From positions 28,894,001-28,958,000 of the forward strand of contig OZ249436.1 in assembly GCA_965235115.1 (NCBI GenBank): a stretch of DNA of 64,000 nucleotides, in the 5' to 3' direction. This stretch comes from Laetmonice hystrix. Lineage: Eukaryota. A program made the translations under genes and the position numbers. The number at the start of each line of letters is the position of its first letter. The stretch's first letter is position 1. The notes beneath the pieces are model-generated. The model was not told where the DNA came from. It worked only from the letters and a program-made list of their open reading frames with translations, and did not search any database. Below, one piece after another: positions 1-64,000 of this stretch.

Positions 1-1029
1 TTATTTGTTTAACAGCCCCCCCCCCGCCCAGTCTAAAAAAGACGTTCCTGTTTTCTTGTTATTATAAAATGAGCAGCCTAAAAGGCCTAATCCAAAATTT
101 CACATATATGGAGCCCTTCTCTTTTGGGCAGGCACCGACTTCTAAACTTTTGGGAGTCTAACGTCACTTTTTTAACCGTTTTAACATAGCTTTGCTGGGC
201 TACTATTTCAGCTTTTACATAGACCTAGTGAGGGCTTAGTCCCACTAGGCATTTTTGTGGCCTTGGGATGTTCTCCCAATGTAAACTGAAAAGCCTCGGG
301 AGACTTCGGGAACAGGTTACTGGGTGCTTTGAAAAAGCTTTGGGATCATCGGGAGCCATGTGGAACCGTCGGGAGGCATCGGAAGAACTGCGGAAAATTT
401 CAATGCCTGCATTAAATTTTTTCCTGATGTGGGTGCCGGGGAACAATAGGTGCCATCCGTTTCATCACCATATGGGGGTGAGGGTGGGGAAGGTGTTGGT
501 TGTGTGGTCAGAAGTAATGTCTGAGGGCCAGACAGCCATAGCATGTGGATTGGGAAGGGGATGAGATGTTGGCTAAGTGTTTGGAGGGAATGTCTGATGA
601 CCAATCAGTCATGTCAGGGATTGGAAAGGGGGATATTGGATTGGTTGGAGGTGGTAGTATAGAAGAAAAACGAAAAACACCCCCAAAAAATCGCAAAAGA
701 AAAGAAAAAAAACAACAGTTTGTGGGTGATGCATGTCCCAATACTGAGACATGTCTGCTGGGTGTTTATATCAGGGGTATTCTGATTTCGCTGTTCTGGT
801 GAGTCGTTGTGGGTGGTTGGAGGTGGTAGTATAAAAGAAAAACGAAAAATAACAAAAAAATCACAAAAGAAAAAAATGAAAAAATGTTTGTGGGTATTGA
901 CCCTTCAGATGAGATATCTGCACTGTGACACTACGCCACTCCTGCACACATGTCATTCTTGTCTTGTTGTAACTGAATGACTATAGTAAAAATCAATAAT
1001 GATGAATTTGAATGAGTAGTTCGGGATAA

Positions 1030-1640
1030 TGTTTTAAGGCGACTCGGCCATATCATGGAGATTGTGAAGGGATGAAGGTGTTGGCTGAGTGGTTAGGGGT
1101 AACGTCTGAGGGTCAATCAGCCATATTATGGGGATTGGGAAATGGGGGTGTTGGCTGAATGCTTGAGGGGTAGTGTCAGGAGGTCCGTCAGCCATATCAT
1201 GAAAGTTGAGAAAAAGGGAGGTGTTGGGTGGGTGGTACGGGGTAATGTCTTAAGGCCACTCGGCCATTCCTGGGGGCTTAGGTCTTAGGGGTAAAGTCTG
1301 GGGGCCAGTGAGCCATATCATGGGGAGTGGGAAGGGAGATGTTGTTGTCTGAGATGTTGAGGGTAACGTCTGGTAACGTTGGTAATTTTGAGTCATTTTA
1401 TCCTCATTTATTTTCATTATCATCCCCCGTGGGGCCCGGGGAACAATAGGCCCCATCCGTTTCAACACCCTATGGGTATGTGTGAGGGTGGAGAAGTTGT
1501 TGGCTGAGTGGTACGGGGTAAGGCCTGAGGGTCATTTGGCCATATCATCGGGGCTGGGAAGGGGGGGAAGGTGTTGGCTGATTGGTTAGGGGTAACGTCT
1601 GACTGCCAGCCAGCCATATCATGGGGTTTGGGGAATGGGA
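1030..1640. repeat. Degenerate ~60-bp G-rich subrepeats inside the macrosatellite unit (also at ~480-650)
   Basis: GAAGGTGTTGGCTGAGTGGTTAGGGGTAACGTCTGAGGGTCAATCAGCCATATCATGGGG-like blocks recur about every 60 bp. Confidence 0.85.
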
Positions 1641-1654
1641 GGCAGGGTCATGCT

Positions 1655-1915
1655 TATTTACAAGAACAGAAAGAGTTTACGATCACTCTCCATCTACATG
1701 GGCCAAAGGCCTACAAGTACCTGCGAGAAAAACTGACGTGACATCTGAAGCACTCATGTTCATGGTAGTGGGAATGAAGGGCATCTGGAAGTCACCGACT
1801 GGATACTTATAACACGGACACTCAAGCCTGACACTCAAAAAGTTCTTGTGGAACATGCATTAAATATGCTTCATGAATGCAGTATCAGCCTTTTGTGCTT
1901 AACCATGGATAGTCA
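1655..1915 (+). pseudogene. P-element/THAP9-like transposase relic, repeated in every macrosatellite unit
   Basis: Translation across frame breaks gives QEQKEFTITLHLHGPKAYKYLRE / TDVTSEALMFMVVGMKGIWKSPTGY / TRTLKPDTQKVLVEHALNMLHECSISLLCLTMD. These match the P-transposase motifs (F)ALTLHxxxPKAYxYLR, EALVFMVVGxxGxWKxPIAY and the xTxD catalytic-Asp strand. An internal deletion, a frameshift and stops are present. Confidence 0.85.
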
Positions 1916-4900
1916 ACAACCTTGTAAAAGGGCTGCTAAAAATGTCCATGTAAAAGGCTTGTTAGTAGATAGTACTGTTCATGTGACAGCCTTGCCTTGA
2001 AACCATTATGATTTTGACATACGTTTTTTATATATTTTTTATACTTGTTTTACTTATAAATTATACGTGACAAACTAAGAAATAAGTTCCATAGGAGATA
2101 AGACCTTAAACAGGATCTGATTTGCTACATTAGTGAGGTATCCTGGCATGGTCAGCTCTGCCTCATGAACATATGGGTAAATTAGATCCTGTCTCAAGTT
2201 TTACCTCCTTATTTGTTTAACAGCCCCCCCCCCCCCCCGCCCAGTCTAAAAAAGACGTTCCTGTTTTCTTGTTATTATAAAATGAGCAGCCTAAAAGGCC
2301 TAATCCAAAATTTCACATATATGGAGCCCTTCTCTTTTGGGCAGGCACCGACTTCTAAACTTTTGGGAGTCTAACGTCACTTTTTTAACCGTTTTAACAT
2401 AGCTTTGCTGGGCTACTATTTCAGCTTTTACATAGACCTAGTGAGGGCTTAGTCCCACTAGGCATTTTTGTGGCCTTGGGATGTTCTCCCAATGGCCATT
2501 CCTGGGGGCTTAGGTCTTAGGGGTAAAGTCTGGGGGCCAGTGAGCCATATCATGGGGAGTGGGAAGGGAGATGTTGTTGTCTGAGATGTTGAGGGTAACG
2601 TCTGGTAACGTTGGTAATTTTGAGTCATTTTATCCTCATTTATTTTCATTATCATCCCCCGTGGGGCCCGGGGAACAATAGGCCCCATCCGTTTCAACAC
2701 CCTATGGGTATGTGTGAGGGTGGAGAAGTTGTTGGCTGAGTGGTACGGGGTAAGGCCTGAGGGTCATTTGGCCATATCATCGGGGCTGGGAAGGGGGGGG
2801 AAGGTGTTGGCTGATTGGTTAGGGGTAACGTCTGACTGCCAGCCAGCCATATCATGGGGTTTGGGGAATGGGAGGCAGGGTCATGCTTATTTACAAGAAC
2901 AGAAAGAGTTTACGATCACTCTCCATCTACATGGGCCAAAGGCCTACAAGTACCTGCGAGAAAAACTGACGTGACATCTGAAGCACTCATGTTCATGGTA
3001 GTGGGAATGAAGGGCATCTGGAAGTCACCGACTGGATACTTATAACACGGACACTCAAGCCTGACACTCAAAAAGTTCTTGTGGAACATGCATTAAATAT
3101 GCTTCATGAATGCAGTATCAGCCTTTTGTGCTTAACCATGGATAGTCAACAACCTTGTAAAAGGGCTGCTAAAAATGTCCATGTAAAAGGCTTGTTAGTA
3201 GATAGTACTGTTCATGTGACAGCCTTGCCTTGAAACCATTATGATTTTGACATACGTTTTTTATATATTTTTTATACTTGTTTTACTTATAAATTATACG
3301 TGACAAACTAAGAAATAAGTTCCATAGGAGATAAGACCTTAAACAGGATCTGATTTGCTACATTAGTGAGGTATCCTGGCATGGTCAGCTCTGCCTCATG
3401 AACATATGGGTAAATTAGATCCTGTCTCAAGTTTTACCTCCTTATTTGTTTAACAGCCCCCCCCCCCCCGCCCAGTCTAAAAAAGACGTTCCTGTTTTCT
3501 TGTTATTATAAAATGAGCAGCCTAAAAGGCCTAATCCAAAATTTCACATATATGGAGCCCTTCTCTTTTGGGCAGGCACCGACTTCTAAACTTTTGGGAG
3601 TCTAACGTCACTTTTTTAACCGTTTTAACATAGCTTTGCTGGGCTACTATTTCAGCTTTTACATAGACCTAGTGAGGGCTTAGTCCCACTAGGCATTTTT
3701 GTGGCCTTGGGATGTTCTCCCAATGTAAACTGAAAAGCCTCGGGAGACTTCGGGAACAGGTTACTGGGTGCTTTGAAAAAGCTTTGGGATCATCGGGAGC
3801 CATGTGGAACCGTCGGGAGGCATCGGAAGAACTGCGGAAAATTTCAATGCCTGCATTAAATTTTTTCCTGATGTGGGTGCCGGGGAACAATAGGTGCCAT
3901 CCGTTTCATCACCATATGGGGGTGAGGGTGGGGAAGGTGTTGGTTGTGTGGTCAGAAGTAATGTCTGAGGGCCAGACAGCCATAGCATGTGGATTGGGAA
4001 GGGGATGAGATGTTGGCTAAGTGTTTGGAGGGAATGTCTGATGACCAATCAGTCATGTCAGGGATTGGAAAGGGGGATATTGGATTGATTGGAGGTGGTA
4101 GTATAGAAGAAAAACGAAAAATACCCCCAAAAAATCGCAAAAGAAAAGAAAAAAAACAACAGTTTGTGGGTGATGCATGTCCCAATACTGAGACATGTCT
4201 GCTGGGTGTTTATATCAGGGGTATTCTGATTTCGCTGTTCTGGTGAGTCACTGTGGGTGGTTGGAGGTGGTAGTATAAAAGAAAAACGAAAAATAACAAA
4301 AAAATCACAAAAGAAAAAAATGAAAAAATGTTTGTGGGTATTGACCCTTCAGATGAGATATCTGCACTGTGACACTACGCCACTCCTGCACACATGTCAT
4401 TCTTGTCTTGTTGTAACTGAATGACTATAGTAAAAATCAATAATGATGAATTTGAATGAGTAGTTCGGGATAATGTTTTAAGGCGACTCGGCCATATCAT
4501 GGAGATTGTGAAGTAATGAAGGTGTTGGCTGAGTGGTTAGGGGTAACGTCTGAGGGTCAATCAGCCATATTATGGGGATTGGGAAATGGGGGTGTTGGCT
4601 GAATGCTTGAGGGGTAGTGTCAGGAGGTCCGTCAGCCATATCATGAAAGTTGAGAAAAAGGGAGGTGTTGGGTGGGTGGTACGGGGTAATGTCTTAAGGC
4701 CACTCGGCCATTCCAGGGGGCTTAGGTCTTAGGGGTAAAGTCTGGGGGCCAGTGAGCCATATCATGGGGAGTGGGAAGGGAGATGTTGTTGTCTGAGATG
4801 TTGAGGGTAACGTCTGGTAACGTTGGTAATTTTGAGTCATTTTATCCTCATTTATTTTCATTATCATCCCCCGTGGGGCCCGGGGAACAATAGGCCCCAT

Positions 4901-7900
4901 CCGTTTCAACACCCTATGGGTATGTGTGAGGGTGGAGAAGTTGTTGGCTGAGTGGTACGGGGTAAGGCCTGAGGGTCATTTGGCCATATCATCGGGGCTG
5001 GGAAGGGGGGGGAAGGTGTTGGCTGATTGGTTAGGGGTAACGTCTGACTGCCAGCCAGCCATATCATGGGGTTTGGGGAATGGGAGGCAGGGTCATGCTT
5101 ACTTACAAGAACAGAAAGAGTTTACGATCACTCTCCATCTACATGGGCCAAAGGCCTACAAGTACCTGCGAGAAAAACTGACGTGACATCTGAAGCACTC
5201 ATGTTCATGGTAGTGGGAATGAAGGGCATCTGGAAGTCACCGACTGGATACTTATAACACGGACACTCAAGCCTGACACTCAAAAAGTTCTTGTGGAACA
5301 TGCATTAAATATGCTTCATGAATGCAGTATCAGCCTTCTGTGCTTAACCATGGATAGTCAACAACCTTGTAAAAGGGCTGCTAAAAATGTCCATGTAAAA
5401 GGCTTGTTAGTAGATAGTACTGTTCATGTGACAGCCTTGCCTTGAAACCATTATGATTTTGACATACGTTTTTTATATATTTTTTATACTTGTTTTACTT
5501 ATAAATTATACGTGACAAACTAAGAAATAAGTTCCATAGGAGATAAGACCTTAAACAGGATCTGATTTGCTACATTAGTGAGGTATCCTGGCATGGTCAG
5601 CTCTGCCTCATGAACATATGGGTAAATTAGATACTGTCTCAAGTTTTACCTCCTTATTTGTTTAACAGCCCCCCCCCCCCCCCGCCCAGTCTAAAAAAGA
5701 CGTTCCTGTTTTCTTGTTATTATAAAATGAGCAGCCTAAAAGGCCTAATCCAAAATTTCACATATATGGAGCCCTTCTCTTTTGGGCAGGCACCGACTTC
5801 TAAACTTTTGGGAGTCTAACGTCACTTTTTTAACCGTTTTAACATAGCTTTGCTGGGCTACTATTTCAGCTTTTACATAGACCTAGTGAGGGCTTAGTCC
5901 CACTAGGCATTTTTGTGGCCTTGGGATGTTCTCCCAATGTAAACTGAAAAGCCTCGGGAGACTTCGGGAACAGGTTACTGGGTGCTTTGAAAAAGCTTTG
6001 GGATCATCGGGAGCCATGTGGAACCGTCGGGAGGCATCGGAAGAACTGCGGAAAATTTCAATGCCTGCATTAAATTTTTTCCTGATGTGGGTGCCGGGGA
6101 ACAATAGGTGCCATCCGTTTCATCACCATATGGGGGTGAGGGTGGGGAAGGTGTTGGTTGTGTGGTCAGAAGTAATGTCTGAGGGCCAGACAGCCATAGC
6201 ATGTGGATTGGGAAGGGGATGAGATGTTGGCTAAGTGTTTGGAGGGAATGTCTGAGGACCAATCAGTCATGTTAGGGATTGGAAAGGGGGATATTGGATT
6301 GGTTGGAGGTGGTAGTATAGAAGAAAAACGAAAAATACCCCCAAAAAAATCGCAAAAGAAAAAAATGAAACAACAGTTTGTCGGTGATGCATGTCGCAAT
6401 ACTGAGACATGTCTGCTGGGTGTTTATATCAGGGGTAACCTGATTTCGCTGTTCTGGTGAGTCACTGTGGGTGGTTGGAGGTGGTAGTATAGAAGAAAAA
6501 CGAAAAATACCAAAAAAATCACAAAAGAAAAAAATGAAAAAATGTTTGTGGGTGTTGACCCTTCAGATGAGATATCTGCACTGTGACACTACGCCACTCC
6601 TGCACACATGTCATTCTTGTCTTGTTGTAACTGAATGACTATAGTAAAAATCAACAATGATGAATTTGAGTGAGTAGTTCGGGATAATGTTTTAAGGCCA
6701 CTCGGCCATATCATGGGGATTGTGAAGGGATGAAGGTGTTGGCTGAGTGGTTAGGGGTAACGTCTGAGGGTCAATCAGCCATATTATGGGGATTGGGAAA
6801 TGGGGGTGTTGGCTGAATGCTTGAGGGGTAGTGTCAGGAGGTCCGTCAGCCATATCATGAAAGTTGAGAAAAAGGGAGGTGTTGGGTGGGTGGTACGGGG
6901 TAATGTCTTAAGGCCACTCGGCCATTCCTGGGGGCTTAGGTCTTAGGGGTAAAGTCTGGGGGCCAGTGAGCCATATCATGGGGAGTGGGAAGGGAGATGT
7001 TGTTGTCTGAGATGTTGAGGGTAACGTCTGGTAACGTTGGTAATTTTGAGTCATTTGATCCTCATTTATTTTCATTATCATCCCCCGTGGGGCCCGGGGA
7101 ACAATAGGCCCCATCCGTTTCAACACCCTATGGGTATGTGTGAGGGTGGAGAAGTTGTTGGCTGAGTGGTACGGGGTAAGGCCTGAGGGTCATTTGGCCA
7201 TATCATCGGGGCTGGGAAGGGGGGGGGGAAGGTGTTGGCTGATTGGTTAGGGGTAACGTCTGACTGCCAGCCAGCCATATCATGGGGTTTGGGGAATGGG
7301 AGGCAGGGTCATGCTTACTTACAAGAACAGAAAGAGTTTACGATCACTCTCCATCTACATGGGCCAAAGGCCTACAAGTACCTGCGAGAAAAACTGACGT
7401 GACATCTGAAGCACTCATGTTCATGGTAGTGGGAATGAAGGGCATCTGGAAGTCACCGACTGGATACTTATAACACGGACACTCAAGCCTGACACTCAAA
7501 AAGTTCTTGTGGAACATGCATTAAATATGCTTCATGAATGCAGTATCAGCCTTTTGTGCTTAACCATGGATAGTCAACAACCTTGTAAAAGGGCTGCTAA
7601 AAATGTCCATGTAAAAGGCTTGTTAGTAGATAGTACTGTTCATGTGACAGCCTTGCCTTGAAACCATTATGATTTTGACATACGTTTTTTATATATTTTT
7701 TATACTTGTTTTACTTATAAATTATACGTGACAAACTAAGAAATAAGTTCCATAGGAGATAAGACCTTAAACAGGATCTGATTTGCTACATTAGTGAGGT
7801 ATCCTGGCATGGTCAGCTCTGCCTCATGAACATATGGGTAAATTAGATCCTGTCTCAAGTTTTACCTCCTTATTTGTTTACCAGCCACCCCCCCCCCCCC

Positions 7901-10900
7901 CCGCCCAGTCTAAAAAAGACGTTCCTGTTTTCTTGTTATTATAAAATGAGCAGCCTAAAAGGCCTAATCCAAAATTTCACATATATGGAGCCCGTCTCTT
8001 TTGGGCAGGCACCGACTTCTGAACTTTTGGGAGTCTAACGTCACTTTTTTAACCGTTTTAACATAGCTTTGCTGGGCTACTATTTCAGCTTTTACATAGA
8101 CCTAGTGAGGGCTTAGTCCCACTAGGCATTTTTTGGCCTTGGGATGTTCTCCCAATGTAAACTGAAAAGCCTCGGGAGACTTCGGGAACAGGTTACTGGG
8201 TGCTTTGAAAAAGCTTTGGGATCATCGGGAGCCATGTGGAACCGTCGGGAGGCATCGGAAGAACTGCGGAAAATTTCAATGCCTGCATTAAATTTTTTCC
8301 TGATGTGGGTGCCGGGGAACAATAGGTGCCATCCGTTTCATCACCATATGGGGGTGAGGGTGGGGAAGGTGTTGGTTGTGTGGTCAGAAGTAATGTCTGA
8401 GGGCCAGACAGCCATAGCATGTGGATTGGGAAGGGGATGAGATGTTGGCTAAGTGTTTGGAGGGAATGTCTGAGGACCAATCAGTCATGTTAGGGATTGG
8501 AAAGGGGGATATTGGATTGGTTGGAGGTGGTAGTATAGAAGAAAAACGAAAAATACCCCCCCAAAAATCGCAAAAGAAAAAAATGAAACAACAGTTTGTG
8601 GGTGATGCATGTCGCAATACTGAGACATGTCTGCTGCGTGTTTATATCAGGGGTAACCTGATTTCGCTGTTCTGGTGAGTCACTGTGGGTGGTTGGAGGT
8701 GGTAGTATAGAAGAAAAACGAAAAATACCAAAAAAATCACAAAAGAAAAAAATGAAAAAATGTTTGTGGGTGTTGACCCTTCAGATGAGATATCTGCACT
8801 GTGACACTACGCCACTCCTGCACACATGTCATTCTTGTCTTGTTGTAACTGAATGACTATAGTAAAAATCAACAATGATGAATTTGAGTGAGTAGTTCGG
8901 GATAATGTTTTAAGGCCACTCGGCCATATCATGGGGATTGTGAAGGGATGAAGGTGTTGGCTGAGTGGTTAGGGGTAACGTCTGAGGGTCAATCAGCCAT
9001 ATTATGGGGATTGGGAAATGGGGGTGTTGGCTGAATGCTTGAGGGGTAATGTCAGGAGGTCCGTCAGCCATATCAAGAAAGTTGAGAAGAAGGGAGGTGT
9101 TGGGTGGGTGGTACGGGGTAATGTCTTAAGGCCACTCGGCCATTCCTGGGGGCTTAGGTCCCAGGGGTAAAGTCTGGGGGCCAGTGAGCCATATCATGGG
9201 GAGTGGGAAGGGAGATGTTGTTGTCTGAGATGTTGAGGGTAACGTCTGGTAACGTTGGTAATTTTGAGTCATTTTATCCTCATTTATTTTCATTATCATC
9301 CCCCGTGGGGCCCGGGGAACAATAGGCCCCATCCGTTTCAACACCCTATGGGTATGTGTGAGGGTGGAGAAGTTGTTGGCTGAGTGGTACGGGGTAAGGC
9401 CTGAGGGTCATTTGGCCATATCATCGGGGCTGGGAAGGGGGGGGGAGGTGTTGGCTGATTGGTTAGGGGTAACGTCTGACTGCCAGCCAGCCATATCATG
9501 GGGTTTGGGGAATGGGAGGCAGGGTCATGCTTACTTACAAGAACAGAAAGAGTTTACGATCACTCTCCATCTACATGGGCCAAAGGCCTACAAGTACCTG
9601 CGAGAAAAACTGACGTGACATCTGAAGCACTCATGTTCATGGTAGTGGGAATGAAGGGCATCTGGAAGTCACCGACTGGATACTTATAACACGGACACTC
9701 AAGCCTGACACTCAAAAAGTTCTTGTGGAACATGCATTAAATATGCTTCATGAATGCAGTATCAGCCTTTTGTGCTTAACCATGGATATTCAACAACCTT
9801 GTAAAAGGGCTGCTAAAAATGTCCATGTAAAAGGCTTGTTAGTAGATAGTACTGTTCATGTGACAGCCTTGCCTTGAAACCATTATGATTTTGACATACG
9901 TTTTTTATATATTTTTTATACTTGTTTTACTTATAAATTATACGTGACAAACTAAGAAATAAGTTCCATAGGAGATAAGACCTTAAACAGGATCTGATTT
10001 GCTACATTAGTGAGGTATCCTGGCATGGTCAGCTCTGCCTCATGAACATATGGGTAAATTAGATCCTGTCTCAAGTTTTACCTCCTTATTTGTTTACCAG
10101 CCCCCCCCCCCCCGCCCAGTCTAAAAAAGACGTTCCTGTTTTCTTGTTATTATAAAATGAGCAGCCTAAAAGGCCTAATCCAAAATTTCACATATATGGA
10201 GCCCTTCTCTTTTGGGCAGGCACCGACTTCTAAACTTTTGGGAGTCTAACGTCACTTTTTTAACCGTTTTAACATAGCTTTGCTGGGCTACTATTTCAGC
10301 TTTTACATAGACCTAGTGAGGGCTTAGTCCCACTAGGCATTTTTGTGGCCTTGGGATGTTCTCCCAATGTAAACTGAAAAGCCTCGGGAGACTTCGGGAA
10401 CAGGTTACTGGGTGCTTTGAAAAAGCTTTGGGATCATCGGGAGCCATGTGGAACCGTCGGGAGGCATCGGAAGAACTGCGGAAAATTTCAATGCCTGCAT
10501 TAAATTTTTTCCTGATGTGGGTGCCGGGGAACAATAGGTGCCATCCGTTTCATCACCATATGGGGGTGAGGGTGGGGAAGGTGTTGGTTGTGTGGTCAGA
10601 AGTAATGTCTGAGGGCCAGACAGCCATAGCATGTGGATTGGGAAGGGGATGAGATGTTGGCTAAGTGTTTGGAGGGAATGTCTGAGGACCAATCAGTCAT
10701 GTTAGGGATTGGAAAGGGGGATATTGGATTGGTTGGAGGTGGTAGTATAGAAGAAAAACGAAAAATACCCCCAAAAAAATCGCAAAAGAAAAAAATGAAA
10801 CAACAGTTTGTCGGTGATGCATGTCGTAATACTGAGACATGTCTGCTGGGTGTTTATATCAGGGGTAACCTGATTTCGCTGTTCTGGTGAGTCACTGTGG

Positions 10901-13900
10901 GTGGTTGGAGGTGGTAGTATAAAAGAAAAACGAAAAATACCAAAAAAATCACAAAAGAAAAAAATGAAAAAATGTTTGTGGGTGTTGACCCTTCAGATGA
11001 GATATCTGCACTGTGACACTACGCCACTCCTGCACACATGTCATTCTTGTCTTGTTGTAACTGAATGACTATAGTAAAAATCAACAATGATGAATTTGAG
11101 TGAGTAGTTCGGGATAATGTTTTAAGGCCACTCGGCCATATCATGGGGATTGTGAAGGGATGAAGGTGTTGGCTGAGTGGTTAGGGGTAACGTCTGAGGG
11201 TCAATCAGCCATATTATGGGGATTGGGAAATGGGGGTGTTGGCTGAATGCTTGAGGGGTAGTGTCAGGAGGTCCGTCAGCCATATCATGAAAGTTGAGAA
11301 AAAGGGAGGTGTTGGGTGGGTGGTACGGGGTAATGTCTTAAGGCCACTCGGCCATTCCTGGGGGCTTAGGTCCCAGGGGTAAAGTCTGGGGGCCAGTGAG
11401 CCATATCATGGGGAGTGGGAAGGGAGATGTTGTTGTCTGAGATGTTGAGGGTAACGTCTGGTAACGTTGGTAATTTTGAGTCATTTGATCCTCATTTATT
11501 TTCATTATCATCCCCCGTGGGGCCCGGGGAACAATAGGCCCCATCCGTTTCAACACCCTATGGGTATGTGTGAGGGTGGAGAAGTTGTTGGCTGAGTGGT
11601 ACGGGGTAAGGCCTGAGGGTCATTTGGCCATATCATCGGGGCTGGGAAGGGGGGGGGGAAGGTGTTGGCTGATTGGTTAGGGGTAACGTCTGACTGCCAG
11701 CCAGCCATATCAAGGGGTTTGGGGAATGGGAGGCAGGGAGGCATGCTTACTTACAAGAACAGAAAGAGTTTACGATCACTCTCCATCTACATGGGCCAAA
11801 GGCCTACAAGTACCTGCGAGAAAAACTGACGTGACATCTGAAGCACTCATGTTCATGGTAGTGGGAATGAAGGGCATCTGGAAGTCACCGACTGGATACT
11901 TATAACACGGACACTCAAGCCTGACACTCAAAAAGTTCTTGTGGAACATGCATTAAATATGCTTCATGAATGCAGTATCAGCCTTTTGTGCTTAACCATG
12001 GATAGTCAACAACCTTGTAAAAGGGCTGCTAAAAATGTCCATGTAAAAGGCTTGTTAGTAGATAGTACTGTTCATGTGACAGCCTTGCCTTGAAACCATT
12101 ATGATTTTGACATACGTTTTTTATATATTTTTTATACTTGTTTTACTTATAAATTATACGTGACAAACTAAGAAATAAGTTCCATAGGAGATAAGACCTT
12201 AAACAGGATCTGATTTGCTACATTAGTGAGGTATCCTGGCATGGTCAGCTCTGCCTCATGAACATATGGGTAAATTAGATCCTGTCTCAAGTTTTACCTC
12301 CTTATTTGTTTACCAGCCCCCCCCCCGCCCAGTCTAAAAAAGACGTTCCTGTTTTCTTGTTATTATAAAATGAGCAGCCTAAAAGGCCTAATCCAAAATT
12401 TCACATATATGGAGCCCTTCTCTTTTGGGCAGGCACCGACTTCTGAACTTTTGGGAGTCTAACGTCACTTTTTTAACCGTTTTAACATAGCTTTGCTGGG
12501 CTACTATTTCAGCTTTTACATAGACCTAGTGAGGGCTTAGTCCCACTAGGCATTTTTTGGCCTTGGGATGTTCTCCCAATGTAAACTGAAAAGCCTCGGG
12601 AGACTTCGGGAACAGGTTACTGGGTGCTTTGAAAAAGCTTTGGGATCATCGGGAGCCATGTGGAACCGTCGGGAGGCATCGGAAGAACTGCGGAAAATTT
12701 CAATGCCTGCATTAAATTTTTTCCTGATGTGGGTGCCGGGGAACAATAGGTGCCATCCGTTTCATCACCATATGGGGGTGAGGGTGGGGAAGGTGTTGGT
12801 TGTGTGGTCAGAAGTAATGTCTGAGGGCCAGACAGCCATAGTATGTGGATTGGGAAGGGGATGAGATGTTGGCTAAGTGTTTGGAGGGAATGTCTGAGGA
12901 CCAATCAGTCATGTTAGGGATTGGAAAGGGGGATATTGGATTGGTTGGAGGTGGTAGTATAGAAGAAAAACGAAAAATACCCCCCAAAAAATCGCAAAAG
13001 AAAAAAATGAAACAACAGTTTGTGGGTGATGCATGTCGCAATATGAATTTGAGTGAGTAGTTCGGGATAATGTTTTAAGGCCACTCGGCCATATCATGGG
13101 GATTGTGAAGGGATGAAGGTGTTGGCTGAGTGGTTAGGGGTAACGTCTGAGGGTCAATCAGCCATATTATGGGGATTGGGAAATGGGGGTGTTGGCTGAA
13201 TGCTTGAGGGGTAGTGTCAGGAGGTCCGTCAGCCATATCATGAAAGTTGAGAAAAAGGGAGGTGTTGGGTGGGTGGTACGGGGTAATGTCTTAAGGCCAC
13301 TCGGCCATTCCTGGGGGCTTAGGTCCCAGGGGTAAAGTCTGGGGGCCAGTGAGCCATATCATGGGGAGTGGGAAGGGAGATGTTGTTGTCTGAGATGTTG
13401 AGGGTAACGTCTGGTAACGTTGGTAATTTTGAGTCATTTGATCCTCATTTATTTTCATTATCATCCCCCGTGGGGCCCGGGGAACAATAGGCCCCATCCG
13501 TTTCAACACCCTATGGGTATGTGTGAGGGTGGAGAAGTTGTTGGCTGAGTGGTACGGGGTAAGGCCTGAGGGTCATTTGGCCATATCATCGGGGCTGGGA
13601 AGGGGGGGGGAAGGTGTTGGCTGATTGGTTAGGGGTAACGTCTGACTGCCAGCCAGCCATATCAAGGGGTTTGGGGAATGGGAGGCAGGGAGGCATGCTT
13701 ACTTACAAGAACAGAAAGAGTTTACGATCACTCTCCATCTACATGGGCCAAAGGCCTACAAGTACCTGCGAGAAAAACTGACGTGACATCTGAAGCACTC
13801 ATGTTCATGGTAGTGGGAATGAAGGGCATCTGGAAGTCACCGACTGGATACTTATAACACGGACACTCAAGCCTGACACTCAAAAAGTTCTTGTGGAACA

Positions 13901-16900
13901 TGCATTAAATATGCTTCATGAATGCAGTATCAGCCTTTTGTGCTTAACCATGGATAGTCAACAACCTTGTAAAAGGGCTGCTAAAAATGTCCATGTAAAA
14001 GGCTTGTTAGTAGATAGTACTGTTCATGTGACAGCCTTGCCTTGAAACCATTATGATTTTGACATACGTTTTTTATATATTTTTTATACTTGTTTTACTT
14101 ATAAATTATACGTGACAAACTAAGAAATAAGTTCCATAGGAGATAAGACCTTAAACAGGATCTGATTTGCTACATTAGTGAGGTATCCTGGCATGGTCAG
14201 CTCTGCCTCATGAACATATGGGTAAATTAGATCCTGTCTCAAGTTTTACCTCCTTATTTGTTTACCAGCCCCCCCCCCCCGCCCAGTCTAAAAAAGACGT
14301 TCCTGTTTTCTTGTTATTATAAAATGAGCAGCCTAAAAGGCCTAATCCAAAATTTCACATATATGGAGCCCTTCTCTTTTGGGCAGGCACCGACTTCTAA
14401 ACTTTTGGGAGTCTAACGTCACTTTTTTAACCGTTTTAACATAGCTTTGCTGGGCTACTATTTCAGCTTTTACATAGACCTAGTGAGGGCTTAGTCCCAC
14501 TAGGCATTTTTGTGGCCTTGGGATGTTCTCCCAATGTAAACTGAAAAGCCTCGGGAGACTTCGGGAACAGGTTACTGGGTGCTTTGAAAAAGCTTTGGGA
14601 TCATCGGAAGCCATGTGGAACCGTCGGGAGGCATCGGAAGAACTGCGGAAAATTTCAATGCCTGCATTAAATTTTTTCCTGATGTGGGTGCCGGGGAACA
14701 ATAGGTGCCATCCGTTTCATCACCATATGGGGGTGAGGGTGGGGAAGGTGTTGGTTGTGTGGTCAGAAGTAATGTCTGAGGGCCAGACAGCCATAGCATG
14801 TGGATTGGGAAGGGGATGAGATGTTGGCTAAGTGTTTGGAGGGAATGTCTGAGGACCAATCAGTCATGTTAGGGATTGGAAAGGGGGATATTGGATTGGT
14901 TGGAGGTGGTAGTATAGAAGAAAAACGAAAAATACCCCCAAAAAAATCGCAAAAGAAAAAAATGAAACAACAGTTTGTCGGTGATGCATGTCGCAATACT
15001 GAGACATGTCTGCTGGGTGTTTATATCAGGGGTAACCTGATTTCGCTGTTCTGGTGAGTCACTGTGGGTGGTTGGAGGTGGTAGTATAGAAGAAAAACGA
15101 AAAATACCAAAAAAATCACAAAAGAAAAAAATGAAAAAATGTTTGTGGGTGTTGACCCTTCAGATGAGATATCTGCACTGTGACACTACGCCACTCCTGC
15201 ACACATGTCATTCTTGTCTTGTTGTAACTGAATGACTATAGTAAAAATCAACAATGATGAATTTGAGTGAGTAGTTCGGGATAATGTTTTAAGGCCACTC
15301 GGCCATATCATGGGGATTGTGAAGGGATGAAGGTGTTGGCTGAGTGGTTAGGGGTAACGTCTGAGGGTCAATCAGCCATATTATGGGGATTGGGAAATGG
15401 GGGTGTTGGCTGAATGCTTGAGGGGTAGTGTCAGGAGGTCCGTCAGCCATATCATGAAAGTTGAGAAAAAGGGAGGTGTTGGGTGGGTGGTACGGGGTAA
15501 TGTCTTAAGGCCACTCGGCCATTCCTGGGGGCTTAGGTCTTAGGGGTAAAGTCTGGGGGCCAGTGAGCCATATCATGGGGAGTGGGAAGGGAGATGTTGT
15601 TGTCTGAGATGTTGAGGGTAACGTCTGGTAACGTTGGTAATTTTGAGTCATTTGATCCTCATTTATTTTCATTATCATCCCCCGTGGGGCCCGGGGAACA
15701 ATAGGCCCCATCCGTTTCAACACCCTATGGGTATGTGTGAGGGTGGAGAAGTTGTTGGCTGAGTGGTACGGGGTAAGGCCTGAGGGTCATTTGGCCATAT
15801 CATCGGGGCTGGGAAGGGGGGGGGAAGGTGTTGGCTGATTGGTTAGGGGTAACGTCTGACTGCCAGCCAGCCATATCATGGGGTTTGGGGAATGGGAGGC
15901 AGGGTCATGCTTACTTACAAGAACAGAAAGAGTTTACGATCACTCTCCATCTACATGGGCCAAAGGCCTACAAGTACCTGCGAGAAAAACTGACGTGACA
16001 TCTGAAGCACTCATGTTCATGGTAGTGGGAATGAAGGGCATCTGGAAGTCACCGACTGGATACTTATAACACGGACACTCAAGCCTGACACTCAAAAAGT
16101 TCTTGTGGAACATGCATTAAATATGCTTCATGAATGCAGTATCAGCCTTTTGTGCTTAACCATGGATAGTCAACAACCTTGTAAAAGGGCTGCTAAAAAT
16201 GTCCATGTAAAAGGCTTGTTAGTAGATAGTACTGTTCATGTGACAGCCTTGCCTTGAAACCATTATGATTTTGACATACGTTTTTTATATATTTTTTATA
16301 CTTGTTTTACTTATAAATTATACGTGACAAACTAAGAAATAAGTTCCATAGGAGATAAGACCTTAAACAGGATCTGATTTGCTACATTAGTGAGGTATCC
16401 TGGCATGGTCAGCTCTGCCTCATGAACATATGGGTAAATTAGATCCTGTCTCAAGTTTTACCTCCTTATTTGTTTACCAGCCCCCCCCCCCCGCCCCGCC
16501 CAGTCTAAAAAAGACGTTCCTGTTTTCTTGTTATTATAAAATGAGCAGCCTAAAAGGCCTAATCCAAAATTTCACATATATGGAGCCCTTCTCTTTTGGG
16601 CAGGCACCGACTTCTGAACTTTTGGGAGTCTAACGTCACTTTTTTAACCGTTTTAACATAGCTTTGCTGGGCTACTATTTCAGCTTTTACATAGACCTAG
16701 TGAGGGCTTACTCCCACTAGGCATTTTTTGGCCTTGGGATGTTCTCCCAATGTAAACTGAAAAGCCTCGGGAGACTTCGGGAACAGGTTACTGGGTGCTT
16801 TGAAAAAGCTTTGGGATCATCGGAAGCCATGTGGAACCGTCGGGAGGCATCGGAAGAACTGCGGAAAATTTCAATGCCTGCATTAAATTTTTTCCTGATG

Positions 16901-19900
16901 TGGGTGCCGGGTAACAATAGGTGCCATCCGTTTCATCACCATATGGGGGTGAGGGTGGGGAAGGTGTTGGTTGTGTGGTCAGAAGTAATGTCTCAGGGCC
17001 AGACAGCCATAGCATGTGGATTGGGAAGGGGAGGAGATGTTGGCTAAGTGTTTGGAGGGAATGTCTGAGGACCAATCAGTCATGTTAGGGATTGGAAAGG
17101 GGGATATTGGATTGGTTGGAGGTGGTAGTATAGAAGAAAAACGAAAAATACCCCCAAAAAAATCGCAAAAGAAAAAAATGAAACAACAGTTTGTCGGTGA
17201 TGCATGTCGCAATACTGAGACATGTCTGCTGGGTGTTTATATCAGGGGTAACCTGATTTCGCTGTTCTGGTGAGTCACTGTGGGTGGTTGGAGGTGGTAG
17301 TATAGAAGAAAAACGAAAAATACCAAAAAAATCACAAAAGAAAAAAATGAAAAAATGTTTGTGGGTGTTGACCCTTCAGATGAGATATCTGCACTGTGAC
17401 ACTACGCCACTCCTGCACACATGTCATTCTTGTCTTGTTGTAACTGAATGACTATAGTAAAAATCAACAATGATGAATTTGAGTGAGTAGTTCGGGATAA
17501 TGTTTTAAGGCCACTCGGCCATATCATGGGGATTGTGAAGGGATGAAGGTGTTGGCTGAGTGGTTAGGGGTAACGTCTGAGGGTCAATCAGCCATATTAT
17601 GGGGATTGGGAAATGGGGGTGTTGGCTGAATGCTTGAGGGGTAATGTCAGGAGGTCCGTCAGCCATATCAAGAAAGTTGAGAAGAAGGGAGGTGTTGGGT
17701 GGGTGGTACGGGGTAATGTCTTAAGGCCAATCGGCCATTCCCGGGGGCTTAGGTCCCAGGGGTAAAGTCTGGGGGCCAGTGAGCCATATCATGGGGAGTG
17801 GGAAGGGAGAATTTGTTGTCTGAGATGTTGAGGGTAACGTCTGGTAACGTTGGTAATTTTGAGTCATTTTATCCTCATTTATTTTCATTATCATCCCCCG
17901 TGGGGCCCGGGGAACAATAGGCCCCATCCGTTTCAACACCCTATGGGTATGTGTGAGGGTGGAGAAGTTGTTGGCTGAGTGGTACGGGGTAAGGCCTGAG
18001 GGTCATTTGGCCATATCATCGGGGCTGGGAAGGGGGGGGGGGAAGGTGTTGGCTGATTGGTTAGGGGTAACGTCTGACTGCCAGCCAGCCATATCATGGG
18101 GTTTGGGGAATGGGAGGCAGGGTCATGCTTACTTACAAGAACAGAAAGAGTTTACGATCACTCTCCATCTACATGGGCCAAAGGCCTACAAGTACCTGCG
18201 AGAAAAACTGACGTGACATCTGAAGCACTCATGTTCATGGTAGTGGGAATGAAGGGCATCTGGAAGTCACCGACTGGATACTTATAACACGGACACTCAA
18301 GCCTGACACTCAAAAAGTTCTTGTGGAACATGCATTAAATATGCTTCATGAATGCAGTATCAGCCTTTTGTGCTTAACCATGGATAGTCAACAACCTTGT
18401 AAAAGGGCTGCTAAAAATGTCCATGTAAAAGGCTTGTTAGTAGATAGTACTGTTCATGTGACAGCCTTGCCTTGAAACCATTATGATTTTGACATACGTT
18501 TTTTATATATTTTTTATACTTGTTTTACTTATAAATTATACGTGACAAACTAAGAAATAAGTTCCATAAGACATAAGACCTTAAACAGGATCTGATTTGC
18601 TACATTAGTGAGGTATCCTGGCATGGTCAGCTCTGCCTCATGAACATATGGGTAAATCAGATCCTGTCTCAAGTTTTACCTCCTTATTTGTTTAACAGCC
18701 CCCCCCCCCCCGCCCAGTCTAAAAAAAGACGTTCCTGTTTTCTTGTTATTATTAAATGAGCAGCCTAAAAGGCCTAATCCAAAATTTCACATATATGGAG
18801 CCCTTCTCTTTTGGGCAGGCACCGACTTCTGAAATTTTGGGAGTCTAACGTCACTTTTTTAACCGTTTTAACATAGCTTTGCTGGACTACTATTTCAGCT
18901 TTTACATAGACCGAGTGAGGGCTTAGTCTCACTAGGCATTTTTGTGGCCTTGGGATGTTCTCCCAATGTAAACTGAAAAGCCTCGGGAGACTTCGGGAAC
19001 AGGTGACTGGGTGCTTTGAAAAAGCTTTGGGATCATCGGGAGCCATGTGGAACCGTCGGGAGGCATCGGAAGAACTGCGGAAAATTTCAATGCCTGCATT
19101 AAATTTTTTCCTGATGTGGGGGCCGGGGAACAATAGGTGCCATCCGTTTCATCACTATATGGGGGTGAGGGTGGGGAAGGTGTTGGTTGTGTGGTCAGAG
19201 GTAATGTCTGAGGGCCAGACAGCCATAGCATGTGGATTGGGAAGGGGATGAGATGTTGGCTAAGTGTTTGGAGGGAATGTCTGATGACCAATCAGTCATG
19301 TTAGGGATTGGAAAGGGGGATATTGGATTGGTTGGAGGTGGTAGTATAGAAGAAAAACGAAAAATACCCCCAAAAAATCGCAAAAGAAAAAAATGAAACA
19401 ACAGTTTGTGGGTGATGCATGTCGCAATACTGAGACATGTCTGCTGGGTGTTTATATCAGGGGTATTCTGATTTCGCTGTTCTGGTGAGTCACTGTGGGT
19501 GGTTGGAGGTGGTAGTATAAAAGAAAAACGAAAAATAACAAAAAAATCACAAAAGAAAAAAATGAAAAAATGTTTGTGGGTGTTGACCCTTCAGATGAGA
19601 TATCTGCACTGTGACACTACGCCACTCCTGCACACATGTCATTCTTGTCTTGTTGTAACTGAATGACTATAGTAAAAATCAATAATGATGAATTTGAATG
19701 AGTAGTTCGGGATAATGTTTTAAGGCCACTCGGCCATATCATGGAGATTGTGAAGGGATGAAGGTGTTGGCTGAGTGGTTAGGGGTAACGTCTGAGGGTC
19801 AATCAGCCATATTATGGGGATTGGGAAATGGGGGTGTTGGCTGAATGCTTGAGGGGTAGTGTCAGGAGGTCCGTCAGCCATATCATGAAAGTTGAGAAAA

Positions 19901-22900
19901 AGGGAGGTGTTGGGTGGGTGGTACGGGGTAATGTCTTAAGGCCACTCGGCCATTCCTGGGGGCTTAGGTCTTAGGGGTAAAGTCTGGGGGCCAGTGAGCC
20001 ATATCATGGGGAGTGGGAAGGGAGATGTTGTTGTCTGAGATGTTGAGGGTAACGTCTGGTAACGTTGGTAATTTTGAGTCATTTTATCCTCATTTATTTT
20101 CATTATCATCCCCCGTGGGGCCCGGGGAACAATAGGCCCCATCCGTTTCAACACCCTATGGGTATGTGTGAGGGTGGAGAAGTTGTTGGCTGAGTGGTAC
20201 GGGGTAAGGCCTGAAGGTCATTTGACCATATCATCGGGGCTGGGAAGAGGGGGGGAAGGTGTTGGCTGATTGGTTAGGGGTAACGTCTGACTGCCAGCCA
20301 GCCATATCATCTGGTTTGGGGAATGGGAGGCAGGGTCATGCTTACTTACAAGAACAGAAAGAGTTTACGATCACTCTCCATCTACATGGGCCAAAGGCCT
20401 ACAAGTACCTGCGAGAAAAACTGACGTGACATCTGAAGCACTCATGTTCATGGTAGTGGGAATGAAGGGCATCTGGAAGTCACCGACTGGATACTTATAA
20501 CACGGACACTCAAGCCTGACACTCAAAAAGTTCTTGTGGAACATGCATTAAATATGCTTCATGAATGCAGTATCAGGGTTTTGTGCTTAACTATGGATAG
20601 TCAACAACCTTGTAAAGGGGCTGCTGAAAATGTCCATGTAAAAGGGTTGTTAGTAGATAGTACTGTTCATGTGACAGCCTTGCCTTGAAACCATTATGAT
20701 TTTGACATACGTTTTTTATATATTTTTTATACTTGTTTTACTTATAAATTATACGTGACAAACTAAGAAATAAGTTCCATAGGAGATAAGACCTTAAACA
20801 GGATCTGATTTGCTACATTAGTGAGGTATCCTGGCATGGTCAGCTCTGCCTCATGAACATATGGGTAAATTAGATCCTGTCTCAAGTTATACCTCCTTAT
20901 TTGTTTACCAGCCCCCCCCCCCCACCCCGCCCAGTCTAAAAAAGACGTTCCTGTTTTCTTGTTATTATAAAATGAGCAGCCTAAAAGGCCTAATCCAAAA
21001 TTTCACATATATGGAGCCCTTCTCTTTTGGGCAGGCACCGACTTCTGAACTTTTGGGAGTCTAACGTCACTTTTTTAACCGTTTTAACATAGCTTTGCTG
21101 GGCTACTATTTCAGCTTTTACATAGACCTAGTTGAGGGCTTAGTCCCACTAGGCATTTTTTGGCCTTGGGATGTTTTCCCAATGTAAACTGAAAAGCCTC
21201 GGGAGACTTCGGGAACAGGTGACTGGGTGCTTTGAAAAAGCTTTGGGATCATCGGGAGCCATGAGGAACCGTCGGGAGGCATCGGAAGAACTGCGGAAAA
21301 TTTCAATGCCTGCATTAAATTTTTTCCTGATGTGGGGGCCGGGGAACAATAGGTGCCATCCGTTTCATCACTATATGGGGGTGAGGGTGGGGAAGGTGTT
21401 GGTTGTGTGGTCAGAGGTAATGTCTGAGGGCCAGACAGCCATAGCATGTGGATTGGGAAGGGGATGAGATGTTGGCTAAGTGTTTGGAGGGAATGTCTGA
21501 GGACCAATCAGTCATGTTAGGGATTGGAAAGGGGGATATTGGATTGGTTGGAGGTGGTAGTATAGAAGAAAAACGAAAAATACACCCAAAAAATCGCAAA
21601 AGAAAAAAATGAAACAACAGTTTGTGGGTGATGCATGTCGCAATACTGAGACATGTCTGCTGGGTGTTTATATCAGGGGTATTCTGATTTCGCTGTTCTG
21701 GTGAGTCACTGTGGGTGGTTGGAGGTGGTAGTATAAAAGAAAAACGAAAAATACCAAAAAAATCACAAAAGAAAAAAATGAAAAAATGTTTGTGGGTGTT
21801 GACCCTTCAGATGAGATATCTGCACTGTGACACTACGCCACTCCTGCACACATGTCATTCTTGTCTTGTTGTAACTGAATGACTATAGTAAAAATCAATA
21901 ATGATGAATTTGAATGAGTAGTTCGGGATAATGTTTTAAGGCCACTCGGCCATATCATGGAGATTGTGAAGGGATGAAGGTGTTGGCTGAGTGGTTAGGG
22001 GTAACGTCTGAGGGTCAATCAGCCATATTATGGGGATTGGGAAATGGGGGTGTTGGCTGAATGCTTGAGGGGTAGTGCCAGGAGGTCCGTCAGCCATATC
22101 ATGAAAGTTGAGAAGAAGGGAGGTGTTGGGTGGGTGGTACGGGGTAATGTCTTAAGGCCACTCGGCCATTCCTGGGGGCTTAGGTCTTAGGGGTAAAGTC
22201 TGGGGGCCAGTGAGCCATATCATGGGGAGTGGGAAGGGAGATGTTGTTGTCTGAGATGTTGAGGGTAACGTCTGGTAACGTTGGTAATTTTGAGTCATTT
22301 TATCCTCATTTATTTTCATTATCATCCCCCGTGGGGCCCGGGGAACAATAGGCCCCATCCGTTTCAACACCCTATGGGTATGTGTGAGGGTGGAGAAGTT
22401 GTTGGCTGAGTGGTACGGGGTAAGGCCTGAGGGTCATTTGGCCATATCATCGGGGCTGGGAAGGGGGGGGGGAAGGTGTTGGCTGATTGGTTAGGGGTAA
22501 CGTCTGACTGCCAGCCAGCCATATCATGGGGTTTGGGGAATGGGAGGCAGGGTCATGCTTACTTACAAGAACAGAAAGAGTTTACGATCACTCTCCATCT
22601 ACATGGGCCAAAGGCCTACAAGTACCTGCGAGAAAAACTGACGTGACATCTGAAGCACTCATGTTCATGGTAGTGGGAATGAAGGGCATCTGGAAGTCAC
22701 CGACTGGATACTTATAACACGGACACTCAAGCCTGACACTCAAAAAGTTCTTGTGGAACATGCATTAAATATGCTTCATGAATGCAGTATCAGCCTTTTG
22801 TGCTTAACCATGGATAGTCAACAACCTTGTAAAAGGGCTGCTAAAAATGTCCATGTAAAAGGCTTGTTAGTAGATAGTACTGTTCATGTGACAGCCTTGC

Positions 22901-25602
22901 CTTGAAACCATTATGATTTTGACATACGTTTTTTTATATATTTTTTATACTTGTTTTACTTATAAATTATACGTGACAAACTAAGAAATAAGTTCCATAG
23001 GAGATAAGACCTTAAACAGGATCTGATTTGCTACATTAGTGAGGTATCCTGGCATGGTCAGCTCTGCCTCATGAACATATGGGTAAATTAGATCCTGTCT
23101 CAAGTTTTACCTCCTTATTTGTTTAACAGCCCCCCCCCCCCCCCGCCCAGTCTAAAAAAGACGTTCCTGTTTTCTTGTTATTATAAAATGAGCAGCCTAA
23201 AAGGCCTAATCCAAAATTTCACATATATGGAGCCCTTCTCTTTTGGGCAGGCACCGACTTCTGAACTTTTGGGAGTCTAACGTCACTTTTTTAACCGTTT
23301 TAACATAGCTTTGCTGGGCTACTATTTCAGCTTTTACATAGACCTAGTGAGGGCTTAGTCCCACTAGGCATTTTTTGGCCTTGGGATGTTCTCCCAATGT
23401 AAACTGAAAAGCCTCGGGAGACTTCGGGAACAGGTTACTGGGTGCTTTGAAAAAGCTTTGGGATCATCGGGAGCCATGTGGAACCGTCGGGAGGCATCGG
23501 AAGAACTGCGGAAAATTTCAATGCCTGCATTAAATTTTTTCCTGATGTGGGTGCCGGGGAACAATAGGTGCCATCCGTTTCATCACCATATGGGGGTGAG
23601 GGTGGGGAAGGTGTTGGTTGTGTGGTCAGAAGTAATGTCTGAGGGCCAGACAGCCATAGCATGTGGATTGGGAAGGGGATGAGATGTTGGCTAAGTGTTT
23701 GGAGGGAATGTCTGAGGACCAATCAGTCATGTTAGGGATTGGAAAGGGGGATATTGGATTGGTTGGAGGTGGTAGTATAGAAGAAAAACGAAAAACACCC
23801 CCAAAAAATTGCAAAAGAAAAAAATGAAACAACAGTTTGTGGGTGATGCATGTCGCAATACTGAGACATGTCTGCTGGGTGTTTATATCAGGGGTATTCT
23901 GATTTCGCTGTTCTGGTGAGTCACTGTGGGTGGTTGGAGGTGGTAGTATAGAAGAAAAACGAAAAATACCAAAAAAATCACAAAAGAAAAAAATGAAAAA
24001 ATGTTTGTGGGTGTTGACCCTTCAGATGAGATATCTGCACTGTGACACTACGCCACTCCTGCACACATGTCATTCTTGTCTTGTTGTAACTGAATGACTA
24101 TAGTAAAAATCAACAATGATGAATTTGAGTGAGTAGTTCGGGATAATGTTTTAAGGCCACTCGGCCATATCATGGGGATTGTGAAGGGATGAAGGTGTTG
24201 GCTGAGTGGTTAGGGGTAACGTCTGAGGGTCAATCAGCCATATTATGGGGATTGGGAAATGGGGGTGTTGGCTGAATGCTTGAGGGGTAATGTCAGGAGG
24301 TCCGTCAGCCATATCAAGAAAGTTGAGAAGAAGGGAGGTGTTGGGTGGGTGGTACGGGGTAATGTCTTAAGGCCACTCGGCCATTCCTGGGGGCTTAGGT
24401 CCCAGGGGTAAAGTCTGGGGGCCAGTGAGCCATATCATGGGGAGTGGGAAGGGAGATGTTGTTGTCTGAGATGTTGAGGGTAACGTCTGGTAACGTTGGT
24501 AATTTTGAGTCATTTTATCCTCATTTATTTTCATTATCATCCCCCGTGGGGCCCGGGGAACAATAGGCCCCATCCGTTTCAACACCCTATGGGTATGTGT
24601 GAGGGTGGAGAAGTTGTTGGCTGAGTGGTACGGGGTAAGGCCTGAGGGTCATTTGGCCATATCATCGGGGCTGGGAAGGGGGGGGGGAAGGTGTTGGCTG
24701 ATTGGTTAGGGGTAACGTCTGACTGCCAGCCAGCCATATCATGGGGTTTGGGGAATGGGAGGCAGGGTCATGCTTACTTACAAGAACAGAAAGAGTTTAC
24801 GATCACTCTCCATCTACATGGGCCAAAGGCCTACAAGTACCTGCGAGAAAAACTGACGTGACATCTGAAGCACTCATGTTCATGGTAGTGGGAATGAAGG
24901 GCATCTTGAAGTCACCGACTGGATACTTATAACACGGACACTCAAGCCTGACACTCAAAAAGTTCTTGTGGAACATGCATTAAATATGCTTCATGAATGC
25001 AGTATCAGCTTTTTGTGCTTAACCATGGATAGTCAACAACCTTGTAAAGGGGCTGCTAAAAATGTCCATGTAAAAGGCTTGTTAGTAGATAGTACTGTTC
25101 ATGTGACAGCCTTGCCTTGAAACCATTATGATTTTGACATACGTTTTTTATATATTTTTTATACTTGTCTTACTTATAAATTATACGTGACAAACTAAGA
25201 AATAAGTTCCATCCGAAATAAGTTCCATCCGTTTCAACACCCTATGGGTATGTGTGAGGGTGGAGAAGTTGTTGGCTGAGTGGTACGGGGTAAGGCCTGA
25301 GGGTCATTCGGCCATATCATCGGGGCTGAAGGTGTTGGCTGATTGGTTAGGGGTAACGTCTGACTGCCAGCCATCCATATCATGGGGTTTGGGGAATGGG
25401 AGGCAGGGTCATGCTTACTTACAAGAACAGAAAGAGTTTACGATCACTCTCCATCTACATGGGCCAAAGGCCTACAGCCCCCCCCCCCCCCCCCCAGTCT
25501 AAAAAACGTTCCTGTTTTCTTGTTATTATAAGAATTCTATTCTTCTGACATTCTTTTATTAAAGAGAATCAGGCTTCCTCCTGGAACCAACCAGAAACCA
25601 AC

Positions 25603-26971
25603 GTCAAAGGCTCCTTGAACTTAAATCTATAGGCCTAATAGATCTACCGGTCTTCTTATACTCCCTATGCCTGCTTTTTAAGGTCAATGGCCCATGGGAG
25701 GCAAATTTAAGATAGATTTTGATTATTTTTAATCTTGGCTTTCGCCTATATAGGCCTAGGCCTATGTGTTTAGGAGATAGGTCTATGCATTGCTCTTCTA
25801 TAATTAATATGGGCCTAACTGCGGCCTAGGCCCCCTGCAGCTTCCCTGTGTATCTCAGTCCTACCACACTGGCGGATCCAGGGGAGGGGGTCACATAGGG
25901 TCTGGACCCCCCTAAAGTTTCATGGCGCCCCTCCTGCCGTTAATGGTGCCTCACGGCATTGTAGGGCTACATAAGACTTTTGACATCATTGGTCTTTAAA
26001 TAGCTTATTTTGTGCTCCAAAATGCATCAGATTTCACTAAATTACACCTTGAATTTGAAAGTTTTCCGGGGGGCATGCCCCCGGACCCCTTAGCAAGGCT
26101 TTGTGCCTTCGGTGCTCGTACAGTCACTCCGGTTGCGCCCCTAAAAACGTTGGACCCCCCCTACTTGAAAAAGCTGGATCCGCCGCTGTACCGTCTCTTG
26201 TTTAGCTCATATACTATATAGACCTGAATATTCAGGTCTATGTTTAGCTCTAGGAAATCTAGGCCACGCTTTAATTATTGTCTGACAGCGTTATAGGCCT
26301 GCGGCCGTCAACATTTTCGACCCCCATGTTGGGCCTTCCTATTTGATTTTGAAGAAAAAGACCTCATGCGTGAATGTATTCATTTATTATTAATGAGTGA
26401 GGTTTACCAATTTTTTACTAGGCCTAGTGTGGTAGAATAGAGAGTGGCAAGTAAGATGGGGACGGTCTCTATTTTATTTGGTAAAGGTGTGTTTTAGGCT
26501 TAATCGTCAAATGCTTTTTCTTCTGATAAATATTGCTTGATACTGTTTCTTGTGATGTCAAGGGCCAGGTGGGGCCCACCTAAAAAATTTTTAGCCTTGC
26601 TACGCTCGGCATGATTTCATTGTAACTGTACTAATAGTAATACATCTTCATACAAAAAAAGGAAGATCTAAGGGGAGCAAGCCCCCTGAATCCCTCACTG
26701 ATTAATACATTAACCTTGAGCAAAAGGTCGGCACCGAAAGCTCTTTAGTTTGATGCTGAGAAGCCGGGAAATATATGGCCTTTTATATTCCCAAACATTT
26801 TCAGTCGGAGCCCCCCCCCCCCTCTCGGCGCGGGCACCTTCTGACCCCCCCCCCCCCCCCTCCTGAAAAAAAATTTGCAATTCTTATGGTACATAAATCT
26901 GGGGGGGGGGGAAGGTCAATCACACCAAGATTGCCCCCCCCCCCACTTTGAAATAGGCAGCGGCGCCCCTG
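25603..26971. mobile_element. Left-truncated copy of the non-autonomous hAT-like element at 54776-56081
   Basis: Colinear similarity with 54845-56081; ends in the same terminal inverted repeat (TIR) GGCAGCGGCGCCCCTG. Confidence 0.85.
25867..26188. mobile_element. Nested ~320-bp MITE (CASTGGCGGATCCAG-type TIR); also at ~55084-55384, with a fragment at ~63154-63311
   Basis: CACTGGCGGATCCAG ... CTGGATCCGCCGCTG inverted ends, flanked by TACCA/TACCG. Confidence 0.7.
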
Positions 26972-27694
26972 TTGCGTATGACAAAATCAAATCCAGAGCG
27001 TACATTGGCGGCAAAGGCAGGTTTCAATATATACTGTTGGTCCACCATCGTGAACATACCATGTCATTGTGTTATAGTCAGCGACTGCCGTGATCATGAA
27101 AAGTCGGCAGCGGTGGCGTACACCAGTCCTTTGAGATCCTATAGGCCTAGATGAAACAAAACCTCCGAATGTTGAGGTGATCCGACATCCCGGACAGATG
27201 GTCCATCAAGTCAAATTAAGGAGATATATATTTGCCTTGTTGTCGAAGCTAGAGAAATACCGATTATTCAAAATCACGTGAAGCTTTTTCGCAACGTCCC
27301 ACGGAAAAGGGCCAAACTATGGCCTTGGCGGGAATGTGACTCATCGTTTGATCATGTCCGGGGCGAAGATGATGAGTAATGCTGAAACATTTGCTGATGT
27401 GACAATGACATTCATGTCATTGTTATGAATGAGGACGTCATTGAACAGCAATGTCAAGATTTGGGCACCTTTGTCTTGTGGAATGGACTGCAGACATTCC
27501 CCCCGGGACAATTAGGCCCTACTATACACACTGTGTTCAAACAACTGGTGAGAAAAATTTACAGAATTATTATACAGAAGACATAAGACACAGAGACGTC
27601 CCTCTACGCTATGCCATGTTGAAGATGCTGTAGGCGGTCCTATAGACTTCGGTCAACGACCTGACCTTCCTGGATAGAATCCAGTTCCAGGGCA

Positions 27695-27976
27695 ATGCGT
27701 GAAGGAAGCGAGACTGCCGTTGCCTCTTGTAAACCTCCAGCCAAATGCTGTGATCGAGTATCAGCTAGGCCTGCATATCGAAACAAGACATTGCACGGCA
27801 AGCAAAAGAAGACAAAGCAGGACGACTCTGAATGTGCAAGCTGCTGCTTTGTCTCTCGTGACCCATCCGATCCTCAATCAACTGAGGACTGGCTTATGTG
27901 TAGGATATGGCACCTTTGGTTTCACGAGTCCTGTGGGGAAGATTATGGCATTATCGACGATGATTTTTCGACTTAG
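27695..27976 (+). pseudogene. Degenerate PHD-finger fragment, probably the C-terminus of a pogo/DDE_1-type transposase
   Basis: A basic patch followed by C-x2-C ... EDWLMCRIWHLWFHESC resembles the PHD motif WIxCxxCxxWxHxxC, with one Cys replaced by W. Confidence 0.55.
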
Positions 27977-28210
27977 CAAACCTTTTTCTGCTCTTTATAA
28001 ATGGAACACCCTCCCAGCTTTTAGGCCAAGTAACTCTGTCGTTTTTGAAATCACCTCATAGATTTTCACATATGACGGTGGTATGGAAGTAGACTATAGC
28101 CTATATTTGTTCGGCCAATTCGTTATCAGCCTTCACTTTCTGCCTGTTCCGGCTCATAATTTAGCCTACTTTTTATATCACTTACGTTGCCATTGCGTTA
28201 GTTGACCTTT

Positions 28211-29260
28211 TGTAAAGTTTAGTGCAGGAGCCACGAGCTTGTTTTCAGTGGTCACCAGTTAGTTGTGTGACAACTAACAAACATACTGCAATTATATTAC
28301 AGTGACACAAAATTTAGAATAACTTAAAGTTACCTTTACCTGGAACTCACCAAGGGCCAAAACAGGAGAGTTCCATCCCGGGCGTGCGTGTGCCCCCAAC
28401 AACAACACAGAGACTGATATGGTGGTGTAGTCAAGTCGAGTCTGTTTTACCTTTATTGCAAGCTGGTATATATACCAAGTTATTGTATAATCACAGTGGA
28501 CTGTAGAATCGCCCTTTGATTCTCACATGGTGTGCTGCATGGACATGGATAATTAGGCCCCGTTCATACAGCGACCATCAGAGCCATCTGGTGGTCTTTT
28601 GGGTTAAGAATATTATAACAAAGTACTGGCGTCGCAGCGCCCTCTATATGATAGTACATACGAGATTGGGTGAACGCAGCCCAAGGCTCACCATCGCCTT
28701 TGCCCGGTCCCCACAGGCCCACCATGACCTTTCCCCGGCGTCCTCAGTATGTATTAAGGGCTGTTCATATTGCAGCCATCAGAGCCACCTGGTGGCCTGA
28801 TACTATATCACTACATTAAAATATATAAGGATAATACAGGCATGGGTATCGTGCGACGATAGTCTGAACGCACCTGGCTACAAGGTTTTCCTGAACCTTG
28901 TACTGCTAATCAGTCATGTGCTGGTCAGTGAACTGGTCAGTGACCCTCTCACTCCTATGATAAGATATTAACATTAACCTCCTGCCAATACAAAACCATT
29001 TTATAGTATAAACCAGACTATAAGACATATTTATATAAGTGCATATTTCTCTGAATACATACCTACGAGTATAATATCTAATATATAGTTTCACATGAAG
29101 GCGGCCAATATAAACTTGTTGTTTGCCATACTACATCATAGTGTAGTTAAACAATGCATAATAAAACATACATAGATCCTAAATAAGTGCCTGATTAATA
29201 TATTATGTCAGGCTAGGAATATATTATAAAATTACAGGCTGTAGGGCTGTATATTTTACA
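28211..29260 (-). repeat. 3' LTR (1050 bp)
   Basis: Direct repeat of 37666-38715 (3 substitutions noticed by eye), TG...CA ends, preceded on the minus strand by a PPT. Confidence 0.98.
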
Positions 29261-29277
29261 TACCTTCCCCACCTTTT
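29261..29277 (-). promoter_or_regulatory. Polypurine tract (second copy at 31351-31367)
   Basis: Minus-strand AAAAGGTGGGGAAGGTA directly abuts the LTR. Confidence 0.9.
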
Positions 29278-29298
29278 AGTTTGATACCAATCTCAAAC

Positions 29299-29669
29299 TT
29301 AAGATAATGATTCTAAAGCCATGGAGGCTGTACGATATGGATATCTGAAATCCATGTCAGTCAACTTAATAGGCGTCTGCACCACATTAAGAGTGTTCGG
29401 TGCAGACGTCGGAATTACATTTGGTACATTAGCCGTATTAACTGGTAATGACTTCTTGGTTCTACACGTAAACCAATAAATGATAAAAATAATAAGTATA
29501 ATAATTAATCCCACTCCGATTCCACCAGTTGGAAGTACAATATGTGGTTTAGGAAGAACCCATCCAGGTGAGTCAGGTTCTCTTTCCTTCCAGTCTTTCA
29601 TGGACAGGAGTGGCACCTCCACTCGTTTGCGAAATGACAGTTTATCGCGCACTTCTGGTGTCACAAATG
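29299..29669 (-). pseudogene. env: env 3' remnant (TM anchor and cytoplasmic tail) in the deleted second unit
   Basis: Matches 31389-31759. Confidence 0.93.
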
Positions 29670-30700
29670 ACTTTCTCAGTCTCCAGTCGCTTCCGGCAGT
29701 CACGAGCAAAATGACCGAGCCCTTGACAGTGATAACATTTTTTGTGGCTTCGACCTTCCATCCCCCTAGTTGATGGGCGTGCTGGTTTGGAGTACCCCGT
29801 CTGCTGTGGTGCTGTCTGTTCATTGACCTCACGTTTCTCGAGGAGCTTGCGGATCGACTTCATTTCACCTTGCACTGTCTTCAATAGTTGGTTGTATTCC
29901 TCCATGGCTCTTTTTTCCACTGTTGGTGGCTTCTTAGTGGGGACCGTCCCTATGTCCATCGGCTCTTCCCCACGGTCTGCGATCTCTGCCAGGCCCACTG
30001 CCCGTGAAGCTGCATTGGCCGAATCTATGGCGCCATCTATGGTGGATGGTCGTTGAAAATGAACTTGCGTTCTTGAGGTCTTATCCCGTAGTCCTTGGAT
30101 GAATTGTTTAATTAGACGTTCCCTTACCAGTGGTAATGCCAACTCCTCCGTGTCATACGCCCTCGTCATTGCTTCCTTATATCGTCTACCATATTCACGG
30201 GTGTCCTCATATGGATTTTGCACTATCTTGTCTACCTTGGCGCGAAGATATTCTTTCTCATCTTCATCCAGGAATGCCTTTATTATGGCGGCCTTTATAT
30301 ATTCCCAGGAACGTTCATCAGGTAGGGATTCAACAATGTAATTTCTCACCATGGTTGCGAGGCTTCCAGTGACGAGGTAGCCCACCATTTCCAGGAGCAA
30401 GTTGTCGGTGGCGTTTACCCATGCACTCGCGTTGTCGATCCCACGGATCCATTCCCGGAGAGCTTCCCTGTTGGTACCATCCGTCACTACCATTCGCTTT
30501 GCATGTTGTTCCAATCTGTGTCGAACTTCCCTGGTGGCTTCCAGATTGAGGCGGTGTTGTTGTAAACGCTGAGACTCGGTTTCGACAGGGGGCTGCCCTT
30601 GCTGTTGTTGTTCCTGCATTTGCTGTTGTTGTAGTTGCTGTTGTTGTAGTTGCTGTTGTTGTAGTTGCTGTTGTTGTAGTTGCTGTTGTTGGTCGTCCAT
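29642..30700 (-). CDS. gag: Second gag copy (352 aa) with a new C-terminus created by the deletion junction
   Basis: Identical to the 36532-37605 protein through the zinc knuckle (CYHCQGLGHFARDCRKRLET), then EKVICDTRSAR*. The frameshift site is lost. Confidence 0.9.
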   Translation of the reverse strand: MDDQQQQLQQQQLQQQQLQQQQLQQQQMQEQQQQGQPPVETESQRLQQHRLNLEATREVRHRLEQHAKRMVVTDGTNREALREWIRGIDNASAWVNATDNLLLEMVGYLVTGSLATMVRNYIVESLPDERSWEYIKAAIIKAFLDEDEKEYLRAKVDKIVQNPYEDTREYGRRYKEAMTRAYDTEELALPLVRERLIKQFIQGLRDKTSRTQVHFQRPSTIDGAIDSANAASRAVGLAEIADRGEEPMDIGTVPTKKPPTVEKRAMEEYNQLLKTVQGEMKSIRKLLEKREVNEQTAPQQTGYSKPARPSTRGMEGRSHKKCYHCQGLGHFARDCRKRLETEKVICDTRSAR

Positions 30701-30741
30701 CTTTGTAGGTTGTGGGTGGTGTCCTCACGGAATTCACAACA

Positions 30742-30759
30742 GTCCCATCGTGGTCACCA
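30742..30759 (-). promoter_or_regulatory. Second (internal) primer-binding site
   Basis: Minus-strand TGGTGACCACGATGGGAC, 1 nt after the middle LTR; identical to 37647-37664. Confidence 0.88.
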
Positions 30760-30760
30760 A

Positions 30761-31350
30761 TGTAAAGTTTAGTGCAGGAGCCACGAGCTTGTTTTCAGTG
30801 GTCACCAGTTAGTTGTGTGACAACTAACAAACATATTGCAATTATATTACAGTGACACAAAATTTAGAATAACTTAAAGTTACCTTTACCTGGAACTCAC
30901 CAAGGGCCAAAACAGGAGAGTTCCATCCCGGGCGTGCGTGTGCCCCCAACAACAACACAGAGACTGATATGGTGGTGTAGCTGAACCTTGTACTGCTAAT
31001 CAGTCATGTGCTGGTCAGTGAACTGGTCAGTGACCCTCTCACTCCTATGATAAGATATTAACATTAACCTCCTGCCAATACAAAACCATTTTATAGTATA
31101 AACCAGACTATAAGACATATTTATATAAGTGCATATTTCTCTGAATACATACCTACGAGTATAATATCTAATATATAGTTTCACATGAAGGCGGCCAATA
31201 TAAACTTGTTGTTTGCCATACTACATCATAGTGTAGTTAAACAATGCATAATAAAACATACATAGATCCTAAATAAGTGCCTGATTAATATATTATGTCA
31301 GGCTAGGAATATATTATAAAATTACAGGCTGTAGGGCTGTATATTTTACA
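30761..31350 (-). repeat. Internal LTR (590 bp) with a 460-bp deletion
   Basis: Same ends as the other LTRs. The junction GGTGTAG|CTGAACC at 30980/30981 removes the equivalent of 28431-28890. Confidence 0.97.
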
Positions 31351-31388
31351 TACCTTCCCCACCTTTTAGTTTGATACCAATCTCAAAC

Positions 31389-33224
31389 TTAAGATAATGA
31401 TTCTAAAGCCATGGAGGCTGTACGATATGGATATCTGAAATCCATGTCAGTCAACTTAATAGGCGTCTGCACCACATTAAGAGTGTTCGGTGCAGACGTC
31501 GGAATTACATTTGGTACATTAGCCGTATTAACTGGTAATGACTTCTTGGTTCTACACGTAAACCAATAAATGATAAAAATAATAAGTATAATAATTAATC
31601 CCACTCCGATTCCACCAGTTGGAAGTACAATATGTGGTTTAGGAAGAACCCATCCAGGTGAGTCAGGTTCTCTTTCCTTCCAGTCTTTCATGGACAGGAG
31701 TGGCACCTCCACTCGTTTGCGAAATGACAGTTTATCGCGCACTTCTGGTGTCACAAATGTTGGCCAGGTGAGATTAAGACGAGGGACTGGACGAAGTACT
31801 GGTGGTCGTACATGCATCGTGCTTTGTCCCAGTTGAAAACCACGAGTTCTCCAATGTGGTCCCTCTAGAATACACCCGCCGGGCACCTTGGTCCGCTGAG
31901 GACCCATCATGTCCCAATAACGTGCCGGCTGGCCTATACACCTTAACACTACCTTAGTAGGAAAATATGTCACAATGACCACAGAGTTCGGGTTATCAGC
32001 GTCTCGGACTATGTCCACGGAGTGATTGGACCGTTTCGAGATTAATATAGTACAATTGGGTGATATCAACCCATTCACCAATGCCTCCTCACAAGAGGTC
32101 ATAAAATATTCCTTCTCCGGTTGACATACCAATGGAGCATGTCCTGCACAAGAATCCGGAGCAAACGACGTGGCAGAGGTCGTGCTGACCACAATATTAT
32201 TTCGACCTGAAAAACTTCGTACATGATCCTCATCATGCGGAACCTTGAAATATTTTAAAGAAAACCGTAAATACTTCCCATTCGTCACTCCTGGGATTAC
32301 CACACGGAAAGCAAACTCTCCATTACGGTTCCATAACAATTCCGTATGGATGAATTGATAGTACCAGTCAAGATTCAATGTTTGATGCCCACGCTGGTTA
32401 AGTTCATTAATAATCTCCATTAAGTACCGTGGAGGTAATACCTCTTTCGTCAACCAACCTTGTTGTAATTGAAAAACCTGTTCGTTAAAAATACGCTTTT
32501 GTGTATGAAAATCCCGAATCGCAAACTCCATCTGTTCAATGGTTTGGTCAATTTGTCTCTGTAAAGTCAATTTTCCCATATATAGCTGCAAAGCCTGAAC
32601 TTTTCGTGCATTCGTACTTGCTAGTGTATAAAGTTTACTTGTTTCAGTTTGCAATTCTCTTAAATCCTGTCTATTTTCTCGAATATATCTCCGCGTTTGA
32701 TTTACAATACTTAACATATGGGAAGCTTCATGGTGAAGGATAGTCATTTTCTGACGAGTTTTGTCCAGAGCTGATTTCAGAATGTTAATATCATCGACGG
32801 TAGCAGTGCCGAACAATGCCTTGCTCAACTTCCCGACAAAGTTAATCAAGCCACGTCTGACTCGAGTGGGGCGACCGGTCGGGGGGGTCACACCACCAAG
32901 CCGGACGCTTGTTCCGACATCGAGATCCCGCCTCTTATCTAACGAATTTAAACGGAAATACCAGTTGGATTTGTCGATAGAAGTCACTTGGGTTTCAGCT
33001 TTAGAAATGGCACGTTTTACATCTGCTGTCCATCCTGAAACGTTCGGACGGAACGGAGGGTGCACCACGATCACAGCTGTCCATAGGGCCGACACGATTC
33101 TTGCTTCTCCCTTCTCCTCTACTAGAACGCCATCTTCTGTAAACAAATCGGCCGTCACTGGTCTCCCCCTGAAGATGAGGTAGAGGACGGTACACCACAG
33201 AAGGCCGCAACCGTAGCGATGCAT
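31389..33224 (-). CDS. env: Envelope glycoprotein, baculovirus-F/errantivirus-type class I fusion protein (611 aa)
   Basis: N-terminal signal-like segment; furin site RVRR followed by fusion peptide GLINFVGKLSKALFGTATVDD; heptad-rich region; Cys-rich region; NxS/T sequons; C-terminal TM IGVGLIIILIIFIIYWF. Lies between pol and the PPT. Confidence 0.93.
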   Translation of the reverse strand: MHRYGCGLLWCTVLYLIFRGRPVTADLFTEDGVLVEEKGEARIVSALWTAVIVVHPPFRPNVSGWTADVKRAISKAETQVTSIDKSNWYFRLNSLDKRRDLDVGTSVRLGGVTPPTGRPTRVRRGLINFVGKLSKALFGTATVDDINILKSALDKTRQKMTILHHEASHMLSIVNQTRRYIRENRQDLRELQTETSKLYTLASTNARKVQALQLYMGKLTLQRQIDQTIEQMEFAIRDFHTQKRIFNEQVFQLQQGWLTKEVLPPRYLMEIINELNQRGHQTLNLDWYYQFIHTELLWNRNGEFAFRVVIPGVTNGKYLRFSLKYFKVPHDEDHVRSFSGRNNIVVSTTSATSFAPDSCAGHAPLVCQPEKEYFMTSCEEALVNGLISPNCTILISKRSNHSVDIVRDADNPNSVVIVTYFPTKVVLRCIGQPARYWDMMGPQRTKVPGGCILEGPHWRTRGFQLGQSTMHVRPPVLRPVPRLNLTWPTFVTPEVRDKLSFRKRVEVPLLSMKDWKEREPDSPGWVLPKPHIVLPTGGIGVGLIIILIIFIIYWFTCRTKKSLPVNTANVPNVIPTSAPNTLNVVQTPIKLTDMDFRYPYRTASMALESLS

Positions 33225-36200
33225 CTTCTTTTTGCTTCAAACTGTTCCTCCGAGCTGGGCCGTTTTCGTGGGCGTAACCTCATGTGGTACTGGGACTTCG
33301 CTGGTACTGGGTTGTGCTCCGAGAACCGGCGTCGTTTTGTAGCTCGCCTCGGATGGTGGATAATGCTATCATCCTCATTGCTGATAGGAACTGAAACATC
33401 AGGTTGTAGGTCATGACCTTGGCCATTGTCTGGTGGCTGGATAAGGACTTGTTTCCTTTGTGTCCGGGTCATACGAGGACGCAGGCCATCCCAGTTCACG
33501 TCAGGGTCGACTAGCCGTACTTTGCATCGGTTCACTGTTCTTCTTTTGTTTTGCGGTCCCACTGCAGTGATAACGGGCCCTTGGATCCTCGTGACGACAT
33601 ACCCAGGATCCCAACTAGGGTCGAGGGAGGCACCTTCATGCACTAGTAACATCACGTGGTCTCCTACTGTGAGGGATCCCGCATTGGCTTGTCTTTGGAG
33701 ACGGTCCCTATTGTACCTGCGGCTTTCTTCGGTACAACGTGCTGCTTCTTTAAATGCCTTACTTAGTTCATCGATTCGAGCGGCAAGGATGTCTGTCTTA
33801 TTGCCCTCGGTTCGCTCGAGGAGCCTCTTGTAGGGCACTGGCGGTGGTCGGCCATACTGTAGGTAGTAAGGTGAGTATCCAGTTACTACGGAAGTACTCA
33901 CCCTGTGTGCCCACAAGGCTGGCCCCAAGCATTCTTCCCACTCGTGACTTCGGGCGTTGACCAGTTTGCGCAACAACTCCTTCAGGGTCCTGTGGAAACG
34001 TTCGATTTTCCCATTAGTTTGTGGGTGATATGGAGTTGTGTGTCTGACCTCTACTCCCAGGCGTTTGAGGTAGCCCACTACTAGATTGTTACGGAACTCT
34101 AAACCACGGTCAGTGATCATCACTTCGGGTGACCCATAGCGAGGGATGTACTCTGATTCTAAGTACTTTAAAACATTTGCCGCGCTCTTCTGAGGGAGTG
34201 GTTTCACTTCAACCCATCCAGTGGCATGGTCGATCACTGTTAACATGTACTTGTTTCCATTTGGTGATGTTGGGAATGGTCCACAGATGTCCATTCCGAC
34301 AACCTGACAGGGGTACTGCGCTATCGGCATGTCCATCGGTGGTGGTGTTTCCGTTGTAGTTTTATTAACCTGGCATTTGGCGCAATGAGATAAGACGTGG
34401 TAGGTATCCCTCCTCTGCTTGGGCCACTTGTATGCTTCTTGGATCCGATATAGCGTCTTCTGCATTCCCTGATGGCCTACTTCTGCATGAGCCCTTCTCA
34501 CCACACGGAAACGTGCACTAGGAGGTAAGACGAGCCGAGGATATTCTGCTTGGCCGGGTGGTGCTTTCAGGGTGTAGAGCAATCCATCATGGATGACATA
34601 ATCGTTGTCACCTTCCTTCCCCTGGAGGTATTCCTCCATGGTTTCTTGCTCCTTACGAACTTCTTCCTTCTCCAGCTCATCGAATTCCCATGGTATGTCT
34701 TCTCCTACGATGGCACCCAGGTTGTGAGCTTGCTCCAGGTTGTCAGTGTGACCTTTATGTGGTTTTATCCTTGATAACATATCGGCACGGATGTTGTTTG
34801 GCCCCTTTCGATATTGAATTGGAGCCCCATATTCTGCAAGTAAGACAGCCCATCGTTGGATCTTGGTGTTGTTGATCTCTGAGAGAAATAACGACTTCAA
34901 TGGCTTATGGTCTGTGAAGATAGTGAACTCTGAAGAATAAAGATAGGGGCGGAGTTTCTTCAAGGCATAGATCACTGCATAGGCCTCCTTTTCGATTGTT
35001 GCCCAACGAAGTTGAGCCCCGGATAGTTGCTTCGAGATATACTGTATTGGACGTTCAACACCATCATCGTCTTCCTGTACTAAAATGGCCCCTATTGCAT
35101 AATCACAGGCATCAGTATAGAGTTTATATGGCTTATTCAACTGTGGATAAGCCATCACACTGTCGGAGGTCAACAGTTCACGCAGGTGCACCCACGCCTC
35201 CTCCTGTTCCTTAGCCCACTTAAATTGCACATTCTTCTTTGTGAGTTGAACGAGGGGGTGAGACACTTTGGCATAGTTAGGAATGCACTGACGATAGTAT
35301 CCAGTCATTCCCAAAAAGGACCGAACACCTTTTACAGTTTGTGGTGCTGCCATCTGTCGGATTGCATTTGTCTTGTCCGGATCTGCACTAATACCGTTGG
35401 GCGTTATGATATATCCCAGCAATCGGAGCTCCTGGGCCCCAATGGTACATTTAGATGGTTTCACTTTCAGACCATATGACTTCAATGCTTCGAGTACTAG
35501 TTTAAGATGCTCCTCATGCTCTTCCTCTGTGCGGCTGAATATAACTACGTCATCAATAAAAACTAACACAAACTGGCCAAGGTAGGGTGCAAGCACCTTG
35601 TTCATTAGCCGTTGAAATACTGATGGTGCATTGGTTAGTCCAAACGGCATGCGTTTAAACTGAAACAACCCTCGATGGCACGCGAAGGCTGTTTTCTCTA
35701 CACTGTTGTCGTCCATCTTGATCTGCCAGTACCCACTTTTAAGATCTAGCGTGCTGAAGATCTTACTACCTGATAAGGTATCAAAAATGTCTTGGATTAA
35801 CGGAAGTGGGTGAGCATCTTTTTTGGTAATCGAGTTTAACTGGCGATAATCCACACAAAAACGCATGGTACCATCCTTTTTAGGCACTAATAGTAGAGGC
35901 GAAGCCCAAGGAGAGCTGCTAGGTTCGATGATGTCTTCACTTAGCATTTTCTCGATCTCTTCGTCTACCACCTTTCGTTTCGCTAATGGGAGCCGATAAA
36001 GTCGCTGCCTAATGGGGGAGTTCTCACCTGTGTCTATGGACATCTCGACTGCATCAGTGCACCCCAAGGCCATTCCTTCGGTGGCGAAGACACTGGGGTA
36101 GGCTTGAATCCACCGATCCATTTCGGAGTACACTGCTGCCACCTGTCTGTCTCCATCTCCTGCGATTCTGTATCTATGTGTGTTTCCTTGGAAGAACACT

Positions 36201-36484
36201 TTCCGTTTCTTGTAGCTAATCTCCGCGTCTAAGGCTTCCAGGATATCAGTGCCGAATAATGCATCGTGTTGTAATTTGTCATTGACATAAAATTCTACGT
36301 TTTTACCATATACAGGTACGACAGTTTTCCCTCTCGTAAGGATGGGCGCACCACCTAGACCTCGGAGCTTCACTCCAGGGGTCGTCAGTGGTTCCCGATG
36401 ACTATTTCGACAAATAGCAATCCACTTATTTGTCCTGATTAAAGATTTGCTGGCACCGGTATCTATCAAAATGTTCATCCTCAC
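33155..36484 (-). CDS. pol: Pol polyprotein (protease, RT, RNase H, integrase); the frame stays open upstream to the frameshift site at ~36535
   Basis: LIDTGAS (PR); SPWASP..VPKKDG..CVDYR.LN, LDLKSGYWQ, MPFGL.NAP and FIDD (RT); TDACDYAIGA, EKE and TDHKPL (RH); H-x4-H...C-x2-C, MDICGP, TDRG.EF and ERFHRTL (IN). Gypsy domain order, no stops. Confidence 0.98.
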   Translation of the reverse strand: MRMNILIDTGASKSLIRTNKWIAICRNSHREPLTTPGVKLRGLGGAPILTRGKTVVPVYGKNVEFYVNDKLQHDALFGTDILEALDAEISYKKRKVFFQGNTHRYRIAGDGDRQVAAVYSEMDRWIQAYPSVFATEGMALGCTDAVEMSIDTGENSPIRQRLYRLPLAKRKVVDEEIEKMLSEDIIEPSSSPWASPLLLVPKKDGTMRFCVDYRQLNSITKKDAHPLPLIQDIFDTLSGSKIFSTLDLKSGYWQIKMDDNSVEKTAFACHRGLFQFKRMPFGLTNAPSVFQRLMNKVLAPYLGQFVLVFIDDVVIFSRTEEEHEEHLKLVLEALKSYGLKVKPSKCTIGAQELRLLGYIITPNGISADPDKTNAIRQMAAPQTVKGVRSFLGMTGYYRQCIPNYAKVSHPLVQLTKKNVQFKWAKEQEEAWVHLRELLTSDSVMAYPQLNKPYKLYTDACDYAIGAILVQEDDDGVERPIQYISKQLSGAQLRWATIEKEAYAVIYALKKLRPYLYSSEFTIFTDHKPLKSLFLSEINNTKIQRWAVLLAEYGAPIQYRKGPNNIRADMLSRIKPHKGHTDNLEQAHNLGAIVGEDIPWEFDELEKEEVRKEQETMEEYLQGKEGDNDYVIHDGLLYTLKAPPGQAEYPRLVLPPSARFRVVRRAHAEVGHQGMQKTLYRIQEAYKWPKQRRDTYHVLSHCAKCQVNKTTTETPPPMDMPIAQYPCQVVGMDICGPFPTSPNGNKYMLTVIDHATGWVEVKPLPQKSAANVLKYLESEYIPRYGSPEVMITDRGLEFRNNLVVGYLKRLGVEVRHTTPYHPQTNGKIERFHRTLKELLRKLVNARSHEWEECLGPALWAHRVSTSVVTGYSPYYLQYGRPPPVPYKRLLERTEGNKTDILAARIDELSKAFKEAARCTEESRRYNRDRLQRQANAGSLTVGDHVMLLVHEGASLDPSWDPGYVVTRIQGPVITAVGPQNKRRTVNRCKVRLVDPDVNWDGLRPRMTRTQRKQVLIQPPDNGQGHDLQPDVSVPISNEDDSIIHHPRRATKRRRFSEHNPVPAKSQYHMRLRPRKRPSSEEQFEAKRRCIATVAAFCGVPSSTSSSGGDQ

Positions 36485-36541
36485 TCCTGCTAATTCAATA
36501 AAGATACATATGCGGTGATCCGGTGCCCGTCTTAGTTTAAA
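36452..36541 (-). promoter_or_regulatory. -1 programmed ribosomal frameshift signal (U UUA AAC plus downstream stem)
   Basis: gag ends GAT TTA AAC TAA. The -1 frame reads KLRRAPDHRICIFIELAGVRMNILIDTG into pol. GGCACCGG starts 7 nt after the heptamer and can pair with CCGGTGCC (plus-strand positions 36520-36527 and 36452-36459). Confidence 0.85.
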
Positions 36542-37605
36542 TCTAAACGCTTCATTTGTGACTCCACAGCAGCCTGCACGGCAGTCTCCAGTCGCTTCCG
36601 GCAGTCACGAGCAAAATGACCGAGCCCTTGACAGTGATAACATTTTTTGTGGCTTCGACCTTCCATCCCCCTAGTTGATGGGCGTGCTGGTTTGGAGTAC
36701 CCCGTCTGCTGTGGTGCTGTCTGTTCATTGACCTCACGTTTCTCGAGGAGCTTGCGGATCGACTTCATTTCACCTTGCACTGTCTTCAATAGTTGGTTGT
36801 ATTCCTCCATGGCTCTTTTTTCCACTGTTGGTGGCTTCTTAGTGGGGACCGTCCCTATGTCCATCGGCTCTTCCCCACGGTCTGCGATCTCTGCCAGGCC
36901 CACTGCCCGTGAAGCTGCATTGGCCGAATCTATGGCGCCATCTATGGTGGATGGTCGTTGAAAATGAACTTGCGTTCTTGAGGTCTTATCCCGTAGTCCT
37001 TGGATGAATTGTTTAATTAGACGTTCCCTTACCAGTGGTAATGCCAACTCCTCCGTGTCATACGCCCTCGTCATTGCTTCCTTATATCGTCTACCATATT
37101 CACGGGTGTCCTCATATGGATTTTGCACTATCTTGTCTACCTTGGCGCGAAGATATTCTTTCTCATCTTCATCCAGGAATGCCTTTATTATGGCGGCCTT
37201 TATATATTCCCAGGAACGTTCATCAGGTAGGGATTCAACAATGTAATTTCTCACCATGGTTGCGAGGCTTCCAGTGACGAGGTAGCCCACCATTTCCAGG
37301 AGCAAGTTGTCGGTGGCGTTTACCCATGCACTCGCGTTGTCGATCCCACGGATCCATTCCCGGAGAGCTTCCCTGTTGGTACCATCCGTCACTACCATTC
37401 GCTTTGCATGTTGTTCCAATCTGTGTCGAACTTCCCTGGTGGCTTCCAGATTGAGGCGGTGTTGTTGTAAACGCTGAGACTCGGTTTCGACAGGGGGCTG
37501 CCCTTGCTGTTGTTGTTCCTGCATTTGCTGTTGTTGTAGTTGCTGTTGTTGTAGTTGCTGTTGTTGTAGTTGCTGTTGTTGTAGTTGCTGTTGTTGGTCG
37601 TCCAT
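36532..37605 (-). CDS. gag: Gag (357 aa) with N-terminal (QQQQL)n tract and one CCHC zinc knuckle
   Basis: First long ORF after the PBS; Q..YE...EY..R major-homology-like segment; EEPMDIG; CX2CX4HX4C. Confidence 0.95.
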   Translation of the reverse strand: MDDQQQQLQQQQLQQQQLQQQQLQQQQMQEQQQQGQPPVETESQRLQQHRLNLEATREVRHRLEQHAKRMVVTDGTNREALREWIRGIDNASAWVNATDNLLLEMVGYLVTGSLATMVRNYIVESLPDERSWEYIKAAIIKAFLDEDEKEYLRAKVDKIVQNPYEDTREYGRRYKEAMTRAYDTEELALPLVRERLIKQFIQGLRDKTSRTQVHFQRPSTIDGAIDSANAASRAVGLAEIADRGEEPMDIGTVPTKKPPTVEKRAMEEYNQLLKTVQGEMKSIRKLLEKREVNEQTAPQQTGYSKPARPSTRGMEGRSHKKCYHCQGLGHFARDCRKRLETAVQAAVESQMKRLDLN

Positions 37606-37646
37606 CTTTGTAGGTTGTGGGTGGTGTCCTCACGGAATTCACAACA

Positions 37647-37664
37647 GTCCCATCGTGGTCACCA
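37647..37664 (-). promoter_or_regulatory. Primer-binding site (most like a tRNA-Arg 3' end; tRNA-Trp is an alternative)
   Basis: TGGTGACCACGATGGGAC, 1 nt downstream of the 5' LTR; TGG pairs with the tRNA CCA. The tRNA identity is from memory. Confidence 0.85.
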
Positions 37665-37665
37665 A

Positions 37666-38715
37666 TGTAAAGTTTAGTGCAGGAGCCACGAGCTTGTTTT
37701 CAGTGGTCACCAGTTAGTTGTGTGACAACTAACAAACATATTGCAATTATATTACAGTGACACAAAATTTAGAATAACTTAAAGTTACCTTTACCTGGAA
37801 CTCACCAAGGGCCAAAACAGGAGAGTTCCATCCCGGGCGTGCGTGTGCCCCCAACAACAACACAGAGACTGATATGGTGGTGTAGTCAAGTCGAGTCTGT
37901 TTTACCTTTATTGCAAGCTGGTATATATACCAAGTTATTGTATAATCACAGTGGACTGTAGAATCGCCCTTTGATTCTCACATGGTGTGCTGCATGGACA
38001 TGGATAATTAGGCCCCGTTCATACAGCGACCATCAGAGCCATCTGGTGGTCTTTTGGGTTAAGAATATTATAACAAAGTACTGGCGTCGCAGCGCCCTCT
38101 ATATGATAGTACATACGAGATTGGGTGAACGCAGCCCAAGGCTCACCATCGCCTTTGCCCGGTCCCCACAGGCCCACCATGACCTTTACCCGGCGTCCTC
38201 AGTATGTATTAAGGGCTATTCATATTGCAGCCATCAGAGCCACCTGGTGGCCTGATACTATATCACTACATTAAAATATATAAGGATAATACAGGCATGG
38301 GTATCGTGCGACGATAGTCTGAACGCACCTGGCTACAAGGTTTTCCTGAACCTTGTACTGCTAATCAGTCATGTGCTGGTCAGTGAACTGGTCAGTGACC
38401 CTCTCACTCCTATGATAAGATATTAACATTAACCTCCTGCCAATACAAAACCATTTTATAGTATAAACCAGACTATAAGACATATTTATATAAGTGCATA
38501 TTTCTCTGAATACATACCTACGAGTATAATATCTAATATATAGTTTCACATGAAGGCGGCCAATATAAACTTGTTGTTTGCCATACTACATCATAGTGTA
38601 GTTAAACAATGCATAATAAAACATACATAGATCCTAAATAAGTGCCTGATTAATATATTATGTCAGGCTAGGAATATATTATAAAATTACAGGCTGTAGG
38701 GCTGTATATTTTACA
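37666..38715 (-). repeat. 5' LTR (1050 bp)
   Basis: Direct repeat of 28211-29260, followed on the minus strand by the PBS and gag. Confidence 0.98.
37907..37929 (-). promoter_or_regulatory. Candidate LTR TATA box and poly(A) signal (3' LTR copy at 28452-28474)
   Basis: Minus-strand TATATATA followed 9 nt later by AATAAA. Confidence 0.6.
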
Positions 38716-38878
38716 CTTTGTTCCACATGTTAAATAGGCCTACAGCTTGTTTCCTGCGATTAGGCCTCGTTACAGTGATATGAATTTTAAAAATAAATTC
38801 TATAGAATCATAAATCTATATACCTAGAAGCCTATACACACCATGGGCCCGTGTGATATGCTCACGGCACTGGCGTTA

Positions 38879-39257
38879 GGCCAAAAAAAAAAAGTTTCGT
38901 TTCTTGTCCTTTCATATCAAAAAAGTGGTGCGGTGACGCAGTTTTTTTTTTTTTTTCATCTTTCTTTTTTTTTTGGATGCAACTAGACTTCTTCGAATGC
39001 AATTGCTGTTGGGTACATAAATCTTGAAGAAAAGACTAATGCAATGATGTTCAATGTTTTAGAATGTGTAAAACTCACATAAAATCAACAAGACTAACAG
39101 AAAAACGCCAACGCCAAAGAACCGTTGCAACGTTCTGTCACAGCGCTACACTGCCCACCATATGAAGCAGTCGGATTTGAAAAAAAAAGACTTGACGCGG
39201 GGGTTTTTAGGTGACGCGCGCGGGGACAAGAAACGAATCTATTTTTTTTTTTTGGCC
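38879..39257. mobile_element. MITE with GGCC(A)n TIRs and TTA TSD (Zator/Harbinger-type ends)
   Basis: TTA|GGCCAAAAAAAAAAAGTTTCGTTTCTTGTCC ... GGACAAGAAACGAATCTTATTTTTTTTTTTTGGCC|TTA. Confidence 0.8.
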
Positions 39258-39260
39258 TTA

Positions 39261-39364
39261 CGTGTAACTGCCCATGGGACCAACTATAGTGGGTTTTGGT
39301 GAGACTTGAACTCTCGATCTGCGGATCACGAGCCATGCGCTCTAACCACAACACTAGCCGGGCC
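39261..39364 (-). mobile_element. tRNA-derived SINE head; the body appears to continue left of the MITE to ~38840
   Basis: Minus-strand GGCCCGGCTAGTGTTGTGGTTAGAGCGC...GAGTTCAAGTCTC gives A- and B-box-like motifs, with no proper acceptor stem. Confidence 0.6.
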
Positions 39365-40886
39365 TTACATTGTTTTTAGAGTTGAACTGGACCAGATGGC
39401 CTCGTGGTGCTATGAATAAAACCCCTCGTATTTTTTTTCTCTCGAAAAAAAACCTCGACTGCGTCTCTGTTTTTTAGCCCCCACAACGGGGGGCTTATAA
39501 TTCGACCTCCGTCCGTCCGTCCGTCCGTCCGTCCGTACGTCCGTCCGTCCGTCCGTATGTCCGTAGACAGCGATTTCTCAGAAGTGTATGGGTCGATTTC
39601 TTTGAAACTTCACACAAGGATCAGGGATGAACTGAGGATGATGCACGTCAAACAGATTTTTGGTATCATTCAAAATGGCCGCTTGGCCAATATGCATCAC
39701 AATAACATTTCAATTCAGATCCAAAATGGCTACCTGGCGGCCATATTTGTTTCTTGACCCCCACAATGACACTGTTTTGGCTTATATCTCGAAAACGGTG
39801 CAAGATGACGCAATAGTTACTATTATTGATAGATAGGAAGTCATATATGACGTTTCACTTGGCGCCATTTTCGATGACCTTGAGCGACCTTGAAAGGTCA
39901 ATCAAGGTCATGCATATTTTCAATAGCCTGGATCTTCAAAACAGTTAAAGATAATGACATAATCTTGCATGAAACATTTACACAATGATCCGGAACAGTC
40001 CACGGATGACGCAGGTCAAAGATATTTTTGACATCAGTCAAAATGGCCGCGTGGTGGCCATCTTGGGTGTAAACACATTTGGAGCAATAACTCAGACAAA
40101 ACGATCCCGATTTCTTTCAAATTCGGTGGAAAGAAGGTGTATATGAGGGGCAATGTATATGCCAATGTATTGCCAGATGAGAGCAAATATGGCGACATGG
40201 CGGCCATATTAATATTTTACCCCCCCCCCCCCCCATAACACTGTTTTGGCTCATATCTCGAAAACGGTGCAAGATAAGGCAATAGTTATTATTATTGACA
40301 GATAGGAAGTCATATATGACGTTTCATTTGGCGCCATTTTCGATGACCTTGAGCGACTCATGCATATTTTCAATAGCCTGGATCTTCAAAACAGTTAAAG
40401 ATAATGACATAATCTTGCATGAAACATTTACATAATGATCCGGAACAGTCCACGGATGACGCAGGTCAAAGATATTTTTGACATCAGTCAAAATGGCCGC
40501 GTGGTGGCCATCTTGGATGTAAACACATTTGGAGCAATAACTCAGAGAAAACGATCCCGATTTCTTTCAAATTTGGTGGAAAGAAGGTGTATATGAGGGG
40601 CAATGTATATGCCAATGTATTGCCAGATCAGAGCAAATATGGCGACATGGCGGCCATATTAATATTTAACTTCCCTCCCATAACACTGTTTTGGCTCATA
40701 TCTCGAAAACGGTGCAAGATAAGGCAATAGTTATTATTATTGATAGATAGGAAGTCATATATGAAGTTTCATTTGGCGTCATTTTCCATGACCTTGAGCG
40801 ACTTCGAAAGGTCAATCAAGGTCATGCATATTTTAATGGCCTGTACCTCCAAACCAGTTGAAAATCTAATCTTGCATGAAACATTA

Positions 40887-43640
40887 TAGTCTAGGCAAAA
40901 CAGGGTTGGTCTGGGAAAAATGTGGTACATAATTTTTTTCAGTGGATTTTAACCCTCTGAGGGGTCCTTATTAAGAATCCGATGGGTGTGGTCGCCACAC
41001 CCTTGGGCATTTTGAGAAATCCAAGATGGCCGCCAAAATGGCTGCCATTTCACTAAAATGGCTATAACTTCCTTTCTATTTGTCACAGAAGGTTCATTTT
41101 TTCACCTATCCCTATGTTTTTGGGGTCAGGCAATCCATTAAAGGTGTTTTTAATTCCAGTAAACAATGACGTCACCGGAAAATCCAAGATGGCCGCCAAG
41201 ATGGCTGCCATTTCACTAAAATGGCTGTAACTTCCTTTCTATTTGTCACAGAAGGTTCATTTTTTCACCTATCCCTATGTTTTTGGGGTCAGGCATTCCA
41301 TTAAAGGTGTTTGTAATTCCATTAAACAATGACGTCACCGGAAAATCCAAGATGGCCGCCAAGATGGCTGCCATTTCACTAAAATGGCTGTAACTTCCTT
41401 TCTATTTGTCACAGAAGGTTCATTTTTTCACCTATCCCTATGTTTTTGGGGTCAGGCAATCCATTAAAGGTGTTTTTGCTTCCATCAAATGATGACATTA
41501 ACCGAAAATCCAACATGGCCGCCAAGATGGCTGCCGTTTCACTGGATATTGGCAGCAGCTAATGGTTGAACCTTGGCTGATGGTGGGGTAAGGGGCAGGG
41601 GCTGGTGGTCGGACCTTGGCAGCTACTGGTGGTCGGACCTTGGCAGCTACTGGTGGTCGGACCTTGGCAGCTGCTGGTGGTCGGACCTTGGCAGCAGCTG
41701 GTGGTCGGACCTTGGCAGCTACTGGTGGTCGGACCTTGGCAGCAGCTGGTGGTCGGACCTTGGCAGCTACTGGTGGTCGGACCTTGGCAGCAGCTGGTGG
41801 TCGGACCTGGGCTGGTGTTGGGGTAAGGGCAGCGGCTGGTGGTCGGACCTGGGCTGGTGGTAGGGTAAGGGCAGCGGCTGGTGGTCGGACCTTGGCTGGT
41901 GGTAGGGTAAGGGCAGCGGCTGGTGGTCAGACCTTGGCTGGTGGTGGGGTATGGGCAGCAGCTGGTGGTTGGACCTTGGCTGGTGGTAGGGGAAGATGTG
42001 GTTTAACCTTGGCGGGTGGTGCAGTATGAAATGGTGTTGGTGTTCAGACCTTTGCAGGGACTGGTGGTCAGACCTTGGCTGGTGATCACTGGTGCTATAT
42101 AGGCAGAGGTTTGTGGTCGGGCCTTGGCTGGTGGTGCGGTATGGGCAGCCCGAGTTGGTGGTCGGACCTTGGCAGTGGCTGGTGGTCGGACCTTGGCAGT
42201 GGCTGGTGGTCGGACCTTGGCAGTGGCTGGTGGCCGGACCTTGGCAAGGGCTGGTGGTCGGACCTTGTCAAGGGCTGGTGGTCGGACCTTGGCAGTGGCT
42301 GGTGGTCGGACCTTGGCAAGGACTGGTGGTCGGACCTTGGCAGTGGCTGGTGGTCGGACCTTGTCAAGGGCTGGTGGTCGGACCTTGGCAGTGGCTGGTG
42401 GTCAGACCTTGGCAGTGGCTGGTGGTCGGACCTTGTCAAGGGCTGGTGGTCGGACCTTGGCAGTGGCTGGTGGTCGGACCTTGGCAAGGGCTGGTGGTCG
42501 GACCTTGGCAAGGGCTGGTGGTCGGACCTTGGCTGATGGTGGGGTAAAGTCAGGGACTGGTGGTCGCACCTTGGTAGTGACTGGTGGTGGGGTATGGGCA
42601 GGGACTGGCAGGGGTCAAACCTTGGCAGAGACTGGTTACCAGATAGTCGGACCATGGCAGGTGGTGGTCGGACCTTGCCATCCAATTGCAGTAGAAGTTG
42701 TCCCAATGATTGGCAATGTATTCAGCAACCCGAAAATTCTCTGGATAGACACCAAATATATATCTCTAGGATAGCCTGACCCCAAAAACATAGAGATAGG
42801 TGCAAAAATGAACCTTTTGTGACGAATAGAAAAAAATTACAGCCATTTCAGTGAAAGGACAGCCATCTTGGCAGCCATGTTGGATAATCGGGTAACGTCA
42901 TCATTTAATGGAATTAAAAACACCTTTCACACTAACCTTCTGTGATGAATAGGAAAGAAGTTACAGCCATTTCAGTGAAACGGCAGCCATCTTGGCGGCC
43001 ATGTTGGATTTTCGGTTAATGTCATCATTTGATGGAAGCAAAAACACCTTTAATGGATTGCCTGACCCCAAAAACATAGGGATAGGTGAAAAAATGAACC
43101 TTCTGTGACAAATAGAAAGGAAGTTACAGCCATTTTAGTGAAATGGCAGCCATCTTGGCGGCCATCTTGGATTTTCCGGTGACGTCATTGTTTAATGGAA
43201 TTAAAAACACCTTTAATGGATTGCCTGACCCCAAAAACATAGGGATAGGTGAAAAAATGAACCTTCTGTGACAAATAGAAAGGAAGTTACAGCCATTTTA
43301 GTGAAATGGCAGCCATCTTGGCGGCCATATTGGATTTTCCGGTGACGTCATTGTTTAATGGAATTAAAAACACCTTTAATGGATTGCCTGCCCCAAAAAA
43401 CATAGGGATGGGTGAAAAAATGAACCTTCTGTGACAAATAGAAAGGAAGTTATAGCCATTTTAGTGAAATGGCAGCCATCTTGGTGGCCATCTTGGATTT
43501 CTCAAAATGCCCAAGGGTGTGGCGACCACACCCATCGGATTCTTAATAAGGACCCCTCAGAGGGTTAAAATCCACTGAAAAAAATTATGTACCACATTTT
43601 TCCCAGACAACCCTAATTTTGGCATTTTTTGCCCGGACTA
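40887..43640. mobile_element. Foldback-type non-autonomous DNA element (Academ-like TAG...CTA ends, TTA TSD) nested in the HINE
   Basis: TTA|TAGTCTAGGCAAAA ... TTTTGCCCGGACTA|TTA. Inverted arms of >650 bp are built from ~162-bp units (AAATCCAAGATGGCCGCC...). The host core repeat resumes after it. Confidence 0.82.
41560..42680. repeat. 24-bp minisatellite (GGCTGGTGGTCGGACCTTGGCAGT variants)
   Basis: Directly visible period-24 repeats, with some longer variant units. Confidence 0.95.
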
Positions 43641-46600
43641 TTACATAATAACCAGGGACAGTCTAAGGAGGACACAGGTAAAATATATAATTAAAAATGG
43701 CTGCTTGGCGGCTATCTTGGATTTAAAGAAATTTGAAGCAATTTCGTTCTTCCTGACAGAATGCATGAGGGGCAACAAGCGTGCCAAAAGTACGCATAGT
43801 TCTTGGACCCACAGATAATTTGTCCCTACTCAGTTGTTTCACGCCAGATAACGCTATCAAACTGTACATAACTGACCTCTAAAGGTCAATCGAGGTCAAG
43901 CATATCTACAAAACACTTCATATCGGATAACACTATCAAACTGTACATAACTGCATAGTTATTGCAGACACATGCATCTTTACGCCGGATAACGCTATCA
44001 AGCTGTACATAACTGCATAGAACTTGACTAAGTTTACGAAGTTTCATTTGACAATATTTCCTTTGCCCTTCAAAGATCAATTGAAGTCGTGCATCGTTTA
44101 TTCAAGAATCCATAGTTCGTGGTGGGGGCTATAAGCTTCACAAGCTTGTTCCTCCTGTTTTTGTTTTGCTCACTCAAAAAAACCCTCGACTTCGTCTCGT
44201 GATTTTTCTCGTGCATTCGTTCTATAAAGAAATGTCCCCAAACCCTTATTTCCGAAAAAAAGTGTAAAAAATTAAAGTTTATTTTGGTGATATGTGGTTC
44301 ATTCTGGATCTTAAATTAAGGCGATATAATACCATATAGCCAAACGCATATTATAACTTTCTGGATATTTAACTTTCCATGACTTTAATTTAATTTAACT
44401 TTGTCTCGTATTTTTTTCTCGCGTTTTTTTCTCTCCCGCGAGAAAAAGCCTCGAAATTCGCGTTAGGCCTATATTATCTCGATGTGTCCTATTTTAAATA
44501 TGGCAAAAGCATACATCACCTATGCATAACAAGTTTAACGTGGACATTAGATTTATTTAGTCTTTTATTATAGACTTTAGCATTATTCGTGCTTCTGTAG
44601 GCATCAACTTCTTGTCGAGAATATTCCTAGGCCTATGGCAAATAATGGATAGGCCTATAGACATCATTTCGTACTTTGTCAATGAAAACATTTATTTTCA
44701 CAATGAAATTTATTTCGCCAAATATAATCACTTTCTTTTTTCCGTTTTTATTTACTGCTGTGTAAATTCAAGGTGAAATAACACTTGTGGAATGATGAGC
44801 CGGTCATAAACGCGTCGAGGCTGGATGTTGATGTCGGGGTAATCTCAGTCCTTTCCGTTGTGTCGACAGGCTTTGCGCTAGCTTCTAATATTCGGCCCAA
44901 TTCTCGCTGTTGTTCTACTGATGTCCTTTTATATGAACGAACTCGTACTCAGAAAAGGCACAATCCCGGAAGCAAAGCAAGCATGAATAAAATTCATCAC
45001 CAAAAAATTTCTTTCTATTATGAGCATCGTCACACCACAGAAGCCGCTGTAATATGTTACCAGGCTAATCTGTCCTGTGTGCTGCAATAATGCCAAGGTC
45101 ATGGTCAATATGTGGTCGGTCAAAGAAGGGGTCAGCGAACCGCGACGACAGGCACGTGCATGATGTTTACATGTTATTTCCGTCTCACAACAGTGCGATA
45201 TGGTGCACTGAGAGTGCATTATGTTCCACATATCACCACACCTGAGTGCACTGGGCCCAATAGATTCTTTTTTCAGTAAAAACTGAATTCTTTCAATCGC
45301 CGTTAATTGAAATCTACATCATAACAATGTACCAAAAGGCAAGTCAACACTTACCCCGCGTGATGTATTTAATGCGATCTGTCATTAGTGTGACGGAATT
45401 ACAGCAACTGTAATTCCGTAACGTGACGGAATTTCAAGGCACCCAACGGCTTTATACGGGTGTCAATATAAAGCTAAAGCATATAACAGTCTTATTTAGA
45501 TGGCTAAATCTTCCTTATTATCTGCTATATAATAAGGGTGGTTTAGGATTGTTCTAGAACACTCTGGAGAGCAGGAAACTGAGAAACCCCTGCAAACATA
45601 AAAACATCATGTCAAAGCGTGTAATTCCGTCTCGGAAGTTATCCGCTCACTTCCGCCAAGGCAGCAACCGAAAAAATACAGGAAGGCATCTAGAAAATAA
45701 TAGGTTAAGTCAGGAATTCCTATTGAAGAAGAGTCATTATGCATTTACGTGCATAGTTTAACATTTATTCCGGATGAAAACTGCTGATCCGGCCTTCATG
45801 TGTAATTCCGTCACGATGGAATTCATCATGATATACATATTTTTTTTAAATCTTATATCGGAGGAGACCAATAAAGCAAAACTCTGATAAAGGTTGTCTT
45901 CTTAAAGTTACAAGACAACTCTTAGCCAGCTGTCTTTGGTTGAGTGAGCCAGCAGATTGATGTGGATATATTTCACCTTTCGGGTCGGTCTTGACTACTC
46001 CCCCTTTCCTCCCAGTCAGGGTGGGGTTGGAGGATTAGGCCTATGTGTAGGCCTATTCAGAACTGACAGCTACGGTTTTGAACTGTAGGTGTAACTGTCT
46101 AATACAAAAATTTGTAAATCTTACATAGTTTCAGCCTGAGTCAACAGCTTGGTGTGGATGACATTCGCACCTATTGTTCTTGCGTGAAACTACCCTGGCT
46201 TTATGATACACGTGATATTTTTGTGCAGCACCTGGCTATTGTGTATTCATGACAAGTTCATTCATTGCAAGTTAAAAGTTATATTTAACTTAAACTAAAC
46301 TTAACCTAACTTACCCTTAACTTAAACTAAAGCATGGACATGGACACAACATATGAAAACATATGAAACGTATGAAAATACTACATCCAAAAACAGCAAA
46401 CCAACACAACTTTCTCAAGGCAATCTAAGGGTAGCATATTTTCCGTGTTTTTAAATTCATTCGAACGTAGATCAACACACAACAACCACTTACCTAGAAT
46501 ATAAACACAACAGATTGAAGCACAGAATTGTTTAGTATTGATGTTGTCTTTCTTGGTCATTTTCTTTTCACGTTTGACTCTACATTTTGTTGTTTTAATA

Positions 46601-47429
46601 TTCATTCTGCAGGACCTGGCTGCTGTGCTGTACCGTTTGTTAACACCCAATATATTTTTGCTCGATTGTACAAATTCTTTATCGGTTATTTCTTGTGTCA
46701 CCTGTGTCATTCCTTTGCCTATTGTAAGACCTTTTGTTTATCTCATAACCTCTATTGGAATCAAGAGATTAAGCAATAGACATTTGGATTATATAATGAG
46801 CAACTTTAAAAGTTAGGAACTTAAAGGGGCATATTATGAGGAAACGTGAAAAATCGGTATTTCAAAGAACTTTTGCTGTTTTCATGAAGAGATCCTTCAT
46901 TAATATTGCTTGGTAAACAAAGACAGACTTATCAGTTTCATTTTGTGTGAGAAATCGAAGTTTATGAAGCTCCCTTGCCCGCTTTTCTGCCGATTTCGTA
47001 AAATATTTTTTAGGTGGCATTCTGATACCAGACGATCGAGTGCAACTGCTGAATTGTTTACAACTAAGCGAAGCACGTGACTAAGCACATGCAGAGAGTG
47101 CTGTGGTAGGATTATTTACTTTAACGTAACAACCAAATAAAGATCTTAGTGATAACTCAAAACTGATACATTGTTTTAAACACGGACCCAAACAATTGTA
47201 AGCATGTGAAAATATCACATACAAAATCAATGAAAATCAATATCACATACAAAATCAATGAAAATTGATAATAAAGCTATTGTTTATGTAGTATCATACA
47301 TGGGCCAAACCTTGACCCACTCAACATACAAAGCCCTAAATCTGCTGCAGTGTTTTAAGGCAACCCCCACACAAAAAGAACAAAGACAACACATACTCTT
47401 TCAAACATTCGAACCTGTAGGTTCTTTTT

Positions 47430-47840
47430 CATGTTGGCACCCTAGCTTTGTGTCCTTTTATTATTTTTATGTATGCACCAGTTTTTGTCAGCGATTTCGT
47501 GTTTAAACCTGAGCATGTTGATATCCTTGATTTGTTTCTTTTTATCGTTATACTGATGTACCAGTTTTTGTCAGCGATTTCGTGTTTAAACCTGAGCATG
47601 TTTATATGCTTGTGCCTTTTTATTGTTATACCGATGCACCAGTTTTTGTCAGTGATTTCATGCTTAAAACTGAGCATGTTGGCACCCTTAGTGTGTGTCC
47701 TTATTGTTATACTCATTCACCAGTTTTTTCAGTGATCTCATGTTTAACCCTGAGTCATGTTGACACCCTTGCTTTGTGTCGTTATTGTTATAGTGATGTA
47801 CCAGTTTTTGTCAGCGATTTTGTGTTTAAACCCGAGCACA
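47430..47840. repeat. ~66-70-bp tandem repeat, ~6 copies
   Basis: CCAGTTTTTGTCAGCGATTTCGTGTTTAAACCTGAGCATGTT recurs. Confidence 0.88.
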
Positions 47841-48359
47841 AGTTCATTCATTGCAAGTTAAAAGTTATATTTAACTTAAACTAAACTTAACCTAACTTAC
47901 CCTTAACTTAACATGGACATTGATACAACATATGAAAACATATGAAACATATGGAAATACTACATCCAAGAACAGTGAAAGAATCAACAGTGTAGGTAAA
48001 CGATGCAAGTGTCGTACCAACAAATTTTAGGCTAATTTTTCATTACATTATTTGGTAAGACATTTCTGCAAACCTTATTCTTTTTAAACTTCAGTTTGCC
48101 TTAAGCTTTATCCTTGTGTCATACATATCAATGTAATGCCGAATGACACTGTGTTCTTTGATAGTGTGGATGGTAGCTTTGATGCCAGAAGTGTTCTAAC
48201 AATAGTAGCAGGACATCTATTGGGGCACAAATTTTAGATAACCTTAATCCCCCGTGTTTTAGCACCTCTTTGATCCAGCATCGAGCGTCAATGTGTCGGT
48301 TTCACAACTGACTATTCCATCTCATCTATGTCTTTGTTCAGTCAACCGTGTTCAGTCAT

Positions 48360-48600
48360 TTGAGTCTGGCAATAAGATCATTTAAATCCAAGCAGGCTGC
48401 CCACTAAGGGCTTGGACCAATAGCTGGCCAAGATTATTTTGTTCTATTTGATTGGTTGGTCGGAGACCAGCCATTTTCCTTATATACTGATGTTCTACCT
48501 CAAAACCTCACTTGGATTTTGATAATGACACGACAATAAACTACAGCTCACATCAACAAGATTGTCGTCCTTCTGCTTGACACTCAGTTTTCTGGATGTT
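48360..48600 (+). pseudogene. Very degraded LINE (L2/CR1-like) ORF2 fragment
   Basis: Frame-broken LNPS ... KNL-LG-IFDNDTTIN-AHINKIV resembles the LINE motif LNPxKT...KNLGVIFDxxLTxxxHINKI. Confidence 0.3.
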
Positions 48601-49540
48601 GTAAGGTGAGCCAAGTGGCCTTACGATACAATTATCATACATGGCTCAAACTCCAACCCACTCAACATCCACAGCCCCAAATCTGCTGCAATACTGTCTT
48701 GAAAGCAAACCAACACAACTTTCTCAAGGCAATCTAAGGGTTAGCATATTTTCCATGTTTTCAAATTCATTCGAACGTAGATCAACACACAACAACCACT
48801 AAATATAAACACAACAGATTACAGCACAGAATTGTGTAACACAAATGGAACCATTCTCATGCGAATCATCAATATAAGACCCAAAAAAACAATAGGTTCC
48901 CTGTCTGAGGTATAAGGTAAGCAACATAAAAATTAAACCCCACAAACATCTTATTAAAACATAAAGACATTCAAACATTAAGACATTAAAAACATCGATA
49001 ACATCAATAGAATCAGGGAAATAAATAAAATCAATCGCCCCACCAAAATCATCAAAACAATCACCCATCAGCGTGTGAAAATATCAACCTAGTGGCGACT
49101 CAAATGTAAGTATCGTACATGACCGTTTGCCTTGAGTATCATTCTCCTGAGCATTTTTCATAGTTTGTATGCATGTATATCCGCTTTTTACGAATCCACA
49201 CCTAACTCCATGATTCGATAGGGTACCGTCTTCACCAGTTTAGTATTCATGTTGTCTTTCTTGATGAAATTTGTCTTTGTTCAACTGTTTGATATTCATT
49301 TTTTTTCAATCGTTTATTTATACTGGACATTACAATTTAGCTTGTAGCCATTTCTCATTGTACTCCAGTTCCCATATTTCAAAGATATAATTCAGTTGAA
49401 GTTATAAAGACTAAGTATGTACAATCGTGACCCTTTTCCCTTACAGCCCTTCCCCTTAAAACATTCCCTGATTTGACTACAGTAATTTTGTTGAACTTCG
49501 CATTTGGACGGTCACATATTTCGGTTTAGAGACAGTATAT

Positions 49541-50630
49541 TTGTTATCCCACCCCCCTACAGGGGGATGGGATCTTGAAATTGTATGGTCTTTGCATTGT
49601 AGTAGTAGTAAACAGTATGTCTATCTCAGTCAGTTTTCAAGATATCTCAACCAAACATGGTAGGCATCTGGACCATGACGAAGTCTGGTCAGACAATGAG
49701 TCATGACGTCACGTGACGTAACGTCATGACGTCAAATTTTTGGGACATTGGGGGCCATTTTTAAAGTTCCTATTGGGAATTTACAATATCTATCAAGGCA
49801 AGGTGATTGGGCAAGGGTCTTGCCAAAGACTGACCCTTCGTTTGACCTTTGACGTTTGACCTTAGGGAGAACTGGGTCCTAGGTCGTAAATCGGTTAAAT
49901 CCCTACTTCTTCTTCATTTTTTGATAAAACTTGACAATATTTGGTGGAAGGACTCTCTGACAAGAGCTTTTCAATAATCATCCAAGGATAAGCGATTTGA
50001 CCTATTTTCGCGGAGTTACGTGGCATTGAAATTTTGAACAGTGCCCTGTTTGGGTATCTATGGCTATAACTCGAAGATGCTTCTGTTAAAGGGCCATGTC
50101 TATTATTGTACACAAATAGGAAGTGATATGATCTTTCGTTTAGCACCATTATTTCTAAGGATTTGACCTATTTTCGCTGAACCACTTGACCTGCAAGTTT
50201 TAAAGTTAGGTCATTCGTCTTCTTCTTCTTCTTCCATAGAATCATCCAGAGATAAGCGATTTGAACTATATTCGCTTAATCACGTCACCTTGAAGTTTTC
50301 AACAGTGGTCAGTTTAGCTATCTATGGCTACAACTTCTAAACAGTGCCAGATAGGGCCATATATAGTTACTATTGAAGACGAATAGGAAGTCTATGCTCT
50401 TTCATTTGGCACCATTATTTTTTCAGGTCACGTGACCTGTGACATCATAACGATGTCAACCATACTTTCTCAGCGATATAACTTGTAATTGGTTGAAGTT
50501 CGAGCCATGATTACTATTAGACACTAATAGGTAGTTACATGTGCTCTTTCATTTGTCATAATGACATAATTTGCATCTTCTAAGGCTTATAAGTCGTCAC
50601 GGGTGCATGATAGCACCATTGTTCTCGCTT
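49541..50630 (+). mobile_element. Older HINE-like element
   Basis: 5' TTATCCCACCCCCTACAGGGGGATGGGAT stem; internal ATAGTTACTATTG..AATAGGAAGTC cores shared with the 39470 element. Ends are approximate. Confidence 0.5.
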
Positions 50631-52814
50631 CTCTGAATATGGTATCACCACAATGTATCTAGTGTTTCTTGTTCCCATGCCTTTATTGTCCAGGAGGCAG
50701 GCCATACGTTTCGTCTATCATTTACTCCCATCTAATCTGTGTCCCCTACAGACCATCTGTTTACAAGCGTCCGATAACGTTGTCATGTAGTCCCAATGGC
50801 TGTTTGTCGTAAAAGTTGTACGCCTTTCCTATATCTGAAAGTCTGAAAGTTGCTCGAATCAGAAACGTTTCCTAATAATCCCAGAGAGTCAGCGAAGTCT
50901 CGTCCGTAGTACCGTACAAGATGTAAGAGCGTGCCCTAGTGCAGGCTTCCTAATGCTAAGAAACTACGTTCCGCGGAACGGGAGAACTCCACGTCTGCTC
51001 GTATCCCAAGCCAAACCACATACAACCCAACTGTAAGGTTGCGCGTCTATATATCTCTGGTAGGTTTCGGGGGATTTTCTGTGCACGTTACTAAACCTGC
51101 ACTTCCTTAACCTATGGATCGTTTGCGCTGGTAAGGTGGATGAGTTATTGCTTTGCTGCTGTACCTGTTGAACCTAAACCTGCTGTCGGTGTGGATACGC
51201 TAACATAGGGAATTGTCCGACTAGCTGAATCTGATGTCTAAAACCGTATTCGTAAATATTTACTAGTAGTGTGCTTCAACACACCAGAATTCCTTGTGAC
51301 CAAACCCGCAGAGACGCTGTAAGTATCTGAAGAAATCAATAAACATGTAAGAGAAGTACGTATGGCGTGTGTCCTTTTTGTGTGTATGATTTTCAAAGTG
51401 TCCACTTCCTGTCGGCGAATCTCATCAGGCGGCGCCCTAGTGTCTGAAGCCAAGCTGTCGATTGGGCGGGAACGCGGTAAGTGTTTGGAATGATCTGCAT
51501 AACATGTTTAAAAAGGCGCAAAAAATTGAGTATCAATTAAATATAAAGGCTTTTGTTGGTTTTATTTAAAAATTAAACATTGACCGTAAGTTGTGCACAT
51601 GTTAATCTAGTATACATACATCTATATGGCACAGACAAGAGTGTTAAATTTTTAGTTTAAGTTAATAACGCCAATCAGTGATAGAATATACAGTGGTCCA
51701 CAACACAAGATTTTTCCTCAGAAAGACAGCGTCGTGATGACCGGATCGGATCCGCCATGTGTTGGGGGCTGTCAGACCACATCGGAATTTTAAACTAAAG
51801 GAAACATAAGTGTAAGGATGTGTCGTGATGTAACATAATGTTACGGATCCGGCTTTCTTCAGCGGGCTCCAGTGCAATAGTTTCCACCTATCTCAAAAGA
51901 TGGCGCTGACAAAAATACAGCGCCATCTTTTGACATACATGGAAACTATTGCATTGGAGCCCGCTGAAGAAAGCCGGATGTGACATCATCAATGACGTCA
52001 GGTGAGATACTACCTTTAAATTCAAGGTACGTTTTAATTAAAGCAAATCTCAGTCGACTGAAATAAATTCAACTGGCTATATCTTAAAAGATATTGATAA
52101 TTTTTCCCCGAAAACCAAATGTGATACCCATTGATACAAAAGGAAAAGATATGACCACAAAGTGTGGAGCAGGATTCAGTTTAAAAAATTGATTTTCAAA
52201 AATGACCTGAATTTTCGACTTCTCAGCTCCTTTCGAGCACAAGGCCTTTCGTTCCACTGTTTCACGATATAGGTGGCGCTGCATTTTGACTGTAATGGGC
52301 CGCGAATCTTAAACCCTTCCCAGAAACTGGAGGTGGCGCTGTATTCGCCTCAGCTCTCTGTGGTAGGCCTATAATGGCTGCCAATGCTCACCTTACCGCG
52401 CCTCTGAATACATGTATCATCATGATTTCCGTCTTCTTTTCCCTAAATTCAAGCTTGCCACTGCTGCACTTTTCTTTATTTTGGGTACACGAAATATAAC
52501 AAACTACATATTAAGACAAAATAGAATAAAAGGAAATAATAGGTGAAATTCTAGGGTCATCTGTTACACATATAGAGAGCTAAAATATCGAAACGAGTAG
52601 ACTCTATAGGAGATACGGCCGCAACAGTCCACCGACGGACTTACAAAATAACGTTAAATTACAATATGTAGGCTAACTTAAGTGTAACGATGTGTCGTAG
52701 AGTCATTGTCCCGGCGAGTAACCAGCTTTGGTGATAGTACATTTGGCAGAATTTAATTAACGAGAGACGACGAAGGCTAATACAGCGCCACCTCCAGTTT
52801 CCGGGAAGGTGTGT

Positions 52815-53065
52815 AAAGGCCTGGACCCACTAGCGCGTTTTACCGCTGCGGTCCACGCTGAGCGACAAAACGCGCTAGTGGGTTCAGGCCTTTAGCTGTT
52901 ATTGTTGTATTCATCGTGATAAAATTCGGACTCCCACGTAATTCGGAAATGTCCACATATCTCCTGAAGGCGGTGGTGCTTGCCGTAAGGCCTGAACCCA
53001 ATAGCGCGTTTTGTCGCTCAGCGTGGACCGCAGCGGTAAAACGCGCTAGTGGGCACAGGCCTTTA
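52815..53065. mobile_element. Small element made of two ~76-bp self-palindromic GGCCT-ended units in inverted orientation
   Basis: AGGCCTGGACCCACTAGCGCGTTTT...AAAACGCGCTAGTGGGTTCAGGCCT at ~52817-52890 and its reverse complement at ~52989-53062. Confidence 0.75.
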
Positions 53066-53404
53066 GGCGGCCCATTATCGGCAAAATGCAGCGCCACCTA
53101 TCGTGAAACAGTGGGACGAAAGGTCTTGTGCTCGAAAGGAGCTGAGAAGGCGAAAATTCAGGTCATTTTTGAAAATCAATTTTTTAAACTGAATCCTGCT
53201 CCACACTTTGTGGTCATATCTTTTCCTTTTGTATCAATGGGTATCACATTTGGTTTTCGGGAAAAAATGATCAATATCTTTTAAGATATAACCAGTTGAA
53301 TTTATTTCAGTCGACTGAGATTTGCTTGAATTTAAAGGTAGTATCTCACCTGACGTCATTGATGATGTCACATCCGGCTTTCTTCAGCGGGCTCCAATGC
53401 AATA

Positions 53405-53587
53405 AGCGATTTTAGCATTGCAACCACACGGTGCATTGTGGGATGGGTGGTGTGTTTTAGAAAAGGGTCTGGTGATCGAGACTACCAAACAAGCCACGTG
53501 CTCTCGCAGCTACCCCTGAGTATCCAACGAACCATGACTCGCACGGCTACCAAACAAACCATGCGCACTCGCAATGCTAAAATCGCT
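53405..53587. mobile_element. ~180-bp MITE
   Basis: TIR AGCGATTTTAGCATTGC / GCAATGCTAAAATCGCT flanked by TA; it interrupts the right arm of the inverted repeat. Confidence 0.8.
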
Positions 53588-54775
53588 TATAGTTTCAACC
53601 TTTCTCACAAGATGGCGATGGATTTGTCGTAGGTGAAGGGAAATCTCCCAGCCATTTCAAGTCATCTCAAAATTAAGAGGTGACGCTTCCATCATTTTTC
53701 TGCAGATGGCTCGACATGCAGCGTGTATTTCAGGGACTTGGAAAGATATCAAAGCGGGTTAGAATCAGAATCGCAGTGTGCATTGGAATTTTGACTGGCA
53801 GGGATGATATTTTGGCTGGTTCAGGTCAGCATGAAGGATACGAAACATTTCGTTAGTGATTCAATCAATGATGACTGCGGCCACCGATACACAGATTCGA
53901 TCTGCAACCTCACGTTGTAGTCTTGATACCTTGCGATGTTTCACCGATTTCATCACCATCGCTTTTGGTATGATTAGGGTCTCAATTAACCTGGGGAAAT
54001 TTCTTGAGTGACAGAATCATTAATCCTATAGGCCTACTCAAACGACATCTAGTTAGTGGCCCAATCAATGATGACTACGACCATCCTGACGTCCTTAAAA
54101 ACTGGAGCATGGACGAAACAAGCTTTTGGTGATTCAATCAGTGACGACTACGTCATCGCTACACAGATTCGATCTGCAACCTCACCGATTTCATCACCAC
54201 GACGCCTCCGTACACATTCGCTGGGGTTTCCGAGCTGGGTAAGGTTAAGGGTAGGGTTACTCGGGGTCAGCGTTTCTGTCCGTTTTGGGGGGGGGAATTG
54301 GGTTGATTTGGGGGGGGCATTCCGAGTTGTTTCTTTGTGGCCCAACTTTATAACGACTTATGACGGAGTAGTGTTAGCATGTGATGTAATTCATTATTCA
54401 ACGTCATAGGGGATCTACGGGGTTTATTTTTGTATAGAGTCCTCTTATAGGGAGGGAATCGACGGTTTACAATACAAATAAAATGTAACCTACAATACCA
54501 TCCTTCTCTCCGAGATCTGACTTCATAAAGTCGATTCCATCGTAATAACGGCGAAGTCGGGCCAGCAAGTGTCCCCTCAATAATCGACTGGTCGAATACG
54601 AGGCTTGCTTTATGTTAATTATTGTTTATAATATTGTTTAACGGCCGAACTGGTCGGCTTGACTCGCTGTGTAGGATATATCACACCCAATATGACACCC
54701 ATCCATTTCAAATCGGAGGGTGCGTGGCGGAATCCATGGAGTTGAACTTTGTTTTATTGATCGCGACTACTATTT

Positions 54776-56081
54776 CAGGGGCGCCGCTGCCGGGGGGGAC
54801 GGGGGGGACATGTCCCCCCCACTTTTGCTAGGGACCTAAAAAGGTCAAAGGCTCCTTGAAGTTGAAGCTAGGCCTAATAGATCTACAGATCTTCTGAGAC
54901 TCCCTATGCCTAGCTTTTTAAGGTCAATTGCCCATAGGAGGCAAATTAAAGATAGATTTTCATCATTTTTAATCTAGTGTTTAGGAGATAGGTCTATGTT
55001 TTGCTGTTCTATAATTAATATGGGCCTAACCGCGGCCTAGGCCTAGGCCCCCTGCAGCTTCCCTGTGTAACTTAGTCCTACCACACTGGCGGATCCAGGG
55101 GAGGGGGGCACATAGGGTCTGGACCCCCCTAAAATTTCATGGCGCCTCACGGCATTGTAGGGCTACATAAGACTTTTGGCATCATTGGTCTTTAAATTAT
55201 AGCTTATTTTGTGCTCCAAAATGCATCAGATTTCACCAAATTACACCTTGAATTTGAAAAATTTCCAGGGGGCATGCCCCGGACCCCCTAGCAAGGCTCT
55301 GTGCCTGAGGCGCTCGTACAGTCACGCCGGTTGCGCTCCTAAAAACGTTGGACCCCCCTACTTGAAAAAGCTGGACCCGCCCCGTACCGTCTCTTGTTTA
55401 GCTCATAGACCTGAATATTCAGGTCTATGTTTAGCTCTAGGAAATCTAGGCCACGCTTTAATTATTGTCTGACAGCGTTAGGCCTGCGGCCGTCAACATT
55501 TTTCACCCCCATGTTGGGCCTTCCTATTTGATTTTGAAGAAAAAGACCTCATGCCTGAATGTATGGGGACGATCTGTATTTTATTTGGTAATTATTAGGC
55601 CTAATCGTCAACTTTTTTTGCTTCTGATAAATATATTGCTTGATACTGTTTCTTGTGATGTTAACGGCCAGGTAGGGCACACCTAAAAAAAAAATTTAGC
55701 CTCGCTGCGCTCGGCATGATTTCATTGTAACTGTACTTATAGTAATACATCTTCATACAAAAAAGGAAGATCTAAGGGGGGCAAGCCCCCTGAATCCCTC
55801 ACTGATTAATACATTAATCTTGAGCAAAAGGTCGGCACCGAAAGCTCTTTAGTTTGATGCTGAGAAGCCGGGAAATAGCATCGATGGCCTTTACAGGCCT
55901 ATTCCCAAACATTTTAAGTCGGAGCCCGCCCCCCCCCCCCTCTCGGTGCGGGCACCTTCTGACCCCCCCCCCCCCCCCCTGCAAAGAAAATCCTGGATCC
56001 GCCCCCATAAATCTGGGGGGGGAAGGTCAAACACACCAAGATTGTCCCCCCCCCACTTTGAAATAGGCAGCGGCGCCCCTG
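54776..56081. mobile_element. Non-autonomous hAT-like element with a 5-bp TSD
   Basis: TATTT|CAGGGGCGCCGCTGCC ... GGCAGCGGCGCCCCTG|TATTT; perfect 16-bp TIR; second copy at 25603-26971. Confidence 0.85.
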
Positions 56082-57519
56082 TATTTCGGCTTGCAGTAGG
56101 TGACACGTACTGAAGGACTATCTATTTGACATTGCAAGTGTTCGTACAAATATTTGAGAACGTGAAGGCAATAAGAAAAGAAATTGCGTAAAATTAGCTA
56201 CATTATATGCCGTTATTCTGCTTCAATGAATCACTGACAATGCTTAAGTATTCTGACGTCGACTTTTTGAATGATTCAGGTTATAGTCTTTATGTATTAA
56301 CTTTGCTCGATCTCTTTGGAGCCCGTCTTCAACTGAAGGCAGCAAGCATGCAGGCTGGCTGGCAGGCAGGCAAGCAAGCAGGCAGACAGGCAAGCAAGGC
56401 AAACCATAAGGTACACTTAAGTAGATAGATCGAATTGCACGGAGATCCGAAGGTATCTTGGAAGAAAGGCGGGGAGACAGGCGGCCACATAGGATCTGGT
56501 ACTCGAGCAAAAGGGCAAGGACATGGCATTCCTATACATTTCATATCAGCATTATATCCGTGCAGGTTTCATTCAGGACGATGTTGCTGCCTTCACGTCT
56601 ACTTAGTCGGCTCTCGCGCTCTTTCATGTGGGCGCCTGTGTGGATCCTCTTGGTGAAGCTGAGTCATAAAATGGGAAGACAGAAATAATAGAAGAATTAA
56701 AACATGAGAATATTCAAGCTTGTTAATCCATTATATTTTTAATGCCTCAACAATGACAATTCAGTCATATTGAGAGCAGTCAGTTTTCATGCAAAGAGAC
56801 TCAGCAAGTAACTGACAAACTCTGTCTCAATGAGGTGCAATTAGATTTGAACCTCAGAGGTCAAGGATCGTCGGCGACATGGCCAGACACCTTGATTACT
56901 ACAGTCGGCATGTTGGTCAGGGTTTGGTAACATCAATCACAACGAATGCAGAAACAGAAAGGCAGACACTGTCTTTGTCGACCGGACTACTACATCCTAA
57001 AGCCCAAAGATCTGGCGTCTGAGGCAAAGCATGATCGCCCACCGGTGAGGCCTCTGAATGGTTCTTTGACCCAGGCGACCCCCTGTTGTGACCCTACAGT
57101 CCCGTACTTTGCCCGAGTGCTGAAAGAAAAGTTTGATTGTTGACTGCAAATGACTGAAATAATTGCAACCATTGGCCTGGGTGTTCAAAATGACTAAAAC
57201 ACTAACGTGGCGATGATTTTGGATTAGTGTCGAGCATTCCACCTCCCTCTTTGGGACCACATGTTGACCGTGTGGCAGCTATAACTGTCTTGTGATTTGC
57301 ATTACATAACGGGTGCAGGTCATCTAATTATGGATTCCTTGGTGGCTTTGCACTCAAATACCGTGGAATACCACTACATTGTGGAATACGCTTATACTTC
57401 GTATAGTTATACGCAGAATTGTTCTACTTGGTTTTATGCATACCAAATTTTCTAAACCGGGTAGCAGTGAATAACAATTCTTGGAATAGGCTGAACCACA
57501 GTACAGCTACCTCCTCTTT

Positions 57520-59090
57520 TATGCATCCGGGCCCAGTAAGCAGGCCATACGTCTCGTCGATCATTTACACCCATCTGAACTCTGTCCGCTACAGACCGCC
57601 TGTAAGGGTCCGACAACGTTGTCAAGTAGTCTCATTGGCAATTTGCCGTAAATGTTTAATTAACAATGGTAAATGAAATCGTTGTACGCCTTTTCCATAT
57701 CAGATATCCCATCTCCAAGTAGAAAAAGATTACAGAAATGTTGCAGGCAAGCGCAAACACCATGCTGTACTGAAGCGGCGCCTCCGACTGCACTGCCACC
57801 TTCCGGCTACCGATGAAATCACCACGTATACCTGGCCGGGCTGTCGGGCACCTGTGCCGCTCAGGGGAGAGATAGGATTCTGCAATGATCAGCGAAAAAT
57901 TGCTTCATTTTTGATACGTCAAATTTAAATTACGCCCCCAAAGTGATCATTTTTGGCCAGATGTATAACTGTTAAACATTTCCGTCACGTACGTTCGCTA
58001 CAGATAAATGGTTGTGAAATTTACACTTCCCATTTGAGTATGTTCTCCATATTTTAACAGTAGATGCTCCTCGCCTATACCTGTGAAAATAAAGACGCTG
58101 TGGTCTTTGAACTAGGTCCCTTTTTCATTGGACATAGCAATTCCTATGGTAGGCCTATACCATTGAGCGCGTCTTCAGCAAATCAGATTCCAGCCCAAGT
58201 TAGTCAGCTTTTGAGGTATCAACTTCATCTTTTAGTATGTTGTACCAGGCCTAGAGGCGAATACTTTCTCTGAATATGGAGCCGTTCTGGACTGACAATT
58301 TACTCTTAATTGATAACGTGTTCAAATTCAACGAGAAATACTTGTACATGTATAGGCCTAACAGGGATATAATCTTGGTATAATTGCCGCTAAAATATCA
58401 TTTCACCTTTGGCTTGCTTCAATATAATTAGGCCTATATTTAATTATCTATATTATCTCCCATTCATTCCTTGTATCATGATTAGTCGATTTCTTAAGTG
58501 ACAGCAGCAGAGCTAAACGATTACAATAGTTTGCGTATACATTCAGGTAGGCTATAGACAGTCAGATGATGGTGGGCGGTCGGCAGGGTAGGCAGGGGCA
58601 GCAGGTCAGGAGGCTCAGCATAATAAATATTCATTTTCGATGTACTAATTTGCCGGATATGACGTCCTGTAAACCGGTGGTGAAGTAGTTTTTGACCGAG
58701 GAAGTGAGGCCGCATGGACTTTATGGCCACAGGCTGACTTGTGCCCCCGGGGGCCCGGCCAGGTACGTGGTGATTCCATCGGAAGCCGGAAGGTGGCAGT
58801 GCAGTCGAAGGCGCCGCCTCAGTATACAGCACGGCGGCGTTTGCCTGTAACATCTCTATAGGCCTAACCATTATACTTGAGGATGGGATATCTGATGTAG
58901 AAAAGGCGTACGACCATTTCAATTGCCATTGTTAATTAAACCTTTACGGCAAATTGCCACTGGGACTACTTGACAACGTGGTCGGACTCTTACAGACGGT
59001 TTGTAGGGAAACAGATTAGATGGGAGTAAATGATCGACCAAACGTATCGCCTGCCTCCTGGACAGTAAAGGCATGGAAACATGAAATGAG
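57520..59090. repeat. Inverted pair of a dispersed repeat (~57520-57845 and ~58750-59090); a third copy is at ~50670-50835
   Basis: Shared GCAGGCCATACGT..CGTC.ATCATTTAC.CCCATCT and CGACTGCACTGCCACCTTCCGGCT blocks in opposite orientation. Confidence 0.75.
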
Positions 59091-59489
59091 GTGACATTAA
59101 TAAATATGGTGTATGTGAACAGAAAGAGCAGGTTTCATACCAACATCTCCACCTTTCTGTCTGCTTTGAGAAGCTGAGAGTGTTTGCCAACTTGACATTT
59201 TTCCTATGGTTTTCACAAATATGCTTGTACTGGCCAGGGAATGATTTAAAACGCTAAATACATCTGTTTTCACAATATTAGGTCATTATTGCAATGTTTG
59301 TTTGTATGCATATCTGGTAGTGTAATTCTCTACTGGAATTTTCGCATAGTACCCCCCTATTCGTCACGTACGTTCGCTCATATAAAAGAGAGAAACACAG
59401 TCTTCACTGGGGCATCGAAGTATTTCTATATCAAAACCATGTAATATGACCACTTCCATCTGTTGGCATTGTATTGATTGGCTTCATAA

Positions 59490-61115
59490 TCGAGCAAACA
59501 CTACAGTGAGGGCTCTCTACATGTATTGACTGAGCTTAGACTGAAGCAAACACTACAGTGAGGGTTCCCTACATGTACTGACTGGCCTTATACTCGAGCA
59601 AACACTACAGTACACGTGAGAGCTCCCAATTACATGTACTGTCTGGCCTTACAGTCGAGCACACACTACAGTGAGGGTTCCCCACATGTAGTGACTGGCC
59701 TTACACTCGAGCAAACACTATAGTGAGGGTTCCCTGCATGTATTGAATGCCCTTGGGCTGGGGCAAACACTACAGTGAGGGCTCGCTACATATATTGATT
59801 GGCCTTAGACTGGAGCAAACACTATACAGTGAGTGGTCTCTACATGTATTCGCTAGCCTTAGACTGGAGCAAACACTACAGTGAGGGCTCTTTACATGTA
59901 TTAACTGGCCTCAGACTGCAGCAAACAGCATGGGCGTCGATACCTTATGCTATGCGAATGGGTGCAGTAATCTTGGGGCCAGGGTTCGATTCCTGTAGAG
60001 GACTATACGACTTTTCTCTTTAGGGACATTGTCAAAGTAATTGGGTTACCCCTGATGCCCGTGCATTTCAAAAGAAAAATACAGTGAGGGCTCTCTACAT
60101 GTATTGGCTGGCCTTAGACTAGAGCAAACACTAGAGTGAGGGCCCCCTACATGTAGGCCTACCTGTCCTTGGGCTGGAGCAAACACTACAGTGAGGGCGC
60201 CTACATGTATTGACTGGCCTTATACTCGAGCAAACACTAGCCTACAGTGAGAGCTCTCTATATGTATTGACTGCCTCAGACTGGAGCAAACACGACAGTG
60301 AGGGTTGCCCACATGGACTGACTGGCCTTATAGTCCAGGAAACATTACAGTGACGGCTCCCAACATGGACTGTCTGGCCTTATACTCGAGGCCTTATACT
60401 TGAGCAAACACTACAGACAGTGAGGGCTCTCTGTATCCCAGATAGCACACTTGTATGCAGGCTGGCACAGCCGATGGCCCACTGTTGGGCCACCCGTCAA
60501 AGCAGCGGCAGCCGTTGGTGGTCCACTGGTGGCGTGACCAGCTGGTAGCCGTTGGCCCACCGATGTAGATCTAGCCACCGATGGGCCAACGTTGGCCCAC
60601 TGAAGACAAGATAGCACACAACCGATGGCCCACTGTTGGGCCGCCCATCAAAGCACCAGTGGCCCGCTGTCGGCAGCCGCTGATGGCCCACCAGTGGCTG
60701 ACCAGCTGGTAGCCGTTGGGCTATCGACAGCCGGTGGGCCAACGGCTACCAGCTGGTCACGCAACCAGTGGGCCACCAGCGGCTGCCGACAGTGGGCCAT
60801 CGGCTGTGTTCTATCTGGGATAGCCTACTGACTGGAGCAAACACTATAGGCTAGGCCTACAGTGAGCGCTGTCCACATGGACTGACTCGCCTTATAGGCC
60901 TATTCGAGCAAACACTACAGTGAGGGCTCTCTACATGTATCGACTGAGTTTAGACTGAAGCAAACACTACAGTGAGGGCCCCCTACATGTATTGACTGTC
61001 CTTGGGCTGGAGCAAACACTACAGTGAGGGCCCCCTACATGTATTGACTGTCCTTGGGCTGGAGCAAACACTACAGTGAGGGTTCCCAACATGTATTGTC
61101 TGGCCTTATACTCGT
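59490..61115. repeat. ~51-bp minisatellite interrupted by two insertions
   Basis: GAGCAAACACTACAGTGAGGGCTCTCTACATGTATTGACTGGCCTTAGACT-like units; insertions at ~59928-60080 and 60434-60822. Confidence 0.93.
60434..60822. mobile_element. MITE with CCCAGATAG.ACAC TIRs (EnSpm-like ends) and internal GGCCCAC repeats
   Basis: TATCCCAGATAGCACAC ... GTGTTCTATCTGGGATA. Confidence 0.8.
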
Positions 61116-61250
61116 CTTTGCATTGAACTCAAGCTACCGCGTTACTTGCGATGGCGTTTGTACGTCACAAGAAATGATCTTGGCCTACTTGAATACGTGC
61201 ATGTCCTAAACTCCCCCATTCTTGCTAGCTGAGCGTCAGAGGGCACTTAA

Positions 61251-62196
61251 AGGGAGTCGTAAAATTCATTTTTTTCGATTTATGGCAGTCTTAGAAACAT
61301 ATGATTCGCATACCTTGGACTCCCAGTAACATCATGTGAGACTGTTATGGCCCAGCGACCAGTATTTAGTAAGGAAAATATGCCAAATCTCTCGCAAATA
61401 CGTAGCTCAGAATTAGCGAGCGGCCCACAGGATATTTGAGTTGGCCGCGGTGATGACGCGGTGATGACGCGTGATCACGTGACTTCCGGGTGTGGAAGGG
61501 AATCTCCCTCTAGTCTAGTGCATTCTCACACTCGAGTCCTTTCGGCAATCTTCGGCAATCTCCGTTCGTGCGGGGAAAGCACTCTCACAGATTACATATC
61601 ACTCACGGCCCGATTAGGAGCATCCGCGCCACCTCACTCGTCACACTCGTCAATTACTACACCGTGGATACAAAGTAGTATACGTGCCGGTCGGCAAGAT
61701 CGCTGATGTTGTTGAACAGGTCTTGAATTAAAATTACGCTGGTTGACTATCTTGAGCTTAACCGCCGCCGGTTTGACTGGTGTCATGCGGGAAGCCATGT
61801 CTTCCATGTACTGCGGTGAAACTAGTTCGCCCCGGTGTCCTCGTTACCCCCTGCGGTTTGCCCAGAGTCCCATGCAGGATCTATGAGCGTTCATTTCAGC
61901 AAATGGGCGCGAATGTGAGCGTGAGTCTAGTGTTGACCTAAATACCGCATGTACACCCGGAAGTCACGTGATCACGCGTCATCATCGCCCGACCGCGGCC
62001 AACTCAAATATCCTGTGGGCCGCTCGCTAATTCTGAGCTACGTATTTGCGAGAGATTTGGCATATTTTCCTTACTAAATACTGGTCGCTGGGCCATAACA
62101 GTCTCACATGATGTTACTGCATGGGAGTCCAAGGTATGCGAATCATATGTTTCTAAGACTGCCATAAATCGAAAAAAATGAATTTTACGACTCCCT
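61251..62196. mobile_element. Kolobok-like non-autonomous element, ~240-bp TIRs, TTAA TSD
   Basis: TTAA|AGGGAGTCGTAAAATTCATTTTT ... AAAAATGAATTTTACGACTCCCT|TTAA; the arms match inward to GACTTCCGGGTGT / ACACCCGGAAGTC. Confidence 0.9.
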
Positions 62197-62369
62197 TTAA
62201 CGAAATAAACGCAATATCTACCGAGGCCTAATTAAAAATTTCTAATTGGGCCTAAGTGCTGACAAGTTAAGTAGATTGTGCCCTTTCCTTTTCTGTCCTT
62301 TCCTTTTCTTTCCCTTTCTTTCTTTTTCTTTTCTTTCCTTTTCTTTCCCGTAATAATTGCCATAGCGAT

Positions 62370-63152
62370 CATAACTAGACCTGTCGTGGATAAAACCACG
62401 ATGGATCCCATCCCTTGGGTGACATGTCCCTATGATTTAATGAGGTCATTATGACTTGTGATGTCACGATACGTATTATGTCCTGGTGTTAATCAAAAGA
62501 GCATGTGTATGACTGCCTATTTGTGTCGAATAGTAGCTATGGCTCTATCTTGGAAAGTTTATGACTAATAGTAAATGTAAATGACGTCATTGACATATAT
62601 GACGTCACCTTACATCATAAAGTTCGGAGTCAATGAAAAGAAAGTGTATGACTTCCTCTTCATGTTCAATAGTAACCATAGCTTTAATTATAGGCCTTTC
62701 AAGATGCCAATGACGTCATGACATCATATGTCACGCTACATCTTTAATCTTGGTGTCAATTGAAAGAGCATATATGACTTCCTATTCGTGTTCAATAGTA
62801 ACTATGACCCTATATCTTGCACCGTTTTCGAGTTATAGGCTATGGAAGATACCAATGACATCATTATGATGTCATACGTCACGCTACCTAATAAGTGTTG
62901 GTCTCAATTGAAAGAGCATGTATGACTTCCTATTATGTTCTATGGTAACCATGGCTTTATCTCGCATCGTTTAGGAGTTACAGGCCTTAGAAAATATTGA
63001 TTACGTCATACGTCATCCTACGTCATCAAACTTGGCCTCAATTAAAAGAGCATGCATGACTGCCTATTCATGTTCAATAGTAACTATGGTTCTATCTTGC
63101 ACCGTTCTCGAGTTATAGGCCATAGAAGACACCAATGACGTCATTATGACGT
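62370..63152 (-). repeat. ~125-145-bp tandem cores related to the HINE internal repeats
   Basis: AAAGAGCATGTATGACTTCCTATTCATGTTCAATAGTAACTATG...TCTTGCACCGTTTTCGAG units resemble the reverse complement of the core at ~39785-39850. Confidence 0.65.
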
Positions 63153-64000
63153 AACCTTGAATTTCAAAATTTTCCGGGGGCATGTCCCCGAGGAAGGCTT
63201 CGCGCCTTCGGCGTTTGCAGACTTTGCGCCTTCGGCGCTCGTACAGTCACGCCTGTGTCGCAACTAAACACGTTGAACCCCCCCTAACGGAAAAAGCTGG
63301 ATCCGCCCCTGCCCTATAGGCCTGGTACACAAGACTAAAAGATGAAGGTGATAACTCAAAAGCTGTCTTAATTGGGTCCCCGGCTATGAGCTATCAAATG
63401 TAGCACGACAGGGTCTTTTGTTAAATTGTATTCTGGGGGTTTTTCGGGTTGCCTGGACCCCCCCCCCCCCCCAAAAAAAAAGCCTCTATCTCAGTTGGAA
63501 CCCCCCCCCCCTCCTTATCTCAGTTCTGCCTCCACCCCTGGGTCACATCAGGACGATCAGTTTTACTGGTAGTGGAAACCAGTGTCCCTGGGACACATTA
63601 AAGTTAGTTGTATTCAAGCTTTATTCACTTAAAAACAGAGACAAATTAATATTACACAGGTTTAAAAAAAAAAAACTCCACCGAGACGATTTGTAAAACA
63701 TGTAAAACACTGACCAGAGATATATTTGTTGTAAAACAAAAGTGAATGAGAACACCTAGACTTCGTTACATCAGCAGAATCGAAAAGTAATCCTTAGACT
63801 ACCGCGGGTATATACAATATCATAGCATATCCATGTAATACCTTTGTGTCTGCTGAAAAAAGCAGCAAGCACCTGCAATCTGTGGTAAATACATTGCAGG
63901 GACTTCTGTCCTGCAGGTCAGTACGATACACTTGTCATAGCAATTCACAGGCATTCAATAACTAATGCCGAGGTGCCCACCCTGCAATCTTACAATCAGG

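Follow-up and report, generated by a model that had tools for sequence, protein, structure and literature searches.

Plants, yeast, and flies are well known to harbor tandem retrotransposons in which a single TSD encloses three LTRs. Ty5 tandems are reportedly a case comparable to those that Tf1 and Tf2 form by cDNA recombination. For Tf1 and Tf2, as described in PMC11042837, integrase-independent recombination of cDNA into existing copies yields tandems with one shared LTR, and this is the route that we favor here; those tandems are experimental, were obtained in yeast, and involve largely full-length cDNA, whereas the present case is inferred and concerns a doubly deleted unit. In rice, TLI1, TLI2, and 266 pangenome tandems are reported to share an internal LTR (PMC11899658), and 45 of 63 complex elements have a TSD (bioRxiv 10.1101/452573). 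Tandem LTR retrotransposons are likewise described in Drosophila (PMC5932611), and the Angela, Squiq, and Opie complexes (PMC1950507) also combine three LTRs with a single TSD, an RT error being a candidate origin.

The window analyzed is a stretch of 64,000 nt of Laetmonice hystrix contig OZ249436.1 (28,894,001 to 28,958,000, forward strand), and all coordinates are 1-based positions on it. An intact env-bearing Ty3/gypsy element is joined there to a mini-copy of its own two ends, which makes the whole a variant of an already known structure, the tandem retrotransposon. A preliminary description of this DNA had read the order LTR-gag-pol-env-middle LTR-gag-env tail-LTR within one CTTT TSD, and our analysis bore out that order, on the minus strand. 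The parts are as follows:

28207-28210, plus strand: TSD CTTT, left copy, seen directly flanking the element
28211-29260, minus strand: 3' LTR (LTR-C), 1,050 bp, with TG...CA ends; TATATATA at 28474-28467, AATAAA at 28457-28452, CTCF-like motifs at 28583-28594 and 28784-28795
29261-29669, minus strand: env tail, 409 bp, its polypurine tract (PPT) adjoining the LTR; identical to 31351-31759
29670-29676, unstranded: junction 2, a 7-nt filler where gag is joined to the env tail, replacing 4,822 bp
29642-30700, minus strand: second gag, 352 aa from ATG
30742-30760, minus strand: second primer-binding site (PBS), identical to the first
30761-31350, minus strand: middle LTR, 590 bp, LTR positions 1-370 plus 831-1050
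30980/30981: junction 1, blunt, inside the middle LTR between LTR positions 370 and 831
31351-31367, minus strand: PPT of the full-length unit
31389-33224, minus strand: env, open frame of 611 aa from ATG
33155-36604, minus strand: pol, open frame of 1,149 codons
36532-37605, minus strand: gag, 357 aa from ATG (Retrotrans_gag, zf-CCHC)
37647-37665, minus strand: first PBS, presumably resembling the 3' end of tRNA-Arg
37666-38715, minus strand: 5' LTR (LTR-A), 1,050 bp, three differences from the 3' LTR; TATATATA at 37929-37922, AATAAA at 37912-37907
38716-38719, plus strand: TSD CTTT, right copy

The extra DNA amounts to one unit of 2,090 bp (590 + 1,084 + 7 + 409), which is exactly one LTR plus interior with PBS and PPT. 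As in other tandems, LTRs alternate with interiors of the same family, an LTR stands at both ends, and one TSD encloses the whole; nested insertion and double insertion were ruled out, since an inner TSD is absent and the middle LTR is common to both units. The head-to-tail order of LTR-interior-LTR-interior-LTR, the one TSD, and the near-identical units are shared with the rice and Drosophila tandems. In contrast to these, the middle LTR here lacks 460 bp, the second interior consists of gag and the env tail only, and the element is env-bearing and resides in an animal host. Angela, Squiq, and Opie have two complete cores and complete LTRs, and their outer LTRs are the most alike, whereas here the second core lacks 4,822 bp, and no pair of LTRs differs more than the outer one; the locus thus falls outside the definition of Sabot and Schulman, its outer LTRs being neither identical nor most alike and its second core and internal LTR being incomplete. 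A search of open papers retrieved no tandem with a deleted internal LTR. Self-inactivating retroviral vectors likewise have the promoter side of U3 deleted. Defective HIV-1 proviruses described in PMC12657518 resemble the locus in having a deletion junction inside R with removal of the promoter-side U3. In both the vectors and these proviruses, the lesion affects the terminal LTRs of one lone provirus, whereas here it affects the middle LTR.

The pol domains follow the order protease, RT, RNase H, and integrase, which assigns the element to Ty3/gypsy (Metaviridae), and the TG...CA LTR ends, PBS, PPT, and short TSD agree with the structure of that group. Pol lies in the -1 frame relative to gag, and a TTTAAAC heptamer precedes the gag stop codon. 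The envelope is F-type: it scored 25.2 bits with Pfam Baculo_F against a cut-off of 24.1, six of eight env homologues also carried this domain, and its translation shows an RxxR site and a C-terminal hydrophobic segment. Like the errantiviruses in the broad sense, as delimited in PMC13524379, the element has gag, pol, and env as unbroken frames flanked by LTRs, together with a PBS and, of the F-type or gB-type envelopes typical of that group, one of the F type; the likeness is one of frames and envelope type, and the closest database matches among the hits looked up were 55 to 63% identical for pol and 41 to 45% for env. The second gag keeps the capsid and zinc-knuckle domains, its last 16 aa being swapped for 11 others; the frameshift heptamer to pol is absent from it, and it has no clear promoter. 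A 186-codon frame crossing junction 2 was set aside, as it differs from the pol frame.

The middle LTR had been described as having lost exactly its candidate promoter/terminator block, so that it could neither start nor end transcription. We found that the missing 460 bp do contain the only AATAAA of the LTR (position 804), TATATATA (787), and both CTCF-like motifs, and that PBS and PPT are retained, the two PBS and the two PPT being identical pairs. The CTCF-like motif, matched with a pattern that we assume to represent it, occurs four times in the window, only within the two full LTRs, against 0.11 expected. However, such a loss is not specific: of the 561 possible internal deletions of 460 bp, 227 (40%) take both signals and 21% also take both CTCF-like sites, and about 416 of the missing 460 bp lie upstream of the TATA. 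Four TATA-like words (in the AT-rich part of U3), one TCAGT, and a GT-rich stretch remain in the middle LTR. It may keep an initiator-plus-downstream promoter with the TCAGT, but the +28 to +32 segment is unlike the downstream promoter consensus. The motifs make it reasonable to say that the middle LTR lost its best candidates for a promoter and for a poly(A) signal, because the same TATATAT/AATAAA pair is present in the LTR of a relative, L003. Among the four relatives with flanks examined, the adjacent pair was seen only there; in L001, L004, and L006, the LTR limits are not fixed. Junction 1, which shows no microhomology, lies at LTR position 831, between a predicted start at 818 (31 nt after the TATA) and a predicted cleavage site at about 835, which precedes a stretch of 90% G+T; the R region predicted from these motifs would span about 18 nt of the 1,050-bp LTR.

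For comparison, we used public contigs from three runs of one sample and one study over positions 26980-30595 only; they represent the majority path, drop rare forms, and are not a proven ancestral state. The sample holds 0.75 to 0.81 of the words and may not carry the present insertion; it differs from both gag copies at two sites and from both outer LTRs at one. Among the paths listed for this sample, there were ordinary two-LTR elements, no gag-only form was seen, junction 1 was not seen in the contigs of any of the three runs, and junction 2 was not seen in the two of three runs where it was readable; since rare forms are dropped, these negatives are weak. The contig depth of the LTR was about twice that of the interior, a ratio of little weight, as depth does not equal copy number. 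An empty target with a single CTTT was present in all three runs; the target lies within a high-copy repeat, and the empty site may be another copy of that repeat.

The letters of the LTRs bear on timing. Outer LTRs come out identical after one round of RT (PMC1950507), and those of the present element differ at 3 sites in 1,050 bp; the middle LTR shows no difference from the 5' LTR over its length and one from the 3' LTR. At the sole informative site, the middle LTR has the 5' LTR's letter, and the 3' LTR and the contigs of all three public runs have the other letter. Given outer LTRs identical at birth, this pattern therefore needs copying from the 5' LTR, or from its RNA, after insertion. 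Furthermore, the duplicated parts carry no change in 2,083 bp (1,304 + 779) relative to their donors, versus the three differences in 1,050 bp (Fisher P = 0.04; star-tree P = 0.05; an interior-only version gave P = 0.07, not significant), and the age argument thus comprises three changes and one informative site. These data suggest that the composite probably formed at its present locus after insertion, and it likely arose once.

We tentatively favor an origin in which RNA of the present copy gave rise to a one-LTR cDNA circle with two deletions, and this circle may have recombined back into the env-tail/U3 region. A normal insertion of 8,415 bp with a 4-bp TSD would have come first, and its LTRs would then have collected three differences. 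During RT of the element's RNA, the first strand transfer would have gone wrong, leading from within R into U3 and creating junction 1, and junction 2 would stem from an internal jump that added filler in the same RT; the resulting 2,090-bp circle would have entered by a single crossover in the 779-bp env-tail/U3 homology. For a fly LTR element, RT is described as yielding mainly one-LTR circles (bioRxiv 2022.09.25.509424), and junctions in R are reported to mark aberrant first-strand transfer in HIV, with 50 of 395 deleted proviruses (PMC12657518). For the circle route, a single cDNA must have suffered two RT errors and then found its way back to the same copy in a family of unknown size, and the filler of junction 2 also fits chromosomal repair by polymerase theta as presented in PMC2895639. 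Its predicted outcome would be a one-off, unstable tandem, whose daughters would mostly be simple two-LTR forms, and therefore the composite would not spread as a unit.

A purely chromosomal origin with the same timing is a less likely alternative. It could be a template switch with two jumps, in the course of replication or of break repair, in which the U5-gag and env-tail/U3 pieces were copied, or an unequal sister exchange between LTRs that made a full tandem, from which 460 bp and 4,822 bp were then lost. Either version explains the shared 5' LTR letter without homing, and LTR-LTR exchange is the standard account of tandems according to PMC5932611 and PMC11899658. The filler, too, could represent 31537-31546 copied with slippage after priming by a 4-nt microhomology, which would resemble alternative end joining (as outlined in PMC2895639), although this possible template is a post hoc match equaled by 10 of 1,000 random fillers; exact templates of 7 to 8 nt occur at chance level. 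A chromosomal event, however, leaves the position of junction 1 in an R of about 18 nt unexplained, no microhomology is found at that junction, and the exchange version needs three events, yet the 2,083 bp carry no mutation. In the published model of Sabot and Schulman (PMC1950507), taken here with two non-homologous jumps, one round of RT switches between two co-packaged RNA templates and the product integrates once as a whole; this would account for the single TSD, for junction 1 in the predicted R, and for the identical interior duplicates. Such an origin is nevertheless unlikely, since it predicts outer LTRs identical at birth and equal ageing of the duplicates, whereas the outer pair is the most different. 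The middle LTR agrees with the 5' LTR where the 3' LTR and the public contigs differ from it, which would need back-mutation or gene conversion.

An assembly artefact, with the extra 2,090 bp stemming from a chimeric read or a mis-resolved repeat, would fit both the 100% identity of the duplicates, including a 15-bp microsatellite of 4.8 copies, and the absence of the junctions from the readable public contigs (junction 1 in 3/3 runs, junction 2 in 2/3). We consider it improbable: such contigs drop rare forms, the sample may lack the insertion, and overlap errors seldom make two non-homologous junctions, one of them with 7 new bases. Still less probable is a gag-only resident copy into which a full-length interior with a shortened LTR recombined via gag, converting the U5-gag stretch. 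This would yield the same order of parts with one lesion per molecule, and PMC11042837 describes a precedent for insertion upstream of a resident copy; but this asks for identity of two separate copies along 2,083 bp, with three letters in that stretch (two in gag, one in the LTR) that are absent from the public contigs, in which the gag-only form was not seen. A read-through RNA of about 9.5 kb to the 3' LTR (predicted length, 9,473 nt) is plausible from the signals present, and a further AATAAA lies at 30284, inside the second gag. The preliminary description took this RNA to carry a helper fused to a defective-interfering, gag-only passenger, the two transposing together as one entity. The single TSD, the lack of the only AATAAA and of TATATATA from the middle LTR, and the two intact PBS and two intact PPT are compatible with such a unit, and a weak terminator is proposed in PMC11899658 as a route of tandem transposition. 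The idea did not find support, however, and is most improbable: the LTR letters point to assembly in place, the public contigs continue through both junction positions, so that in that sample any junction forms make up no more than a minority, and the second gag lacks both the frameshift site and a clear promoter. Moreover, when direct repeats of 701 bp lie more than 1.5 kb from each other, >90% of retroviral RT cycles are reported to delete them (PMC3187697), and the predicted RNA would carry repeats of about 1.3 kb and about 0.78 kb; a stable fused entity is unlikely because retroviral RT deletes repeats of such length at high rates.

As a one-off rearrangement, the locus carries little weight: tandems with a shared LTR are common, and they have been described as both frequent and polymorphic. 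It is of modest value as a datable snapshot, in which the order of events can be read from the LTR letters, and junction 1 offers a prediction for the place of the R region in this element family. That the locus acts as a natural self-inactivating vector, seeding a non-autonomous family and damping its own spread, is improbable on the sequence evidence. If it did, priming of the 9.5-kb RNA at the inner PBS would produce gag-pol-env copies with a promoterless LTR on each side, and gag-only copies with full LTRs would come from repeat deletion or from second-strand transfer at that PBS. Daughters at new sites, with junction 1 in both LTRs or with junction 2 alone, would show the start of a non-autonomous or self-inactivating lineage, and such a start, if true, would have come from a single env-bearing provirus in an animal.

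The composite, a Ty3/gypsy element in the order 5′ LTR-gag-pol-env-LTR*-second gag-env tail-3′ LTR, in which LTR* is a shortened middle LTR, carries CTTT at both of its ends and was resolved into the following features.

Whole element and repeat blocks of the composite
28211-38715, minus strand: whole element, 10,505 bp
Outer LTR pair: 1,050 bp each, 3 mismatches (self-alignment)
36582-37885 = 29677-30980: repeat block of U5 part, PBS and gag, 1,304 bp, 0 mismatches (self-alignment)
30981-31759 = 28891-29669: repeat block of env tail, PPT and LTR bp 1-370, 779 bp, 0 mismatches (self-alignment)
Fourth repeat block: the LTR pieces composing the 590-bp LTR* (self-alignment)

The preliminary description of this layout was correct. 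The 460-bp segment lost from LTR* contains the LTR's only AATAAA, TATATATA and two CTCF-like motifs. The latter occur twice per full LTR, 201 bp apart, inside a repeated ~40-bp block (28583-28795 and 38038-38250); none was found elsewhere in the window, and the pattern was not found in the flanks of four relatives. The first unit has open frames for gag, pol and env, and Pfam identified protease, RT, RNase H and integrase in the Ty3/gypsy order in pol, and Baculo_F in env. Env-bearing Ty3/gypsy elements are described as widespread in animals (PMC13524379), in a study whose supplementary catalogue may include the element's family. The second gag retains the capsid and zinc knuckle and is truncated 41 nt ahead of a TTTAAAC heptamer, the site of a putative frameshift; therefore, no Gag-Pol would be expected from it.

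Without its extra 2,090 bp, the composite would be a plain element of 8,415 bp. The added DNA consists of one shortened LTR followed by PBS, gag, 7 nt of filler, the env tail and PPT; this is the unit of a one-LTR circle from a doubly deleted mini-element. Junction 1, the deletion joint in LTR* (30980/30981), is blunt, and junction 2, the joint between second gag and env tail (29670-29676), carries the filler, which might have arisen by slipped copying of 31537-31546 (an equally good match was obtained for 10 of 1,000 random fillers in a post hoc test). The deletion amounts to 44% of the LTR, with ~416 bp of the lost DNA upstream of TATA. Loss of the candidate promoter and poly(A) signals is not very special, and 227 of the 561 possible 460-bp internal LTR deletions were computed to remove both. 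The break on the U5 side, at LTR position 831, is a more specific feature: it falls after the predicted start (818) and ahead of the predicted cleavage site (~835, followed by a 90% G+T stretch), and would lie inside a short predicted R. Some outside support for the motif assignment comes from L003, a relative with 47% pol identity in which TATATAT lies 22 nt ahead of AATAAA with the same LTR end (one of the four relatives examined), and from a conserved pattern of AATAAA followed by a GT-rich stretch reported for animal Metaviridae LTRs (PMC3601003).

Public contigs from three runs of one sample and one study, compared over 26980-30595, show the ordinary element structure. The LTR contig crosses both junction 1 positions at flat depth in all three runs, and no joint is listed there in any of them. 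At the junction 2 position the contigs continue into the env body and pol; by our own arithmetic, these two contigs explain all of the depth in this bin in two of three runs. In one run a second, different sequence adjoins the LTR end, which would fit a further site of insertion. Since such contigs omit rare forms and the sample may be without the composite's insertion, these data indicated only that forms with the junctions do not make up a major share of the family there. The composite is real in the assembly, a misassembly being improbable, and transposition of the composite as a unit is the least probable of the readings considered.

In run X1, some contigs at 29469-29667 and near 30067 differ in their letters and loose ends, which suggests a diverged sister subfamily of the element in the same sample. 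The insertion target (26980-28210 and 38716 onward) is a high-copy repeat, with a contig depth of ~500-5,000 versus ~130 for the element interior. Elsewhere, 1-25535 holds a tandem array whose 2.2-kb unit is repeated ~12 times (87-100% identity), plus two shorter units, with no ORF of at least 180 aa in the array. At 40896-43621, inverted arms of 649 bp (98%) made of 163-bp subrepeats enclose a 24-bp minisatellite of ~40 copies, which looks like a foldback-type element. Three more nested inverted-repeat sets (51847-53404, 57589-59006 and 61247-62200; 88-100%, arms 60-240 bp) are probably non-autonomous DNA transposons.

Identical outer LTRs result from a single RT round (PMC1950507). In the composite, three sites differ between the outer LTRs versus none in the duplicated 2,083 bp (Fisher p 0.04; star-tree p 0.05), and the interior duplicates alone gave p 0.07 against the outer LTRs. 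One of the three sites lies within the part kept by LTR*, where LTR* carries the 5′ LTR letter. In 3/3 runs the public LTR contig has the 3′ LTR letter at 28763 as well as at this site, and it has the 5′ LTR letter at 28733; each LTR contig departs from the window's letters at just two positions, 28733 and 28793. Thus, the letter is common to the 5′ LTR and LTR* and absent from the other copies seen here. The simplest reading would be that the U5-gag piece was copied after insertion, from the composite's own 5′ LTR or its RNA, which is suggestive and unproven because it involves one informative site and a majority contig.

We tentatively favour a route in which a doubly faulty cDNA of the composite's own copy circularised and recombined back into it. 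A cDNA made from the RNA of this copy would have undergone an internal jump as well as an aberrant first strand transfer before it circularised and recombined within the env-tail/U3 homology. Precedents are reported for the strand transfer (of 395 deleted HIV proviruses, 50 have their junction in R; PMC12657518), for circularisation (a fly element yields mainly one-LTR circles; bioRxiv 2022.09.25.509424) and for the return (tandems from cDNA recombination in fission yeast; PMC11042837). Against this cDNA-circle route, a single cDNA must carry two errors and go back to its parent copy. A chromosomal origin, by template switch or by unequal exchange plus deletions, is somewhat unlikely; it accounts equally for the letter common to the 5′ LTR and LTR*, and fillers of this kind, described as a mark of polymerase-theta repair (PMC2895639), fit it. 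Formation in place by one or other of these two routes is fairly probable. One-step RT is unlikely, and a resident gag-only copy very doubtful.

Three LTRs inside one TSD are shared with known tandems: they were reported in 45 of 63 complex rice elements (bioRxiv 10.1101/452573), a rice pangenome study lists 266 tandems (PMC11899658), and tandems are described in most Drosophila LTR families, often deleted across the tandem junction (PMC5932611). In contrast, the promoter-side deletion in the middle LTR belongs to the composite, and no literature report was found of this deletion together with a gag-only second unit. One of the 13 contigs found holds a head-to-tail pair (L004/L005) of a gag-pol-env relative with 42% pol identity; in this 17,687-bp metagenome contig the units have a period of 9,224 bp and are 99.3-99.5% identical, and the pair may come from an assembly error.

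Should the motif assignment hold, a transcript from the 5′ LTR would run on through LTR* and measure 9,473 nt versus 7,383; use of the AATAAA at 30284, or of some cryptic signal, would shorten it. This predicted RNA would contain direct repeats of ~1.3 and 0.78 kb that are separated by several kb. For a 701-bp repeat >1.5 kb apart in MLV vectors, loss in >90% of cycles was reported (PMC3187697). The preliminary description is thus probably right in expecting several possible cDNA species, and probably wrong in a composite that lasts as one entity. The composite is most likely a young one-off, whose daughters would, by extension from the MLV vectors, be mostly simple two-LTR forms.

Follow-up and report, generated by a model that had tools for sequence, protein, structure and literature searches.

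The window examined here is the whole stretch of 64,000 nucleotides, and it contained an env-carrying LTR retrotransposon on the minus strand. The order between the ends of the element was LTR, gag, pol, env, a 590-bp LTR, gag, the tail of env and LTR. The features are given below from the 5' end of the element, with positions counted from the first nucleotide of the window.

38716 to 38719, no strand: target-site duplication (TSD) CTTT on the 5' LTR side
37666 to 38715, minus: 5' LTR, 1050 bp, TGTAAA...TTTACA
37907 to 37912, minus: sole AATAAA of the 5' LTR, at LTR nt 804, with a TATA-like TATATATA at LTR nt 787-794
37646 to 37664, minus: primer binding site (PBS), 19 of 19 nt complementary to the 3' end plus CCA of the host tRNA-Arg(UCG)
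37628 to 37633, minus: candidate splice donor, GTGAGG directly 3' of the PBS, judged from sequence
36532 to 37605, minus: gag, 357 aa, ATG at 37605, poly-Q N-terminus, Retrotrans_gag and CCHC zinc knuckle (Pfam)
36535 to 36541, minus: slippery heptamer T TTA AAC immediately before the gag stop, putative frameshift site
33155 to 36604, minus: pol frame, 1149 aa from stop to stop, open, in the -1 frame relative to gag
31389 to 33224, minus: env, 611 aa, predicted F-type class I fusion protein (Pfam, profile and fold matches)
33150 to 33224, minus: predicted signal peptide, residues 1-25, V-T-A then DLF (hydropathy and alignment only)
32796 to 32864, minus: furin-type site RVRR (121-124) and fusion-peptide-like GLINFVGKLSKALFGTATV (125-143), from alignment
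31554 to 31610, minus: transmembrane anchor, residues 539-557, leaving a tail of 54 aa (hydropathy)
31353 to 31367, minus: polypurine tract (PPT) ahead of the middle LTR
30761 to 31350, minus: middle LTR, 590 bp, LTR nt 1-370 joined bluntly to nt 831-1050 at 30980/30981
29261 to 30760, minus: gag-only unit between the outer LTRs
29677 to 30760, minus: repeat of the PBS (30741-30759) and of gag, with 100% identity to the first copies
29670 to 29676, minus: 7-nt filler at the junction of gag and env tail, absent elsewhere in the element
29261 to 29669, minus: duplicate of the env tail (codons 489-611) with a second PPT (29263-29277), 100% identical to the first
28211 to 29260, minus: outer 3' LTR, 1050 bp, AATAAA at 28452-28457, 3 mismatches to the 5' LTR
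28207 to 28210, no strand: TSD CTTT on the 3' LTR side

In Pol, the protease (DTG) was followed by RT (FIDD) and a single RNase H, and a bridge of roughly 95 aa led from there to the HHCC motif of the integrase, in which a GPY/F-like motif was also seen. The catalytic residues were intact, namely DTG, FIDD, the acidic residues of RNase H, HHCC and D772-D832-E868. Neither a chromodomain nor a second RNase H was matched by Pfam in Pol, and the bridge region was judged from its sequence. The TG...CA ends of the LTRs, the short TSD, the PBS, the PPT and the PR-RT-RH-IN order are features of Ty3/gypsy elements, and the Pfam matches Retrotrans_gag, RT_RNaseH and Integrase_H2C2 in gag and pol fit this group. 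The gypsy context and the open state of all reading frames, both claimed in the original prediction, were borne out by these data. The heptamer at the end of gag and the -1 frame of pol together fit a programmed frameshift; the heptamer was kept in the relatives on contigs C12 and C3, and others had G GGA AAC at or near the site. Both full-length LTRs carried a single AATAAA behind a TATA-like box. AATAAA was located 109-334 nt from the 3' end in five related LTRs, and none occurred in the sixth stretch examined (L088). The divergence of the outer LTRs was 0.29% (3/1050). If the rate is assumed to be 2e-9 to 1e-8 per site and year, these three differences place the insertion at roughly 0.15-0.7 million years ago. 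Hence, the youth of the element and the count of about three LTR differences were predicted correctly, although the middle LTR and the gag-only unit between the outer LTRs were missing from that description.

Other repeats were also observed in the window, in which no Rfam family was found. Positions 1-25620 were occupied by a G-skewed tandem array with a unit of about 2215 bp and at least 12 copies, which ended 2.6 kb from the element. These copies were mostly 98-100% identical over 300-nt blocks and had no Rfam match. A foldback-like element at 40896-43621 had 649-bp inverted arms (98%) made of 163-bp repeats, and its centre was a 24-bp minisatellite of about 40 copies.

The env ORF was translated into 611 aa with zero internal stops. 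The N-terminus of Env was hydrophobic and ended in V-T-A, and the DLF start after it was common to close relatives. The cleavage motif read RVRR/GLINFVGKLSKALFGT and was the sole R-x-K/R-R in the protein. The most hydrophobic 19-mer corresponded to residues 539-557, with a mean of 2.75, and five N-glycosylation sequons and six ectodomain cysteines were present. The intact F-type envelope was thus recovered as originally described, with an open frame, a signal-like N-terminus, the furin and fusion-peptide motif and a TM anchor. Env matched Pfam Baculo_F with an E value of 7.5e-6 (25.3 bits against a cut-off of 24.1); this single-sequence match was weak and local (residues 119-196), and Baculo_F was also matched in 12 of 13 aligned Env relatives. 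A full HMMER scan yielded 771 relatives at E <= 0.001, the best of which was 41% identical and unnamed, whereas a word-index protein search gave just four unnamed relatives. The ectodomain (residues 26-535) was aligned with 10 relatives from the same genome and 116 of 151 database proteins chosen for length, giving 127 sequences. Three cysteines were invariant in this alignment, and both furin arginines, G131, F138, G139, a WYY motif and three further cysteines were at least 90% conserved. When the 127-sequence profile was compared with the PDB, 9w4d, a 'fusion protein', was the best match (E 1e-13), followed by 9w4c (E 1e-11). Both matches spanned the two halves of the ectodomain, and the lower PDB matches were coiled coils. 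We take 9w4d to be a baculovirus F protein. The single-sequence search of the PDB with Env found no fusion protein, and a 13-sequence profile reached E 0.04 at best. The homology to F proteins nevertheless held for both Baculo_F, above its cut-off, and the larger profile.

The fold of the ectodomain was predicted with AlphaFold2 from the alignment, with a pLDDT of 86.1 and a pTM of 0.73; the low-confidence part was mainly the surroundings of the cleavage loop. A single-sequence model with a pLDDT of 39 was discarded. In the Foldseek search of BFVD, baculovirus F proteins were at ranks 1, 3 and 4 (E 1.5e-19 to 1.9e-17, TMq 0.48-0.50). RSV F was on top in the PDB (E 1.5e-12, TMq 0.38), and the TM-scores of the model against solved F proteins were only about 0.4. 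According to VIA-align, the model and hMPV F were aligned over 332 residues with a Z score of 13.3 and an rmsd of 5.1, and all 50 listed rows were F proteins in this re-examination of the matches of Foldseek. The structure prediction therefore agreed with the proposed class, as the model resembled baculovirus and pneumovirus F.

The copies of the element were searched in the assembly (627 Mb, 35 contigs). Its LTR was present at this locus and on C3 only, and no solo LTRs were found in the assembly. The C3 copy, at 97.2% identity, had a disrupted pol and an env frame interrupted by a stop behind codon 576, and its two LTRs were 96.4% alike. The family therefore fell outside the multi-copy rule (98% identity over 98% of the ORFs), because its sole other copy had this lower identity and was broken. 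A sister family with 78% nucleotide and 84% Env identity had copies on C7 (in tandem), C8 and C12. The C7 copies (C7:22112733-22130246, L029-L031) formed a two-unit tandem with a shared middle LTR; the units were 99.96% identical and carried an identical pol break. Genome-wide, at least 78 env matches were found over many contigs (72 of 421 candidates scored), and 36 of the 78 were free of stops, with an open frame of 550 aa or more. The two LTRs of many elements in the genome were 99.5-100% identical, and the TSDs of 4 bp included ATAT, ATGT and ACGT. Thirteen copies chosen for open pol (>1000 aa) and env represented eight lineages, and all splits were shared between their pol and env trees, the env tree being made by a quick method that gave a long-branch warning.

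Shortened derivatives of these elements were also observed. A non-autonomous family of about 3.66 kb, found by DNA search and not via env, had at least six copies (L051, L052, L053 with two inverted copies, L054 and L055; C4, C5, C11, C11 and C8, respectively) and was akin to the C12 sister family. Its copies were mostly 98-99% alike, and the LTR pairs of four young copies were 99.3-99.9% identical. It retained only the PBS region, the env tail together with the PPT, and a piece of env, 130 nt long, that surrounds the furin site; the remainder was unrelated and included a decayed protease-like frame. Two multi-copy deletion families of 2.6 kb (L080, L081, L090) and 3.35 kb (L067, L078) had common breakpoints and LTR pairs that were about 99-100% identical. 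Their open env frames (505 aa and 563-565 aa, respectively) had no signal peptide. The retention of env in these two families is a biased observation because they were found through the env search. An origin of deleted derivatives as copies of spliced env RNA was rejected where checked, as the junctions of L067/L078 and L060 were not GT-AG.

The selection on env was evaluated against the C12 member of the sister family (L038). According to Nei-Gojobori counts, dN was 0.086, dS was 0.51 and dN/dS was 0.17, with the lowest dN/dS (0.06) at codons 125-280, which comprise the fusion peptide and the first heptad region. Env is of the F type and env is under purifying selection in the lineage; both statements were well supported because profile, fold matches and dN/dS agreed. 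A fusion activity of Env is predicted. In the furin-site stretch of env, synonymous changes were found at 5 of 43 codons compared with 130 of 449 elsewhere (Fisher p 0.013), and a synonymous window as low as this one turned up in 40% of shuffles; synonymous constraint on this stretch was only suggestive. Among codons for identical residues, 27% of 492 differed synonymously in env, whereas 52% of 903 differed in pol (RT dS 1.6) and 44% of 278 differed in gag. The step in divergence between the two elements fell at the end of pol. Because env was far less diverged than pol and gag between the sister families, these values suggest an exchange of env between them or an extra constraint on env.

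The selection on env fits a fusion function, by which infection and interference are not separable. The element may instead copy itself inside germ cells, with an Env that no longer serves cell-to-cell infection and an env that is open just from its youth or has another role, such as a block of superinfection. The low copy number is in keeping with such a life cycle, as are the young derivatives L067, L078, L080, L081 and L090, which keep a long open env without a signal peptide. Hence, an open env frame alone shows nothing. Moreover, the transmission mechanism is stated to be unknown outside Drosophila (Chary & Hayashi, PMC13524379). However, a dN/dS of 0.17 at a dS of 0.5, with its minimum over the fusion peptide and the first heptad region, argues against it, and the furin site, fusion peptide and ectodomain cysteines were kept across lineages at 22-40% identity. 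Copying restricted to germ cells was hence regarded as the strongest competitor, with a real but minor chance of being correct, and an Env that serves infection was preferred.

The expression of env was considered from its position relative to pol. In all 10 elements examined, env was in the -1 frame over the end of pol. In the window element, 70 nt separated the env ATG from the end of the pol stop, and this distance was 34-88 nt in 9 of the 10. The ATG overlapped a basic, Cys-ending motif of the Pol tail in nine elements (EEQ-x-x-AKRR-C or QQAKR-x-RQS-C); at window positions 33155-33265, it shared bases with AKRR-C of the Pol frame. In the tenth element (L062 family), the pol stop and env start overlapped as TAATG. 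A donor-like GTRAG was found about 10 nt past the PBS in the window family and its two closest families and was not there in the other five of eight leaders. No good splice acceptor and no pyrimidine tract were found before the env ATG. A subgenomic RNA produced by splicing is the probable source of Env, by analogy with the insect env-F genes, which are spliced (PMC12992720). Ribosomes could alternatively terminate and re-initiate at the pol/env overlap without splicing, for which the frame overlap in every element, the TAATG of the L062 family and the want of a clear acceptor would speak. Nonetheless, the position of the window env ATG, 70 nt ahead of the end of the pol stop, would be reachable by frameshifted ribosomes only. 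The donor-like site close after the PBS, although confined to the three closest families among the eight leaders, and the splicing of env-F in insects likewise weigh against re-initiation. It was considered rather unlikely, and splicing was ranked above it as the better guess.

The arrangement between the outer LTRs differed from that of a simple element. The middle LTR was without the 460 bp that carry the TATA-like box and AATAAA. In the gag-only unit, gag broke off shortly upstream of the frameshift site and the sequence ran on from env codon 489, and its gag ORF (29642-30700) encoded a 352-aa Gag with 341 shared residues, 11 new residues and no frameshift site. The 2083 duplicated bases had no differences from their sources, compared with 3/1050 between the LTRs (P of about 0.003 if equally old). 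Furthermore, the last 220 bp of the middle LTR shared a private base of the 5' LTR, and the outer 3' LTR and the C3 copy had the other base. On the grounds of the identical duplicates and this private base, we infer that the rearrangement is younger than the insertion. The simplest explanation would be that the template was switched twice during a single event of replication or repair. The junction of gag and env tail was found once in the assembly, which ruled out an amplified gag-only family, and the two junctions of the rearrangement, both unique in the assembly, were likewise not GT-AG, so that an origin from spliced RNA was rejected. The uniqueness of the junctions and the complete identity of the duplicated pieces would also be expected if the middle LTR and gag-only unit were an assembly artefact and the true locus were a simple LTR-gag-pol-env-LTR. 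Such an error was judged improbable: the two separate junctions were precise to the base, one blunt and one with the 7-nt filler, and resembled products of repair or template switching, and exact tandem and deleted copies were common among the relatives in the genome, such as the C7 tandem. A genuine rearrangement is assumed in what follows.

The host was identified from the mitochondrial contig and the telomere. The contig (16.8 kb) was read by table 5, and AAA stood at conserved Lys positions, which excluded the echinoderm/flatworm code. All 12 long mitochondrial frames tested were on one strand, in the order nad1-nad3-nad2-cox1-cox2-cox3-trnQ-nad6-cob-atp6-nad5-nad4L-nad4; this order is of the annelid type. 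Eleven of the 12 frames were named by Pfam and nad6 was named by position, and atp8 and the rRNAs were not annotated. Annelid mitochondrial genes are usually on one strand and include the region cox2-atp8-cox3-nad6-cytb-atp6-nad5 (PMC7682095), and the gene order is conserved in Pleistoannelida (PMC4866719, PMC13602327). Chromosome 1 started with TTAGGG-type repeats. Based on the mitochondrial code, gene order and telomere, the host was assigned to the annelids with high confidence, and the non-insect host that had been proposed from the surrounding repeats was upheld. An echinoderm host was ruled out by the mitochondrial code and gene order; it would have been new because the published survey found no such elements there. 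The mitochondrial contig opened with about four copies of a repeat of about 512 bp in a non-coding region (C35:1-2100, L025). At C7:27.26-27.54 Mb, at least 23 exact matches to the 3' end of tRNA-Arg(UCG) were observed, many of them about 7.5 kb apart, and both matches tested were tRNA genes. Nothing more than an intact ORF and a motif common to insect Env could be adduced for a fusogen domesticated by the host or for contamination with an insect errantivirus. Either was hardly credible in view of an env inside a complete element with a TSD, a locus 28.9 Mb into a 73.8-Mb chromosome-scale contig, a PBS that matches the own tRNA of the host and 78 env matches spread on many contigs.

The locus was most convincingly explained as a young Ty3/gypsy insertion, most likely in an annelid, with open gag, pol and env; its Env is, by prediction, a class I fusion protein of the F type that furin cleaves. 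In this explanation, in which we have high though not complete confidence, the 5' LTR would drive the RNA, ribosomes would shift to the -1 frame at U UUA AAC to make Gag-Pol, tRNA-Arg(UCG) would prime reverse transcription and integration would yield the 4-bp duplications. Env, probably translated from the spliced RNA with its own ATG and signal peptide, would be cut at RVRR, by which the fusion peptide is exposed, and would let particles from one cell enter another, likely germ cells. After insertion, this copy would have gained the duplication and deletion that left a dead middle LTR and the gag-only unit. Because the rearrangement removed the poly(A) signal right after env, the RNA would continue beyond env as far as the outer LTR and would contain the primer site and the polypurine tract twice each. 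All three proteins can still be encoded by the window copy, but it would probably serve poorly as a template for exact copying. The description as active and infectious was therefore plausible for the lineage and doubtful for this locus; activity here was weakened by the presence of two insertions only, the lack of solo LTRs in the assembly, the broken C3 copy and the rearrangement that removed the poly(A) signal.

A broader reading was also considered, in which eight or more infectious errantivirus lineages are active side by side in the worm, exchange their env genes and sustain helper-dependent satellites through an RNA signal inside env. The swapping would follow from the env dS of 0.5 against 1.6 for pol between the sister families. 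This reading is speculative and was thought more likely wrong than right by a wide margin. If it were true, the 130-nt furin-site stretch retained by the satellite would mark a packaging or copying RNA signal hidden in env, and the annelid would be a testable non-insect model of soma-to-germline infection. Alone, the element is a modest addition, namely one more non-insect retrotransposon with an F-type env, with fold and selection evidence, and it may itself be a row of the published survey. The element bears on the question of whether Env proteins confer infection in animals other than Drosophila, and on the way in which they are produced. The handles offered by this genome are many young lineages with open ORFs, the conserved overlap of env start and Pol tail, a candidate splice donor, a probable exchange of env and deletion derivatives from which the RNA stretches that persist after the loss of coding can be read.

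The element was compared with known systems. In the survey of Chary & Hayashi (eLife 2026, PMC13524379), 1512 intact env-carrying Ty3/gypsy elements were reported across animals, absent only from echinoderms and sponges, and 1386 of them were multi-copy at 98% identity over 98%, which is usual and not required. 'Annelida' occurs 148 times in Supplementary file 1, two per row in the rows examined, corresponding to about 74 annelid elements; 14 of the first 15 of these rows are ENV_F. Nine of the 10 element rows found with an Arg(UCG/UCU) label are polychaete ENV_F, and the summary sheet totals 14 (PMC13524379). Hence, the surprise implied by the original prediction did not survive, as F-type env Ty3/gypsy elements are already catalogued across animals, annelids included. 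The words 'frameshift', 'splic', 'overlap', 'deletion' and 'non-autonomous' do not occur in the main text of this paper, and to that extent the expression signals and derivatives described here are not covered by it. In a literature search on non-autonomous errantivirus derivatives, nothing on annelids was found among the papers listed.

The window element resembled the annelid 'ancient errantiviruses' of that survey (PMC13524379) in its GAG-POL-ENV order, open ORFs, LTRs and annelid host, in its F-type Env with furin site, fusion peptide, signal and TM, and in its Arg(UCG) primer, short bridge after RNase H and an env tree that tracks the pol tree. The hallmark of this group is a single RNase H with a C-terminal 'mini' domain in the bridge (PMC13524379). 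The window element differed in that it was not multi-copy by the 98%/98% rule and had an extra deleted LTR and a gag-only unit. On each feature tested save multi-copy status, it is an errantivirus by the operational definition. It shares a Ty3/gypsy pol and env-F with the Drosophila errantiviruses and insect ERVs (gypsy, ZAM, Idefix; PMC12992720), including the signal peptide, furin site, fusion peptide, conserved cysteines, TM and tail of the envelope. However, insect errantiviruses have Ser, Lys or Leu primers (PMC13524379) and a duplicated pseudo-RNase H, whereas tRNA-Arg(UCG), one RNase H match and an annelid host were found here. The main env exon of insects is spliced to upstream exons (PMC12992720), whereas in the window element the ATG and the signal peptide belong to env itself and lie within the 3' end of pol. 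Infectivity was demonstrated for Drosophila errantiviruses, whereas the window element is known from its sequence.

The predicted fold, the furin site followed by the fusion peptide, the predicted heptad helices and the cysteine-rich C-terminal half were like those of baculovirus F (Ld130-type) and pneumovirus/paramyxovirus F. Unlike baculovirus and pneumovirus F, which were only 8-15% identical to it, Env is encoded by a retrotransposon. Lokiretroviruses of fish and lampreys are LTR retroelements with an env related to F proteins and a retrovirus-side pol with two RNase H domains. In contrast to these, the window element had one gypsy-type RT_RNaseH (Pfam), a short bridge and an invertebrate host.
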